Part shown: piece after piece, positions 1-64,000 of the stretch
Layout of the letters: the number at the start of each line of letters is the position of its first letter
Position numbering within the stretch: the stretch's first letter is position 1
Virus record (IMG/VR): IMGVR_UViG_3300044723_007969
Source: a virus
Taxonomy: Duplodnaviria > Caudoviricetes
Length of the DNA stretch: 64,000 nucleotides
Direction: 5' to 3' (one strand)
Notes under the pieces: model-generated
What the model was told of the DNA's origin: nothing
Database searches by the model: none
The model's input: the letters and a program-made list of their open reading frames with translations, nothing else
Made by a program: the position numbers and the translations under genes

Positions 1-135
1 TGGTGTTACATATACGTCAACTGTTCCGTCGCCGTCTGTTTTATTTGTAATGTAAATCACTGTAACTGCCGTGTCCGCAGACGCAGTGAAGGCCGCTGTT
101 ACCGCCGTTCCTACTTGAAAATTTGTTATTGCCAT
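1..135 (-). CDS. Partial (runs off the left edge) small beta-rich virion-type protein, MAITNFQVGTAVTAAFTASADTAVTVIYITNK...
   Basis: ATG at 135 lies 3 nt after the stop of the 139..981 ORF and the frame is open to position 1; translated by hand. Confidence 0.7.
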   Translation of the reverse strand, partial: MAITNFQVGTAVTAAFTASADTAVTVIYITNKTDGDGTVDVYVTP

Positions 136-138
136 ATC

Positions 139-981
139 TTATCCTAACGCAATGGCCAATGCCGTTGCTTTGCTTTTACTTATCAGTTCTCCTACGGTGC
201 CAGTTGCGATGTTTGAGTTTCTAAAATAGAGACCAGTTCCTCCGCCACCTGCTGTTTTGTTGTATAATATTGTTTGTGCTGTTGCTGTTGGATCTGTTGC
301 CATTGCTGAAAATGTTAGTGTGTCGTTAACGACCACGTTACCAGTTCCGCTGGCTTTCAATACAAGATCATCATTGGATCTTGTGGCTGTCACAACATTA
401 TCAACTATTGATACAGCATCGTTGGCTATTGAAGTTGTTGCTGTGATGTTGCCTGTGACTGCTAATACTGTTCCGTCAAATGTTAAATTTGCTTCGCCTT
501 GTATTGCGTCCGGACCAGTGATAGTTGTCACTTGATTGTTTGTTGAACCCGATAAACTTACACTACTCGTAGAGTCTACATAAGTTTTTGTTGCCGCATC
601 TGATCCTGCTGTTGGTTCAGCAACCTGTATTTTTGCCAGTGCCGTATCTACTATCGCATTACCGGTGCCATCTGATGTTGTTGTGACTGCTTTAAAAACA
701 TCGTCACCCTCGTTCCAGTAGATCGCCGCGTTGTTGGCCGCACCTCTGTTTATTAGTATACCTGCGTCAATGTCTGACGGAGTTGAATTGTTTCTGCTTA
801 GGATTATGATAGGGTCTTCAATAGTAAGTGATGCTGTGTCTATGACTGTGTTCGTTCCTTCAACGTCGAGGTCACCTTTGACAACAACTCTTCTTGAATC
901 TAAGACAATATCTTTTGTACCTGCCGCACCCGTGCCGGCTTGTATAGTGTAATCATCTGAGGTACGTAAATTCTTTGCCAT
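139..981 (-). CDS. Virion structural / fibre-like protein
   Basis: 280 aa, Thr/Gly/Ala-rich; 'IEDPIIILSRN...DAGILINRG...AIYWNEG' and 'DAATKTYVD' are typical fibre motifs; TAAATA late box just upstream. Confidence 0.7.
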   Translation of the reverse strand: MAKNLRTSDDYTIQAGTGAAGTKDIVLDSRRVVVKGDLDVEGTNTVIDTASLTIEDPIIILSRNNSTPSDIDAGILINRGAANNAAIYWNEGDDVFKAVTTTSDGTGNAIVDTALAKIQVAEPTAGSDAATKTYVDSTSSVSLSGSTNNQVTTITGPDAIQGEANLTFDGTVLAVTGNITATTSIANDAVSIVDNVVTATRSNDDLVLKASGTGNVVVNDTLTFSAMATDPTATAQTILYNKTAGGGGTGLYFRNSNIATGTVGELISKSKATALAIALG

Positions 982-1000
982 TTGCTATTATTTATGTAAG

Positions 1001-1028
1001 AAAAGGGGGAGCGTGTAACTCCCCCTTT
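1001..1028 (-). terminator. Rho-independent terminator after the 144-aa gene
   Basis: AAAGGGGGAG-TTACACG-CTCCCCCTTTT on the minus strand. Confidence 0.8.
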
Positions 1029-1046
1029 AAAGCACGTATTGTTCTA

Positions 1047-1481
1047 TTATCTAACGTCGATGTTCGCTTTGTCGGAATCCTGACCTTCGTCAGTACCCTC
1101 TGCTTTAAGCGTGTAAGGTTTGCTACCTTCAGCACCGCCGGCAGTTACATAATGAATTGTGTTGTTGAAGAACTTACTTACGTAAGCAACTGTTGAGTCA
1201 TCTAAGATAACTTGTACACAGAATTCACCAACGCCACTCGTGTTGTCGTTCGCGAGTGAACCTGGAGCAACTGCTTTAAGCATCATTACTACTTCAGTTG
1301 AATCTTCTAAGTGTATCTTGAATAACCTAGATGATCTTTGTGCAACAACGTAAGCCACTGTGGAATCAACTTTTGCTCCACCGAATGGTCTGTAAGCCGT
1401 AACCGCAATTTTACCAGAAAGGTCTCCGCCGAATGCGCCAGAGGCTCCTGATATCTTGTTTTTGTTTATTGGTCTTCCCAT
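1047..1481 (-). CDS. Putative capsid-associated (decoration-type) structural protein, MGRP- N-terminus
   Basis: 144 aa, strong SD (AAGGAG), late promoter, located downstream of gp23; function inferred from position. Confidence 0.6.
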   Translation of the reverse strand: MGRPINKNKISGASGAFGGDLSGKIAVTAYRPFGGAKVDSTVAYVVAQRSSRLFKIHLEDSTEVVMMLKAVAPGSLANDNTSGVGEFCVQVILDDSTVAYVSKFFNNTIHYVTAGGAEGSKPYTLKAEGTDEGQDSDKANIDVR

Positions 1482-1488
1482 TTGTTTT

Positions 1489-1577
1489 CTCCTTTAAAGG
1501 AGTCCAATCCTAGTTCTCCTAGGTACGCGGTTGTTATCCGCATAAGTCTTCTACAGTGGTAGAAGTACGTTTGAACT
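1489..1577 (-). promoter_or_regulatory. Structured 5' leader RNA (four-way junction plus SD-sequestering hairpin)
   Basis: AGUUCAA/UUGGACU closing stem around three hairpins (CUUCUAC/GUAGAAG, UAUGCGG/CCGCGUA, CCUAG/CUAGG); CUCCU-UUAA-AGGAG covers the SD; TAAATA at 1588-1583. Confidence 0.65.
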
Positions 1578-1662
1578 GTGTGTATTTATTATTTTTTAGG
1601 AGTTATAAAGTGTGTGGTTAAAAGGCCGATTCAATATGTCTCCATCGTCGACCTTTAAGTGA

Positions 1663-1770
1663 TTAACCTTGAACTTCCGGTACAGGCTGACCTGACCAAA
1701 GCATCCATGCGAATACGATCACGACTACTGCCGCACCTATCCATAGTTTCTTGTCTTTTAAATGTTTCAT
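1663..1770 (-). CDS. Unannotated 35-aa single-TM membrane peptide (MKHLKDKKLWIGAAVVVIVFAWMLWSGQPVPEVQG)
   Basis: SD AAGGAG 6 nt before ATG, TAAATA at 1793-1788, basic N-terminus then a hydrophobic stretch, terminator-like hairpin downstream. Confidence 0.75.
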   Translation of the reverse strand: MKHLKDKKLWIGAAVVVIVFAWMLWSGQPVPEVQG

Positions 1771-1797
1771 GATTATCTCCTTAACATTATTTAATTA

Positions 1798-1833
1798 AAG
1801 AGTGGCGCAAGATTAAATGGCTCACACCACTCT
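1798..1833 (-). terminator. Terminator-like hairpin after the 77-aa membrane gene
   Basis: AGAGTGGTGTGAG...CTTGCGCCACTCT followed by TTAATT on the minus strand. Confidence 0.55.
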
Positions 1834-1860
1834 GAGGTTACGTATTTCTAGATTTTTATA

Positions 1861-2094
1861 TTATTTTCTGTTGTAGATATGATATAAAATCCAAACTGCG
1901 ACCAATCCGATCAACCCTTGATCAGAAAAGCCTTTCAGTACGCCCTGGATGTTTCCGATTACCGAAACATTTGGCCAGAACGGAATACCTTGACCATTGA
2001 AAAGGATTTCTAAAACAATCCCCAACGCAATTAAACTTACTCCTACGTCGGCAATAGATTTCGCCCATCCTTTTACTTTCATCATGATATCCAT
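1861..2094 (-). CDS. Small membrane protein with two TM segments
   Basis: 77 aa with two hydrophobic helices; SD GGGAGG; TAAATA and a GAAA-loop hairpin in the leader. Confidence 0.75.
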   Translation of the reverse strand: MDIMMKVKGWAKSIADVGVSLIALGIVLEILFNGQGIPFWPNVSVIGNIQGVLKGFSDQGLIGLVAVWILYHIYNRK

Positions 2095-2243
2095 AATTGG
2101 ACCTCCCTTTGATTTAAAGTTTCTTTCGAAACTCTGAATTATTTAGAAGTCTGCAACCAAAGTAAAACTACAACATTTGGTCTGCGGATGGTATGGACAC
2201 CAAAATAATTTTTAATAAGAGCGGTTAATGAAAATTAAGTCAC

Positions 2244-2273
2244 AAAAAAAGGGCGACCGAAGCCGCCCTTTTT
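2244..2273 (-). terminator. Rho-independent terminator of the capsid operon with a cUUCGg tetraloop
   Basis: AAAAAGGGCGGC-TTCG-GTCGCCCTTTTTTT directly after the gp23 stop; UUCG terminators are typical of T4-like phages. Confidence 0.9.
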
Positions 2274-2295
2274 GAAATAAAAATAAACCTGAGGC

Positions 2296-3480
2296 TTATT
2301 TGAATTTTAAGTTTCCTGAAGTTACAGCAACTTTTCCAACGTAGTCAGCCGCGTTACCAAGAGATGATGCAGTGTTTGTTAACTCTACATAACCATATCT
2401 TGTTAAGAAACCTACTACCGGTTCGAAAGTTGATGGATCAAGAACAACGCCTGAAGACATTAAAGGTATGTAAGGACAATAGAACGCTGGAGCGTCTGCC
2501 TCACTTGCACCTTTGTAGCCAACTAGTACGTCTGTACTGTCTGCCGCGTAAGCGTCTACGTATACTCTCATCGCACCGTTTAAAGTTCCAACGAATTTAG
2601 TATTTGTTGGTGCTTCAAATGTACCCTCAGTCGATCTTGCGAATGCTGAAGTTGTTGCTGATTGAAGAATAGTTAAAGCAGTTGGAGATACTACTGCGTA
2701 GTTTCCAGCGCCTCTTCTAGTTCTTGAAGCGATTTGGTTAGCAACTCTATTGATTAGAACAGCCAATGCCGCGTGTTCATCACCAACGAATGTTGCAGTA
2801 CCTGATACAGCCGCTTGGTCAAAAGTCTCAGAAGCAGTTCCTGCCAATGTTCTTAATGATCCAATTACTTCTTGGTCGATCTCAGCAGTAATCTCTTGAG
2901 CTAATGCCGCCATGATTTCTGCTTCTACATCGATACCTTGTTGTGCTTGTGCATCTTGAGCCGCTTCAAAAGTCCATCTTGCTGATAGTTTTCTTGATTT
3001 AGCCTCAACCGCTTGTTTCAAGATTTGGATAGATAATCTCTTACCTGGTGTACCCTCTAACGCCGCTGTAGAAGAACCTTTTGCGTTTCCTTCTGTAGTG
3101 TCGTCTGCTTGGTTACCTGAGTAAGCTCTAGCAATCTTGAATGGAGATAATGCTTCTTCACCAGCCGTTGCGTTGTTGGCTACTGTGTCCGCGTATCTTA
3201 TTCTTAGTGTGTGGATTTGACCTACAGGACCAGTCATCGGTTGTACACCAACGATCTCGTTCGCAATAACAGTCGGCATAACCCTTCTGATTACTGGTAG
3301 GATAACCCTGTTTAACGTAGCAACGTTACCGGCACTTGTTGCACCAGCAGTAGAAGCCTCAGACAAGTATCTTTTAGTGTTTTCTAACACTACGTCCATA
3401 GTCTTCTTCTTGTTACCTGCTAAACCTTCAGTTAGAGCGGCTTTAGTTTCGCCCCATTTTGATTCAAATATATCTGACAT
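2296..3480 (-). CDS. gp23: Major capsid protein (T4 gp23-like)
   Basis: 'VGVQPMTGPVGQIHTLR', 'VEAKSRKLSARWTFEAAQD', 'AFYCPYIPL', 'FEPVVGFLTRYG'. Confidence 0.95.
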   Translation of the reverse strand: MSDIFESKWGETKAALTEGLAGNKKKTMDVVLENTKRYLSEASTAGATSAGNVATLNRVILPVIRRVMPTVIANEIVGVQPMTGPVGQIHTLRIRYADTVANNATAGEEALSPFKIARAYSGNQADDTTEGNAKGSSTAALEGTPGKRLSIQILKQAVEAKSRKLSARWTFEAAQDAQAQQGIDVEAEIMAALAQEITAEIDQEVIGSLRTLAGTASETFDQAAVSGTATFVGDEHAALAVLINRVANQIASRTRRGAGNYAVVSPTALTILQSATTSAFARSTEGTFEAPTNTKFVGTLNGAMRVYVDAYAADSTDVLVGYKGASEADAPAFYCPYIPLMSSGVVLDPSTFEPVVGFLTRYGYVELTNTASSLGNAADYVGKVAVTSGNLKFK

Positions 3481-3504
3481 TTGTAATCTTCCTTTGTTTA
3501 GTTG

Positions 3505-4572
3505 TTATATACCCGCTAACTTACGGATACTTGTTATATCAGCATCTTCCCTTTGTGCTCTGTCGCCGCCTGACTCAGAAAGTATTTTGGCACCTTCTTT
3601 GGTCACAGCCTTGTCAGCCATCACGTGTGGTAGATACTTGTTGAACGAAGCCTCAAGTTTCGCTGTTGAAACTGATTCTAACAACTGACTCATTACTTCA
3701 CTCTTTTCTTTGCCCAATGGTTTGAGCATCTCAGCCATCTTTTCCTTGCGTTCCATCAAGTCCGCTTGTCTCTTGGCTTCCGCCTCCTTGGACTCAATCA
3801 CCGCTTGTTTCTCTTCGACGGCCTTCTCAGCGTCTTTTAATTTAAGTGTAGTTTCATCCACAACTCTCATTAACTTCGCAGACTCAGATTTCTCATTTAA
3901 GTAAGAATTCTGGTACTCCGATGCAAACGCTTCGAATATTTTCTTACCAAAGTTGATTTCTCTAGCAGATGTAATGTCTTCCTTCAAGCCTTTTAGCTCT
4001 TCAGCAAGTTTTTTATTAACTGCAGATTCTACAACTTTAGCAGATCTTGTTATGAAAGCCTCTTTCATCTTAGCCATTTGTTTTTTGGCTTCGGCTACTA
4101 GTTTGACTTTCGTTTCCACAACGCCTTTTTTGTCTTCATGGAACTCTTTAATTTCTTTTGCAAGAGCGTTTACTACGAACTCTTCCATTTTCTTAAAGTT
4201 TTCATGAACACCTTTTCTGTCGCCGTGTAGTTCTTTTAACTCTTCTGATAGTTTAGATAGGATGAATCCTTCTAATTTAGCAGAATGTTTGCCTACGTTT
4301 TCTTTGTAAGCGATTTTTTCTTGTGCAAGTGCTTTTCTGTCTTCAACGAATTTCGTGATCTCTTCAGATAACTTTTCGTTCATCATTTTGTCAATAGCCT
4401 CGATCATGTTTGCTTTGTCGTGTTCGTATCTTTTAGCAAACTCTTCTCTTAACTCAGCGCCTACAACTTCTTTGTTTTCTTTAATCTTCGAATCCCAAGC
4501 CTCTTGGATGCCTTTTTGCACATCTTCTGAGATCGCTCCTGACTCTACTAATTTTGATATTGCGTCTATCAT
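3505..4572 (-). CDS. gp22: Prohead core scaffold protein (gp22-like)
   Basis: 355-aa Glu/Lys coiled coil between the protease and MCP genes. Confidence 0.8.
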   Translation of the reverse strand: MIDAISKLVESGAISEDVQKGIQEAWDSKIKENKEVVGAELREEFAKRYEHDKANMIEAIDKMMNEKLSEEITKFVEDRKALAQEKIAYKENVGKHSAKLEGFILSKLSEELKELHGDRKGVHENFKKMEEFVVNALAKEIKEFHEDKKGVVETKVKLVAEAKKQMAKMKEAFITRSAKVVESAVNKKLAEELKGLKEDITSAREINFGKKIFEAFASEYQNSYLNEKSESAKLMRVVDETTLKLKDAEKAVEEKQAVIESKEAEAKRQADLMERKEKMAEMLKPLGKEKSEVMSQLLESVSTAKLEASFNKYLPHVMADKAVTKEGAKILSESGGDRAQREDADITSIRKLAGI

Positions 4573-4573
4573 G

Positions 4574-5206
4574 TTATTTTAGGTCCTTTATTATGTTGGT
4601 TAGTGCCTCCTTGAGGAACTTTTGTGCTTTTGGGTCATTTCTAACTTCAGCCGCCAACCCTTTTGCCATGTTACCACCCTTTGTATTCATTAGGTGTTCG
4701 TAAATTGGCGTTGGGTAAGCACCTGGTGCCGAAGGTTGGGCAACAACATCGACTGTGATGATCTCGAAGTCTGAAACTTCGCCGCTTCCGTATTCGTTCA
4801 TGTTTCCAGAACCTCTACTTGAAACGCCTAGTTTCACACCTGATTGCAACATAGTTTCGACAAGTTTGCCCATCGGTGTCGGTAGGATTTTCATCTTACC
4901 GTATCCATTTGGTCCGTCCATCCACATTTCTGTGATCATGTGAGACACACGGTCCAAATTAATCTTTAAATCATCTGGGTGATCCACTTCACCTAACACA
5001 GAGTATCCAGAACTGATCTGATCGTTCAGTGTTTTAGTCGCTTTTGCGATTTCTGACACTGGGTAAACTCTCTGATTAGCGTTCTTGATCCCACCTTGAA
5101 TACAGATACCCTTCATGTACAAATCCTTACCGTCTTTTCCCTCGTGTAAGATCTGCACTCTGGCCTGATCAAATGTTAGATTCTCTCTTAGGTATAGTGA
5201 TGCCAT
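4574..5206 (-). CDS. gp21: Prohead maturation protease (gp21-like)
   Basis: 'LGEVDHP...INLDRVSH', 'LGVSSRGSG', 'DVVAQPSAPGAY'. Confidence 0.95.
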   Translation of the reverse strand: MASLYLRENLTFDQARVQILHEGKDGKDLYMKGICIQGGIKNANQRVYPVSEIAKATKTLNDQISSGYSVLGEVDHPDDLKINLDRVSHMITEMWMDGPNGYGKMKILPTPMGKLVETMLQSGVKLGVSSRGSGNMNEYGSGEVSDFEIITVDVVAQPSAPGAYPTPIYEHLMNTKGGNMAKGLAAEVRNDPKAQKFLKEALTNIIKDLK

Positions 5207-5233
5207 CCGACGATCTCCCTGTTAAATCAACAA

Positions 5234-6106
5234 TTACTTAGAAGCAACTGGTGATTTTGCTGATTTATCAGAACCATCCGCAGTTGAAGGTTTAACTTCC
5301 TTCATCTTTGGCTCAGTAGTTTGGTTCATGCTTTTCGCTGTTGGAGCCGGTCTTCCTTTTTCTTCTGCTCCGCCTTTAGCGATGTTTGAACCACCTTGGC
5401 CCATTTTTGTGCCTGCGTCTGCTACTGGTGATTTCTTGTTATCAGCATGGTCGGCAGTGTCCGCTTTAGCCATGTTTTTGTATTCTTTTACAGTTTCTTT
5501 GGCTGGTGCTTCTTTGCTTTCCATCTCTGGAGTTAACTCTGGTGCTAAAGATTCTTCTTCTTTTTCTTCTTCACCGTCTTTTTTGTCGCCCATCATTGCT
5601 TCGAATTCTGCCTTTAGTTCATCTAAAGCGTCTTCCAAGTCAACTACTCTGTCTTCAACATCGCCTTCTGCGTCTTTTTCAGCGTCCATGTCTGCTGGCA
5701 TTTCTTCACCTTTATCTGCATCCATTTCGCCTTCTTCTTCTGCTGAGATGTCTTTAACCAATTCGTCAGTTGCGTCGCCGCCTACTTCTTCAATTGATTC
5801 TTCTTCAGTAGTTTCAGATTCAGTTGCTTCGTCTTCGATTTCAACAACTTCGTCTACTTGCTCGTCTTTAGATTCTTCAGTAGTTTCTTCTACTTTTTCC
5901 TCTTCAGATGCTTCAGTTTCTTTAACTTCTTCTTTAGCGTCTTCTTTTGATTCTTCTTTTGCCTCGGCAGTTACTTCTTCGTCTGCTAGGTTCTCGTAGA
6001 TGTCTCTTGACTTTTCTACTACGATTTCGTGGAATAAAGCCTCTGCTTTATCGTTTTCTTCATTTATTAGTAATTCTAATAAACTCTCAAATTTATTGTT
6101 TGACAT
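5234..6106 (-). CDS. Highly acidic prohead core protein (gp67-like)
   Basis: 290 aa, Glu/Asp-rich, upstream of the protease; SD AAGGAG and TAAATA upstream. Confidence 0.65.
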   Translation of the reverse strand: MSNNKFESLLELLINEENDKAEALFHEIVVEKSRDIYENLADEEVTAEAKEESKEDAKEEVKETEASEEEKVEETTEESKDEQVDEVVEIEDEATESETTEEESIEEVGGDATDELVKDISAEEEGEMDADKGEEMPADMDAEKDAEGDVEDRVVDLEDALDELKAEFEAMMGDKKDGEEEKEEESLAPELTPEMESKEAPAKETVKEYKNMAKADTADHADNKKSPVADAGTKMGQGGSNIAKGGAEEKGRPAPTAKSMNQTTEPKMKEVKPSTADGSDKSAKSPVASK

Positions 6107-6213
6107 TTTACACGTGCTCCTTGTTTTATAGTCGATTTGTACTTATAAGTGTTTGTATTTACTGCAAAGGTACGAAAACGGTGGTGTAACTGGTGTAAAA
6201 TGACGTCTTTTTG

Positions 6214-6840
6214 TTATCTTTTAATCTGGAGTTCGAATTTTGCCAGGAATTCTTCAGTTGAGGTGTGTTTCATGTTGTCTGCCCAGGTCAGATCTTTGGG
6301 TTGGAACCATCCCGCAGGCACAACTCTATGGAACTTGACCTCCTTGTAATCTTGTAGGCAACGCTTGGTCTGATTCATCCAGTTGCCGTAGAACGTGGCC
6401 TCGTCGTTGCTTTTCTTGTAGTTCCTTGTGTCCTTGAACATGTTGTTGAAACGGAATCTGTTGTTTTTGTTGCCTTCGGCATGACCTTGATAGTCAAACC
6501 CCAGTATGTAGATCTCCTTGTGTCCTTGGTCACAGGCCAATTTCAATGCTGTTGGACCGCTTGACCAACCCAGACTAGGCTTGAACCAGTTGACATGATC
6601 CATTATTTTCTGGTTTTTGTTGTATTGGTTGTTGAAATTGCTCCATACTTTATTATGTACAGGATAATCTGATTCCGCTATCTCTAAAATCATCTTTGGA
6701 TCAACTGCCACAAGGAAGTCGGGACGGTGTGTTCTGTACACACCATTGCAGGCAAAAACCGTGCCTCGTTCTTTGAGGTCATCGATATCGATGCCCTTAC
6801 GTGATTCACCGTTACCTAGTACGAACGCTATTGATGACAT
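6214..6840 (-). CDS. Maf/DUF115-like (sialyltransferase-fold) putative glycosyltransferase
   Basis: 'AFVLGNGESR', 'FACNGVYR', 'PDFLVAVD', 'SSGPTAL', 'EIYILGFDY' match the MAF_flag10/MptE-like motif order. Confidence 0.6.
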   Translation of the reverse strand: MSSIAFVLGNGESRKGIDIDDLKERGTVFACNGVYRTHRPDFLVAVDPKMILEIAESDYPVHNKVWSNFNNQYNKNQKIMDHVNWFKPSLGWSSGPTALKLACDQGHKEIYILGFDYQGHAEGNKNNRFRFNNMFKDTRNYKKSNDEATFYGNWMNQTKRCLQDYKEVKFHRVVPAGWFQPKDLTWADNMKHTSTEEFLAKFELQIKR

Positions 6841-7082
6841 TATAACGTTAAGTTATCGTCTGTGGCAGGTTGTCCGTACATCTTTTGGACAAATACTGCT
6901 TCTTCCTTTTGTTGAGCATCGTGTGCCTCAGATGCCAACCTCATAGAGTTGATTTGTTTGAGTGTTAGTCTTGTTTTTCTTGTGTCTTCTGAATCTAGAA
7001 TGGAAATATCGTTCTCAGGCTCGTATGTTTTGTCCTGTTCAAGGCCATCTGCGCCGTAAGTGAAGAATTCATTCAGTTTCAT
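6840..7082 (-). CDS. Small head-module protein of unknown function
   Basis: 80 aa, stop/start overlap with the next gene, TAAATA 5 nt before ATG. Confidence 0.7.
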   Translation of the reverse strand: MKLNEFFTYGADGLEQDKTYEPENDISILDSEDTRKTRLTLKQINSMRLASEAHDAQQKEEAVFVQKMYGQPATDDNLTL

Positions 7083-7097
7083 AAACGTATTTAACCC

Positions 7098-8828
7098 TTA
7101 TACCTGTCCGCCGCCACCTGTGCCACCTGGCGTCTGTCCACCTGGCGTCTGTCCTGGCTGTCCTGGCTGTGCTCCGCCTGGTTCTGGTGCGTCTACATCT
7201 GCTGTTGGCTCTTCGAATTGATCCAGGTCGGCACTGATACCCGATTGTGTAACTCCACCACCTCTCAATTCATTTGATTTAGTTTGTTTCTTCTGTGGTA
7301 CATTGTTTTCTTCTGCCCAAAGTTCGGCATTTCTTGCCATTTCTTCTTCGCTCAATCCTAAATATCTTTTTAGTGCAAATCTTTTACTCATGTAAGGCAG
7401 TTCTGCCACCTGTGAAAATGTGTTGACCCTGCTTTGGTCCATTTCTGTCTGTCTGTACTGTGCAAAGTTCTGTGGTGGATTCAATTTAAGACCAAACATA
7501 CTGTTGTCTATGTTGTATCCTTTTGATTTGATCCATAATTTGAACTCACTGTCAAATGTTTCTGCCAACATTGATTGTAATCTAGCACAATACTTGTTGA
7601 ATCTCAATTCCTGGATGTATGCAGTACCCACTCTACCATCATTGTACTGTTGTCCACCGTCTTCTGCACCTGTTGGTAGATAAGAACTTGGAATTCTCAA
7701 TCCTCTGAACAGTTTGTTTGTGAAGAATCTCAAGTCATCTATCTCACCAAGGTTTGTACCACCCGGTAGTGTGTCCACTTTAGAACCTCTACCCTCTGCT
7801 GTCTGTGGGAAGAAGTAATCTTCGTTTATTGACATTGGGTTGTATGTTGCATCTATGAAGTTTGCTCCACCTGATGCACTTGGAATTCTTCTTTGGTTGA
7901 TCTCGTTTTTGACCCTCTCAACGAACTGCATAGCCAAGTGTGTTGGCATGTTACCCACGTCTATGTAGAATACCCTTCTTTCAGGTGCTCTTTGAACCCT
8001 GTAGATGATGATTGCGTCTTCTAATAATTCTTTTTGTTTGTAAACCTTGAATACTTGTTCTAACACCGACTGTCCAAATGGGAATAGGTTGTCTAGACCA
8101 TCTGACATTGACATGTGGATCACATGTTCTGCGTTTATGTTGTACGCATTCATGGTCTTGTAGAATCTTCCACCTGCGTTTCCGCCTGCGAAGCCTGACA
8201 TGTTGTTTGTGGCACCTGCGTTTGCATAACTTGATCCGTATGCCGCTGTTCCACCGCCTGTGGTTCCACCACCACCATAAGTTTGATTTGGTGTGATCTG
8301 TGTTGCACTCAATCTCTGTAAGTTAGGGTTTATATCTCTGATCACATACTGTTCAGGTTTCTTGCCCTCTGATTCATTTACAACGATCCTGTCAACTTTG
8401 GCGTTGTCTATGTACAACCATTTCTGTGTTTCCGGATCCCTAACGAAGAAACAGTCTCCGTATTTTAATGCGTTCCTGAATATCCTAAAAATTCTCTTGT
8501 TGAACTTGTTTGACTTGGTCCATTGTTGAAGTGCCTTCTTGAGAAGTTTCACTTCGTGTTCTGTTGTCTCATCATTGAACACTATGTCGAACGGAGTTTC
8601 GTTCTCTGTGTTCTGCTGTGTCGAGAATTCCGCCAGGATGTCCAGTGCCGCATTGATCTCCGAGTCTGAATCCATTTGGTCATACTGGAAGTATCTCTGT
8701 ATCCTGTTGGGGTGTCCTGTGTACACGTCCGGAAGATAGGAACTGTAATTCCTCTTCGCGAAGTTGGGCACTTTCTCTCCACTTATGGGAGAAAGGTTAG
8801 CGTCTTTAAAATATTTTTTCCAAGCCAT
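7098..8828 (-). CDS. gp20: Portal vertex protein (gp20-like)
   Basis: 'LLEDAIIIYRVQRAPERRVFYIDVGNMP', 'EDYFFP...GRGSKVDTLPGGTNLGEIDD'. Confidence 0.95.
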   Translation of the reverse strand: MAWKKYFKDANLSPISGEKVPNFAKRNYSSYLPDVYTGHPNRIQRYFQYDQMDSDSEINAALDILAEFSTQQNTENETPFDIVFNDETTEHEVKLLKKALQQWTKSNKFNKRIFRIFRNALKYGDCFFVRDPETQKWLYIDNAKVDRIVVNESEGKKPEQYVIRDINPNLQRLSATQITPNQTYGGGGTTGGGTAAYGSSYANAGATNNMSGFAGGNAGGRFYKTMNAYNINAEHVIHMSMSDGLDNLFPFGQSVLEQVFKVYKQKELLEDAIIIYRVQRAPERRVFYIDVGNMPTHLAMQFVERVKNEINQRRIPSASGGANFIDATYNPMSINEDYFFPQTAEGRGSKVDTLPGGTNLGEIDDLRFFTNKLFRGLRIPSSYLPTGAEDGGQQYNDGRVGTAYIQELRFNKYCARLQSMLAETFDSEFKLWIKSKGYNIDNSMFGLKLNPPQNFAQYRQTEMDQSRVNTFSQVAELPYMSKRFALKRYLGLSEEEMARNAELWAEENNVPQKKQTKSNELRGGGVTQSGISADLDQFEEPTADVDAPEPGGAQPGQPGQTPGGQTPGGTGGGGQV

Positions 8829-8834
8829 ACTTTA

Positions 8835-16889: not shown

Positions 16890-17898
16890 CTAGATCGTTA
16901 TAAATTGCTGTTAATATGTTTTTGTCGTATGTTTCTGACTCAACACCCTGCAGTTGTTTGACCACGATTTGATCTACAGAATCAAATTTTTGTACTTCAA
17001 CAGTTGGTTGCTGTGCCTTGTCCACCTGCTCTGGTATTAGTTGCAGTTCCCTCAATTCGTATTTGTCTATAAATGTTTCTCTGACAAAGTTTGCTTCTTC
17101 ATACGAGATTTTTATGTCCAGTGTGACTCTCACGTACATTTTTGGTTTTAAGTATTTTTCAGGATCAGCCAATAGGTCACTTATCTTTATTGTGATGTAT
17201 CTTGGCATGTCTGGCCAGTTGATGTATTTGGGTTTACCGCCCATTTCTATTATCATCATGCCCCTGTCGTCGTCCCAGGCATCTGAATAATTGTGTGGGA
17301 AGGCGTTGCCCATGTATGTCACATTTTTCATCACCTGCCTTTTATGGAAGTGTCCTGAGAACACCTGTCCGCAGTTGGCAAAATGGTCTGTCTGTATTCC
17401 ACCCACGTCCGGCATCTCCACCATTGCGTTCATCTTGAAGTATGGCAGTTCAAAATGACCAAACACATACTGTTGATTTAACTTCTGTATCTTCTTCCAT
17501 TCGTCGCCAACTATCCATGGAATGATTGCAACATCATCTTCGACTATCCATTCGTTGACAATGTGTATGTTTGGAATGTTTCTGATAAACTCCATTGAGT
17601 TTATTTCTCTTTTTTCCCTGTAGAACAAATCGTGGTTGCCCATCATAACGTACACCTTCTCAAACGCTTTGCCCAGTCTCTCTATGTTGGAAACTGTGTA
17701 GTTCATTGTGGAAACGTTTGTGCTTGATCTGTGATGGTGCCAGTCGCCCAGGAATATACAAGTTTCACAACCTTCTGCTTTGGCCTGTTCTATGAACCAG
17801 TATATAAATGCCTCACAGTCATCGTTGTGTATTCTAGAATTACCCTTCATGCCGAAGTGTATGTCTGTGAAACAGGCCACCTTTTTAAAGAATGCCAT
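16876..17898 (-). CDS. gp47: Recombination endonuclease nuclease subunit (gp47 / SbcD-Mre11)
   Basis: 'TDIHFG', 'LGDWHH', 'GNHD', 'GHFE', 'SGHFH'. Confidence 0.95.
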   Translation of the reverse strand: MAFFKKVACFTDIHFGMKGNSRIHNDDCEAFIYWFIEQAKAEGCETCIFLGDWHHHRSSTNVSTMNYTVSNIERLGKAFEKVYVMMGNHDLFYREKREINSMEFIRNIPNIHIVNEWIVEDDVAIIPWIVGDEWKKIQKLNQQYVFGHFELPYFKMNAMVEMPDVGGIQTDHFANCGQVFSGHFHKRQVMKNVTYMGNAFPHNYSDAWDDDRGMMIIEMGGKPKYINWPDMPRYITIKISDLLADPEKYLKPKMYVRVTLDIKISYEEANFVRETFIDKYELRELQLIPEQVDKAQQPTVEVQKFDSVDQIVVKQLQGVESETYDKNILTAIYNDLDVNN

Positions 17899-17901
17899 TT
17901 A

Positions 17902-18882
17902 TTACCACCTCTTCTTGACTATTGGTTTATGATTGGTCATGTCAACTTTTCTAGAGTTAACACTTTCAAAATCTTCTTTGTCTATCTTGCCTTTTTTCTT
18001 CAATGCTTTGTTCAATTTTGCAATACCAGTTTTATTGACCTGTCGCACTTCGCCGTGTATCGTTTCCATTCTTTTTTTATATACTGGCGAACTGGCATCA
18101 TTTTCATTTTGTCTTGTGAAACTGGGCATCATGTTGTTCTGTTCCAGAAGATCATCTCTGATTGCTTGATTCTTTTTTTCTATGTTCAGTATCCTTGTGA
18201 AACTGTTTGTGATGGCCGCGGTGTAGTATGCGAATGGATTGTCCGACTTCGATTCGTCGAATTGCAGACCGATCTGTGATAGTTGCATCAAGGCCTGTGA
18301 CTGCATCTCATCATTATACGTGTAGCCTCTCCAGTTGGATCTTGTCCCATATCTCTCACAGAGCTTCATGTACATCATTGCCAGTTGGTTTGTCATCTTG
18401 CCGTGGTCTGATGAGAAATTTCCATTGCTCATTCCTCCCACCCAGTGTGATTTCCCAACACACGAAAGTTTGCCTTTTTTATCCAATCGGTAGTGTTGGA
18501 ATGGTGGGAAGTTGACCTTGGTGTGATGGTCCGCTGTTGTTTTTGGACTCTTCTTCCTTCCGGAATCCATGGGTATGTGATCGAACGTCATAACCCGGAA
18601 TACTAGGTTGGTTTTGTCTATCTTCCTTGGGGAGATGGTGTAATCAGATAACTTGATCTTCTTTTTGCCCTCGGCCTTGGCCTGCTCCCACGCCTTGTTT
18701 GACAATCTCTTGGCTTGGTTCTTTTTGGCCTCTGCTATGGTCCTGCTGTTGATCTTCTTCAGGTTAGGCACTATTATGTCATACCCTGCGTCCTCGGGCA
18801 TAACGTATGAACAATAGGTGTTCTTGCTGGCATGTATTTGTGCCAGTAAATCTCGGTTGTTTAAGTACTTTACTCTTTTCAT
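17902..18882 (-). CDS. gp55: Late-transcription sigma factor (gp55-like) with a large insertion
   Basis: 'YLNNRDLL', 'NWRGYTYNDEM', 'FDESKSDNPFAYYT...NSFTRILNIEKKNQ'; conserved 55-47-46 order. Confidence 0.85.
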   Translation of the reverse strand: MKRVKYLNNRDLLAQIHASKNTYCSYVMPEDAGYDIIVPNLKKINSRTIAEAKKNQAKRLSNKAWEQAKAEGKKKIKLSDYTISPRKIDKTNLVFRVMTFDHIPMDSGRKKSPKTTADHHTKVNFPPFQHYRLDKKGKLSCVGKSHWVGGMSNGNFSSDHGKMTNQLAMMYMKLCERYGTRSNWRGYTYNDEMQSQALMQLSQIGLQFDESKSDNPFAYYTAAITNSFTRILNIEKKNQAIRDDLLEQNNMMPSFTRQNENDASSPVYKKRMETIHGEVRQVNKTGIAKLNKALKKKGKIDKEDFESVNSRKVDMTNHKPIVKKRW

Positions 18883-18971
18883 AATTTTTCTGTGTTATTG
18901 GATAAAAGTGACCACAAACAGGTCTGTTAGATCGTGCCGTAAGGATTATTAAGTGCGCCTAAAATTGTGCC

Positions 18972-19015
18972 TATAAATATAGTTAAAGTATACGAAATTT
19001 TACAATGGAAAGCAA
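18972..19015. promoter_or_regulatory. Face-to-face late promoter (+) and sigma70 promoter (-) between gp55 and the baseplate operon
   Basis: Plus TATAAATA 18972-79; minus TTGCTT(19015-10)-17nt-TATACT(18992-87). Confidence 0.7.
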
Positions 19016-19023
19016 CCTTTAAT

Positions 19024-19857
19024 ATGATCAAAAAAACACTGGGTGGTGTAATCAAAGACGTGGGACAGGGTATATTCAACAAAACCCTGGGCAGACTCAT
19101 GGGTGCAGGTATTTCCACGGACAACCGTATGGTCCAAGCAAGGGCCAAGTGGTCGGGCAGGAATGACAAAAAAGATTGGCGTGTGAGATTACAAGTACCA
19201 AACTCAAACGAACTACAAAAATTCTTTGATTTTGCCAACAATCCTATATTGAACCCACTGGCAGAATCCAATGGTATTTTCTGGCCACTGACACCGATGA
19301 TGCAGATCCAACACTCTGCCAACTACGATGCCTTGGCAATGACACACAGTAACATGCCACAACAGGCATATGGTCAATCACAGGTTGACTCATTGAATAT
19401 CATAGGTGAGTTCCCGGTACAGAACAGCGAAGACGCCAAGCACTGGGTGGCAACAGTAAATTTTTTAAGGACAGCAACAAAGATGTTTTTCGGTCTGGAT
19501 GACGGCACAGGGTTGAAAGGAAACCCACCACCGATCATGCATTTGTCAGGGTATGGAGACCACATGTTCAACAAGGTCCCAGTGGTAATAAACAGTTTCA
19601 ACGTTGAACTACGACAGGGCATAGACTACATATCAACAGTACAAACCCAAGTAGGTTACGGACAGGGTAGAGTTGATAGAGGGCTGGCGGAACGTGTTCA
19701 GAGAGGGGAGGACCAGTCATGGGCACCCACACTGTCAAACATATCTGTGTTGGTAACACCTATATACAGCAGAGATTCCATGAAGACATTCTCAATGAAG
19801 AGATTCGTCAAGGGAGAGTTAAACGGTAAGGGCACTAACGAGGTAGGATTTATCTAA
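19024..19857 (+). CDS. Baseplate / tail-tube initiator-like protein (gp48/gp54-like); likely ATG start at 19024
   Basis: First gene of the baseplate operon; 'GNPPPIMHLSGYG..MFNKVPVVINSFNVE' is typical of tube-fold baseplate proteins. Confidence 0.55.
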   Translation: MIKKTLGGVIKDVGQGIFNKTLGRLMGAGISTDNRMVQARAKWSGRNDKKDWRVRLQVPNSNELQKFFDFANNPILNPLAESNGIFWPLTPMMQIQHSANYDALAMTHSNMPQQAYGQSQVDSLNIIGEFPVQNSEDAKHWVATVNFLRTATKMFFGLDDGTGLKGNPPPIMHLSGYGDHMFNKVPVVINSFNVELRQGIDYISTVQTQVGYGQGRVDRGLAERVQRGEDQSWAPTLSNISVLVTPIYSRDSMKTFSMKRFVKGELNGKGTNEVGFI

Positions 19858-20156
19858 TGGCAAACTATTCAAATACTTCACCTTACTTCGAAACAGAAAT
19901 GAGATCTACGTACCTGGATGTGTTGAATCCACGAACGTTGACAATAGAGGATGACGATCAGAGCTACACAATAGAAAGAACCTATGCATACAGACCAGAC
20001 CTTCTTGCATATGACCTTTATGGAACGCCCAGGTTATGGTGGGTGTTCACACAGCGTAATCCAGATCAAATAGAGGATCCGATATACGATTTCAAACCGG
20101 GAGTAACGATCAAACTGCCAAAAAAAGAAAACGTGTTAAAAGATTTAGGACTATAA
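19857..20156 (+). CDS. gp53: Baseplate wedge protein (gp53-like, LysM-type)
   Basis: 'YRPDLLAYDLYGTPRLWWVF...NP'. Confidence 0.8.
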   Translation: MANYSNTSPYFETEMRSTYLDVLNPRTLTIEDDDQSYTIERTYAYRPDLLAYDLYGTPRLWWVFTQRNPDQIEDPIYDFKPGVTIKLPKKENVLKDLGL

Positions 20157-20160
20157 ACTT

Positions 20161-22632
20161 ATGAAAGTTTATAATAAGATAGTTTACGACAAAGACAACA
20201 ACATCATAGAAGAAGATTCCTACGACTACGACGGCCCTGTTGCCCAGGCCAGAAAGGCTTATACATCCGGAACGGCCCGACCATCGAAAAATACTACGTC
20301 AAACTCTAGCAAATTCCAAACAAGATTCAGCGGCAATAAAAATTTACACAAAGAGACTATAGGACGTACCAACAATAATGATTATGAGGGAGTGACCGCT
20401 CCTAGTAACAATGGCGGATCCTCAAAATCTTATCCAGGGTCAGCCGCAAATTCAATGATAGAATTGGGGAAGTTATCTATCTCGGATAATTTGGTGCCCA
20501 ATCCACTTTTCAAATATGCCAGTTACAACACCATATTCACACTGAGCGCCATGAATCAGGCCGAACTGAAGGATCCCCAAACTCTTTTTAAGGGTGCACC
20601 ACACGACATCATAGTGAGGAGTGGGGGAATAGGAGATCCGCGGGTCAGCACCAACGCAGAACCTGGAGTGGCCAAGGCGGTGAGAGAAAAAATTTCAGAA
20701 AAGGCACAGCAGGTGATGGACGATGCACAGGCGGTCCTTGCACAAGGGCGTGACTTATACTTCAACAGCGTTCGAATGGAGAACATTCCAAGTTTGAATG
20801 AGAGACGTAGGCTCACTTCCGTCACAAGCGTTGAAATGGAAATAACAGAACCAATGGGGATAAGTCTTTTAGACAAGATACGTGGTGCGGCCGCCAACTG
20901 CAACTTCTTGGATCATATCAATGCCCCATATTTGTTGACAATGGAATTCAAAGGGTATGACGAGTTGGGCAACATAATATCAGAGAAAGACCAAAAAGTA
21001 CTACAAAGGAAGATACCTATTAAGTTGATATCTATGAACATAACTGTAAATCAAGGTAGTACTGTCTATACCATGAAAGCAGTACCCTACAACGAACGAG
21101 GGTTTTTCAATAATCCCACATACCTGCGTACTTCGGGACAGATACTGGCAGGCGATAACATACAAGATTCAATGAACAATGTCGCTAACCTACTGAACAA
21201 GCAGGTGAAGGATGAAAAGGATGACAAGATGATCGAGATACCGGACACATACCAAATCGTGGTAGACGAACTGTTCAGAGATGAAAAGCCAATGCAGGGC
21301 AATTTAGGTACCATGGACATAGCAGTGGGAGAGCAGGATCAAAAATTTTCCAACCAAGGAGTTGGTGGACAATCACCAGGACCACAGAGAGGTCAACAAG
21401 GCAAGAAACCAAGAAAGGCCGGCACTGTCAAACAGGGAGACAACATACTCACTATAATGTCAGAGCTGATGAAATCACTACCGAGGTTCCAGGAGGAAGG
21501 ATCCATAGACAAATTCATGGCCGCGATCAAGAACAGCACCGAGGAAATGTATTTTGACTATTTCATGATCGAAGCCAGTGTGGTGCCCGATCCTAACCAG
21601 TTTGACCGTCTCAGGGGTGTCCATCCCAGTACGATAACTTACAACATAGTTCCATACAAGGTACATGCGTATTCTCTTGCGGAACCAGGCACCAGCACAG
21701 GTACCAATTTTGAACCATTTGTCAAAAAGGCATACAACTACATATTCACAGGCGACAACGTGGACATATTAGACCTCAGTATTAATTACAAAGTGGCCTA
21801 TTTCTCGTCCAAGCTCAAAGACATAGAGGGCAAATCCAGTGGAGACAAACTGGCCAGTAAACCAAAAAAACCAGAAACGGTGAAAAAAGGAGATCCAGAA
21901 ACAGTGGATCCTTTTCTTGGACCAGGATTCATACACCAATCACAACCTGGAGTGGCCAAGTCAGTAACTAGTGGTATAAACAAAGGACCTTCCACGGCGT
22001 TGGATCAACGTATGGACGCACTGTCAAATCCAAAAGGAGACATGGTCAAGGTAGACATGACCATTCTAGGTGATCCAGCATACTTGGGGCAGACCCAGTT
22101 CATACCTACCACTGCCGACAAGGACATATTAGCCGCTAACCAGAAAAAACTGTCATTCTCGTCAGGCAACAGAATGGTGTGGAACGAGATATTTGGCAAC
22201 TACAACATGGGGTTCGGAGACACAGTGGTAAGGCTGACCTTCCGTTCGCCAGCAGATGTCAACGACAAACTCGGTATATATGATATCAATGAGCAGGAGC
22301 AGATACAGTTCTCCGGTTTGTACAGAGTTATAAAAGTAATCAGCACATTCGCAGATGGCAAGTTCACGCAGGTGCTTGAGATGGTGAGATTCAAAAACCA
22401 GGGAGACAAACCAAAGGTCTATGCGGAGAAATCTTACATAAAACCAAACATTCATGACAACAGACCCGGAATGCTAGGAGACGGATTAGTAGAGTTGGGA
22501 GAGTACAATGCCTTAAGGGCAGACATCAGGGATAGTTTTAGGGGTGGATTCAGTGGTCTAGTTAAAAAAGTAGCCGACGCCGCCCAGGATAAATTAAAAG
22601 AAAAACTAGGGATTAATATACACAGGAAATAA
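20161..22632 (+). CDS. Baseplate central hub protein (gp27/VgrG N-like)
   Basis: 823 aa between gp53 and gp5; 'MTILGDP', 'SGLYRVIKVISTFADGKFTQVLE'. Confidence 0.65.
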   Translation: MKVYNKIVYDKDNNIIEEDSYDYDGPVAQARKAYTSGTARPSKNTTSNSSKFQTRFSGNKNLHKETIGRTNNNDYEGVTAPSNNGGSSKSYPGSAANSMIELGKLSISDNLVPNPLFKYASYNTIFTLSAMNQAELKDPQTLFKGAPHDIIVRSGGIGDPRVSTNAEPGVAKAVREKISEKAQQVMDDAQAVLAQGRDLYFNSVRMENIPSLNERRRLTSVTSVEMEITEPMGISLLDKIRGAAANCNFLDHINAPYLLTMEFKGYDELGNIISEKDQKVLQRKIPIKLISMNITVNQGSTVYTMKAVPYNERGFFNNPTYLRTSGQILAGDNIQDSMNNVANLLNKQVKDEKDDKMIEIPDTYQIVVDELFRDEKPMQGNLGTMDIAVGEQDQKFSNQGVGGQSPGPQRGQQGKKPRKAGTVKQGDNILTIMSELMKSLPRFQEEGSIDKFMAAIKNSTEEMYFDYFMIEASVVPDPNQFDRLRGVHPSTITYNIVPYKVHAYSLAEPGTSTGTNFEPFVKKAYNYIFTGDNVDILDLSINYKVAYFSSKLKDIEGKSSGDKLASKPKKPETVKKGDPETVDPFLGPGFIHQSQPGVAKSVTSGINKGPSTALDQRMDALSNPKGDMVKVDMTILGDPAYLGQTQFIPTTADKDILAANQKKLSFSSGNRMVWNEIFGNYNMGFGDTVVRLTFRSPADVNDKLGIYDINEQEQIQFSGLYRVIKVISTFADGKFTQVLEMVRFKNQGDKPKVYAEKSYIKPNIHDNRPGMLGDGLVELGEYNALRADIRDSFRGGFSGLVKKVADAAQDKLKEKLGINIHRK

Positions 22633-22634
22633 CA

Positions 22635-25370
22635 ATGTCAGGATTACACAATTACGTCAGCGGTGACGCTTCAACTCCCAAGGCACCGGGTGTCAACGAG
22701 GATTGGGGTAAACTATCGCCGGGTCCATATGTGGGTGTGGTCAAATCAAACAACGATCCCTTAAGGGCCGGCAGGCTCAAGGTGTTGATACCTTCACTGA
22801 AAGGTAGCACCGGATCGGATTTCGATGGTCTCATAGACTGTGACTACCTGTCTCCGTTCTATGGCAACAAAGGATTATCATACATCAAGCAAGGATACAA
22901 ACACACAGACTCCCAGTTCTCATACGGATTCTGGGCAGTACCACCTGACCTAGAGACCAGGGTACTGGTGATATTCGCAGAGGGCAAGATAGAGGAAGCG
23001 TTCTGGATAGGATGTGTGCAGGAGCCACTTACAAACCACATGACACCAGGTATAGCCTCTTCTTTCAGAACAAGAGACTCTGACAACCAGAGCACCCAAG
23101 ATGAATATGGTTCGGAGAATCTACCTGCGGGTGAAGTCAACAGACTCATGGACATCGATGAAAACAATTTCGACCAGGCACCCATGCCGATACACCCACT
23201 CGCAGACACATTGATGACACAGGGTCTGAGCAAAGACAACATCAGGGGAAACACCACATCTTCGGCACAAAGGGAAGCACCAAGCCAGGTGTTTGGCATG
23301 AGCACACCGGGTAGACTCAACCCTGGCGCAACACCGGTCAAGGTCGGAGCAAAGGATTCCGAGGCCGAGGCCATAGTGGACAGGTTGTCCGGACACACAT
23401 TCGTCATGGACGATGGTGCAGAAGACGGCACTAACCAACTGACAAGATTACGTACGTCATCAGGACACCAGTTGCTGATGCACGACTCAGAAGGAATAGT
23501 GTACATAGCCAACGCATCAGGTAACGCCTGGATAGAGATGAACAAGGAAGGCAGGATAGACATTTACTCTGGTGTGGGAGGTATCAACATGAGGACACAG
23601 GGTGACTTCAACCTACACGCCGACGCCAACATCAACATGCACGCCGGCCAGAGTGTACGTATGTCAGCACCAGGAACAGATGACGTGTATTACAAGCCAG
23701 ATGACTTACCGGTCAAGAAAGGACAGAAGTCAACTGCTGATATAAAAGTCCCTAGGAGACCAGGAGAGATATTGATGTCAACAGACTACCTGCAGACAAT
23801 GGCGGAAAAAGGTGTGTTCACAAGTTCTCAGGATGGACAGATCTCCACATACGCTAAAGGTGGTATGTTCTCGTACACAGACGGGCAGGTGCTGGTGGGA
23901 GCCGGAGGACAGATACACTTGGCCGGTGCACAGGTACATTTCAATTCAATTGCGGCCAGTGACAAGTGGGGACCTAAATGGTTGAAACCATCCGAAGTTG
24001 GCATGGAGCCTAGACTAGAGGGAGACGTGGATTTGACCAAGAAGGGCATAGAGCCATTGGCACCATTCACCAAACAGACCAAGACAACAGTACACAGATT
24101 CATAACACACGAACCGGTGCCAAGGTTCAAAGGATTCTCAGCCGACGGTTTAATGCCGAATTTCGATGAAAACTCTGATATGATGGACAGTAAACAATGG
24201 TACAAACTTTCAGCCACACCAGGGACAGTGGAATTCATGGAACAGCAAAACAGACTGAGCCCAATCGCCGCTGTTAGAGACGGACAGGCACAGGCTGACA
24301 TGGAAAGGATCGCTAGGGACCAGATGGGAACATCTACAGATCCCAAAAAGGCCAGGGCGATACTGGCAAACGTTGGGAAACTTTATGACAAGAAATTTAA
24401 CATAGCCTCTTTATCAAAAGACAAATGGGACCTGGCAGACAGCATCAGCAGTAAGTTCGCGGGTTTCAATGTTTCAGACAAAGCAAGTGATGTCCTCAAC
24501 AACACAACGAAGAAACTGGCAGATCAGGTCATAGACACAATATCTGGATCAGATGCAGTTGCCATGTTCAAGGACAATGTTTTCGTTAACCAAGCAGGAG
24601 AACTTTTCGCACTGGGTGGAGGAGCAGACTTCTCTAAACTTGCGGCGGGAAATGTTAAGGGATTCGCGACAGATGTAGGGTCCAAAGCACTGGCCAACGT
24701 GGCCAACGACACATTCCAGAAGGCGGTGGGAGACCTCACCAAGAGGAAGGCCATAGGTGTGGACAAGTGGGGCAACATCGTATATGAACGATCGGTTTTA
24801 CCAAGTTCCGTAGCCGGCATAGACATATCCGGCATCGCGGGCAACATCAACATAGCCAACCTTGCATCCATAGGTGACCTCAAGGCCGCGACCAACGTGT
24901 TCAAGAACGTGGTGGCAGGACAGGTTACATCTGCAGTCACGTCGACGGCAATATCGGCCATAAAAGGACAGGCATCGTCCTTCATAACAGGATTTTTAGG
25001 AAAAAGCACAGCGAGAGAATTGGCCCGTGTCGGAGGAGTGAATGCGGCCAGCAGTCTAGGACTCAAGATAGGAGCAACCAAGTTGCCACAACTTTTAGGT
25101 GGACAAACAATTAGTTCTGTGGCATCATCTATCGGTAGTTTCTTCAGTTCAGGATTCGGTTTCAGTGATGAAAGACTGAAAGAAGACATAAGATTTGTTG
25201 GCAAATCGTACGCAGGAATTAACATATATTCATTTAAATACAAACAACTGCCTGGTAGGTACATGGGAGTAATGGCACAAGAAGTCCCATGGGCTAGGCA
25301 CATGACAGACACTGGTTACTATGCTGTGGATTACAGCAAGGTGGATGTGGAATTTAGGAGGTTACATTAA
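22635..25370 (+). CDS. gp5: Baseplate spike gp5-like protein with a C-terminal peptidase S74-type chaperone domain
   Basis: OB-fold 'GVVKSNNDPLRAGRLKVLIP', beta-helix region 'RTSSGHQLLMHD', C-terminal 'FSDERLKEDI...GVMAQEV...VDYSKV'. Confidence 0.85.
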   Translation: MSGLHNYVSGDASTPKAPGVNEDWGKLSPGPYVGVVKSNNDPLRAGRLKVLIPSLKGSTGSDFDGLIDCDYLSPFYGNKGLSYIKQGYKHTDSQFSYGFWAVPPDLETRVLVIFAEGKIEEAFWIGCVQEPLTNHMTPGIASSFRTRDSDNQSTQDEYGSENLPAGEVNRLMDIDENNFDQAPMPIHPLADTLMTQGLSKDNIRGNTTSSAQREAPSQVFGMSTPGRLNPGATPVKVGAKDSEAEAIVDRLSGHTFVMDDGAEDGTNQLTRLRTSSGHQLLMHDSEGIVYIANASGNAWIEMNKEGRIDIYSGVGGINMRTQGDFNLHADANINMHAGQSVRMSAPGTDDVYYKPDDLPVKKGQKSTADIKVPRRPGEILMSTDYLQTMAEKGVFTSSQDGQISTYAKGGMFSYTDGQVLVGAGGQIHLAGAQVHFNSIAASDKWGPKWLKPSEVGMEPRLEGDVDLTKKGIEPLAPFTKQTKTTVHRFITHEPVPRFKGFSADGLMPNFDENSDMMDSKQWYKLSATPGTVEFMEQQNRLSPIAAVRDGQAQADMERIARDQMGTSTDPKKARAILANVGKLYDKKFNIASLSKDKWDLADSISSKFAGFNVSDKASDVLNNTTKKLADQVIDTISGSDAVAMFKDNVFVNQAGELFALGGGADFSKLAAGNVKGFATDVGSKALANVANDTFQKAVGDLTKRKAIGVDKWGNIVYERSVLPSSVAGIDISGIAGNINIANLASIGDLKAATNVFKNVVAGQVTSAVTSTAISAIKGQASSFITGFLGKSTARELARVGGVNAASSLGLKIGATKLPQLLGGQTISSVASSIGSFFSSGFGFSDERLKEDIRFVGKSYAGINIYSFKYKQLPGRYMGVMAQEVPWARHMTDTGYYAVDYSKVDVEFRRLH

Positions 25371-25792
25371 TGGCATACGGTGATTCAGGAGACGGTGGTT
25401 CAGGCGCTCTATCAGACAAGCAAGTTTCCTTCAAAGGATTCAGCAGTCGTGCTGACCAGAAGAATTTCAAGTTGTATGATTTCGAAGTTGCCAAACAGGA
25501 CCTTATCAACCGACTCTCTATTCGTAAAGGCGAGCGTGTTGAGAACCCAGAATTTGGCACAATAATATATGATGCCATATTCGAACCATTCACAGAGGCA
25601 CTAAAAGATGCCATCATAGATGATGTTACGGCTAATCTCAATGCAGATCCACGTCTATCAACAGAGGAAATACTAGTTTCTGAGGCAGAACAGGGCATAG
25701 CCATACAGGCAACAATAACATATGTGCCATTGAATATCACAGAGAAATTACAATTTAATTTCGACGAAAACTCGTTGCTACGCCTATCTTAA
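25370..25792 (+). CDS. gp25: Baseplate wedge subunit (gp25-like)
   Basis: 'IRKGERVENPEFGTIIYDAIFEP', 'DPRL'. Confidence 0.9.
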   Translation: MAYGDSGDGGSGALSDKQVSFKGFSSRADQKNFKLYDFEVAKQDLINRLSIRKGERVENPEFGTIIYDAIFEPFTEALKDAIIDDVTANLNADPRLSTEEILVSEAEQGIAIQATITYVPLNITEKLQFNFDENSLLRLS

Positions 25793-25834
25793 TATACGCA
25801 TATTTCCTAACACATAAATATCGTTGTATATACT

Positions 25835-28800
25835 ATGGCCACAACAGACAGACAGAACAGATTATTAGTTGCGGAAGATTGGCAGAAGATCTACCAGTCA
25901 TTCCAGCAGGCAGATTTCAAATCCTACGATTTTGAAACACTACGTAGAACAATGGTGGCATATCTACGTGAGAACTATCCAGACGATTTCAACGATTTCG
26001 TGGAAAGTTCGGAGTACGTTGCACTCATAGATCTAATCGCCTACATAGCACAGGCTTTGAGTTTCAGGGTTGATCTAAACGCTAGGGAAAATTTCTTAGA
26101 AACCGCAGAAAGAAGAGACTCGGTACTAAGACTTGCACGTCTTATAAATTACAACGCCAAAAGAAATAGGCCAGCAACAGGGCTCTTGAAAATTAATTCT
26201 ATGTCTACAACACAGGACGTGGTAGACAGTTCAGGCACAAACCTATCAAACCAAACTGTTATCTGGAATGACTCTGCAAACAGCAATTACAGAGAACAGT
26301 TTATTGCGATATTGAATGCCGCTAACCAAACAGGACAACTTTTTGGAAATCCAAGGGAGTCAGGACCCATCGGTGGAATAGATACAGAAGTATACACTTT
26401 AAGTTCCAACCAGATCGATCTGCCTTTGTTCAAGTATGTCAAGTCTATTGGCGGAGTATCAAGACAGTTTGAAATAGTACCAAGCACAATAAACAATTCT
26501 GATTCAATTTATGAATCAGATCCTATCCCGGGCACAGGCCTGACCTACACTTATAGATCAGACGGCGGCGGTGACAGTTCCAACAACACAGGATTCTTTT
26601 TCTTGTTCAAGCAAGGAACCATGCAGTATGCAGACTTCACAGTGGACACAGCAATCACGAATTACATTAGATCCATAACGGTTAACAATATCAATGACTC
26701 GGACGTGTGGCTGTACAAGTTGGACCAGTTCGGACAGATGTCAGAGAAATGGACACAGGTACCTGCACTATCTGGAAACAACGCAATTTATAACTCTCTA
26801 TCAGGCTCGGAAAGAAACATCTACAATGTTGTTACTAAGGCAGATGATAAGATAGATCTAGTTTTTGGAGACGGAACTTTTTCTAATCTCCCCCTAGGGT
26901 CTTTTAGGACATATCACAGGATAAGCGACAACGTAAAATACGCTATAACACCTGCAGACATGCAGAACGTGACTTTATCAGTTCCTTACACAGACAACTT
27001 TGGAGCACAACAGAGCCTTACATTGTCAGTGGGATTAAGACAGTCGGTTTACAATTCCGCGGCCGCAGAAACCAGTGAGTCGATAAAAGAAAAAGCCGCA
27101 CAGGTTTATTATTCACAGAATAGGATGATCACAGCAGAGGATTATCAAGTGGTACCCCTTTCAGCATCACAAGAAATAGTAAAAGTTAGATCTATTAACA
27201 GATCAGCCTCAGGAATTTCAAGAGCCAAGGAGATACTCGACCCATCAGGTGCATATTCAAATGTCAGTGTTTTTGCAGATGACGGAATATTATACAGAGA
27301 AGAATCAACACAACAATTTACTTTCACGTTCAACAACAGGGGTGACATACAATCAATAATGGACGGTTCAATAGAAAACAAACTGAAACAACCATACTCG
27401 AGACACTTCTACTATTTCAAATATGGGACGAAAGATCTCAGCACATTAACTGCCACGTGGAATTCAACTACTACATCCACGAACACCAATACCGGATACT
27501 TTACTTCTACAGGTGCATTGTCGATCGGTGATTTTGCAACTTCTAATTTTAAATTCGCAAAGCCGGGTGCATTGGTTAAATTCACTTCACCAGACACACG
27601 AGGGTTTTTAAACGATTCCTTAGTTACAGCAGGAACAGATGATGCTCAAGACAGGAAATGGGCCAAGATAGGTGCATTAGTAGGAGATGGCGCAAACAGC
27701 GGTGTAGGTAACCTTGAGTCGGGTGTTGGACCTGTGACGTTGAGTAGTGTGATACCTAACGGTGCAGTTGCAAGTGCAGTGATACCGAATTTCACAACTT
27801 CATTTGCACAAGACCTAGAGTTGAACATGATGGATAGAATAGAACAATTTGAAGAGTTCGGTCTAAGATACGATATTAATTCGGAAACATGGAAAGTTAT
27901 TACAGCAACAAATTTAAGCACTTCGTCTGTTTTCAGCCTTGATAACACAGGTGATACCTCAGCAACTAATTTAGATGCAAGTTGGTGGTTCAAGTTCACC
28001 AATGACGGAAACACGTACACAGTGACATACAGGAAGTTGGAATATATATTTGAATCTGAATCACAGAACAAGTTTCACTACGACACAGAAGAAAAAATTT
28101 ACGATTACAAGACAGGAAAAAGTGTTAAGGACACAGTAAAAGTACTAAAAACTAATTCATTAATATCTACAGGCAACAGCATAGGTTACCCTATTACATG
28201 GCAAGTGACAGACACAGTGAAAGAAGCAGACGGTTTCCAAGACAACAGGAAAGTCAAGGTTGGCTTCTATGATGATGACGACGACGGTGTTGTAGACAAT
28301 CCTGAACTTTTTGATATTATTGTGGAGCCAACATTATCTGAAAGCACCAAATTTGTATTTTTTGAAAAATACACATCCTATGACAACATATCAAGATTTA
28401 GACCATACGCGGCATCAAACTTTGTGGTGACACAAAATGAATCAGATATAAATCTTAACACTGCCACGTACACAGATAATCAGTTGTTTTACTTTTACGC
28501 ATCAGATGAGGACGTGATAAAGAAGTACGACTTGTCTACCAACACACTTTCAACTACCACAGATTACTTGGCTAGAAAGGGTAGAAGGTCTATAAATTTC
28601 CAATACAAGCACAACGCAGGACAAGAGACAAGGATAGATCCTAGTGTCTCTAACATTGTAGATGTCTACATGCTGGAGAGAACTTATGATAACCTTTACA
28701 GGATTTGGTTGCAGGACGGAGGTGTAAAACCTGCCACATCAACTTCAGACCAACTAAGGATTAATTATTCGGGTACTCTAAATCCATTGAAGTCACTTTC

Positions 28801-29323
28801 TGATCAGATAGTGTATCATCCGGTCAAGTACAAGATACTTTTCGGTAGCAACGCGGACGAGGAATTACAAGCCACGTTCAAAGTAGTTAAGAATCCTAAA
28901 ACCAATGTGACAGACGCAGTAATAAAGACAAGAGTAGTTGCGGCAATAAACGAATTCTTTGCACTGGACAACTGGGATTTTGGAGATACATTTTATTTTA
29001 CAGAATTAGCCGCTTACATACACAATCAATTGGCTCCGGATCTGTTGACAGCAGTGATAGTTCCTAACCAATCAGGACAGGGTTTTGGGTCTCTGTTCCA
29101 GATAGATTCAGCGTCAGACGAAATTTTCATCAGTGGGGCCACCGTTGGTGATGTAACAATAATAAGTGCATTGGGAGCCAATCAGTTATTGGCATCCGGC
29201 ACAGTTGTGACATCAACATCAACTGCCACGAACAATACTACATCAGGATCAGCAGTATCAGGCTCTACTACAACAACGTCCGGTTCAGGTTCAAACACCG
29301 GCAGTAGTGGATCAGGATACTAA
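25835..29323 (+). CDS. gp6: Baseplate wedge subunit (gp6-like, extended)
   Basis: 'DFETLR...YPDDFNDF.ESS', 'ENFLETAERRDSV', 'LVFGDG', 'QNRMITAEDY'. Confidence 0.88.
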   Translation: MATTDRQNRLLVAEDWQKIYQSFQQADFKSYDFETLRRTMVAYLRENYPDDFNDFVESSEYVALIDLIAYIAQALSFRVDLNARENFLETAERRDSVLRLARLINYNAKRNRPATGLLKINSMSTTQDVVDSSGTNLSNQTVIWNDSANSNYREQFIAILNAANQTGQLFGNPRESGPIGGIDTEVYTLSSNQIDLPLFKYVKSIGGVSRQFEIVPSTINNSDSIYESDPIPGTGLTYTYRSDGGGDSSNNTGFFFLFKQGTMQYADFTVDTAITNYIRSITVNNINDSDVWLYKLDQFGQMSEKWTQVPALSGNNAIYNSLSGSERNIYNVVTKADDKIDLVFGDGTFSNLPLGSFRTYHRISDNVKYAITPADMQNVTLSVPYTDNFGAQQSLTLSVGLRQSVYNSAAAETSESIKEKAAQVYYSQNRMITAEDYQVVPLSASQEIVKVRSINRSASGISRAKEILDPSGAYSNVSVFADDGILYREESTQQFTFTFNNRGDIQSIMDGSIENKLKQPYSRHFYYFKYGTKDLSTLTATWNSTTTSTNTNTGYFTSTGALSIGDFATSNFKFAKPGALVKFTSPDTRGFLNDSLVTAGTDDAQDRKWAKIGALVGDGANSGVGNLESGVGPVTLSSVIPNGAVASAVIPNFTTSFAQDLELNMMDRIEQFEEFGLRYDINSETWKVITATNLSTSSVFSLDNTGDTSATNLDASWWFKFTNDGNTYTVTYRKLEYIFESESQNKFHYDTEEKIYDYKTGKSVKDTVKVLKTNSLISTGNSIGYPITWQVTDTVKEADGFQDNRKVKVGFYDDDDDGVVDNPELFDIIVEPTLSESTKFVFFEKYTSYDNISRFRPYAASNFVVTQNESDINLNTATYTDNQLFYFYASDEDVIKKYDLSTNTLSTTTDYLARKGRRSINFQYKHNAGQETRIDPSVSNIVDVYMLERTYDNLYRIWLQDGGVKPATSTSDQLRINYSGTLNPLKSLSDQIVYHPVKYKILFGSNADEELQATFKVVKNPKTNVTDAVIKTRVVAAINEFFALDNWDFGDTFYFTELAAYIHNQLAPDLLTAVIVPNQSGQGFGSLFQIDSASDEIFISGATVGDVTIISALGANQLLASGTVVTSTSTATNNTTSGSAVSGSTTTTSGSGSNTGSSGSGY

Positions 29324-32300
29324 TGGCAGATAACACAACTAATTCACTAACAAATAACGAAGTTGTCAAACAAGGCAACAACGAGTACAGACGTACGGTT
29401 CAACATTTACCTGCTTTTTATAGAACAGACACTAACCAGAGGTTCCTTTCCAGCACCGTAGATCCTTTGATACAGAAAGGTGCACTTGAAAGACTAGACG
29501 GGTTCATAGGTAGACAAGACGCATACACAAGGCAAGTCACAGACAGATATGTTTCTGCAACCAATCGGGATAGATATGCATACCAACTGGAACCGGCAGT
29601 AACATACACAAACAGAGACACAACGTCGGTCAACCCAGAGGATCAGGTCAAGTTCACAGGTACGTATGATGATTACATCAACCAGATCAAGTACTTTGGA
29701 GGAAAAATCAATAATCACGACAGACTAAACAAAGAAAAAATATACAGTTGGAATCCTGCGATTGACTACGACAAACTGATCAATTACAGAGAGTATTACT
29801 GGATACCAGAGGGACCGGGATCCATAGAAATAGATTCTGTAGGACCAAATGCAGTGGCGGAATATTCAGTAGAGAATTTAGCACAAGGTGCCTACAACTT
29901 CTCACACAGGGAGAATGAAAACAATCCTATATTGACACTTTACAGAGGCAACACATACAAATTTAATGTAAACGCAAAAGGACATCCGTTCTACATAATG
30001 ACTGAGCCATACAAGGACGGGTCGACAAATTTATTTTACACGTCAGGTGTGACCAATGCTGGCGCAGACACAGGGACAGTGACTTTTACAGTGCCTACGG
30101 GAGCACCGGATATACTTTACTATCAGTGTGGTAATCATGATGCCATGTATGGTATCTTACAAATAAAAACTATCACGTCGACAACAGAAATCAATCCTGC
30201 CGATGACATAATAGGTGCAAAAAATTACAGTCTGAGAACTTTAGATCTTTCAAATGGTATGAAGATCAAGTTTCCGGCCAGCCTAGTGGGATCAGATTAT
30301 CAGAACAGGGAATACTACGTTGAGGGCGTTGGAGATTCAATAACATTGACAGACGTTGATGACATGATAACTCCGGCCAGTTATTCCACAGAGACGACAG
30401 TATTATATGATGCAGTTGGTTATGACACAAGACCTTATGCAAAGGCTTTCTACACACCAGACGCTAAAGATTACATAACAATTAAGAAGGATTCACGTGA
30501 CCAGAACTCCTGGTCAAGATATAACAGATGGTTCCACAGATCTGTGATTGAAGAGACTGCTAGGGTTTCGGGTTTCACACCTGTACTGGATGAGGACAGC
30601 AGGGCAAAGAGACCCATAATTGAGTTTGATTCAGGACTAGCACTTTATAACCATGGTACGGTAGCCAAAAGATCCGTAACACTTTTTGATACAGTAACGA
30701 CAGATGCTTTCAGCAGTGTGGTCAAACAGACAGGTTATATCATTGATGGATTACCTGTAGAAGACGGAATGAGAGTTGTGTTTTCTGCAGACACTGATTC
30801 TACAGTTAAAAATAAAATATATGTCGTGAACTTTGTCACAGCAGGAGATTCCACACAGGTAATATCCTTAACAGAAGCATCAGACGGCACACCAGCGGCC
30901 GACGAAAGTATTTTTATTGAGTTTGGTTCAGCAAACCAAGGAAACACATATCACTATGATGCAACATCTGAATCATGGAAATTATCTCAACAGAAGACCG
31001 GAGTGAACCAACAGCCGTTGTTCAAAATGTTCGACAACGAACATACTAGTTTCGACGATGCAACAACGTATCCCAACTCATCTTTCACAGGTGCAACTGT
31101 TTTCAAATTTGCAACGTCGGATACAGCACCGACAGACACAGTATTGGGTATAAAAGTGAAATACAACACTGTCAACAACATCGGTGACATAGTGTTTGAA
31201 TCAGATCATACATCTGGAACATTCACATACAAATTAGGTACTACAACATTTACAAAGAATCTCGCCGAGGGACATCTACACTATACAACAAGCAGAACAA
31301 CGCACAATTCTAGAAGTTCGTGGATACAGAGCACAAACCCTAGCAAACAACGAGTCATAAGGACTTTCACAGTTGGGAAAACAGAAAAAAAATTATTCCC
31401 TGTGGACTGTTATGACAAATCAGCATTATTGACCGATCTTGAAATTTCAGTTTCTGTGAATGGTGAGAAAAAATCGCTGACAACAGATTACACATTAGTA
31501 AATGGTACTAAAAACAGATACGTAAAATTTGTCAAAGAACTTATTGTGGATGACCAAATAAGGTTATCTGTGTACAGTGCCGCCGACAAAGTGAAAGGCA
31601 AAGGCATTTATGAGGTTCCAGACAACTTGTCCACAAACAGCATGAATGGCAAGTTAGGCACATTCACTTATGGTCAGGTGTTGAGACATGTAAGAGATAT
31701 ATTTGAGAAGAACACTAATCTCACAGGATCGGTGCCAGGTAGCACAAATTTAAGAGATAATCCAGACTCACGTTTTCTAGGTGGTACAATACACCAACAC
31801 GAAGGTCCATTACTGCCGGCAATATACGGGCTGATAGATCGAGATACTAATTTAATTAATGCCATTGAGTACACAGCTCATGAATATGAAAAATGGTATG
31901 ATGCATTTCTGACACATATAACAGGTACTGCTTACGAGGGAGTTGCCGCTGATAGGGTGGATGAAATAATCAGCAGTATTACTACTGGAAGGAATTCGAG
32001 TTTTCCTTTCTACTATGAAGACATGTTGGGGTATGGAGAGAATGTTACAACTAGATCATACACGGTGTTGGGTGCATCACAGACAGAATATGCAATAGAT
32101 TCAATTCATGACATAACCAAAATAAGCAATAGGGCAGTGTACGTTTATCTTAATGATGTGCAGTTGTTGGTCGGCTCACAGTACACATTCAGCACCACAG
32201 ACGATAGTGTCAACATAACAGCAACACTTACCGAAGGAGATAGGATCGTAATAAAAGATTACGCAGACACAACAGGAAGTTACATGCCAACTTCACCGAC

Positions 32301-35300
32301 CAAACTAGGCATGTATCCAAAGTTTACACCAGAAATATTCACGGATGACACATACATCACAAGCACGACAGTGATAAGAAAACATGATGGATCCATAATT
32401 AAAGCATACGGTGACGAACGTGATTCTTTAATACTGGAATTAGAGAAAAGAATTTACAACAATCTTAAGACATCGTACGATAACACACTTATCAACATAA
32501 ATGACGTATTGCCAAATGTTTTTTCTTCAACGGAGTATACGGTAGATGAAATAAATGACATAATGGCAACAGATTTCTACTCATGGGCGGGACGTGGAAA
32601 TGTACAATACATCAGTAACACAACATTCGTAGAAGGATCACCATTCACTTACAACTATGCACGATCAACATCCAACAAGTCAGGTGACAAGTTGCCGGGA
32701 TATTGGAGAGCCATATACAAAGAATATTACGACACAGATGCACCTCACGTGAGACCATGGGAGATGCTAGGACATTCAGAAAAGCCAACAGATTGGGACA
32801 CAACTTATGGAACTGCACCTTACACCTCAGGTAACAGTATTTTATGGAACAAAATTGCCACAGAGTCAGGAAGGTACGGCAAACCAGGCATACTAAATTA
32901 CTTGCCGGTAGACACATCAGGTAACCTGCTCGACCCGTTGGCGATAGGGTTAGTGGACAACCTCGACGTGGCAGGCAGGTCAGCAGGATGGAAGTTTGGT
33001 GATCAATCACCAGCAGAAACTGCCTGGAGGAGATCGTCAGCATATACTTTTTCAGTGATAAGAACATTGGCACTGACAAAACCCGCCAAGTTTTTCAGCA
33101 ACTTATTTGATCCATCTAGATTGACAACAAATGTTGCAGGAAATCAGATAGACACAGACACAGGAGTCAGGTCCACACTGGCCACTTCTAAATATCACCT
33201 AGAGACTGTAACAGACAACAACACAGGAATAACGACGAGGTACCACACAGCGGGTTACCAGCCCTTTATTGTGAACCACTTGGTGTCAAAGAACCTTGAT
33301 CCAAAAACTTTCTACTATGACAGGATGAAAAATCTTAAAGTTCAACTGGCATACAAATTGGGAGGATTCACTGACAAGGATAATATAAAAATATTAACAG
33401 ATTCAGTATCTCCAGGATCAACATCAGGATCCAAGTTCATACCTGATGAGAACTACAAGATTTTATTCAGGACGTCAAACCCTGTTGACAGTTTCCAATA
33501 TTCGGGTGTACTGATTGAGAAGAACACGGATACAACAACAAAAACAGATGGTTCTACTGTAACAAATGTTGGTGGGTATAAAGTTCTAGGTTATTCAAAA
33601 TCAAAACCGTATTTTAACTTCAATTATCCGATAAAGACCACAACTGCTTCAGCAGTGTCAGTGGAAGGTTCGGTGACAGTAGAGAAATTTAACATCTACC
33701 AAGAAGCCACACAGACTGTGCCTTATGGGCATGTGTTCGACACCATACAGGATGTGGCTGACTTCTTGTTTGGATACGGACACTGGTTGGAAGACCAAGG
33801 GTTCCGCTTTAATAAGTTTTCAAAGGAACTGAAGGAAACATTGAACTGGTCAAACGCAGTTAGAGAATTCTTGTTCTGGACAACACAACAATGGACACCA
33901 GGATCAGCGGTAACAGTATCACCTGCGGCAGACGGTTTCGAGTTAGACACAACAGACGGTATTGTAGGCAAAATGCGAAATCTTTCGGGAGACTATTCTA
34001 TACTTGACTCCGGTGGAAGAAAAATAGATGTAAGAGAAATATCAACAAAGAGATTAGGTAAAACATTCGAGTTAGGAATCAAATCTGCAGATGTTGGACT
34101 ATACAATATTGCTTTGAACACCGTACAGAAGGAACACATTCTGTTGTTTGACAACAGCACCGTGTTCTCGGATATCATATACGAACCATACACAGGATTT
34201 AGACAAGAGAGATTAAAACTTGTTGGATGGAAAACAGCCGGATGGAACGGCGACTACTATGCTCCAGGGTTTGTGTTTGATGCCGCACAGGTCACATACT
34301 GGTTGGCCAACACAGATTACAGGATCGGGGATTCAGTAGAGTATCAGGCCAAATTCTATGTGTCCAAGGCAAATCACAATTCGGGACCTAAGTTTGACAT
34401 AGAGAATTGGACATTGAAAACAGAAAAACCAGCACCACAACTAATACCAAACTTCGAATACAAGATTTCACAATTCAATGATTTTTACAATCTAGAAACG
34501 AACAACTTTGATGAATCTCAACAAAAGTTAGCACAGAGATTGATCGGGTATCAGTCAAGGGATTACTTAGAAAATCTTTTCGTCAACGACGTATCACAGT
34601 ACAAGTTCTATCACGGATTTATAAAGGAGAAAGGTACCAAAAATGCAATAGACAAGATACTCAAAGCCAAGTATGAGGGCGAGGACATTGATCTAGATCT
34701 ACATCCTGAATGGATGATAAGGACAGGAAATTTTGGTAACACAGATTCAACGGAAAGCATACAGATAACACTCAATCAAAATCAAATTACTTCAGATCCT
34801 CAGAGCATTGAGCTACTAGAAAACACAAAAGACACGCCGGAGTACGCAAGATCAGAAGGTGTTGCTAAAGATAATTTTTTCTACAAGCCAGTGGAGTACA
34901 CAACCTCAACAACGTTCAGTAGGTTGGATTACACTAAAGAAGGAGTTAATAGAGATACTGCACAGGTATTCAAGACTGCTGGCTATCCACAGTTGGGACA
35001 GGTACAACACACAGCATTCAATATAACAGACATTTTCAACCTAGATGTAAACAGAGTTGCATCAAGCGAATTGATATGGGTGGCCAATAAATCTAATAGA
35101 GATTGGGACGTGTTCAGGATCACAGCGGGAGATTTTAAAATTGCAACTGTGCGTTCAGTAAATGGTGCCTCGCAGTTGGAACTTATCTTCACAGGTTCAC
35201 ATGGATTGTCACAAGGTACACAGACAACAGAAGCAGATTACTTCGCTATAAGCAACAGCGAGGAAGAAACGCTTAATGGAGTTTATCAGGTCGCTTCGAT

Positions 35301-38300
35301 AGTGGACCACAGGACTGTACTCATTGATTACACAGGTAATACATCTTTCATACCGGCATTGGAAGATGGATCGACTGCAGACACTTATGGCAATGTCTAT
35401 AAGTTTATATCTGTGAGAGTAGATTCCATGGACAACTGTAATGACAAAATAAACTATGACAAGTACAGGGATAGAGACAACAGCATAGAACGTGAGGGCG
35501 ACAAGGTTTTCGCAGACGCAGACAGTTCGGGACTGTGGCGTGTTTATGAAAAGCAAGATCCATACACACTGAAAAACATTTTATCTCCAGATTCAGCAAC
35601 GACCCAACAAGATTTTGGACACAGGATAGTTGCACGTAATGACGGAAGGACGGTGATCGCATCTGCACCTGGCAAAGCACAAGGGGAAGTACACTTCCTG
35701 TTCAGGTCCACAGCAACACCAGGGTCACTGTTCAGACCAAACTCAACGGTTACAACGACGGCCGGAAATGACAATACAAGTAAACTAGGTGAATCACTGT
35801 CGATGAGCACGGATGAGAACTTTGTTATTGCGGGTGCACCGTATGCCAATTCTCTTGGTTCAGATGGTAGCACAAGATTCGCAGACGCAGGAGCCATAGA
35901 GTTATTTGTGTGGGATCCGTCGACGTTCAAGTACGGAACACTAGTGACAAAGAGACCACCCACAGACCAGGCATCACAGAACTTTGGCTGGGCACACAAG
36001 ATCGCTGAGCCAGGTGCAAGTTCAGTCAGAAGCACGCCAACAAAATACATGTTTGTGTCCGCACCTGGACTTAATTCAGACACGGGCAGAGTGTACATGT
36101 ATGAGTGGGGTATAGGTGCTGATGGATCAACGTATGATTCATGGACTCAGTGTGCAACAATAGATTCAGCAGAAGGTGGATCAGGGCAGAGATTCGGTCA
36201 CCGGTTGGAAGTCAACGACAACGGGGACATATTGGCTGTAAGTTCGATCGCACCAGGCAACGCAGGCAAGGTTGACATATTTGTTAGATCATCACACTCC
36301 AATGACGATAGTGTGGCACATTCATTCACTCATGTACAAACACTGACAGGAGTATCAACAGATGGCTCTAGTTTGAACACACAATTTGGTGATTCCGTTG
36401 CAATGAGCAAAGACGGAACACGATTGATTATAGGAGCACCGGGCGTTGACAAAACAGAGCAAGACGATGCAGGTGCAATATATTATTACAAATGGAACGC
36501 AGACGGTTCCACAAACACATACACATTACAACAGACCATGGAATCACCTGATTCCCAAGTCAACATGAGATTTGGAACGTCATTAAGCATGAACCAAGCA
36601 GGCACCAGGTTGATCATAGGCGCACAGAATTTTTCAAACGTCAGAGAGATGAAGTTCGACGCCGGAGAAACAACATTCGATCTACAAGACACAACAATAT
36701 CAGATACCAACACAGAATCAGGCAGTGCCTACACGGCCACGATGTACAACACCAAATTTGTCATAGATGACAGATTGATCACGGATAGTGTGTCAGCACA
36801 CGACGGGTTCGGCAAAGGAGTTTGTGTCACAGACAACACAGTGCTGGTAGGAGCGCCACAGGATGATGGCAACATCGCATCGGACGGAAGTAGCAGGGTG
36901 CAGAACGACGGAACACTGTCGTGTTTTGATCTATCTGTTTCAGGGGAATATGCATGGAAAAATATAACTTTTGAGACACCGTTGATCGACATAGAGAAGG
37001 CCGGACAGGTATTTGATTTCAACAACAAAACTAAACAAATAAGAGATTTCTATGACCTTTATGATCCAGTGCAAGGTCGTATATTGGGGGTAGCAGATCG
37101 TGAAATCAATTACAAGACAGAGTGGGATCCAGCGACCTACAACACAGGCCAAGACGAAAATACAAAAACACCATGGGCGGAGGAACACCTGGGAGAAGTA
37201 TGGTGGGATCTATCTCAGGTAAAATGGCTTTGGTATGATCAAGGTACACAAGAATACAAATTTAATCACTGGGGACAGAAATTTCCAGGATCGACAATAG
37301 ACATATATGAATGGACAGAGTCACCCGTGCTTCCAAGCGTATGGAACACCAGGTCTGGCACACAACAAGGAGCAGTGGAAGGCATATCAGGAATAGCCGC
37401 GTATGGTGATGACTCTAGTTATAACATAGTTCAGAGATATAACTCTTCCGTCAACAGATTTGTGAACATCTATTACTTCTGGGTAAGGAACAGATCAACT
37501 GTACCTACAAATAGTGTTGTGACGAGAAAGAACTCCACATCATTCGTGTCAAACCTTATAGACTTTCCGGAAAGATTTTCATACAAGTATTACTCTATAA
37601 CAGACACCAACATGTTGATCATCAACAAGATAGGCGCACTGACAAACAGTGACATTGTTCTCAACATAGACATCCGGACAAACAACTTCGAGGGCGATTC
37701 ACACAGCGTATGGAAACTGGCGAAAGAGGGTGATAAGGACTGGAGACCAGGACATCAGATAGAGACACGTTGGTGGGATTCACTCACAGGCAAGAACGTA
37801 GCAGGTGATATTGTTCCTGATCTAGACCTACCGGTCAACAGGAGATATGGAAACAACATAAGACCTAGGCAGGGGTGGTATGTGAACAGGTTCAATGCAT
37901 TGAAAGAAATAATAGATTATGCAAATGATGTGTTGAAGAAACATCAACTAGTAGGAACAATCAATCTTAACAACTTAAACTCTGCTGATCCAGAACCAAC
38001 AGCACAGAGTTTAGAATGGGACGCATATGTAGACACCTACGCAGAATTGACATACATCGACACTAGAGAGTTCTCTGGAACAGTCAACTATCTTGTGAAG
38101 GCGGACGAAACGGCCAATAATTATTGGGCAATATATACTTGGGACGGTACTGAATGGACTAGGACAAAATTACAAACTTACAACACCTCCGCTTATTGGG
38201 GTTACACAGATTGGTATCAAGTACTGGAACATCATGGTGAGACAGGTATGGTACATGATGCAAATACAAAAATTGACAAACAGGTGACATATCAGTATGA

Positions 38301-41300
38301 ATTGGATACATTGGATCTTGCTGTTGGCAAACATGTAAAAGTGACATCAGCCGACACGGGTGGATGGAAACTGTTCATGAAAACAGCAACAGGATGGAGC
38401 AACGTTGGAACAGAAAACGGCACAATTAGATTAAAAACAACACTGTATGATTATTCCCAGGATGCCACGGGATTTGCAGGACAGGACAGTTTCGACGACA
38501 ATTTCTTTGATCAGGATCCGTCAACAGAAACTAGAAAAATTTTAACAGCACTCAGAGATGATCTTTTCATCAATGATTTAGCGATAGAATACAACACATT
38601 GTTCTTCACCGGACTTAGAAAGGTTCTAGAAGAACAAACATATGTGGACTGGATGTTCAAAACATCTTTTATCAATATTAAGAATTCTGTAAGGAAACTA
38701 GATCAGAGAAAAACTTACACCATAGGCACCGACAGTTGGATAGAGAGTTACATAAATGAAGTTAAACCTTTCCACACAACGATTAGGGAGTACAAGTTAG
38801 GTTACACAAACACAGACACACATGATGGTATATTCTCTGACTTTGATAATCCAACGTTCTATGACCCAGAGACGAACGCTATAAGATCTTTAAACGTTGA
38901 CTCGGACACGGACAAGTTGACCGAATTCCCACACCAGATGTGGTATGACTACCATAAGAAATACGTGCAGTCCATCACAGTGACACACGGAGGTTCAGGA
39001 TATCAACAGATACCGATAGTTACGGTGCTCGGCGGAACAACAGGATCCACAGGACCTTTCCAGATACAGGCTACAAGTTCATCAGGCACAACAAGTGGAC
39101 AGTTTGGTTACTACTATCCTTTGTTCACAAACGAGAAACAAGCAGAGATTTATGACACACAGAATGGTGGAACTGGCACAACGAAGACTTACACGTTCGA
39201 TGGCTATCCGGGTTCTTTCTATGGACCAACGGCATCAACAGCAGAATCAACAAGTGACAAGTCTGGGGCCTTCAAGATGTACATAACACCAACAAACACT
39301 GCGGCAACAGCCACAGCGACAATACAGAATGGTGCAGTCACAAAGATAACTGTCACGGGAATTGGTGCAAATTACAACAGCACTCCTGTGGTGATAATAT
39401 CCGGGGGACGAACGGACGGTTCAACACCAACAGACACTGCCAAGGCATACGCAAATTTGAACAATGACTTGGTCAGAGATCTAGATACAACAATAAAATT
39501 TGACAGGGTGTCTAGCACGTCCAGGGTACAGGACTGGACGGCGTCTACGGCGTACGCTTACAATGATCTAATTAGACACAAAAATCAATTGTACAAAGTG
39601 ACAAAAGCGTTTACGGCAACAACCGATTTTGATGACAATGTAGCAGATCTTTACAAGGTTTATGGAGATGAGACAGGTTTAACAGCCGCTGACAGGACAA
39701 AAGGTTTCTACACGCCAGGCACAGGAATGCCGGGCAACGAACTTGACCAGGTCATGACAGGTATCGACTACGGCGGAACAATGGTGACAGGATTGCTGTT
39801 CAACCAGAGCCAAGGGTGGGACAGATCGGGTTGGTATGATTTTCCATGGGACAACTATGGAGGTTCTAGAGTCAAGGCATTCAAGGGAGATGGTTCATCT
39901 AACACCTTCACATTTGATACCGCACCTGCAACAACAGAAGTTTATCAAGTCTATATAACAGAAGATGACAGCACAAGGAGAAAACTCACAGATGTTGTGA
40001 GGGGTGATGGGTCAAGCGTGGTCATGCCTGTTGGCGGATTGAGTATAACACCGAACGCAAACGCATTGGTAGAATTCATACCGTTCGATGACGACGGTGT
40101 GTTGACACCGACAGATGACAGGACATTGGATTCCATAGTCAAAGGTGGACTTTTTGGATCAGCATTAGGACATGCACCTAGTGATATAATGTTAGAAGGC
40201 GACGACTTTGTATCACCAGATACTAGTTACGCACCTGAAGAGACTGTGCCAGGTCAGTTGTTTGACACATTAGACATAAAAGTTTACACATCACCAGAGT
40301 CAGGAGTTCCATTTATCAGCGAGAAAAATTACACAGGAAATGGAAGCACAACAACTTTCGCCATAGGAGACTTTCCAGGAACATTGGGATCAGTGACAGT
40401 GAGTGTTGGTGGCGTTGTGAAAAAACTAACAACAGATTACACAATCAATGTTGCAAACAAAACAATAACATTTGGATCGGCACCTGCTAACGGCAGTGTA
40501 ATAGCAACTAGGGTTTTTGCTATATCAGGGGATAATTACAGGGTGCTTGACACATTCGTTGGAGATAATTCAACAGTATCGTTTACGACTTCGTCAAGAA
40601 GTGAGTTCAATCTAGATTCAACTGTATCAGACATATACGTGACACAGGATGGAGTACCAAGGACAGATTTTACACGAACCATTACAGCGAATACGGTTAC
40701 AATAACTTTCAATTCACCGGTACCACCGACAGGTGCCTTTATACAGGTTGCAGGATTCAACAAGTCAGCAAGTTCTCCAACAAGGAGTTTTGCAAGTATA
40801 AGGAATCAAGAACTAACATATGCAAGTGGAACGAACAGATACACATTGACATATCCACCAGGTTCTATAGGTCCATTCTCAGGTTTGACAACAGTGGAAG
40901 TAAACGGTAGGGTGCTACGAGGACCAGACAACACGTATTATGTTGGTGACGGAAGCACATACACTTATGGAGTAGTGTCAGGTCTAGAGGATGATTCCAC
41001 AGTTGACCCAGCAAAAACAATTTCATCTGCTTCGCAGGTAGAAGTTTATGTGAACGGAACTAAGAAAGATTTAAACACCGACTACACAGTTGATATAGGA
41101 AATCAAAATATAGAGTTTGTTACATCAGCAGTACCAACATCAACAGATGTAATCTGTATTTCAACTTTAGTTGATCATCAGTACTTTAATCAAGGCACAG
41201 ATATCATATTGGTACCTAGTGCTATAACTTCACCGTATTCACTTTCAAACAGCGACAAGATTTCAGTAACAACATTTAATAATGCTTTGGGAATGAAACA

Positions 41301-42213
41301 GAGAAGAGAAGTTCTCGAAGGAAGATCAAGTGGAATCTTCAAATTGAGATTCGACACTTTGAATGCAGGATACACTTATGTGTGGTTAAATGGTGAACAG
41401 TTGACCCAAGGTGTGGACTGGCTTGTGAGCGGCAACACAATAACTGTACCAGGCAAGACGATCACAGCAAGTGATAGATTAGATGTGATGTATTTCGCGG
41501 TAGAATCTGCCACAGGTGCAACAGGATTCAGGATATTCAAAGACATGTTGAACAGGACGTTCTACAAACGTATATCCAAGACTGCAACAACAAAATTAAC
41601 GATAGATATGACAGAAGGGACACAGACCATCACAGTAGAAGATGGCACAGTGTTACCTGATCCAAAAAACGTTATCAGTTATGATGGATCGTCTGTTCAA
41701 ACAATTATACCGGGAGTCATATTCATAGACAAAGAGAGAATAGAATACTTTACAAAAACAGGTAACACGTTGGGACAACTGCAACGTGGAACTCTTGGAA
41801 CAGGAATTAAGGGGCATGGATCAGGCACGGAAGTGGTAGATGCGTCTGGTACTCAAACCATCCCTTATGCGGACACGGTACACACCAACACCTTCACAGG
41901 TGACGGTAGCACTGTAATTTTCGCACTATCACAAACACCATCATCCGCTAGTGAGTTAGACATATTCATTGGTGGCCAACGATTGTTGCTCACTAGCGAG
42001 GATGGTTCAACTATAAATTACTCTGTGTCTGGAAGCAACGTTACTTTGAGTACGGCACCCGCTTCAGGCACACAGGTCAAAATATTACACAAGAAAGGAC
42101 AGGTATGGTACACTGCTAAGGACGGAAACCCAGCAGATGGTAAAGGATTACAGGCTTCTACAAGCCAACAGGCTAAATTCATTGCTAATGAGCCTACAAA
42201 CGCACCTGAATAA
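29323..42213 (+). CDS. Giant multidomain baseplate/virion protein (gp7-like position), 4296 aa
   Basis: Follows gp6; cupredoxin-like segment (LYYQCGNHDAMYG), FG-GAP propeller repeats, two CBM5/12-like repeats, 'GDGSTxxF' beta-repeat modules. Confidence 0.75.
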   Translation: MADNTTNSLTNNEVVKQGNNEYRRTVQHLPAFYRTDTNQRFLSSTVDPLIQKGALERLDGFIGRQDAYTRQVTDRYVSATNRDRYAYQLEPAVTYTNRDTTSVNPEDQVKFTGTYDDYINQIKYFGGKINNHDRLNKEKIYSWNPAIDYDKLINYREYYWIPEGPGSIEIDSVGPNAVAEYSVENLAQGAYNFSHRENENNPILTLYRGNTYKFNVNAKGHPFYIMTEPYKDGSTNLFYTSGVTNAGADTGTVTFTVPTGAPDILYYQCGNHDAMYGILQIKTITSTTEINPADDIIGAKNYSLRTLDLSNGMKIKFPASLVGSDYQNREYYVEGVGDSITLTDVDDMITPASYSTETTVLYDAVGYDTRPYAKAFYTPDAKDYITIKKDSRDQNSWSRYNRWFHRSVIEETARVSGFTPVLDEDSRAKRPIIEFDSGLALYNHGTVAKRSVTLFDTVTTDAFSSVVKQTGYIIDGLPVEDGMRVVFSADTDSTVKNKIYVVNFVTAGDSTQVISLTEASDGTPAADESIFIEFGSANQGNTYHYDATSESWKLSQQKTGVNQQPLFKMFDNEHTSFDDATTYPNSSFTGATVFKFATSDTAPTDTVLGIKVKYNTVNNIGDIVFESDHTSGTFTYKLGTTTFTKNLAEGHLHYTTSRTTHNSRSSWIQSTNPSKQRVIRTFTVGKTEKKLFPVDCYDKSALLTDLEISVSVNGEKKSLTTDYTLVNGTKNRYVKFVKELIVDDQIRLSVYSAADKVKGKGIYEVPDNLSTNSMNGKLGTFTYGQVLRHVRDIFEKNTNLTGSVPGSTNLRDNPDSRFLGGTIHQHEGPLLPAIYGLIDRDTNLINAIEYTAHEYEKWYDAFLTHITGTAYEGVAADRVDEIISSITTGRNSSFPFYYEDMLGYGENVTTRSYTVLGASQTEYAIDSIHDITKISNRAVYVYLNDVQLLVGSQYTFSTTDDSVNITATLTEGDRIVIKDYADTTGSYMPTSPTKLGMYPKFTPEIFTDDTYITSTTVIRKHDGSIIKAYGDERDSLILELEKRIYNNLKTSYDNTLININDVLPNVFSSTEYTVDEINDIMATDFYSWAGRGNVQYISNTTFVEGSPFTYNYARSTSNKSGDKLPGYWRAIYKEYYDTDAPHVRPWEMLGHSEKPTDWDTTYGTAPYTSGNSILWNKIATESGRYGKPGILNYLPVDTSGNLLDPLAIGLVDNLDVAGRSAGWKFGDQSPAETAWRRSSAYTFSVIRTLALTKPAKFFSNLFDPSRLTTNVAGNQIDTDTGVRSTLATSKYHLETVTDNNTGITTRYHTAGYQPFIVNHLVSKNLDPKTFYYDRMKNLKVQLAYKLGGFTDKDNIKILTDSVSPGSTSGSKFIPDENYKILFRTSNPVDSFQYSGVLIEKNTDTTTKTDGSTVTNVGGYKVLGYSKSKPYFNFNYPIKTTTASAVSVEGSVTVEKFNIYQEATQTVPYGHVFDTIQDVADFLFGYGHWLEDQGFRFNKFSKELKETLNWSNAVREFLFWTTQQWTPGSAVTVSPAADGFELDTTDGIVGKMRNLSGDYSILDSGGRKIDVREISTKRLGKTFELGIKSADVGLYNIALNTVQKEHILLFDNSTVFSDIIYEPYTGFRQERLKLVGWKTAGWNGDYYAPGFVFDAAQVTYWLANTDYRIGDSVEYQAKFYVSKANHNSGPKFDIENWTLKTEKPAPQLIPNFEYKISQFNDFYNLETNNFDESQQKLAQRLIGYQSRDYLENLFVNDVSQYKFYHGFIKEKGTKNAIDKILKAKYEGEDIDLDLHPEWMIRTGNFGNTDSTESIQITLNQNQITSDPQSIELLENTKDTPEYARSEGVAKDNFFYKPVEYTTSTTFSRLDYTKEGVNRDTAQVFKTAGYPQLGQVQHTAFNITDIFNLDVNRVASSELIWVANKSNRDWDVFRITAGDFKIATVRSVNGASQLELIFTGSHGLSQGTQTTEADYFAISNSEEETLNGVYQVASIVDHRTVLIDYTGNTSFIPALEDGSTADTYGNVYKFISVRVDSMDNCNDKINYDKYRDRDNSIEREGDKVFADADSSGLWRVYEKQDPYTLKNILSPDSATTQQDFGHRIVARNDGRTVIASAPGKAQGEVHFLFRSTATPGSLFRPNSTVTTTAGNDNTSKLGESLSMSTDENFVIAGAPYANSLGSDGSTRFADAGAIELFVWDPSTFKYGTLVTKRPPTDQASQNFGWAHKIAEPGASSVRSTPTKYMFVSAPGLNSDTGRVYMYEWGIGADGSTYDSWTQCATIDSAEGGSGQRFGHRLEVNDNGDILAVSSIAPGNAGKVDIFVRSSHSNDDSVAHSFTHVQTLTGVSTDGSSLNTQFGDSVAMSKDGTRLIIGAPGVDKTEQDDAGAIYYYKWNADGSTNTYTLQQTMESPDSQVNMRFGTSLSMNQAGTRLIIGAQNFSNVREMKFDAGETTFDLQDTTISDTNTESGSAYTATMYNTKFVIDDRLITDSVSAHDGFGKGVCVTDNTVLVGAPQDDGNIASDGSSRVQNDGTLSCFDLSVSGEYAWKNITFETPLIDIEKAGQVFDFNNKTKQIRDFYDLYDPVQGRILGVADREINYKTEWDPATYNTGQDENTKTPWAEEHLGEVWWDLSQVKWLWYDQGTQEYKFNHWGQKFPGSTIDIYEWTESPVLPSVWNTRSGTQQGAVEGISGIAAYGDDSSYNIVQRYNSSVNRFVNIYYFWVRNRSTVPTNSVVTRKNSTSFVSNLIDFPERFSYKYYSITDTNMLIINKIGALTNSDIVLNIDIRTNNFEGDSHSVWKLAKEGDKDWRPGHQIETRWWDSLTGKNVAGDIVPDLDLPVNRRYGNNIRPRQGWYVNRFNALKEIIDYANDVLKKHQLVGTINLNNLNSADPEPTAQSLEWDAYVDTYAELTYIDTREFSGTVNYLVKADETANNYWAIYTWDGTEWTRTKLQTYNTSAYWGYTDWYQVLEHHGETGMVHDANTKIDKQVTYQYELDTLDLAVGKHVKVTSADTGGWKLFMKTATGWSNVGTENGTIRLKTTLYDYSQDATGFAGQDSFDDNFFDQDPSTETRKILTALRDDLFINDLAIEYNTLFFTGLRKVLEEQTYVDWMFKTSFINIKNSVRKLDQRKTYTIGTDSWIESYINEVKPFHTTIREYKLGYTNTDTHDGIFSDFDNPTFYDPETNAIRSLNVDSDTDKLTEFPHQMWYDYHKKYVQSITVTHGGSGYQQIPIVTVLGGTTGSTGPFQIQATSSSGTTSGQFGYYYPLFTNEKQAEIYDTQNGGTGTTKTYTFDGYPGSFYGPTASTAESTSDKSGAFKMYITPTNTAATATATIQNGAVTKITVTGIGANYNSTPVVIISGGRTDGSTPTDTAKAYANLNNDLVRDLDTTIKFDRVSSTSRVQDWTASTAYAYNDLIRHKNQLYKVTKAFTATTDFDDNVADLYKVYGDETGLTAADRTKGFYTPGTGMPGNELDQVMTGIDYGGTMVTGLLFNQSQGWDRSGWYDFPWDNYGGSRVKAFKGDGSSNTFTFDTAPATTEVYQVYITEDDSTRRKLTDVVRGDGSSVVMPVGGLSITPNANALVEFIPFDDDGVLTPTDDRTLDSIVKGGLFGSALGHAPSDIMLEGDDFVSPDTSYAPEETVPGQLFDTLDIKVYTSPESGVPFISEKNYTGNGSTTTFAIGDFPGTLGSVTVSVGGVVKKLTTDYTINVANKTITFGSAPANGSVIATRVFAISGDNYRVLDTFVGDNSTVSFTTSSRSEFNLDSTVSDIYVTQDGVPRTDFTRTITANTVTITFNSPVPPTGAFIQVAGFNKSASSPTRSFASIRNQELTYASGTNRYTLTYPPGSIGPFSGLTTVEVNGRVLRGPDNTYYVGDGSTYTYGVVSGLEDDSTVDPAKTISSASQVEVYVNGTKKDLNTDYTVDIGNQNIEFVTSAVPTSTDVICISTLVDHQYFNQGTDIILVPSAITSPYSLSNSDKISVTTFNNALGMKQRREVLEGRSSGIFKLRFDTLNAGYTYVWLNGEQLTQGVDWLVSGNTITVPGKTITASDRLDVMYFAVESATGATGFRIFKDMLNRTFYKRISKTATTKLTIDMTEGTQTITVEDGTVLPDPKNVISYDGSSVQTIIPGVIFIDKERIEYFTKTGNTLGQLQRGTLGTGIKGHGSGTEVVDASGTQTIPYADTVHTNTFTGDGSTVIFALSQTPSSASELDIFIGGQRLLLTSEDGSTINYSVSGSNVTLSTAPASGTQVKILHKKGQVWYTAKDGNPADGKGLQASTSQQAKFIANEPTNAPE

Positions 42214-42222
42214 ATACACTAG

Positions 42223-42948
42223 ATGACACAGGACAACAAACCAACAGAATCAAAAGAAGAGAACAAAAAGCCACAGGATAACACAGGTGTTATGATGACT
42301 GGGCATATCAAGATTTTCGACCCAGAGACAGGTGAGGTTATCGTAGACAAAAGAAACGCGATACACTATGAAAACATGTCTCAGGCACTGGCCAATTCAC
42401 TGGCCAACAAGTCAACAGGTTTCGTACACGAGATGGCGTTTGGTAATGGCGGAACATCCGTCGATCCAACAGGTGTAATTACATACCTCACTCCAAACTC
42501 AACAGGCAGTAATGCCACTTTGTACAATCAAACCTACTACAAAGTCATAGATGATAACTCTGCAACCAACAAAGACACAACAAGAAACAAGATGGAAGTG
42601 CGACACACAGCAGGTAACAAGTACACTGACATTGTTTGCACTTGTACTTTGGACTACGGTGAGCCAACAGGACAAGCGGCGTTTGACAACACTACAGATT
42701 TCAATGGTGCATATGTTTTTGATGAATTAGGATTGAAGAGTTGGGAAGGTACAGAGAATGGCGGAACAAACAAATTGTTGACACACGTTGTATTCCACCC
42801 AGTACAGAAATCTTTAAACAGATTGATCCAGGTTGATTACACTCTAAGAATACAAAGTTTAACAACATTCACTGAAACTAGTTCTACTGCACTGTCAACT
42901 TCAAACACAGTGAGTGGTACAACATCAGGTGGTAACACAGGGTACTAA
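42223..42948 (+). CDS. Baseplate / tail-associated structural protein
   Basis: 241 aa; 'MAFGNGGT', 'FDELGL', 'LLTHVVFHPVQKSLNRLIQVDYTLRI'; TAAATA 6 nt before ATG. Confidence 0.65.
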   Translation: MTQDNKPTESKEENKKPQDNTGVMMTGHIKIFDPETGEVIVDKRNAIHYENMSQALANSLANKSTGFVHEMAFGNGGTSVDPTGVITYLTPNSTGSNATLYNQTYYKVIDDNSATNKDTTRNKMEVRHTAGNKYTDIVCTCTLDYGEPTGQAAFDNTTDFNGAYVFDELGLKSWEGTENGGTNKLLTHVVFHPVQKSLNRLIQVDYTLRIQSLTTFTETSSTALSTSNTVSGTTSGGNTGY

Positions 42949-42951
42949 TAA

Positions 42952-44448
42952 ATGGAATACACAGTAAACAAGAGTAACACTTCGGCATCGCCGAACAAGT
43001 ACACAGTACAAGATGGAATACTAAACAATCAAACTGATTTGAGTTTCATTGGAAGAGGTTACGCTGGTTACGGAGAAGTAATCGCTGAAAATTTCCTGCA
43101 TCTTTTAGAAAACTTTTCAAACGATTCTGCACCTAGTAAGCCAATACAAGGACAGTTATGGTATGACAGTTCGGCCAATAGGCTTAAAGTCTACACTGGT
43201 TCAGCATTCGTACCATCCGGAGGTAATGTTCCTTATCAATCAGACGCACCATCTGCCTTGACGCAGGGAGACCTATGGATAGACTCGGACACAGGCCAGA
43301 TGTATTTCTACAACGGTTCAAGTTCGGTGTTGGTAGGACCACCCAGTGCTTCGGGAACAACAAACGGTTTCACGTATGACAGCATACTGGACTCATTAGA
43401 CGCAACACAGAACATAACAAAATTATTCAATGATGGGAACCTGATAGCAATAATATCAGAGGACACCTTCACACCCAAAACAGGTATATCAGGGTTCGCA
43501 ACAGTAACAAAAGGTATCACACTATCAACAGCAATAGCAGACGTCAAGTTCTCAGGAACTGCCACAGATGCAGATGCATTAGGTGGAGTAGCGGCGGCCA
43601 ACTATCTGAGATCAAATTCCAATGACACCACATCAGGAACACTTGGTGTTGTTAATGACTCAGGGTTGACGGTTGGTGCTGACAGTGATTTACTTTTGAC
43701 GGTCGATGCGACAGGAGTTAATCTAACCAACGCCACGCAGGACACAGACATTTCAATCAAAGTGAATGATGGTGGTACAACCACTACCGTTCTCACAGTC
43801 GACGGTGCAACATCAAGAATTGGAATAGGCACCACGACACCGACAACGAAACTACAAGTTTCAGGAACAGTGACAGCAACAGCATTCGCAGGTCCTGTGA
43901 CAGGCGACCTAACAGGTAACGTTACTAGCACAGGCGCAAACTCGATGACCACTTTGACAATGGGTGGTACACTCACATCAAAAGCAATATTGCCAGATGC
44001 AACAACAACTTATGATTTAGGATCAACAAGCAAGAAATATAACACCGTACATGCAAAAGCAACATCGGCCCAATACGCTGACTTGGCAGAGATATATGAA
44101 TCAGACTCTAGGTATGACGTGGGAACAGTTGTCGTATTTGGCGGAGAAAAAGAAGTAACACAATCAACGATATCAAATGACACAAGGGTGGCAGGTGTCG
44201 TGAGTGAAAATCCTGCTTACCTAATGAACGACGAGTCCGAAGGACAAGCGATCGCACTTGTAGGAAAAGTCAAGTGTAAAGTACACGGAATGGTATCAAA
44301 AGGCGATCTTTTAACCACTTGTGGAACACATCCAGGCTGTGCCCAAAAGACGGCAAGTCCTGTGTTGGGTTCTGTGGTAGGAAAAGCAATGGAAAACAAG
44401 GATGATGCAGGAGAAAGTGTCATTTTAATAAGCGTAGGAAGACTATAA
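42952..44448 (+). CDS. Tail fibre / baseplate fibre protein, paralogue 1, with a C-terminal ADLAE (peptidase G2-like) chaperone domain
   Basis: N-terminal 'GYGEVIAENFLHLLENF...GQLWYD'; C-terminal 'YADLAEIY...GVVSENPAYLMN...IALVGKV'. Confidence 0.75.
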   Translation: MEYTVNKSNTSASPNKYTVQDGILNNQTDLSFIGRGYAGYGEVIAENFLHLLENFSNDSAPSKPIQGQLWYDSSANRLKVYTGSAFVPSGGNVPYQSDAPSALTQGDLWIDSDTGQMYFYNGSSSVLVGPPSASGTTNGFTYDSILDSLDATQNITKLFNDGNLIAIISEDTFTPKTGISGFATVTKGITLSTAIADVKFSGTATDADALGGVAAANYLRSNSNDTTSGTLGVVNDSGLTVGADSDLLLTVDATGVNLTNATQDTDISIKVNDGGTTTTVLTVDGATSRIGIGTTTPTTKLQVSGTVTATAFAGPVTGDLTGNVTSTGANSMTTLTMGGTLTSKAILPDATTTYDLGSTSKKYNTVHAKATSAQYADLAEIYESDSRYDVGTVVVFGGEKEVTQSTISNDTRVAGVVSENPAYLMNDESEGQAIALVGKVKCKVHGMVSKGDLLTTCGTHPGCAQKTASPVLGSVVGKAMENKDDAGESVILISVGRL

Positions 44449-44458
44449 ATACAGGTAT

Positions 44459-45874
44459 ATGGCGTACACAATCAATAAAACAGACGGCGGAACAGTAGCC
44501 ACGATCACAGACGGAACAGTAGACAACACTACTAGTTTGCAGTTGTTCGGAAAAAGTTATTCAGGATTTGGTGAGGGCCTTAACGAGAACCTTGTCAAAC
44601 TACTAGAGAATTCAGCAGGAACAGGAGCACCATCGGCACCATTGAGAGGTGAACTATGGTTCGACACAAACACAAACCAAATTAAAGTATATGATGGTTC
44701 AAGTTTCAAGCCCACAGGCGGTTCGAAAACAGGAAACACAGCGCCATCGTCACCATCAGTGGGTGACCTTTGGACAAACACAGACGACGACCAGATATTT
44801 GTCTACACAGGAGACTCAAGAACACACCAAGCAAACAACGGATGGGAATTGGTAGGTCCAGTGTTCACGGCAGGACAGACATTGTCCGGTTGGAAGATTG
44901 AAACTATTGCTAGTGCAGGTGGAAACAAGGTTGTTTCATCTATGTACGTGGGTAATACTAGAGTATGTATAGTTTCCAAGGAAGATTTCACACCTTCAGC
45001 AGTACAAACAGGATTTACAACAATCAAGTCAGGAATGACATTGAATTCAACTCTTGGAGCAGTGTTTGAAGGAACGAACACATCAGCAACCTTCTTGAAC
45101 GTATCAGGTACGACAAACAATTCAGGATTGATTGCAGGCGGTAACTTCCTGAGATCAGACGTGGCAGACACCACAACAGGTGGGCTGACCATTGACGCAG
45201 ATGCAGGATTGTCAATAGGTGATGATCAGGAATTGACAGTGACAGTCACAAGCAACAACGTCACTATTGCACAGACATCACAGGACAAAGATATAAAATT
45301 CACAGTGAACGATGGCGGAGTTACAAAAACTCCTCTACAATTGACAGGTGCGGACGGCGGCATTGACATGATAGGTGACCTTACAATCACAGGTAACTTG
45401 AATGTGAGTGGTGCTTACAACTACACATCATCTAACGTAGTTCAACACTCAGACACTTTCTTGAAAGTAAACGCAGGTGGTTCAGAAGTAGACGCAGGAC
45501 TTATAGTAGAAACATCAGACACAGATGATGCCAGAATGTTCTATGATGTGTCTGAAAACTTCTGGTCAGCAGGACATGGACAAGCATATTCACAGGTAAT
45601 CAGATTAGTGGACGCAGTCGAGGACGGCGATAACAACAAAGGTAAAGTTTTGAAAACCACAGCGGCAGGTAATGTCAAAGTTACTTCAGCAAACTTAGGT
45701 GTCGTAGGTTCAGCAATAGCAACGTCAGATACTTCAAGTACAGCAGTTCCGACAATAGGACAGGTTGCTACGTTTGGAAACCTTTGGGGTGGATCAGCGA
45801 AGTATGTAAACACTTCTGCTCCTACAAGCGGCGACGGAGTTGACGGAGATATTTGGTTCGTAAGGGAGGCGTAA
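44459..45874 (+). CDS. Tail fibre / baseplate fibre protein, paralogue 2
   Basis: Same N-terminal domain ('GFGEGLNENLVKLLEN...GELWFD'); ends 'APTSGDGVDGDIWF'; TATAAATA 7 nt before ATG. Confidence 0.75.
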   Translation: MAYTINKTDGGTVATITDGTVDNTTSLQLFGKSYSGFGEGLNENLVKLLENSAGTGAPSAPLRGELWFDTNTNQIKVYDGSSFKPTGGSKTGNTAPSSPSVGDLWTNTDDDQIFVYTGDSRTHQANNGWELVGPVFTAGQTLSGWKIETIASAGGNKVVSSMYVGNTRVCIVSKEDFTPSAVQTGFTTIKSGMTLNSTLGAVFEGTNTSATFLNVSGTTNNSGLIAGGNFLRSDVADTTTGGLTIDADAGLSIGDDQELTVTVTSNNVTIAQTSQDKDIKFTVNDGGVTKTPLQLTGADGGIDMIGDLTITGNLNVSGAYNYTSSNVVQHSDTFLKVNAGGSEVDAGLIVETSDTDDARMFYDVSENFWSAGHGQAYSQVIRLVDAVEDGDNNKGKVLKTTAAGNVKVTSANLGVVGSAIATSDTSSTAVPTIGQVATFGNLWGGSAKYVNTSAPTSGDGVDGDIWFVREA

Positions 45875-45880
45875 TCCCTT

Positions 45881-47308
45881 ATGGTAGCAATAGTTAAAAA
45901 ATTTTCATACACAGGCACAGTGCAAGAGGTAACGATACCCGCAGGCACACAATCAATTGACATATACCTATGGGGTGGCGCCGCAGGTGGTGGTGGCCCA
46001 GATGACAATCCGGGAGGACCAGGCACAGGTGGACAGCACGTCAAACACGTGGGTTACACTGGTGTAGCAAGTAACATAGGAAACACTCTACAGGTCGCAG
46101 TAGGCGGCGGTGGAGGTGGTGGATCATCAGGTGGTGGAGCACCGGGTGGTGTCAACGGAAAAAGTTTAACAAATTACTCAGGCGGGAGAGGTGGTAACGC
46201 AGGACCACAACCATATTCAGGTGGTGGAGGCGGTGGCGGAGGAGCCACAGTCTTAACAGTCAACGGAACAGCGACACACATTGCCGCAGGTGGTGGTGGC
46301 GGAGGTGGTGCAGGTAACCACTCGGGTTCAACACCAGGCATTAATTCTCACTCTGCACACTCACAAACACCAGCCACACTAGGACAGAACGGTGGAGATC
46401 ACTCTGGAGACGGAGGTGGTGGAGGTGCCGGTGGCGGTGGAGCCGCTGGAGGAAAAGGTGGAGCAGGTGGTTCAGGAGACAACACAGGTCAGGGTGGATA
46501 CACAGGTACAAGTTTATTCCAAACGGGAGGATCAAGTGCGGCGGCATCAGGAGTCACGCCAGGTGGAACGGGTGAGTCATACTACGTGGCAGGCACATCA
46601 GTTGGCGGAAACCCAGCCTCATCTGGATCAAATGGATATGCAGTTGTCGTTTTCAACATAGGAGTACAAGCAAACGTCAAAGTATCAGGATCATGGAAAG
46701 AAGTAAATGACATGTATACCAAAGTATCAGGTGCATGGAAACAGATCACAGCAGGCTATGTTAAGGTGGGCAGTGATTGGAAGGCACTGTTCAACGCAGG
46801 AGTGAACTTTATTGAAAACGCGGCAGGTTTTGGAAACTCAGCAGGTGTTAGTGGAGCGCCAGGTGGATCAGGTGGTGGCGGTGGTTGTTTCATAGCAGGC
46901 ACAATGATATCAATGCATGACGGTTCATTGAAACCAGTAGAGCAAGTGGACATAGGTGACACAGTTTCAGTAGGTGGTAAAGTTTTCGCAACAGGTAAAT
47001 TCTTGATAGACAACCTATACGATTACAATGGTATACAGGTATCAGGAACACACATGGTCAAGGAAGACGGTGCGTGGGTTAGAGTAGAGGACAGTAGATT
47101 AGGAGTATCACTAGGTGACGATGAAGTGATAGTGTACGTGTTTGGTAACGAGAACAGAAGAATTATAATCAACAACACAGAGTTCACAGACTACTTTGAA
47201 TTAAGTGAACAGCAAGAACTAACCAACCACGGCGAACAATTTTTTAGTAATTGGCAGGATCATGATAGACAGATACATGATAAAAATGTTAATATACTAA
47301 ATGCTTGA
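45881..47308 (+). CDS. Glycine-rich (polyglycine) adhesin-like protein with a C-terminal Hint autoprocessing domain
   Basis: Long GGGGG runs; 'VKVSGSWK' repeats; 'GGGG|CFIAGTMISMHDGSLKPVEQVDIGDTV' starting at 46886 and 'VSGTH' (Hint blocks A and B). Confidence 0.8.
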   Translation: MVAIVKKFSYTGTVQEVTIPAGTQSIDIYLWGGAAGGGGPDDNPGGPGTGGQHVKHVGYTGVASNIGNTLQVAVGGGGGGGSSGGGAPGGVNGKSLTNYSGGRGGNAGPQPYSGGGGGGGGATVLTVNGTATHIAAGGGGGGGAGNHSGSTPGINSHSAHSQTPATLGQNGGDHSGDGGGGGAGGGGAAGGKGGAGGSGDNTGQGGYTGTSLFQTGGSSAAASGVTPGGTGESYYVAGTSVGGNPASSGSNGYAVVVFNIGVQANVKVSGSWKEVNDMYTKVSGAWKQITAGYVKVGSDWKALFNAGVNFIENAAGFGNSAGVSGAPGGSGGGGGCFIAGTMISMHDGSLKPVEQVDIGDTVSVGGKVFATGKFLIDNLYDYNGIQVSGTHMVKEDGAWVRVEDSRLGVSLGDDEVIVYVFGNENRRIIINNTEFTDYFELSEQQELTNHGEQFFSNWQDHDRQIHDKNVNILNA

Positions 47309-47969
47309 TAAATCCTTTTACCACGGCCAACAAGGCGAGTGTTTCAAACAGTTAGAAAAATATTTTGAAGAGATCAAACACGAGTTTGATTCACAACCTA
47401 ACAAGGCTTTCTTAGATCCGGAAGATTTCTCAGATAGTGTTAGGGGACTTCCAGAAGACTTTGACGACAAGTCAGGTGACTATGTGCATGGCGAATGGCA
47501 AGCATTAGGCATACAATCAGGTGACCATGAGGGACAATCTTTCAATGACTATCCTATTCTATATTCCATACTGAGAAAATTTCCTTACAAAACAAATGTA
47601 GCGATAATGACTGTTGGTCCTAACACAAAGATCGGTAATCACACAGACAACGAAGGTGGATGGAGATATCAAATGTGCTTAGACGACGGTGGAGGAGACC
47701 AGAGTGGCATGCATGTGATGAACATTGAAACTCGTAAACAGGAACTGATGACTTGGAAAACAGGTGAAGCGTTTGTATTTCAACCAGATATACAAGTACA
47801 CAACGGATTCAATAGAAATCCAGGGCCAAGGACAACATTATTAATTGACTTTTACAAGGAATCATTGTACACTAAAGAGAAGTTCGAAGAGTATTACCAA
47901 CACTATTCGGAATGTTTTGAAGGGTTAGAAAATCTAGTGGATGTACATGAGACAAGAAAACAAAAATAA
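47301..47969 (+). CDS. Aspartyl/asparaginyl beta-hydroxylase-like 2OG-Fe(II) dioxygenase
   Basis: 'PNTKIGNHTD...RYQMCL', 'WKTGEAFVF...HNGFN...RTTLLIDF' (HxD...H triad). Confidence 0.8.
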   Translation: MLDKSFYHGQQGECFKQLEKYFEEIKHEFDSQPNKAFLDPEDFSDSVRGLPEDFDDKSGDYVHGEWQALGIQSGDHEGQSFNDYPILYSILRKFPYKTNVAIMTVGPNTKIGNHTDNEGGWRYQMCLDDGGGDQSGMHVMNIETRKQELMTWKTGEAFVFQPDIQVHNGFNRNPGPRTTLLIDFYKESLYTKEKFEEYYQHYSECFEGLENLVDVHETRKQK

Positions 47970-48525
47970 CAAGATTGCCATAATTGGTCACACAAAAGGT
48001 ATAGGCAAGGCCATAGCAGATCTGTACAGAAGAAAAAAATACGAGATTATTGGATTGAGTAGAAGTACAGGATATGATTTGGCAACAGATCAAGAAAAGA
48101 TAATGGAAAAACTAGTGGACTGTGAATTGATTGTAGTAAATGCATATGCTAAATTTGGACAGTATCACTTACTCAAAAGAATTTACAGTGAATTCCACCA
48201 TCATTACAAGAAGGTTGTAGTAATAACAAGCACGTCAGGTACACCACAGGGCAAAGACGAGGAAAATTATGGCGCCGACTACAACGAATACTGCTGGCAC
48301 AAAGAGCATCTGATAAAATACATCAGCGATTTACAAGAAGAGTTGTTCAATAAACCTTTGTCGGTGTATGACGTTTGTCCTGATGTAGTGGATACCGATA
48401 TGATAAAAGGATTATGGGAAGGACTGCCTAAACTCAAAGCGGATGAAGTAGCAGACACAGTGCGTTATTGCTTTGAATCACCTTTTAATATAAACAAGAT
48501 TGTGATACAAAAAAATGTTAGTTAG
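47941..48525 (+). CDS. Short-chain dehydrogenase/reductase
   Basis: 'IAIIGHTKGIGKAIA', 'VVNA', YxxxK 'YCWHK', 'CPDVVDTDM'. Confidence 0.8.
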   Translation: MYMRQENKNNKIAIIGHTKGIGKAIADLYRRKKYEIIGLSRSTGYDLATDQEKIMEKLVDCELIVVNAYAKFGQYHLLKRIYSEFHHHYKKVVVITSTSGTPQGKDEENYGADYNEYCWHKEHLIKYISDLQEELFNKPLSVYDVCPDVVDTDMIKGLWEGLPKLKADEVADTVRYCFESPFNINKIVIQKNVS

Positions 48526-48979
48526 ACCCTGGAACAGAGATAAGGATTATGACACACTAGTAAAGTGGTGGAGACAGTGGGAATTTGGCGTAGTGCCAAA
48601 AGAGTGTTTACCGCCGGAGGGTGTTATGGTAGAAGTAGATGGAAAACCAATTTGTGCCAGTGGACTATATGTGGGCCAAGGAACACAGTTTGGATTCATG
48701 GAATGGGTGGTATCAGACAAACAAGCAGATCGTAGAAAACTACACGAATCATTGAAATTATGTATCGATAGCATAATGTCATTGGCCAAAGACAAGGGGT
48801 TAAAACTGGTTTACACTGCTACCAAGCACGAAGCATTGGGCAAAAGATATCAAAAATACCACGAAATGATGCTCACAGAGAGTAATGTAAAGACTTTCCT
48901 ACGAGATTTAGACGGAAATTACACAAACGATTTAGAGTGGATACAGGACGAAGAGCAATACTTCAAAGGCAATAAATAA
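48515..48979 (+). CDS. GNAT-fold acetyltransferase-like protein
   Basis: 154 aa; 'MVEVDGKPICASGLY', 'LAKDKGLKLVYT' follow the GNAT topology. Confidence 0.55.
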   Translation: MLVRPWNRDKDYDTLVKWWRQWEFGVVPKECLPPEGVMVEVDGKPICASGLYVGQGTQFGFMEWVVSDKQADRRKLHESLKLCIDSIMSLAKDKGLKLVYTATKHEALGKRYQKYHEMMLTESNVKTFLRDLDGNYTNDLEWIQDEEQYFKGNK

Positions 48980-48998
48980 GCATAAGGAGAACATTTAA

Positions 48999-49175
48999 AT
49001 GGCAACAAAACAAGAAGTGGCAGACTATATCAATGATAATTTCGAGACAGTCTGGACAGCAGAAGAGCAGACGAAAGTCGATCAGATGCTTAATCCAGCA
49101 CTAGCGGAGATTTTAATCAAACTAGTAGGTGACGTAAGTTTCTTGACTGAAGTTAGAGATAACAGATCTAACTAA
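48999..49175 (+). CDS. Unannotated 58-aa protein (MATKQEVADYINDNFETVW...)
   Basis: AATAAATA late box, SD AAGGAG, open frame ending 8 nt before the next gene. Confidence 0.75.
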   Translation: MATKQEVADYINDNFETVWTAEEQTKVDQMLNPALAEILIKLVGDVSFLTEVRDNRSN

Positions 49176-49183
49176 TTTGGGAT

Positions 49184-50833
49184 ATGGCATACAACATTAA
49201 CAACACATTCGGGACCTTATTGGTCACATTACCAGATGGTACAATCGATACCACTACTACCGACCTTGCGTTGTTTGGAAAGAGTTATGCAGGGTTTGGT
49301 GAAAAGTTAAATGAGAATCTTGTCAAACTACTAGAGAACTTCAACAACACTTCGGCTCCTAACAACAAAATTCAAGGTCAACTTTGGTTTGACCAAACTA
49401 ATAAACAAATTAATGTATATGACGGTACAAAATTTAAACCAGTAGGTTCTCCAACTCCTTCAACTGCACAGCCAACAAACGCTGTATTGGGTGATGAATG
49501 GTTTGACACAAACGCAAATCAGTTCTACATCTACAACGGTGCAGACTGGACACTGATCGGACCAACAACAGTTGCAGGATCAGGTGTAACACAGGTGATA
49601 CCAGAAACAGCACCAGACGACACAGGTGTAAATCAGTCATATCTTAAACTGGTAGCCAACGACGCAGTGGTCGGTGTTGTATCAGATGTGGCATTCACTC
49701 CGAGCGCCACGGACACAGTATCTCAAGCATTGGTCACAGCAGGTTTTGCCACAGTGGGACAAGGTATACAACTTTCAAGTTCGGTTGCGGCAGTAAAATT
49801 CAGAGGAACAGCCACAGACACAGACGCAATGGGCGGAGTGGCCGCGGCCAACTATCTCAGATCAGACACTAACGACACGACAACAGGTAGATTGACCGTA
49901 CAGAACGACCTAGGAATTAGAATAGGTGGTGGACTGGATATCAACATGTCTATGTCAGGTGATGATTTCACAATAGCAAACACCACTAGTAATGGTGACA
50001 TCGCTTTCACGTTGAATTCAACAGTGTTTGGTGGAACAAGGAAAGTGATGGACATGGATGGAGGAACAGGACGTGTCAACATATTTGAGGGCGGAAACAT
50101 CACATGTGATAACTTGACAGTCAGAGGAACACAGGTGATAATGAACACTTCTACACTCTCAGTTGAGGACAACATAATAGAACTCAACAGGAACATTTCA
50201 TCAAACGCGGCCACACCAAAATTCACAGGAATCAAAGTCAAAAGAGGATCTGTGTCCTCAGCAATAGAACAGGACCTATTTTGGGTATGGGACGAGACTT
50301 TCGCAGACGATGGCTCAACAACTTACGGAAATGCAGGTGGTGCCTTTACAGCATTCAAGTCAGGTGGTGGAGACGACGAATTATCGGCACCTACTCTAGT
50401 TGATATAAGGGCCAATGTAGTACATGCCACAACAACATCGGCCATGTACGCAGACTTGGCAGAGAGATATGAAGCCGACTGTGAGACAGAAGTGGGAGAT
50501 GTGGTGATGCTAGGAGGACATGCAGAGATCACCAAGTGCAACAAAGAACTTTGTGACCAAGTTTTTGGGGTGATTTCAGATTCTCCAGCGTTTTTGATGA
50601 ATGCCCAAGCGGGAAACAACGATTCACACCCCATGGTGGCACTAAAAGGACGTGTTTTTGTCAAAATACAGGGTACTGGTAAAGCAGGAGATCGTGTTGT
50701 ATCAGCAGGAAACGGTGAAGCAAGGATCGCCGAGTTGGACGAATGTACCGCTTTTAACACACTCGGTAGACTGCTCAAGGATAAATACAACAAAGAAACA
50801 GCATTAACAGAATGCGTAATAGGGGTTAAATAA
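49184..50833 (+). CDS. Tail fibre / baseplate fibre protein, paralogue 3, with a C-terminal ADLAE chaperone domain
   Basis: Same N-terminal domain; 'YADLAERY...GVISDSPAFLMN...VALKGRV'. Confidence 0.75.
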   Translation: MAYNINNTFGTLLVTLPDGTIDTTTTDLALFGKSYAGFGEKLNENLVKLLENFNNTSAPNNKIQGQLWFDQTNKQINVYDGTKFKPVGSPTPSTAQPTNAVLGDEWFDTNANQFYIYNGADWTLIGPTTVAGSGVTQVIPETAPDDTGVNQSYLKLVANDAVVGVVSDVAFTPSATDTVSQALVTAGFATVGQGIQLSSSVAAVKFRGTATDTDAMGGVAAANYLRSDTNDTTTGRLTVQNDLGIRIGGGLDINMSMSGDDFTIANTTSNGDIAFTLNSTVFGGTRKVMDMDGGTGRVNIFEGGNITCDNLTVRGTQVIMNTSTLSVEDNIIELNRNISSNAATPKFTGIKVKRGSVSSAIEQDLFWVWDETFADDGSTTYGNAGGAFTAFKSGGGDDELSAPTLVDIRANVVHATTTSAMYADLAERYEADCETEVGDVVMLGGHAEITKCNKELCDQVFGVISDSPAFLMNAQAGNNDSHPMVALKGRVFVKIQGTGKAGDRVVSAGNGEARIAELDECTAFNTLGRLLKDKYNKETALTECVIGVK

Positions 50834-50837
50834 CAAT

Positions 50838-51791
50838 ATGGCATATTCAGCAGGAGATCCAATTTTAGATGACGAGTACAACACCTTCGTCAACAGTTCG
50901 TCAAGTCCATTCGGATACAACCATTTCGCGGGACCAGGTGCGTCAAACTATGGTTTGAACCAGTCCACAATTTCAACAGTTTCAGCAGGTGACACAATCA
51001 ATGCGGCACACTGGAACTCATTATTCACAGGAATGGATAACATTGCCAACCACACAAACGTTTCTATCACAGCATCATCAGTTTCAGCAGGCGACACCAT
51101 TGCAATCAGATCAGCATTGGTCACAGATCTAGCCAACTTGGCGGCGGCAGTAGCGGCAGGTTCAACAAGTGCAACAGCACTGTCAACAAACGCAATAGGA
51201 TCATCAACAAATTCAGGCACATGGAACTCAACATCAACCATTGAGAGATCAGTTACTTTTGCAAACAGCGCCACTATGAGAGCATTCTTCAACGCAGGCG
51301 GTAGCATCAGGGTTGATCCATCGACATCAGGATCAGTGGACGGTTCCAAAGACACAGTATTCAGTGGATTGACAGCCACAGCGATAGGTAACCTAGACAT
51401 AGGTGCACACGCATCAACAAGATCAGGTTCAGGCGAGACACTTACAACTAACGGTCTGGCGAATGGTTTCTTTGACCTAGGAACAGGATACACGACAATA
51501 TTGAAATTGACTTCAAATGACTCAGGTTACACATCCAACACAGTTGAGATATCAGCCAAGTTGAACGCGGCACCGGCCACGGCAACAGTGATGACTATCA
51601 AGATGGTTTCAACCGACGGAGCGGACGACACAACGTATACATCAGGTAACACAGCAGGTGTCCCAGCAAATCCAAACGAAGCACCTGCCATGGTATTAGC
51701 ACTGATCGAAGAGTACCCAACCAACGCACAGGGATTGGCATCGAACATACAGTCAAGTTCAAACGCACAAGTAAGTAACTCACAATCATAA
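50838..51791 (+). CDS. Ser/Thr/Ala-rich virion (fibre-associated) protein
   Basis: 317 aa; three 'SAGD(P/T)I' repeats; 'RAFFNAGGSIR'; TAAATA 5 nt before ATG. Confidence 0.7.
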   Translation: MAYSAGDPILDDEYNTFVNSSSSPFGYNHFAGPGASNYGLNQSTISTVSAGDTINAAHWNSLFTGMDNIANHTNVSITASSVSAGDTIAIRSALVTDLANLAAAVAAGSTSATALSTNAIGSSTNSGTWNSTSTIERSVTFANSATMRAFFNAGGSIRVDPSTSGSVDGSKDTVFSGLTATAIGNLDIGAHASTRSGSGETLTTNGLANGFFDLGTGYTTILKLTSNDSGYTSNTVEISAKLNAAPATATVMTIKMVSTDGADDTTYTSGNTAGVPANPNEAPAMVLALIEEYPTNAQGLASNIQSSSNAQVSNSQS

Positions 51792-51810
51792 TAGATTAAT
51801 TTTTTCCGGG

Positions 51811-51839
51811 TTGCAATACCACCATAATTACAGTATAAT
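51811..51839 (+). promoter_or_regulatory. Sigma70-type promoter heading the modification island
   Basis: TTGCAA(51811-16)-17nt-TATAAT(51834-39); predicted +1 coincides with ATG 51846. Confidence 0.7.
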
Positions 51840-51845
51840 TGTAAT

Positions 51846-52166
51846 ATGGATATTGGCTCATTAAAAAAGGAATCTGACCTTTCCTTCGACGTTGCAGTTG
51901 CAAAACGCAACGCTCTGGAGAAAGCACATTCGAGACTTGTGGTGGTTTACCATGAACACATCTTTCGTGCAGATGCCCAAACAATCAATCTAGTGAAAAC
52001 CTTAGAGGAAGTTCATTCTTCACCGTTCTACATTCTAGACACAAACAATAATCCGGTTGAAATCTCAGACCCAAAAGAGTTTCTTCACGTGTTAACAGAA
52101 AGGAACCAGGAGGCCATGAGATCATATCACCAGATGTCAAAAACATTTGCGAAGAGAAATGACTAA
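51846..52166 (+). CDS. Hypothetical protein, first gene of the modification island
   Basis: 106 aa, overlaps the next gene. Confidence 0.7.
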   Translation: MDIGSLKKESDLSFDVAVAKRNALEKAHSRLVVVYHEHIFRADAQTINLVKTLEEVHSSPFYILDTNNNPVEISDPKEFLHVLTERNQEAMRSYHQMSKTFAKRND

Positions 52167-52908
52167 AGGCATCCTATTATTCTGTTTTGACACACCTGAA
52201 ACAAAGTACCATAAGGTGCTTGAACGTTGCGTTGAGTTGTGTAATAGAAACCTCAAACTAGAAATAACTGTTGTAACAGACATTGAAACTTACAAAAGGA
52301 TCAAGCCACTGGGATTCATCAATTACAAATTGATTGAACCCGAATTGGGAAACATTAAGAACGGTAAGCAATGGCGTAACGTGGACAGGCACATGGCGTA
52401 TGAACTGTCACCCTATGACACAACACTGGTGATGGACATAGACTACTTCCCGTTCACGGACAATCTCAGGCAGTTCCTAGACACAGATTACGACTTCTTG
52501 GTGTCCAAGGAAGCATTTGATCTGACTAACAGGAACAGTTTTGATCTCAGACGCTGGAGCATGATAGACATGGTATGGGCAACAGTGCTTGTCTTCCGTA
52601 AAGGTGCGAAAGCCAAACGCATCTTTGACATGGTCAAGTATGTTAAAAAGTATTATGCATACTTCAATGAATTATACAGGGTGTACGGAAAAAATTTCCG
52701 TAATGACTATGCCTTTGCAATAGCATTAGAACAGGCCAACGGTTTCATCAACTACGACACATTGCCAATCCGACTGCCCACACTGCCACCTGACTGTGAG
52801 GTAGTGAAGTTCACAGACACGGGTGTGGCATGGCAGTACAAGGACAACATAAACTACACAGAAGACCAGGACGTGCATGTGCTTAACAAGGAGTTGATGT
52901 ATGTCTAA
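52147..52908 (+). CDS. GT-A fold glycosyltransferase-like protein (likely start 52159)
   Basis: 'LSPYDTTLVMDIDY' DxD motif, 'FRNDYAFAIA'. Confidence 0.65.
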   Translation: MRREMTKGILLFCFDTPETKYHKVLERCVELCNRNLKLEITVVTDIETYKRIKPLGFINYKLIEPELGNIKNGKQWRNVDRHMAYELSPYDTTLVMDIDYFPFTDNLRQFLDTDYDFLVSKEAFDLTNRNSFDLRRWSMIDMVWATVLVFRKGAKAKRIFDMVKYVKKYYAYFNELYRVYGKNFRNDYAFAIALEQANGFINYDTLPIRLPTLPPDCEVVKFTDTGVAWQYKDNINYTEDQDVHVLNKELMYV

Positions 52909-53695
52909 AGGATTCCTATGGTTTGCACAAAACAATGAAAAAACTGACTACGTGGAGTTGTCTATAAAACTCGCGGAGAGTATAAAGAAACACAACAAGG
53001 AAAATAAAATTTGTGTGGTCACAGACGAAAAGAGCAAATTCGAACACGAGTCTGTTGATGTAGTAAAAGTGTTAGGAGATGACAATAGTGCGGATCATGG
53101 AATAAAATGGGCAAATGAATACAAAGCATTTTCGATCACACCTTTTACACACACAATCAAACTTGAAAGTGATATGCTGTGGACCACAAACACCGATTGG
53201 TGGTGGTACCATCTATGGCAACATGATCTTGTATTCAGTGTCGATTGTAGGGACTATAAGGACAACGTGATCAAGCACTCGCCTTACAGGGATCTATTTG
53301 TGAGGAACCATCTACCAAACATCTACAACGGAATGGTTTATTTTAGGAAAAGCGAATGGGCACAAAAATTTTTTAATCTAGCCGAGGACATAACAACTAA
53401 CTGGAATGATGTGAAAACAAAGATGCTGATAAACTGTCATGACACCTATCCCAGCACTGATGTTGTGTATGCACTTGCCTACAGATTACTTGATCCAACG
53501 AACAACAAACTGATAGACTACGAATGGTTCAAGTTCCTACACCACAAGCCAGGGATCAACGGGTTGATGAACAAACGAGATCAAAACAATTATCTGTACA
53601 CCAACAGGACAGGCGACAGTATATATTTGGGAGAAAAGAGAGTATCCAGGGTATGGCACTACTACGACAAGGAGTTACATGACAGGTATATTTGA
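52901..53695 (+). CDS. GT-A fold glycosyltransferase-like protein, paralogue
   Basis: 'ITPFTHTIKLESDML', 'NIYNGMVYF', 'STDVVYALA', 'WHYYDK'. Confidence 0.65.
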   Translation: MSKGFLWFAQNNEKTDYVELSIKLAESIKKHNKENKICVVTDEKSKFEHESVDVVKVLGDDNSADHGIKWANEYKAFSITPFTHTIKLESDMLWTTNTDWWWYHLWQHDLVFSVDCRDYKDNVIKHSPYRDLFVRNHLPNIYNGMVYFRKSEWAQKFFNLAEDITTNWNDVKTKMLINCHDTYPSTDVVYALAYRLLDPTNNKLIDYEWFKFLHHKPGINGLMNKRDQNNYLYTNRTGDSIYLGEKRVSRVWHYYDKELHDRYI

Positions 53696-53981
53696 TGCAC
53701 TGAAACAGATGCCCAAGAGGGAACCAAAAAAGTTCTTTGTGAAAGTGGAAGGCAAGGATTATGAGGTCTCCCTAGAGAAGAAGAAATGGGCAATGAACCA
53801 GGGCGAAGAGAACCTCATTATCAAGGACGGTGAGATAACAGTCAAGCCACCACCAAAATTAAAAACACAACACATGACACTGATAAAGGCAGAAAAAGGA
53901 TACGTGTTCCAAGATAACGACATACACTGGCCTAGGGGAGTAGCAGAAGGGGGAGTCACATGGCAGATAGAACACGAGTAA
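53679..53981 (+). CDS. Hypothetical protein
   Basis: 100 aa, overlaps both neighbours, SD AAGGAG. Confidence 0.65.
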   Translation: MTGIFDALKQMPKREPKKFFVKVEGKDYEVSLEKKKWAMNQGEENLIIKDGEITVKPPPKLKTQHMTLIKAEKGYVFQDNDIHWPRGVAEGGVTWQIEHE

Positions 53982-54859
53982 GCGACCTAGACTTTGTGTA
54001 CATCAGTTACATGGAACCCAACAAGGAACAGAACTGGGCCGACCTTAAAAACAAAGTACCATGGGCGAAACGTGTGGACGGTGTGAAGGGGTTTGACTCA
54101 GCACACAAGGCCGCGGCCGAGAAAGCAGAAACTGATTTCTTCATATCAGTGGATGGTGATAACATCATAGATGAAAAATTCTTACTAGAAACACTCGACT
54201 TCGAAAAAACTGACAGGAAAGCGGTACACAGATGGAGAGCAAAGAACAGCATAAACAACCTTGTGTATGGCAACGGTGGTTTAGTTGGTTGGGACAAGGA
54301 AACTTGCCTCAACATGCACACACATGAAAATGCAAAAGACAAGAAAGCAGAAATTGATTTCTGTTGGACAGTGAAACATGAAAACTTGCACAACTGTTAT
54401 TCCACAAGTGTGATAAACAGTGAACCTTTCCAGGCCTGGATAGCAGGATACAGGGAAGGTGTAAAGATGAGTTTGAATCAGGGTGAACACATACAACCTG
54501 CAGAATTCATGAAGACCATCTGGGCACCTAATCTGAGAGTATTAAGCACATGGATGACCGTGGGTGCAGATGTGGAAAATGGCAAGTACGCCATGTTGGG
54601 TGCAAGGATGGGTTGTTACTCCACAACAGTGGACAGCAATGAATGGATACAAATAAGAGATTTAGATAAGATGGTGGACCTGTATGAGAATGCTGTGATA
54701 CCTGAAAAAATTGATGAAGATTTAAAACTGTATGGAGAAAGCATAAGACAGAGAATTGATTTGCCTGTTGCCGACCTGGACGAATATCAGAGCAAGTTTA
54801 TAAAATATGTCTATCCACCACACCAAAACAGAGGAGTGCAAGATCGTGAGTACAAGTGA
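53960..54859 (+). CDS. GT2-like glycosyltransferase domain protein
   Basis: 'FVYISYMEPN', 'GVKGFDSAHKAAA', DxD 'VDGDN', 'LVYGNGG', 'AWIAGYREGVKM'. Confidence 0.65.
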   Translation: MADRTRVSDLDFVYISYMEPNKEQNWADLKNKVPWAKRVDGVKGFDSAHKAAAEKAETDFFISVDGDNIIDEKFLLETLDFEKTDRKAVHRWRAKNSINNLVYGNGGLVGWDKETCLNMHTHENAKDKKAEIDFCWTVKHENLHNCYSTSVINSEPFQAWIAGYREGVKMSLNQGEHIQPAEFMKTIWAPNLRVLSTWMTVGADVENGKYAMLGARMGCYSTTVDSNEWIQIRDLDKMVDLYENAVIPEKIDEDLKLYGESIRQRIDLPVADLDEYQSKFIKYVYPPHQNRGVQDREYK

Positions 54860-56216
54860 TTATAAATCAGATGCACTGAAGGCCAAGGAGAAACTGGCAA
54901 CCGTGTCTCCCACGATGTGCCTGGCCAAATGGAACCAGACATCACTGCACCTGCCAACAGGACTGACGAATTCATGCTACCACCCACCACTGCACAAGAT
55001 AGATGCAGAACAGGTAAAGAAGAATCCAGCCGCACTGCACAACACAGTGGAGAAACTGGATCAAAGATTCAAGATGCTTAATGGTGAACGTCCGGACGGA
55101 TGTTCGTACTGCTGGAAACTGGAGGACACCGGTGAGATGAGTGACAGGCACTATCGTTCAGGTGAGCCTTGGGCCATGCAGGACTTTGAGCAGATTAGAC
55201 AGAATCCAATGACGACTAGTTGGACACCGAGGTACGTGGAGGTCAACTTTAACAACGCTTGTAATTTCAAGTGCAGTTATTGTTCCCCACAGTTCTCAAC
55301 AACGTGGGGCAAGGAGATTGACAGGTATGGCCAATATCCCACATCTCCTCCCCACAATGCACCAGAGCACTTCCAGGGCAGGAGGCGTCCCATACCCAAC
55401 AGGGAGGACAATCCCTACGTGACAGCGTTCTGGAAATGGTGGCCCACACTGTACAAGAATCTCAAACACTTCCGTATGACCGGAGGAGAGCCCATGATGG
55501 ATGTGAACACGTACAAGGTGTTCCAGTACATAATAGACCATCCCAAGGATGATCTTCACTTGAACGTCACAAGCAACATGTGTCCTCCCGACAAGAAACT
55601 GAAGGAGAAGTACTTCAACATGGCACAGGAGATCTGTATGCAGGAGAAGGTGGAACACATGATGCAGTTCGTGTCGGTTGATGCCTTCGGCAAACGTGCC
55701 GAGTACATACGTGATGGACTGGACTTCAACTACATGATGGACAACGTGGAGGAATTCCTGGATCGAATACCCTCGCGGAATTCAATCACGTTCATATGCA
55801 CATACAACAACCTGAGCATAACGAGTATGGACAAACTGTTGGAGAAGATACTGGAACTGCGTACCAAGTACTCAAAGACCTATCAGAGGGTATGGTTCGA
55901 CGTGCCACTGCTGAGACAACCTGCATGGCAACAGATAACGATGCTACCTGAGTCGTACCAGGCGATTCACGAGGCAAACATGGAGTACATGAAGGAGAAT
56001 TCCGGAGAGGACAACGGGTTACACATATTCAAGGACTTCGAGATCCAGAAGATGCAGAGGAATCTCGCATACTGGCGCGAAAACGCGGACGCAAGTACGC
56101 AAAATAAAAAAAACTTTTACGCTTTTTTTAACGAACACGATCGCAGACGTCTCACAAGGTTCTTGAACACTTTCCCTGAGATGATAGATTTTTATGAGGA
56201 GTGCAGGAACGCATGA
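54807..56216 (+). CDS. Radical SAM protein 1 with an N-terminal twitch/SPASM-like Cys cluster (likely GTG start at 54846)
   Basis: 'CNFKCSYC', 'TGGEP', N-terminal 'CLAKW...SCYH...CSYCW'. Confidence 0.9.
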   Translation: MSIHHTKTEECKIVSTSDYKSDALKAKEKLATVSPTMCLAKWNQTSLHLPTGLTNSCYHPPLHKIDAEQVKKNPAALHNTVEKLDQRFKMLNGERPDGCSYCWKLEDTGEMSDRHYRSGEPWAMQDFEQIRQNPMTTSWTPRYVEVNFNNACNFKCSYCSPQFSTTWGKEIDRYGQYPTSPPHNAPEHFQGRRRPIPNREDNPYVTAFWKWWPTLYKNLKHFRMTGGEPMMDVNTYKVFQYIIDHPKDDLHLNVTSNMCPPDKKLKEKYFNMAQEICMQEKVEHMMQFVSVDAFGKRAEYIRDGLDFNYMMDNVEEFLDRIPSRNSITFICTYNNLSITSMDKLLEKILELRTKYSKTYQRVWFDVPLLRQPAWQQITMLPESYQAIHEANMEYMKENSGEDNGLHIFKDFEIQKMQRNLAYWRENADASTQNKKNFYAFFNEHDRRRLTRFLNTFPEMIDFYEECRNA

Positions 56217-56821
56217 AAACAATAGGATTTTTTGGAGACAGTTTCTGTGCAAGTAATCAACCAGAGAGTTGGTGCAACATACTGCAACAGAAACTAGGCA
56301 CAGACAGAATAAGATGGTTCGGTAATCCAGGTAAAAGCATATGGAGTGTATTCTTTCAGTATAACAATTTGATTAAAGAAAATAGAGTACCGGACATATC
56401 CATATTCTGTTGGACGGAACCCTATAGGCTTTATCATCCCAAACACATATTAAGTGCCAACACAGAACCACTCGAAGGAGTTGATCCCAACGTATACAAA
56501 GCATTAGACCAGTACTGGATTCATCTGCATAACTACGACAAAGATGAGATGGCGTACGAGTATGCACTGAAACACTATGATCAAAACATACTTTCCAAAG
56601 TTGACAGCGATATTGTGCAGATGTGGAGTTTCCGACCTTTCGAAACAGCAGACAAGGACGCAGGCATCAACCTGACAACTGGCAAGTTTATAGATGAAAG
56701 TATATATGCTTTCAGCGGAGGTAAGGACAACTGGGGCAAGGGTGATATCAATCACATGACCGTAGAACAAAACCAACAGTGGGCAGATAAAATTTACGAG
56801 GCGATGAATGAACGATCTTGA
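56201..56821 (+). CDS. SGNH/GDSL-fold protein (likely start 56213)
   Basis: 'FFGDSFC', 'GNPGKS', C-terminal 'INHMT'. Confidence 0.65.
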   Translation: MQERMKTIGFFGDSFCASNQPESWCNILQQKLGTDRIRWFGNPGKSIWSVFFQYNNLIKENRVPDISIFCWTEPYRLYHPKHILSANTEPLEGVDPNVYKALDQYWIHLHNYDKDEMAYEYALKHYDQNILSKVDSDIVQMWSFRPFETADKDAGINLTTGKFIDESIYAFSGGKDNWGKGDINHMTVEQNQQWADKIYEAMNERS

Positions 56822-58151
56822 ATATAAAAAACAAATACTAGATCCAAAGAGTGCAAGTTTCTGCGGAGCCAAGTGGTACAATGCCACCATATGGTTAGGC
56901 AGTGGTATGACCACAAGTTGTCACCATCCACTTCCGCACAAGATTGATCTAGAAGCAATAAAAACAAATCCAAGTGCAATACACAACACAGTACAAAAGA
57001 AAGCAGAACGTAAACAGATGCAGTGTGGAGACAGACCAAAAGGTTGTGAATACTGCTGGAAGATAGAAGACATTAAAAGAGATAACATCAGTGACAGGGT
57101 ATACAAATCAAAAATATTCACAAATGAGGCGTTGGATGAAGCACACAAGGCAGATCCAAACACAGACTGGAATCTTAAAACATTAGAAATAGCATTTGAT
57201 AGGACTTGTAACTTTGCTTGTACATACTGTAATCCTGCATTTAGTTCTACATGGGCAAACAATATAAAGAGGCAAGGACCATACACAGACATGACAACCG
57301 ACGGGCGAAATCACTTTACACACAGTCATGAAAGTGCAGAACCATACAAGAAGGATGAGACCAATCCGTATGTTGAAGCATTCTACAAATGGTGGGAAAC
57401 AGATCTACACAAAAGCCTAGATGAATTGAGAATAACAGGCGGAGAGCCAATGATGTCACCTAACTTGTGGAGACTGCTGGATTGGATAGAAACACAAGGT
57501 GACAAAATGAATCCTAATATGACTCTCGCAATAAATTCTAATTTGGGTGCAAAGCAAAGCATCATTGATAGATTCAAGACAAAATTAAAGAAGTTTGATA
57601 ACTTTGAATTGTACACTAGTTGTGAAGCAACATTTGGACAAGCAGAGTACATCAGGGACGGATTGGTATATGGGGACTGGCATTCTAACTTCTTGCACAT
57701 GATGGTAGACAAAGTTCCACGTGCAATCCACAATATGTGTACTATAAACGCACTGTGTCTAGAGTCACTGCCTCAACTGTTAGAGAAAATGATATGGTTT
57801 AAAAACGCAAGTAAAGTGTACGGACCAGAAGTAAATTTCACATTGAACATATTGAGGTTTCCGAGCTTCCAATCACCGCTTGTACTACCGGATGACCTAA
57901 GAAATAAATTTAAGGGCGACTTGGTAAAGTTTTTAAATAGTAATGAAAAGCATTTAGAACACATGGAAATTAATCAAACACAGAGACTAATTGACTATCT
58001 AGATGTTGTGAAGACCCCACACGCAGGGGCGGCCGAACAGAGTAAACTACAAAAAGACTTTAAAGCATTTTACAGTCAATACGACAAAAGATCAGGAAGA
58101 GACTTTGAAAAAACTTTTCCAATAATAGGAGAATGGTACCGTGGCATATGA
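56808..58151 (+). CDS. Radical SAM protein 2 (twitch-type)
   Basis: 'CNFACTYC', 'TGGEP', 'CGAKW...SCHH...CEYCW'. Confidence 0.9.
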   Translation: MNDLEYKKQILDPKSASFCGAKWYNATIWLGSGMTTSCHHPLPHKIDLEAIKTNPSAIHNTVQKKAERKQMQCGDRPKGCEYCWKIEDIKRDNISDRVYKSKIFTNEALDEAHKADPNTDWNLKTLEIAFDRTCNFACTYCNPAFSSTWANNIKRQGPYTDMTTDGRNHFTHSHESAEPYKKDETNPYVEAFYKWWETDLHKSLDELRITGGEPMMSPNLWRLLDWIETQGDKMNPNMTLAINSNLGAKQSIIDRFKTKLKKFDNFELYTSCEATFGQAEYIRDGLVYGDWHSNFLHMMVDKVPRAIHNMCTINALCLESLPQLLEKMIWFKNASKVYGPEVNFTLNILRFPSFQSPLVLPDDLRNKFKGDLVKFLNSNEKHLEHMEINQTQRLIDYLDVVKTPHAGAAEQSKLQKDFKAFYSQYDKRSGRDFEKTFPIIGEWYRGI

Positions 58152-59439
58152 GTACGGGGCGAAAGAGCCCGAGAAACTAAAAATTAAGGACATGACTCCT
58201 AGAGAAAAGGAGTTATTGATAGAGAGTGATACTTTCTGTATGCTACCATGGATGCATCTTCATGCATATCCAGACGGTAGGGCATACCCTTGTTGTTTTT
58301 CATTTGATCCATACCCAGTTGGAGATCTTAACAAAGAAAGTTTACAGGAAGTATTCAACGGTGACAAAATGAAAGAAATGCGGGTTAGGATGTTGAATAA
58401 TAAGAAATCTCGTGAATGTATGAAATGTTATGATCAAGAGAAATCTGGATTTTTTTCTCTACGTCTAAGTTCCAATAAGCACTTTGGACATAATATACCT
58501 TTGGTGCACAACACACTGCCAGACGGTGAAGCGGACTTTGTGATGAAGTACTGGGATATACGTTTCTCAAATTTATGTAACATGGCCTGCAGGAGTTGTG
58601 GTACATGGTTCAGCAGTAACTGGTACGAAGATCATAAAAAATTAACAGGCAGTCCGCCACCACATGCCAAGGTAATGAAAGTGGGAAGGTCTACAAACGA
58701 TATGTGGGAACAAATGTTAGAATCATTTGAACATACAGAACAGTTTTACTTTGCAGGCGGCGAACCTATCATAATGGAAGAGCATTACAGGATATTGAAA
58801 GAATTAGACAAACGTAAAATGTATCATGTGAGATTGATTTACAACACAAACTTCAGTAGAACAACATTTAAGGATATTGATGTTTTTGAACTATGGAACA
58901 AATTCGACTCGGTCTCAATCGGGGCGAGTCTAGATGCCGAAGGCCCTAGGGCAGAACTTATGCGTAAAGGAACTGTGTGGAAAGAAACAGTGGCAAACAG
59001 GAAACGTATGATGGAAGTTTGTCCACAGGTAGATTTCTACGTATCATCGACGGTGGGACTAGTTAATAGTTTGCACGTGACTGATTTCCATAAGAGTTGG
59101 GTAGAGCAAGGGTTGATTAAACCTGCAGATTTCAACTTCAATCTTTTACAACATCCAATATGGCAAAGGATGGACATACTACCACCAGAATATAAACAGC
59201 AGGTCAAGGAAAAATACGAGTTACACATAGAATGGTTGAAAGATAAAGATCCATTGACAAGGGCAACCAAAGGATACGAATCGGCGATCAACTGGATGCT
59301 TGAAAAGGATAATCAAAAACACCTAGATCAGCATATTGAACAAACAAAGAAATATGACAAAATGAGGAATGAGAACACATTAGACGTGTTCCCAGAATGG
59401 AAAGAACTGTTTGACAAGTATGACAAGAATAAAACCTAA
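58141..59439 (+). CDS. Radical SAM protein 3 (twitch-type)
   Basis: 'CNMACRSC', 'AGGEP', 'CMLPW...PCC...CMKC'. Confidence 0.9.
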   Translation: MAYEYGAKEPEKLKIKDMTPREKELLIESDTFCMLPWMHLHAYPDGRAYPCCFSFDPYPVGDLNKESLQEVFNGDKMKEMRVRMLNNKKSRECMKCYDQEKSGFFSLRLSSNKHFGHNIPLVHNTLPDGEADFVMKYWDIRFSNLCNMACRSCGTWFSSNWYEDHKKLTGSPPPHAKVMKVGRSTNDMWEQMLESFEHTEQFYFAGGEPIIMEEHYRILKELDKRKMYHVRLIYNTNFSRTTFKDIDVFELWNKFDSVSIGASLDAEGPRAELMRKGTVWKETVANRKRMMEVCPQVDFYVSSTVGLVNSLHVTDFHKSWVEQGLIKPADFNFNLLQHPIWQRMDILPPEYKQQVKEKYELHIEWLKDKDPLTRATKGYESAINWMLEKDNQKHLDQHIEQTKKYDKMRNENTLDVFPEWKELFDKYDKNKT

Positions 59440-60754
59440 AGACGGCAACAAAACATTCTGCATGGCACCGTGGACACACACGTACCTTTCACCTCAGATG
59501 GAAAGAAGGCTGTGTTGCAGTTCGAGAGAATCATCTGAAAACTTTAAACAGTACATAGACACAATAGATCCAAAAGGACACAATGATAAGATTAATCTAA
59601 CAACACTGGAACAGCATTGGAATTCAGATTACATGAAAAGTGTTAGATTGAAATTGTTGGCAGGTGAGGAGATACCACAGTGTGCTGTGTGCAATCACAA
59701 ACTGCTGAACGAACAGGTATACAGACAACACTTCAACTGGTTGTACAAAAACAAGATCGATGAGGCATTTGACAGCACAGACGAAACAGGTGCCACAACA
59801 ATGCAGACAGAAAGTTTTGACTACAGGTTCTCAAACCTATGTAACTTCAGTTGTAGGATGTGTGGTGACATGTTGAGCAGTAGTTGGGAGACCGAAAATA
59901 AAAAACACGGAAAAGGCGACTACGACAATTACAGGATCTGGGGCAGGAAAGACATCAAAGCACAACTAGAAAAGTTTCACGATCAGCAAGTGGTAAAAGA
60001 GTTCACACAGGCGGTCGAAGAGAAGCGTATCACCGAATTGTACTGGTGCGGTGGGGAACCTCTGATGTGGAAGATACACTGGGAAGCGATGAAGAGGATT
60101 GTTGAACTAGGTTATCAAGATCAAGTGTTAGCAAGGTATAACTCCAACATGAGTAGAATTAATTTTTACAAATACAACTTGTTTGATGATATATTAAAAC
60201 ATTTTCCAAATTGGCAAATATGTGCGTCGATCGACGGAACAGGAGAAGTGGGAGAATACATCAGGACTGGATTGAAGTATGACGAATGGAAAGCAAACAT
60301 GAAATATGGACTACAATTTGTAAAACAGCAGAATCAAAGGATGCAGTTGGATCTGACAATCACACTACCAGGGTTGTTTGATTTGGAAAACATGGTATTG
60401 TTGAGTAATGAATTAAACATCGAATTGCTGACAAAACAAGTTTTTAATTTCTCCAATGACAATGCAATGGCACCATTGTTCATGCCATATGATATAATGA
60501 GTGAGATAATAGACGATGCGAGAGAGAAGACTATCAAGTACAAGAATAGGAAGTTAAACAACTTCTTTGGACAGTTGGACGAGATGCAAAAACAAAAAAG
60601 GAATAACGAACTTGTATATGATGAGGAAACATACAAGCAAGGCCAGAAGCAAGGCAAGGGAGAAGTCGAACGTCTAGATAGGATCAGAGGCACAGACATT
60701 AAAAGGATATTAGCAAAAAACAAAAAGGCATTAGAGTGGTGGACAAGTATATAG
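59411..60754 (+). CDS. Radical SAM protein 4 (twitch-type; likely start 59420)
   Basis: 'CNFSCRMC', 'CGGEP', 'CMAPW...LCC...CAVC'. Confidence 0.9.
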   Translation: MTSMTRIKPKDGNKTFCMAPWTHTYLSPQMERRLCCSSRESSENFKQYIDTIDPKGHNDKINLTTLEQHWNSDYMKSVRLKLLAGEEIPQCAVCNHKLLNEQVYRQHFNWLYKNKIDEAFDSTDETGATTMQTESFDYRFSNLCNFSCRMCGDMLSSSWETENKKHGKGDYDNYRIWGRKDIKAQLEKFHDQQVVKEFTQAVEEKRITELYWCGGEPLMWKIHWEAMKRIVELGYQDQVLARYNSNMSRINFYKYNLFDDILKHFPNWQICASIDGTGEVGEYIRTGLKYDEWKANMKYGLQFVKQQNQRMQLDLTITLPGLFDLENMVLLSNELNIELLTKQVFNFSNDNAMAPLFMPYDIMSEIIDDAREKTIKYKNRKLNNFFGQLDEMQKQKRNNELVYDEETYKQGQKQGKGEVERLDRIRGTDIKRILAKNKKALEWWTSI

Positions 60755-61917
60755 ATTCAAACATATGTCCATTACCTTGGACACATTTAGAAGTTGATGT
60801 AAATGGTGGAGCATCGCCTTGCTGTCTGTACAAGGGTAGTATTCCTGACGTTAAGGTGTATAAACAAAGTCTAAAGTCCATACAGCAAACAGAATACATG
60901 GAAGTTTTAAGAAAGAAATTCAAGGACGGTGAACGTCCTAAAGGTTGTCAAAGTTGTTGGCAAGAAGAAGATGCAGGCAAAACTTCCAAAAGGCAAAATT
61001 CGATCTACAAAATGCGTGGTAGTTTACAAAACTGGACACCTAATAGCGAGCCAGCACTAAAGTTTATTGACTTTAAGTTGGGCAACGTGTGTAATTTAAA
61101 GTGTAGGATATGTGGATCGTGGAGTTCCTCGAAATGGGCTCAGGAAGAAATAGACTATGAAACAGCCAAAGGAGGAGACAATCCTGTCGCCAGAAAGCAA
61201 CTCAAGGAAGGTGGATGGCCAAAACGTAACCCACAATTTTTTGAGGAGTTACAGGAGGATCTGAAACATGTGGAGTACTTCGAATTCACAGGCGGCGAAC
61301 CGTTCATGATCAAAGACCACTTCAAGATACTGATGCACTGTGTTGAAAAAGGATATGCAAAGAACATAGACATACACTACAACACAAATGGCACGCAGTT
61401 GCCACCACAGTCGATATTTGACCTATGGAGTTATTTCAAACATGTCGAGATAGCATTCAGCATAGACGACGTGGGAGAGCCTTTTGAATATCAGAGACAT
61501 CCTGCCAAGTGGAGAGAAGTAAATCAGAATCTTGTCAAGTTCAAGGAAATGAGAACTCCTAACATGGACTTCCAGATATGCTCCACAGTCAATATATTCA
61601 ATGTGTTCAACTGGGCCAAGATGGCACTATGGGTGGCACAATTCCAACCTAAGTTTTTCTATGTGAACACCTGCTTTGATCCAGACGTGTTTAACATACA
61701 GACACTGCCACAACAGGTCAAAGACATAGTCACAGACAGATACAACATGCTCACGGACTATCAACCCAGCATACGGTTTATGAATGCCGCTGACAGGGAC
61801 ACACCTGAGATCAGAGAACAACGTAAGGCAAGGATATTACAGACAGACAAGTACAGGAAAGAAAATTTTGGAGATATGTTTCCACTTCTAAATAAGGTAT
61901 TAAAGATATATGAGTGA
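60736..61917 (+). CDS. Radical SAM protein 5 (twitch-type)
   Basis: 'CNLKCRIC', 'TGGEP', 'CPLPW...PCC...CQSCW'. Confidence 0.9.
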   Translation: MVDKYIDSNICPLPWTHLEVDVNGGASPCCLYKGSIPDVKVYKQSLKSIQQTEYMEVLRKKFKDGERPKGCQSCWQEEDAGKTSKRQNSIYKMRGSLQNWTPNSEPALKFIDFKLGNVCNLKCRICGSWSSSKWAQEEIDYETAKGGDNPVARKQLKEGGWPKRNPQFFEELQEDLKHVEYFEFTGGEPFMIKDHFKILMHCVEKGYAKNIDIHYNTNGTQLPPQSIFDLWSYFKHVEIAFSIDDVGEPFEYQRHPAKWREVNQNLVKFKEMRTPNMDFQICSTVNIFNVFNWAKMALWVAQFQPKFFYVNTCFDPDVFNIQTLPQQVKDIVTDRYNMLTDYQPSIRFMNAADRDTPEIREQRKARILQTDKYRKENFGDMFPLLNKVLKIYE

Positions 61918-62731
61918 TAAATTTATACAGAAAAAAATAATAGCAGGAGGTTGCAGTTTCACGTTTGGCAATGAACTCAGTGATGACGTGGGAGGAAATG
62001 CACCATCTAAAAAAACATGGGCGTATAAGTTAGCCAATCAATTCAGTCCAACTGACACTTACGTCTGTACAGCGGTTCCTGGTAGCGGTAACTCGGGAAT
62101 AGCACGTGCAGTTTTCAATGAAATATCCAAATATCCAGCAGAAGAGATAAGGGGAGTTTCCGTGATGTGGAGTTTCCTGTCTAGGTACGATTGGGCCATG
62201 CCGCGACACAGACTGCTAGAGGATTCACGATGGACGACCATAAGTCCATGGGATACCAGCATCAACAATGATGAGAAGGTTAAGATCACAGCATCATCAC
62301 AGGTGCAAACAGACTGGTGGAAGGATAGGAATGCACTGTTACAAGAGACAGGAGTCAAACCCTTCGCAGAATCGATCTACAAACACGCCGCCAATCAATA
62401 CCACGAGACCTATTTGAGTTGGAAGAGCATAATTTGGTTACAGAACATATTGGAAAAGAAGAAAATACCATTCATGTTCACACTGGCGGACAACACCCTG
62501 TTCTACGATGTGTTTGATCACCACAAGGATCAGGATCCATTCATGACTGCACTACACAGTGAAATTGATTTTACCAAGTGGTTCAGTTTTGGAGAACGCA
62601 TGATGGGATTCAACCAATGGGCAACGTTGAATGATTACGAGTATGCTACGACACATCCACTAGACAAGGCGCACGAAGATGCTATAATATTAATGTTGCC
62701 GACTTTTAAAAAACTGATAGGAGAAAAATAA
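61910..62731 (+). CDS. SGNH-fold protein (GCS variant)
   Basis: 'AGGCSFTFG', 'PGSGNSGIAR', C-terminal 'THPLDKAH'. Confidence 0.65.
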   Translation: MSDKFIQKKIIAGGCSFTFGNELSDDVGGNAPSKKTWAYKLANQFSPTDTYVCTAVPGSGNSGIARAVFNEISKYPAEEIRGVSVMWSFLSRYDWAMPRHRLLEDSRWTTISPWDTSINNDEKVKITASSQVQTDWWKDRNALLQETGVKPFAESIYKHAANQYHETYLSWKSIIWLQNILEKKKIPFMFTLADNTLFYDVFDHHKDQDPFMTALHSEIDFTKWFSFGERMMGFNQWATLNDYEYATTHPLDKAHEDAIILMLPTFKKLIGEK

Positions 62732-62835
62732 TGTTCAAATGGTTTAAAAAGATGATCAACAAGATCAGGGAAGAAATTCGTTACAGGAAAAGACTGAAAG
62801 AACTTAAGAAAAAAGACCCATTCATATACAAATAG
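62731..62835 (+). CDS. Unannotated 34-aa basic peptide MFKWFKKMINKIREEIRYRKRLKELKKKDPFIYK
   Basis: SD AGGAG, TAATG coupling upstream, next ATG 1 nt after the stop. Confidence 0.7.
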   Translation: MFKWFKKMINKIREEIRYRKRLKELKKKDPFIYK

Positions 62836-62836
62836 G

Positions 62837-63370
62837 ATGTTGAACAAGAAACCTAAATTTGAACTGGTGGAGTTACCCTACATCGACGTGTCAGAGGATC
62901 CTGTGAGACCGGAATTGAGTCTAGAGTTCAGACAGGCGTACGGCAGGAAGATATACGGTATCAAGGACGAGGAGGGTGACATCGCCGCGGTGATGTGTTT
63001 CGCATTCACACACGGCATACCCAAGAGCGTTGAGGAGATGGATGCCATGAGCCGGGACGCCGCCATGCAGGCCATACACAGGGCGGGGGTGCAGGGTTCG
63101 ATAGCGATAGCATACACGGTGTGGGCCAAGAAGAAGGGTGGAGGAAAGCACATAGTGAACGAGGTGTACAAGATGATCAAGGGATCACATCACATAGATA
63201 GATTGATAACACTGTCACCATTGACAGACATGGCCAGGAAGTTCCACTTGAAGAACGGAGCCAAGGAGGTGCAAGTGAATCTGACCACGCAGAACTTCGA
63301 ATATAATGTGGAATTGTCCGAATGGGAGAAGTTCCGAGACAAGGCCAAACGGGTGTTGAGGATAGCATAA
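62837..63370 (+). CDS. GNAT-like hypothetical protein
   Basis: 'YTVWAKKKGGGKHIV', 'LSPLTDMARKFHLKNGA' resemble GNAT motifs A and B. Confidence 0.55.
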   Translation: MLNKKPKFELVELPYIDVSEDPVRPELSLEFRQAYGRKIYGIKDEEGDIAAVMCFAFTHGIPKSVEEMDAMSRDAAMQAIHRAGVQGSIAIAYTVWAKKKGGGKHIVNEVYKMIKGSHHIDRLITLSPLTDMARKFHLKNGAKEVQVNLTTQNFEYNVELSEWEKFRDKAKRVLRIA

Positions 63371-63371
63371 A

Positions 63372-64000
63372 ATGAGAATACTAGGTATCAACTGCATGAA
63401 CCATGACGCATCCATGAGTGTGGTGGATGGCAGGGAGATATTATGGGCCGCACACAGTGAACGTTATTCCAAGGTAAAGAATGATCACTTCCTGAACTGG
63501 GCAATAGTAAACGAAGCAATGACTTATGGTCCATTTGACAAAGTGGTATACTACGAGAGACCTTGGTTGAAGAAAACAAGACAATTCTACGCAGGACAAT
63601 TTGGTACTGCTTTAAGTTACACGGAAATGCCACAATGGCACTTGGATCACTTTGGGATAAAGATTGATGAGTATGTCAAACATCATGACTCACATGCCGC
63701 GGCAGGATATTTCACATCACCATTCAAAGATGAAGGTGCAACCATACTGACTGTTGATGCGATAGGAGAATGGGAGACTGTCAGCATATCCACTGCTGAC
63801 AAAGTTTGGATTGACAGGAAAGAGACCCTCAACTATCCACACTCGGTGGGCATACTGTATTCAGCATTCACATATCGTTGCGGACTTAAACCTGCAGAGG
63901 AAGAATACATCCTGATGGGCATGGCCGCATATGGCAAGCCCATATACAAAGATGACATATACGAGGACTTCGTGCACCAGTCTCCATTCAAGATGAAGAA
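63372..64000 (+). CDS. Carbamoyltransferase (CmcH/NodU/TobZ family), N-terminal part, truncated by the window edge
   Basis: Translated by hand: 'MRILGINCMNHDAS...ERYSKVKND', 'HHDSHAAAGYFTSPF', 'TVDAIGE', 'EEYILMGMAAYG'. Confidence 0.9.
   Translation, partial: MRILGINCMNHDASMSVVDGREILWAAHSERYSKVKNDHFLNWAIVNEAMTYGPFDKVVYYERPWLKKTRQFYAGQFGTALSYTEMPQWHLDHFGIKIDEYVKHHDSHAAAGYFTSPFKDEGATILTVDAIGEWETVSISTADKVWIDRKETLNYPHSVGILYSAFTYRCGLKPAEEEYILMGMAAYGKPIYKDDIYEDFVHQSPFKMK

Follow-up and report, generated by a model that had tools for sequence, protein, structure and literature searches.

A freshwater-2 RNA in the late leader of a capsid-adjacent gene of an uncultured aquatic jumbo phage

The locus and its transcription unit

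The window analysed here is a 64,000-nucleotide stretch of the viral record IMGVR_UViG_3300044723_007969. Near its beginning, the minus strand carries a gene for a small protein starting with the residues MGRP, preceded by a leader in which a cloverleaf-like fold had originally been predicted. Just upstream, on the same strand, are the genes for an S77 prohead protease, a scaffold and a capsid protein (PF07068 Gp23, 4e-100). At 64 of 88 related loci the arrangement runs from the protease through scaffold, capsid, (small ORFs) and leader to the MGRP gene and a 280-residue gene, most of the other loci being truncated. Two small hydrophobic ORFs of 35 and 77 residues occupy the space between the capsid gene and the leader (1663–1770 and 1861–2094, both on the minus strand); the longer one is conserved in 17 related loci. 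The elements of the unit, in order of transcription, are as follows.

1621..1656 (−): hairpin of terminator type belonging to the upstream unit, directly ahead of the box (−13.1 kcal/mol, z −2.8), then UUUU
1583..1589 (−): T4-type late-promoter box, AATAAATA / (N)TAAATA, with the TAAATA late box itself at 1588–1583, read in the sequence
1576..1577 (−): predicted transcription start, placed by T4 late-promoter geometry
1577–1571 (−): closing stem, 5′ strand AGUUCAA, pairing with UUGGACU
1565–1548 (−): hairpin P1, CUUCUAC-CACU-GUAGAAG, from the Rfam alignment
1544–1524 (−): hairpin P2, UAUGCGG-AUAACAA-CCGCGUA, from the Rfam alignment and covariation
1523–1509 (−): hairpin P3, CCUAG-GAGAA-CUAGG, with the family-invariant loop word AGAAC, from the Rfam alignment
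1507–1501 (−): closing stem, 3′ strand UUGGACU, forming 7 bp with AGUUCAA, one of them G-U
1502–1489 (−): SD-masking hairpin CUCCU-UUAA-AGGAG, palindrome CUCCUUUAAAGGAG, from sequence and folding
1494–1489 (−): SD AAGGAG, within the SD-masking hairpin
1481–1479 (−): AUG of the MGRP-start gene, from the sequence
1047..1481 (−): MGRP-start gene, 144 residues, served by the leader, from the ORF list
1002..1028 (−): intrinsic terminator of the one-gene unit, an 11-bp stem (−18.5 kcal/mol, z −4.7), then UUUUCUU

The terminator at 1028–1002 was missed by a consensus scan and shown by folding, and many relatives have clear GC-rich terminators at the place equivalent to 1621..1656. In T4, late transcription starts 6–7 nt after the box. 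A box of the TATAAATA-like kind expected for a T4-type late unit is conserved upstream of the leader in relatives, a TAAATA being present in all but one of the first 89 copies (the exception is truncated by the contig end) at a distance of about 10–50 nt from P2. Within the window, 10/10 ATAAATA sites are followed by an ORF start at a distance of about 100 nt or less and point in its direction. At three of these (981–995 on the minus strand, and 42210–42225 and 44445–44461 on the plus strand) the ATG follows 7–8 nt after ATAAATA with no SD, and these three genes would have leaderless or near-leaderless late mRNAs if the box is a late promoter. The co-oriented sites near ORF starts, including the three at 7–8 nt from an ATG, support the reading of the TAAATA box as a late promoter with a start about 7 nt downstream, here at A1577/G1576, the first base of the fold. 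Leader and gene are covered by metatranscriptome (RNA-library) contigs. Two of these, from two runs, include the upstream side and end at 1575 and 1581; since the end of a contig is not evidence of a transcript end, their agreement with the predicted start is only a weak hint. Elsewhere in the window, a divergent intergenic region with a near-palindromic stretch (11097–11165) separates oppositely oriented genes and contains ATAAATA boxes on opposite strands (11113–11119, plus; 11145–11151, minus).

A megablast search of window positions 1–6000 against GenBank phages gave no match. At the protein level, the capsid protein is 68–72% identical to those of the jumbo phages Sinorhizobium Phosso (469 kb), Vibrio 2.275.O, Pseudomonas PA5oct and Cronobacter GAP32; the source is an aquatic, uncultured jumbo myovirus whose capsid protein is of the gp23 type. 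The tail/fibre-side module of the window includes a single ORF of 4296 residues (29323–42213, plus strand) after ORFs of 1162, 911 and 823 residues, which fits a jumbo phage.

Fold of the leader and membership of the freshwater-2 family

The box and all of the helices named in the original prediction were found at their coordinates on the minus strand. The MFE structure of the leader from RNAfold comprises the proposed four-way junction of three hairpins together with the SD hairpin, at −30.1 kcal/mol; shuffled leaders average −16.4 kcal/mol (z −4.6) and 0/200 shuffles fold as well. The description of the region as a structured, conserved 5′ leader of the MGRP gene that begins at a late-promoter box is likewise supported. 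The closing stem had also been thought to compete with the hairpin that buries the SD, which is not supported. The two overlap by two bases only (C1502 and U1501) and both are present in the MFE structure, with pair probabilities in the window ensemble of 0.5–0.74 for the closing stem and 0.83–0.97 for the core of the SD hairpin. The ensemble loses only about 1.2 kcal/mol if the closing stem is forbidden and about 2.8 kcal/mol if the SD is opened; folded alone, the CUCCU/AGGAG hairpin has −5.6 kcal/mol. The closing stem and the SD hairpin coexist in the predicted fold and probably stack. They share two nucleotides, occur together in the MFE structure and the closing stem adds only about 1 kcal/mol; by this fold the leader is not a two-state switch. 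A further pairing suggested at the outset, that of the 5′ AGUUC with GAACU, is possible in sequence, the complementarity being present, yet it would disrupt P3 and its probability in the nested-fold ensemble is accordingly close to 0. Neither can it explain the invariance of the AGAAC loop, since most copies begin with GUC rather than GUUC.

A cmscan of the whole window against Rfam gave one above-threshold match, RF02980 (`freshwater-2 RNA', type Cis-reg), at 1565..1479 on the minus strand, scoring 75.6 bits (the curated gathering score is 49.9 bits) over the full length of the model (positions 1–84 of 84). No other Rfam family matched within 1400–1700 even at E<=1. The leader, for which no named family had been recognized, is a copy of an already catalogued RNA family and not a new one. 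To our knowledge, freshwater-2 has remained an orphan since 2017 and had been assigned no organism, partner or function. A full-text literature search for the name `freshwater-2' retrieved only unrelated water-chemistry papers. The sequences that hold the motif come from viral, estuary, seawater and marine metagenome runs, in agreement with an aquatic origin. The motif reportedly stems from the comparative screen of Weinberg et al. 2017.

In the RF02980 consensus, an unpaired tail with AAGGAGAAAAcAAAUG at its end comes after three hairpins in a row. The window shares with it the three hairpins, the conserved P2, the AGAAC loop, and the 3′ SD and AUG. Unlike the model, the window's lineage has an extra 5′ strand, outside the modelled region, that closes the hairpins into the four-way junction, carries the anti-SD word CUCCU where the consensus is drawn unpaired and is without the start-codon complement in the P2 loop that most freshwater-2 copies possess.

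The outline of the window's fold (about 77 nt forming a four-way junction, closed by 7 bp and with 7 nt in the loop of P2) had raised the further idea of a tRNA-sized mimic, a cloverleaf recognized by tRNA-handling enzymes or by the ribosome. The likeness to tRNA is confined to the window's lineage, the four-way closure being absent from most family members, and the loop of P2 ranges from 3 to 16 nt among relatives. ARAGORN detected 0 tRNAs or tmRNAs in the window and no tRNA-clan model matched at E<=1 within 1400–1700. The equivalent of the D arm would be a 7-bp stem with a 4-nt loop and that of the T arm would have a 5-nt loop without T-loop sequence, and the 3′ strand, continuing into the SD, leaves neither a free 3′ end nor a CCA. 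With detectors failing, the arm and loop geometry wrong and the junction not conserved, membership of the tRNA or tRNA-like class was rejected and mimicry is scarcely credible.

Copies of the motif were collected through the protein. 21 IMG/VR loci were fetched using the MGRP protein and 20 were scanned with the covariance model, all 20 of which carry freshwater-2 above the Rfam threshold directly upstream of the MGRP homologue. Pattern scans enlarged the set to 81–82 and then to 170 unique copies. In the first pattern scan 67/67 true copies precede the ATGGG/ATGGC start of an MGRP/MARP-family ORF, and 170/170 unique copies end at an ATG with GGN or GCA as codon 2 (MGRP or MARP start). A scan of genome contigs gave one match (NZHE01000016.1, 6267–6373), a type-B copy (see below) in a 54-kb contig with the order protease, scaffold, capsid, MGRP gene. 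This is a phage contig that was binned with a bacterial genome, the MAG labelled Rickettsiales bacterium MED657, and the label is no reliable evidence of the host.

In the comparison of homologous leaders, as proposed with the original prediction, the core P1–P3 covaries and the closing stem and SD hairpin are lineage-specific. In a model-based alignment of 62 distinct copies, double (compensatory) changes occur at 7/7 pairs of P1, at 2/7 pairs of P2 (the remaining five being invariant) and at 4/4 modelled pairs of P3. In the same alignment 92% of the cells are paired, compared with 37–48% when the partners are slid. These double changes and the high level of pairing indicate, at the level of aligned sequences, that the three-hairpin core is a real, selected structure. 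The invariant words ACUUAUG, GUAG and the AGAAC loop were searched for pairing partners and none was found to explain them.

The MGRP protein has more than 1000 homologues, all unnamed. Neither Pfam nor PHROGs holds a family for it or its 86 aligned relatives, a tblastn search against GenBank phages gave no match at 1e-3, a profile search against PDB sequences gave nothing meaningful and an Atlas feature search returned unnamed clusters only, below 0.9. An AlphaFold2 model (86 sequences) is all-β, with a pLDDT of 85.7 and a pTM of 0.80. Foldseek found no match to this model in the PDB at E<=0.001, and VIA-align (wide) gave a best Z of 4.5, the hits being small SH3/Tudor/KOW-like barrels at Z 4.0–4.5 that are generic and weak. 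In BFVD the matches (E 6e-6 to 2e-4) are uncharacterized proteins from uncultured phages and from Atu_ph07, a jumbo phage of Agrobacterium. Matches to giant repeat proteins (NHL, Muc_B2, glycosyltransferases) were discarded as spurious products of β-repeats or low complexity.

Downstream of a nearly invariant RNA core, the MGRP family diverges to 17–25% identity, with the N-terminal MGRP and a Q(R/K)(G/S)xxKF word kept. One related locus (L080, 449–2120) contains two tandem MGRP-family paralogues, each with its own freshwater-2 leader and TAAATA box; the first paralogue (367 residues) has a C-terminal PA14/GLEYA domain of lectin type, which is carbohydrate-binding. Genomic position, fast evolution and the lectin fusion together suggest that the MGRP protein is probably a virion-surface or decoration protein.

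Lineage-specific elements and proposed masking of the ribosome-binding site

The copies were sorted into five groups by the sequence that follows P3.

Type A (the window's type): AUUGGACUCCU...AGGAG after P3
Type B: UUAGGCUCUGAAC after P3
Type C1: AUCGGACUUCU after P3
Type C2: AUAGGACUACU after P3
Short form D: P3 followed almost at once by an A-rich spacer and the SD

Form D, with 93/170 unique copies, outnumbers the other groups and has neither the 3′ strand of the closing stem nor the anti-SD word; the 3′ strand is present only in the long forms of the family. Within type A both closing strands are invariant and there is consequently no covariation to be seen; in other lineages the closing strands are GUC..GAU or GUUC..AGAGC, or a partner strand is missing. 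The closing stems of types A and C1 differ by a single clean compensatory replacement, A-U to G-C, and by a position that has turned into A.G. When the duplex energies of cognate and non-cognate 5′ strands and tails were compared, the type A closure (−6.4 kcal/mol) was better than expected with p about 0.02. Type B closes in another register and far more strongly, through AGAGC/GCUCU and GUUC/GAAC (−11 to −14 kcal/mol, p<0.01 versus shuffles), and types C and E do no better than shuffles in this test. A figure of 87% pairing for the closing stem in an Infernal-fitted alignment was discounted, as inspection revealed forced, spurious pairings in the short forms.

The word CUCCU is retained throughout type A, with hairpin loops of 3–6 nt. 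The anti-SD stem cannot covary because the SD is fixed, and conservation is its sole support. The cloverleaf closure and the SD hairpin are lineage-specific extras that are absent from most copies and are not features of the family. Within the window's lineage the burial of the SD by CUCCU-UUAA-AGGAG stands as originally described, the SD being mostly paired by prediction: its mean predicted probability of being unpaired is 0.17 in type A (15 unique copies including the window) versus 0.72 in the short forms. These values bear on another possibility, a protective and not a regulatory masking, in which the structure would keep an endoribonuclease of phage or host away from the GGAG of the SD or from the leader. 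The T4 enzyme RegB cleaves at GGAG, and GGAG is invariant and base-paired in the window's lineage. Most lineages, however, leave it predicted to be open, which makes such shielding most improbable as the role of the element.

A second potential mask lies in the loop of P2. Here, CCC[AG] complements the UGGG of the start region and is present in 87/156 copies in which codon 2 is GGN and in 0/14 in which codon 2 is GCA. GCC[AG] shows the reverse pattern (0/156 and 4/14, respectively). The Fisher p is about 3e-5 for each comparison of codon 2 and loop, a value that ignores phylogeny; the four GCC[AG] copies have differing stems and tails and apparently represent about three lineages. From the sequences, the shift from CCCR to GCCR with codon 2 GCA is a compensatory change across a putative family pseudoknot. 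CCAU, complementary to AUGG, occurs in another 15 copies. In a shuffle control of the P2 loop against the start region, the excess of complementarity is small only (3.54 versus 3.19), and the covariation with codon 2 is the more informative test. A start-codon complement in the P2 loop was found in 0/17 type A copies (the loop is AUAACAA in the window) and in 0/4 type B copies; type B has neither a strong anti-SD hairpin nor a P2-loop complement. Masking of the ribosome-binding site by interchangeable means looks like the conserved property, and control of translation in cis is therefore favoured.

Codon 2 (1478–1476 in the window) has a bias of its own. It is GGA in 76 of the 79 Gly2 copies from the first set of 82; elsewhere in the MGRP genes GGA makes up only about 23% of the glycine codons and GGT is the commonest. 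The preference suggests a constraint on the RNA at +6, for which loop pairing gives no explanation.

Proposed translational control and its alternatives

Family membership, core structure, gene context, the lineage-specific extras and the covariation of the P2 loop with the start codon are direct observations on the copies collected. Beyond them, we infer a transcription start, a direction of regulation and a partner. The late transcript of this one-gene unit would most likely start 6–7 nt after the TAAATA box, so that the RNA would begin with the first base of the fold and would present P1–P3 and, beyond them, the strong SD AAGGAG, A-rich spacing sequence and the start codon of a small protein predicted to be all-β. 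In most lineages the P2 loop (CCCR) may pair with the UGGG of the start region, forming a pseudoknot that would mask the ribosome-binding site. In the window's lineage this complement has apparently been lost, and a local CUCCU/AGGAG hairpin, stacked on the extra closing stem, could act in its place. A trans-acting partner would probably stabilize or relieve the mask, and the MGRP gene product is the obvious candidate, purely by conjecture. It is moderately probable, on balance, that the leader acts in cis on translation initiation through masking of the ribosome-binding site, with a trans partner probably setting the mask. The translational control envisaged in the original prediction thus keeps a probable role in initiation, the SD being predicted to be paired, and loses its two-state switch. 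The SD is perfect and the spacer is A-rich, as in highly expressed genes. The masking may only adjust the level of expression and not act as a switch.

A small-molecule or ion riboswitch would place a ligand pocket in the junctions and loops and use the pseudoknot or SD hairpin as its expression platform. Sequence-invariant junctions and loops around covarying stems would suit such a pocket, and start-region masking by a pseudoknot is known from some small riboswitch classes, which the predicted arrangement resembles. However, the gene belongs to a late virion module with no metabolic logic, and its context suggests no ligand. The platform varies between lineages, with none in type B, the two helices of the window coexist, and the P2 loop varies in length as described above. 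A riboswitch is very unlikely.

With cis-acting masking still the preferred reading, a more specific version of it can be formulated, in which freshwater-2 of giant aquatic phages would serve a capsid-surface protein as its autogenous translational operator. In its free, unassembled state the MGRP protein would attach to the invariant P2/P3 core and keep the ribosome site closed, and the lock itself would have been swapped in evolution between a pseudoknot and an anti-SD hairpin. The strict coupling of RNA and gene and the small β-barrel fold with its weak SH3/Tudor/KOW matches bear on this proposal circumstantially, and it is offered as a rather doubtful one. Autoregulatory operators with start-region pseudoknots are known from the E. 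coli rpsO/S15 and α-operon/S4 leaders and from that of T4 gene 32. Like these, freshwater-2 is a structured leader abutting one specific gene, most of its members have a potential loop-to-start-region pseudoknot and its RNA is more conserved than the protein. It differs from them in that the window's copy has a plain anti-SD hairpin, there is no sequence relationship and the binding of its own protein is hypothetical.

Taken as one more copy of a catalogued family, the window's leader is of modest value. Together with its relatives it firmly ties freshwater-2 to the late leader of the gene after the major capsid gene in uncultured jumbo myoviruses of the PA5oct/GAP32-like capsid lineage, and the differing predicted modes of masking turn an orphan cis-regulatory motif into a concrete hypothesis of translational control.

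The setting of the leader would also suit a constitutive mRNA stabilizer or expression enhancer, a compact 5′ structure that would protect a heavily used late message against decay from its 5′ end and keep the ribosome site insulated, without regulating anything. The closing stem of the long forms begins at the base predicted to be transcribed first, the one-gene unit has a late promoter of its own, a perfect SD and a terminator on either side, and the RNA-library contigs span leader and gene. On the other hand, the short forms, which are most of the copies, have by prediction a single-stranded 5′ end of 8–15 nt that would not block 5′-end sensing, and a stabilizer has no need of near-invariant loops and junctions or of a loop that covaries with the start codon. 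This explanation is considered unlikely. The T7 φ10 late leader and the ompA-type 5′ stabilizer are single simple hairpins without conserved loop sequences. Freshwater-2 resembles them in placing structure at or near the first transcribed base of a strong late message; in contrast to them, it has a multi-hairpin core with invariant loops that is kept across very divergent phages.

Follow-up and report, generated by a model that had tools for sequence, protein, structure and literature searches.

A C-Terminal Hint Module and Its Partner Gene on a Putative Fibre-Tip Protein of an Uncultured Marine Phage

The fibre genes of an uncultured marine phage (IMG/VR record IMGVR_UViG_3300044723_007969, Caudoviricetes), carried on a 64,000-nucleotide stretch of DNA referred to as the window, include a 475-aa protein that ends in a minimal Hint module. 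The protein appears, with rather more for it than against it, to be the precursor of a tail fibre's receptor-binding tip, with a processing cassette at its C-terminus. The module is paired in every locus checked with a small gene, p17, and the cassette that the two form, recognizable by its folds and conserved residues, has been shuffled between unrelated proteins. On balance the probable course of maturation is a thioester-driven self-cleavage at Gly335|Cys336 that p17 resolves or controls.

The putative fibre-tip precursor and its surroundings

Five open reading frames run from 45881 to 49175, all on the + strand and with the coordinates of the original prediction. These comprise the precursor, a fibre-tip protein with a C-terminal Hint cassette (475 aa, 45881–47308), an AspH-like Fe(II)/2-oxoglutarate (2OG) oxygenase (222 aa, 47301–47969), a short-chain dehydrogenase/reductase or SDR (194 aa, 47941–48525), p17 (phrog_17252, 154 aa, 48515–48979), predicted to have a GNAT-like fold, and a 58-aa protein (48999–49175). 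The overlaps at the successive junctions precursor/AspH, AspH/SDR and SDR/p17 are 8, 29, and 11 nt, and the gene overlaps are thus confirmed. The 58-aa gene does lie in the cluster as predicted but is conserved in T4-like lineages only. Between 42000 and 52500 there are no terminator-like sites on the + strand, and promoter-like sites in the same interval do not exceed chance. The 241-aa protein of the window is unrelated to gp112 of phi46:3.

The Gly-rich body of the precursor (aa 1–261, 45881–46663) is modelled by AF2 with a pLDDT of about 90 or higher as a TG/GRD domain (TNF-like plus polyglycine), which presumably forms the receptor-binding tip. Structural matches found with VIA include the TG domain of LTK/ALK (Z 14.9), the Pam3 fibre protein gp24 (Z 14.1) and the Bxb1 tail-tip chain 9d93_Qa (Z 13.5), with TG alignments of 166–174 residues that take in the TNF-like sandwich and its polyglycine lattice. 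The anticipated polyglycine receptor-binding protein is in keeping with this TG fold, matched at Z up to 14.9. In Pam3 the TG-type domain constitutes the receptor-binding distal tip (PMC9608196). The tip protein scores 17.6 with PF21722, below the cut-off of 24.3, and PF21722 is on record for several of its close homologues. Three Trp-hairpin repeats of about 14 aa with the motif KV.G.WK follow (aa 263–310, 46667–46810). They match phrog_25859 (E 8e-9), are modelled as short strands, and have tblastn matches in S-SKS1 and in Ralstonia jumbo phages. A G/S-rich linker (aa 311–335, 46811–46885) ends in GGGGG, its final Gly335 being the −1 residue of the predicted scissile bond.

The Hint module and its distribution

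Known carriers of Hint domains include inteins, hedgehog proteins, and bacterial toxins. That of the precursor is a minimal 102-aa fold (aa 336–437, 46886–47191) delimited by model, VIA-align, and family alignment, with Cys336, His391, and Asp437 as its key positions. The codon of Cys336 (46886–46888) directly follows the GGGGG stretch, the model has a pLDDT of 86 and a Foldseek probability of 1.00, and the sequence matches intein block A (E 5e-6), all as expected of the Gly-rich protein ending in G|CF-Hint, with its Cys at 46886, that had been predicted. VIA-align gives Z values of 14.7 for BIL2 (rmsd 1.8 over 109 residues), 13.8 for the Clostridium thermocellum BIL, 13.8 for PI-SceI, and 11.9 for hedgehog, values for BIL2, inteins, and hedgehog that all lie within about 3. 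As modelled, the Hint resembles BIL domains and inteins at least as closely as it does hedgehog, and the description of the module as "Hog-type" is not borne out. The Pfam model Hint_2 (PF13403) has no match in the window protein and only one among 65 representatives, on an upstream copy rather than on the terminal module.

In structural alignment Cys336 falls on intein residue 1, and the place of the terminal Asn of inteins is taken by Asp437. The absence of a His-Asn end was correctly noted: F-T-D-Y-F-E is found there, and then 38 residues predicted as two helices. This conserved extension outside the Hint fold (aa 438–475, 47192–47305) ends in NILNA, its last codons overlapping the next start, and has no detectable similarity to sterol- or adduct-recognition regions. 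Thr436-Asp437 occupy the His-Asn positions with Tyr at +1, which is not an intein ending, nor does F-T-D-Y provide the C-terminal His-Asn of an A-type BIL. Some relatives (for example P0124) carry extra tandem BIL-like copies upstream that end in VVHNKG. Among 137 representatives of the family the Cys is kept in 135, the block-B His in 135, the Asp in 136, and a +1 Tyr or Phe in 135, while Gly stands at −1 in 92 and the Thr of the block-B TxxH motif is mostly Ser. Within the lineage of the window, conservation of the Hint far exceeds that of the protein body. On sequence grounds the module is unable to splice, because the invariant Asp437 sits at the place of the inteins' terminal Asn. Autoprocessing at G|C is likely, because the Hint Cys and the block-B His are conserved, and cleavage by the module is predicted with good confidence.

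The family numbers 2087 cluster representatives at E ≤ 1e-3 and, with more than 2000 clusters at 50% identity, is common in ocean viromes. Among the phages searched the cassette is seen only in uncultured marine ones. Searches of cultured phages by near-DNA or full-length protein comparison gave no match, and neither did tblastn with the Hint itself, the hairpin repeats being the one part that matched there. A single-Hint scan of GTDB genomes returned generic block-A matches in bacteria only and no true relative. Hint-ended ORFs carry mutually unrelated N-terminal bodies. In 26 pairs of loci the bodies are less than 20% identical, yet the Hint identity exceeds 80% and the median identity of p17 is 82%. 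Other bodies are of lysozyme, LysM, and transglycosylase type or VrlC-like proteins of 1600–1800 aa; all that could be identified are virion- or lysis-type proteins and none is a random gene. Cassettes are thus shuffled between proteins, and in sister lineages the same TG fibre bears cassettes of two types. The VrlC-like body can do without the cassette, because cultured T4-like phages have orthologues without a Hint.

The partner gene p17 and the optional enzymes

The pairing of Hint and p17 was followed from both sides. Outside the lineage of the window, all 41 loci with downstream DNA have p17 as the next gene after the Hint ORF; within that lineage it comes after the AspH and SDR genes. 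Seen from p17, all 77 loci with upstream DNA have a Hint-ended ORF as the immediate 5′ neighbour. The start-stop overlap of Hint and p17 is usually 8 nt, a translational coupling that is strictly kept across loci. Without exception in the loci checked, p17 accompanies the Hint module as its obligate partner, and a functional link between the two is very probable. No fusions of Hint and p17 were found in longer proteins, which is weak evidence against the main model. Neighbouring genes may be co-inherited with or without a joint function, a consideration likewise counted against it.

What p17 does is less clear-cut, and its assignment as a GNAT was the weakest part of the original observation. 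Sequence searches of Pfam, NCBIfam, and the PDB yielded no match, and a profile search recovered close relatives only, none with a Pfam label. Aligned by hhalign with 15 Escherichia coli PF00583 proteins, p17 scores 35.0 (P 4.5e-5, probability 69%, 85 columns in register), compared with 14.1 for the reversed control and no more than 18.5 for any of 30 shuffled ones. The E. coli GNATs served as the reference profile; a window ORF at 62837–63370 (177 aa) was unsuitable, lacking a Pfam GNAT match. The named protein-language-model neighbours of p17 in the atlas are likewise GNAT families. These two results lend support to a GNAT-like fold, but the CoA loop Q/RxxGxG/A is absent, D-K-Q-A-D-R-R-K-L standing there in the window and N-P-K-T-G-K-I-K-L in another subfamily. 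The protein is best described as having a putative GNAT-like fold with a degenerate CoA loop, and may not be an enzyme because it lacks both the CoA-binding loop and a Pfam GNAT match. Distant homologues in cultured Bacteroidota phages adjoin structural genes without any Hint, and because of these the basic role of p17 need not involve a thioester. The invariant Cys47 of p17 is kept in the Hint-less homologues too, and the structural protein that precedes the p17-like gene in MW202828 is unrelated to the tip protein. That p17 acts chemically on the thioester is put at somewhat worse than even.

Both intervening enzymes were correctly identified at the outset. AspH matches PF05118 (E 1.5e-10; 41.6 bits against a curated cut-off of 22.6), and its HxD...H iron triad (H114, D116, H167) and 2OG-binding R177 are invariant in 33 sequences. 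The SDR reaches 30.0 bits with adh_short (cut-off 26.6) and has invariant G16/G20/G22, S97/S99, Y117, and K121, although classical SDRs are usually longer than its 194 aa. Neither has a tblastn match in cultured phages. Co-occurrence of the three enzyme genes with Hint fibres had been proposed as a check, and it gave a divided answer: p17 is present at every locus checked, but AspH and SDR are optional, missing from sister lineage L036/L037 and from about 40 other cassettes. All 44 AspH homologues found lie inside cassettes, between Hint and SDR plus p17, and the SDR is always together with the AspH gene. Because of these 44 occurrences the pair, though optional, seems to be dedicated to the cassette. 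The bodies in front of AspH-bearing cassettes are of two unrelated kinds, namely the TG fibre and a VrlC/DUF4815-like tail protein. A one-off, lineage-specific insertion of AspH and SDR was considered and dropped, since diverged AspH copies occur in cassettes on the VrlC-like body. The SDR gene ends AAT GTT AGT TAG across the ATG of p17, just as the Hint gene of L038 ends AAT GCA AGT TAG; this likeness may be a junction fossil of insertion at the Hint/p17 border.

Proposed maturation and comparison with known systems

In the proposed mechanism Cys336 would attack the carbonyl of Gly335 in an N-to-S acyl shift aided by His391, and a thioester would replace the peptide bond at the end of the fibre protein. 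Resolution of the thioester would release a 140-aa piece of Hint and helical tail and leave a mature protein ending in polyglycine. The stop codon of the Hint overlaps the start of p17, or of genes inserted before p17, and the cassette would never act by itself. Most likely p17 would act at the thioester step. It might hand the glycyl end on to an acceptor, or else acylate the exposed amino group of Cys336 and make the shift irreversible. In this lineage AspH and SDR have entered precisely between Hint and p17, and because no copies were found outside cassettes they probably work on the same substrate or product. Action specifically on the fibre or its adduct is a little short of an even chance.

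The alternative that survives best, although unlikely, is a removable assembly tag, with Hint and tail as an intramolecular chaperone or trimerization handle that removes itself by hydrolysis and p17 as a non-enzymatic assembly factor. The helical tail and the lack of a canonical CoA loop in p17 fit such a role, and two neighbouring fibre paralogues end in a Peptidase_G2/IMC-like autoproteolytic C-terminal domain. Furthermore, the TG-domain fibre of Pam3 needs a chaperone whose C-terminal helices drive trimerization (PMC9608196). However, lysozyme-, LysM-, and transglycosylase-type bodies bear the cassette too, and so do the VrlC-like ones that fold without it in cultured phages; p17 has no sequence similarity to solved structures, fibre chaperones included; and a dedicated oxygenase and SDR would be left without a role.

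Self-cleavage under the control of p17 could also end in a covalent bond, a somewhat less probable outcome still. An amine, such as a Lys of the shaft, another virion protein, or a host-envelope molecule, would resolve the thioester, p17 would be the acyl-transferase, and the tip would become anchored. The chemistry called for, transfer of an acyl group from a thioester to an amine, is that of GNAT enzymes. The tip protein lacks the N-terminal anchor domain common to its three fibre neighbours, and the frequent −1 Gly would suit such a reaction. The fibre paralogue directly 5′ of the tip gene (44459–45874, + strand), which shares its N-terminal anchor with two other fibres and has no C-terminal self-cleaving chaperone domain, is a candidate shaft. 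The best structural match of the Hint, BIL2 of Tetrahymena BUBL1, forms Lys isopeptide bonds without ATP (PMC8616854). Set against this are the narrow spread of the Z values for BIL2, inteins, and hedgehog, the degenerate CoA loop, and a Cys47 that is just as invariant where there is no Hint. In its fullest form, improbable to the same degree, Hint and p17 would make up an ATP-independent phage protein ligation in which a polyglycyl thioester is passed to an amine of the virion or host surface and AspH and SDR alter the linkage, for instance by hydroxylating the acceptor or releasing the thioester reductively.

The mobility of the cassette raises a third explanation, in which Hint and p17 (with or without AspH/SDR) are a selfish 3′-end element that spreads while the Hint cuts the insertion off the host protein, much as an intein would. 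Highly similar cassettes on unrelated bodies, cassette-free orthologues, and the two cassette types on one TG fibre are what such an element would leave behind. It is nonetheless quite improbable: the cassette has no nuclease or recombinase, its identified bodies are confined to virion and lysis functions, Asp437, Tyr438, Glu440, and the tail are conserved beyond the needs of N-terminal cleavage, and the coupling to p17 is never relaxed. Least probable of all is a hedgehog-type transfer of the adhesin to a small-molecule nucleophile recognized by the tail, with the three enzymes tailoring the adduct. In its favour, the G|C-F junction and post-Hint extension recall the hedgehog layout, AspH and SDR seem to serve the cassette alone, and small molecules are common substrates of 2OG oxygenases and SDR-family reductases. 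Against it, hedgehog (Z 11.9) is outscored by BIL2 (Z 14.7), a tail of just 38 aa bears no detectable resemblance to sterol-recognition regions, and most cassettes have neither AspH nor SDR. The receptor-binding diversification suggested at the outset is likewise conjectural.

No report was found of a Hint that serves phage tail proteins as a regular C-terminal cassette, or of one with an obligate partner enzyme, and the Hint-p17 cassette appears to represent a hitherto undescribed route of virion-protein maturation. It may represent an unstudied step in building or arming the host-recognition organs of common marine phages, because the family is abundant in ocean viromes and absent from the cultured phages searched. 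The pairing is a simple two-protein system, and a p17 that works on protein thioesters would embody a new enzyme logic of possible use in protein ligation.

Among known systems, BIL domains (BUBL1 BIL2, PDB 6y75; C. thermocellum, 2lwy) share the Hint fold (Z 14.7 and 13.8), the Cys at position 1, and the block-B His. Like them, the phage module is placed in variable, non-housekeeping proteins and is expected to cleave rather than splice, and relatives in sister phages bear true HN-ended BIL-like tandem copies just upstream. The phage module differs in having T-D-Y in place of H-N, in always being the last domain before a conserved 38-aa helical tail, in having no Pfam Hint_2 match, in its constant pairing with a GNAT-like gene, and in its restriction to uncultured marine phages. 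Hedgehog/Hog proteins (PDB 1at0) have in common with it the Gly-Cys-Phe junction, the lack of a splicing Asn, an extra region after the Hint, and an N-terminal product that is the functional part, whereas the phage Hint matches at a lower Z (11.9), has no detectable sterol-recognition region, and is viral rather than eukaryotic. The fold of aa 1–261 is common to the TG domains of ALK/LTK, Pam3 gp24, and mycobacteriophage polyglycine "brush" domains (Z 14.9, 14.1, and 13.5). Unlike in Pam3, the TG domain here is N-terminal and has no helical docking domain, and a Hint at the end of the protein stands in contrast to the separate gp25-type chaperone. Peptidase_S74/G2 chaperone domains are likewise C-terminal fibre modules expected to remove themselves after assembly, but their fold and chemistry are unrelated, a Ser-Lys dyad as against a Hint Cys thioester, and the Hint cassette also occurs on non-fibre bodies and is accompanied by dedicated enzyme genes.

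Gene cluster and tip protein

The window derives from an uncultured marine T4-like phage. None of 50,697 genomes of cultured phages matches it closely at the DNA level, and its 4296-aa structural protein has only ~29% identity to jumbo and T4-like phage proteins. Five tightly packed genes on the + strand, flanked on both sides by tail-fibre paralogues, encode a tip protein ending in a Hint domain (45881-47308, 475 aa), an AspH-like Fe(II)/2-oxoglutarate oxygenase (AspH; 47301-47969, 222 aa), a short-chain dehydrogenase/reductase (SDR; 47941-48525, 194 aa), p17 (phrog_17252; 48515-48979, 154 aa), and a small protein (48999-49175, 58 aa). The first four genes overlap successively by 8, 29, and 11 nt, no terminator-like sites are found on the + strand within 42000-52500, and gene order is kept in 35/35 close relatives in IMG/VR. 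The 58-aa protein has no family match; it is 53-86% identical across T4-like lineages, also in the sister L036, which has no AspH or SDR, is encoded in tandem duplicate in some relatives (L066, L075-L077), and is not found in the other cassettes. An N-terminal anchor of ~90 aa, bearing an Mtd_N-like motif, is common to all three fibre paralogues. At the C-terminus, two of them (42952-44448 and 49184-50833) have an autoproteolytic chaperone domain of Peptidase_G2/IMC-like type (E 1.5e-4 and 7.9e-6), which the third (44459-45874) lacks. Elsewhere, a 177-aa ORF (62837-63370) has 60 relatives in IMG/VR, with identity down to 29%, and no Pfam GNAT match at E<0.01 (best, 3A movement protein, E 0.006).

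An AlphaFold model of the tip protein, built from 44 aligned homologues, has high confidence over residues 1-260. This part superposes on the LTK/ALK TNF-like/glycine-rich (TG) domain with Z 14.9 (rmsd 2.8 over 174 residues), on the cyanophage Pam3 fibre gp24 with Z 14.1, and on a mycobacteriophage Bxb1 tail-tip chain with Z 13.5. In Pam3 the TG domain is the distal, receptor-binding fibre end, and a separate trimerising chaperone is required (PMC9608196). Residues 263-310 form three short 'KV.G.WK' hairpins (phrog_25859), followed by a G/S linker ending in GGGGG. The tip protein lacks the N-terminal anchor domain of its three fibre neighbours, and would most likely be attached to the virion via its C-terminal side.

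The C-terminal Hint domain

Residues 326-475, folded alone with a diverse alignment (pLDDT 86), match most closely BIL2 of Tetrahymena BUBL1 (VIA-align Z 14.7), followed by the C. thermocellum BIL domain and PI-SceI (both 13.8), mini-inteins (about 13), and hedgehog (11.9). Cys336 occupies the position of intein residue 1, and the family profile matches intein block A (E 5e-6). As first noted, the intein C-terminal HN is missing, with Thr436 at the penultimate His and Asp437 at the terminal Asn position. On the basis of the structure scores, residue alignment, and block A match, the domain is a 102-residue minimal Hint that is not specifically hedgehog-like and cannot splice by the canonical route. 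Residues 438-475 are modelled as two helices outside the Hint fold. Among 137 family representatives clustered at 50% identity, Phe2 and the Asp at the Asn position are each conserved in 136, Cys1, the block-B His, and the +1 Tyr/Phe in 135, and the -1 Gly in 92. The near-invariance of Asp-Tyr-x-Glu and the conservation of the tail are more than simple N-terminal cleavage would require.

Spread of the Hint module, p17, and the accessory enzymes

An exhaustive search with residues 250-475 returned 2087 cluster representatives, whose last ~140 residues, 55-65% identical, lie at the extreme C-terminus of proteins of 188-1809 aa with unrelated bodies. Identifiable bodies are of virion or lysis type (DUF4815/VrlC-like 'adsorption-associated tail proteins', LysM, tail lysozyme, transglycosylase). 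The Hint module is a cassette and not a feature specific to fibres. Among cultured T4-like phages, HTVC008M, Cr30, Melnitz, a Rhizobium phage, and cyanomyoviruses have VrlC-like orthologues that are Hint-less, with alignment confined to residues 4-1385. The terminal module was not found in cultured phages, and a prokaryote scan of one genome per species (185,579 species) gave generic block-A matches only. In some relatives, including P0124 (L036:8001-10070) and P0224, the terminal Hint is immediately preceded by one or more extra BIL-like copies that end in HN; one protein has as many as seven matched stretches. These copies end ..VVHNKG|CF and, with Lys at +1, are thus not canonical inteins.

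Pairing of Hint with p17 was tested in both directions. p17 is the next gene in 41/41 Hint loci with downstream DNA outside the window's lineage (in the window's lineage it comes after AspH and SDR), and it has a Hint-ended ORF directly upstream in 77/77 loci with upstream DNA, mostly overlapping by 8 nt. AspH and SDR are absent from the cassette of the sister lineage L036/L037, where synteny is the same, the TG domain of the tip protein shows 48% identity, and a p17 homologue and then the small protein follow Hint; sister lineages carry different cassette types on the same TG fibre. In the unrelated phage L038, p17 follows a 955-aa Hint protein, stop and start overlapping. Bodies are unalignable in 1415 of 2016 locus pairs, in which Hint is still 47-86% identical; for 26 unrelated-body pairs with Hint >80% identical, median p17 identity is 82%. 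The two-way pairing and these identities show that Hint and p17 move between different proteins as one unit. In one subgroup (L260-L283, e.g., L260:381-1514) the overlap is ~23 nt, not 8, and the Hint profile matches only to position 123, indicating a shortened or different helical tail.

No sequence match to p17 was found in Pfam, NCBIfam, or PDB. Cultured Bacteroidota phages encode distant homologues at 24-33% identity: Cellulophaga phi46:3 (gp113, L183:5980-6390), Tenacibaculum Gundel_1, Maribacter Panino, and the Flavobacterium elemo phages. These homologues, like those at L182:5974-6384 and L184:4974-5384, adjoin structural genes with no Hint. The gene before gp113, gp112, encodes a protein whose C-terminal domain is crAss-like muzzle (E 5e-20). 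With three of these homologues added, the p17 profile aligns to that of 15 E. coli PF00583 proteins with a score of 35.0 (P 4.5e-5; 85 columns in register, beta2 to alpha4), whereas reversed profiles scored 14.1 and none of 30 column shuffles exceeded 18.5; the nearest named ESM Atlas clusters are GNAT families. Given both comparisons a GNAT-like fold is probable. p17 lacks a conserved acyl-CoA pyrophosphate loop. Cys47 is invariant, even in Hint-less homologues.

AspH and SDR look catalytically intact, with HxD...H plus Arg and the Gly motif plus Ser/YxxxK, respectively, invariant in 32-33 sequences. Neither has relatives in cultured phages. A search started from AspH found 44 loci, in all of which AspH directly follows a Hint ORF and is itself followed by SDR and p17. 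The window's TG-fibre lineage accounts for 37; in the other seven, AspH is 44-48% identical and follows a Gly-poor VrlC-like body with the junction ...CRRG|CF. In two of these seven, a further AspH paralogue of 250 aa, diverged from that of the window (E 6e-32), lies between SDR and p17 (L386:3635-4384, L390:3635-4384). The junctions show the course of insertion: the Hint gene end AAT GCT TGA spans the AspH ATG, and the SDR gene end AAT GTT AGT TAG, spanning the p17 ATG, copies the Hint/p17 junction of L038 (AAT GCA AGT TAG). AspH and SDR are thus optional, yet appear dedicated to the Hint/p17 cassette, which supports a shared substrate.

Proposed mechanism and alternatives

The best supported route would be thioester formation at Gly335-Cys336, followed by release of the TG tip, which would be left ending in polyglycine. 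Gene pairing strongly supports p17 as part of the same process. Acting on the thioester, as we infer, p17 might pass the glycyl end on to an acceptor, or it might acylate the Cys336 amino group exposed by an acyl shift. Alternatively, the Hint could be no more than a tag for trimerisation or chaperoning that is then removed, much as self-cleaving domains of G2/S74-like type are used by neighbouring fibres. The module could also be a selfish 3'-end cassette, rendered harmless through self-cleavage. The third rival is the hedgehog-like small-molecule model originally proposed; hedgehog scores below BIL2, the C. thermocellum BIL domain, and PI-SceI.

Full-text searches turned up no account of a C-terminal Hint cassette in phages or of Hint-GNAT pairing; what is new here is a Hint subfamily whose partner gene is obligate and whose tailoring enzymes are optional. 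Ligation would have a precedent, since BIL2, which gave the highest structural score, reportedly makes Lys isopeptide bonds in an ATP-independent manner (PMC8616854), and there is a modest yet real chance that the cassette is a new ligation system.
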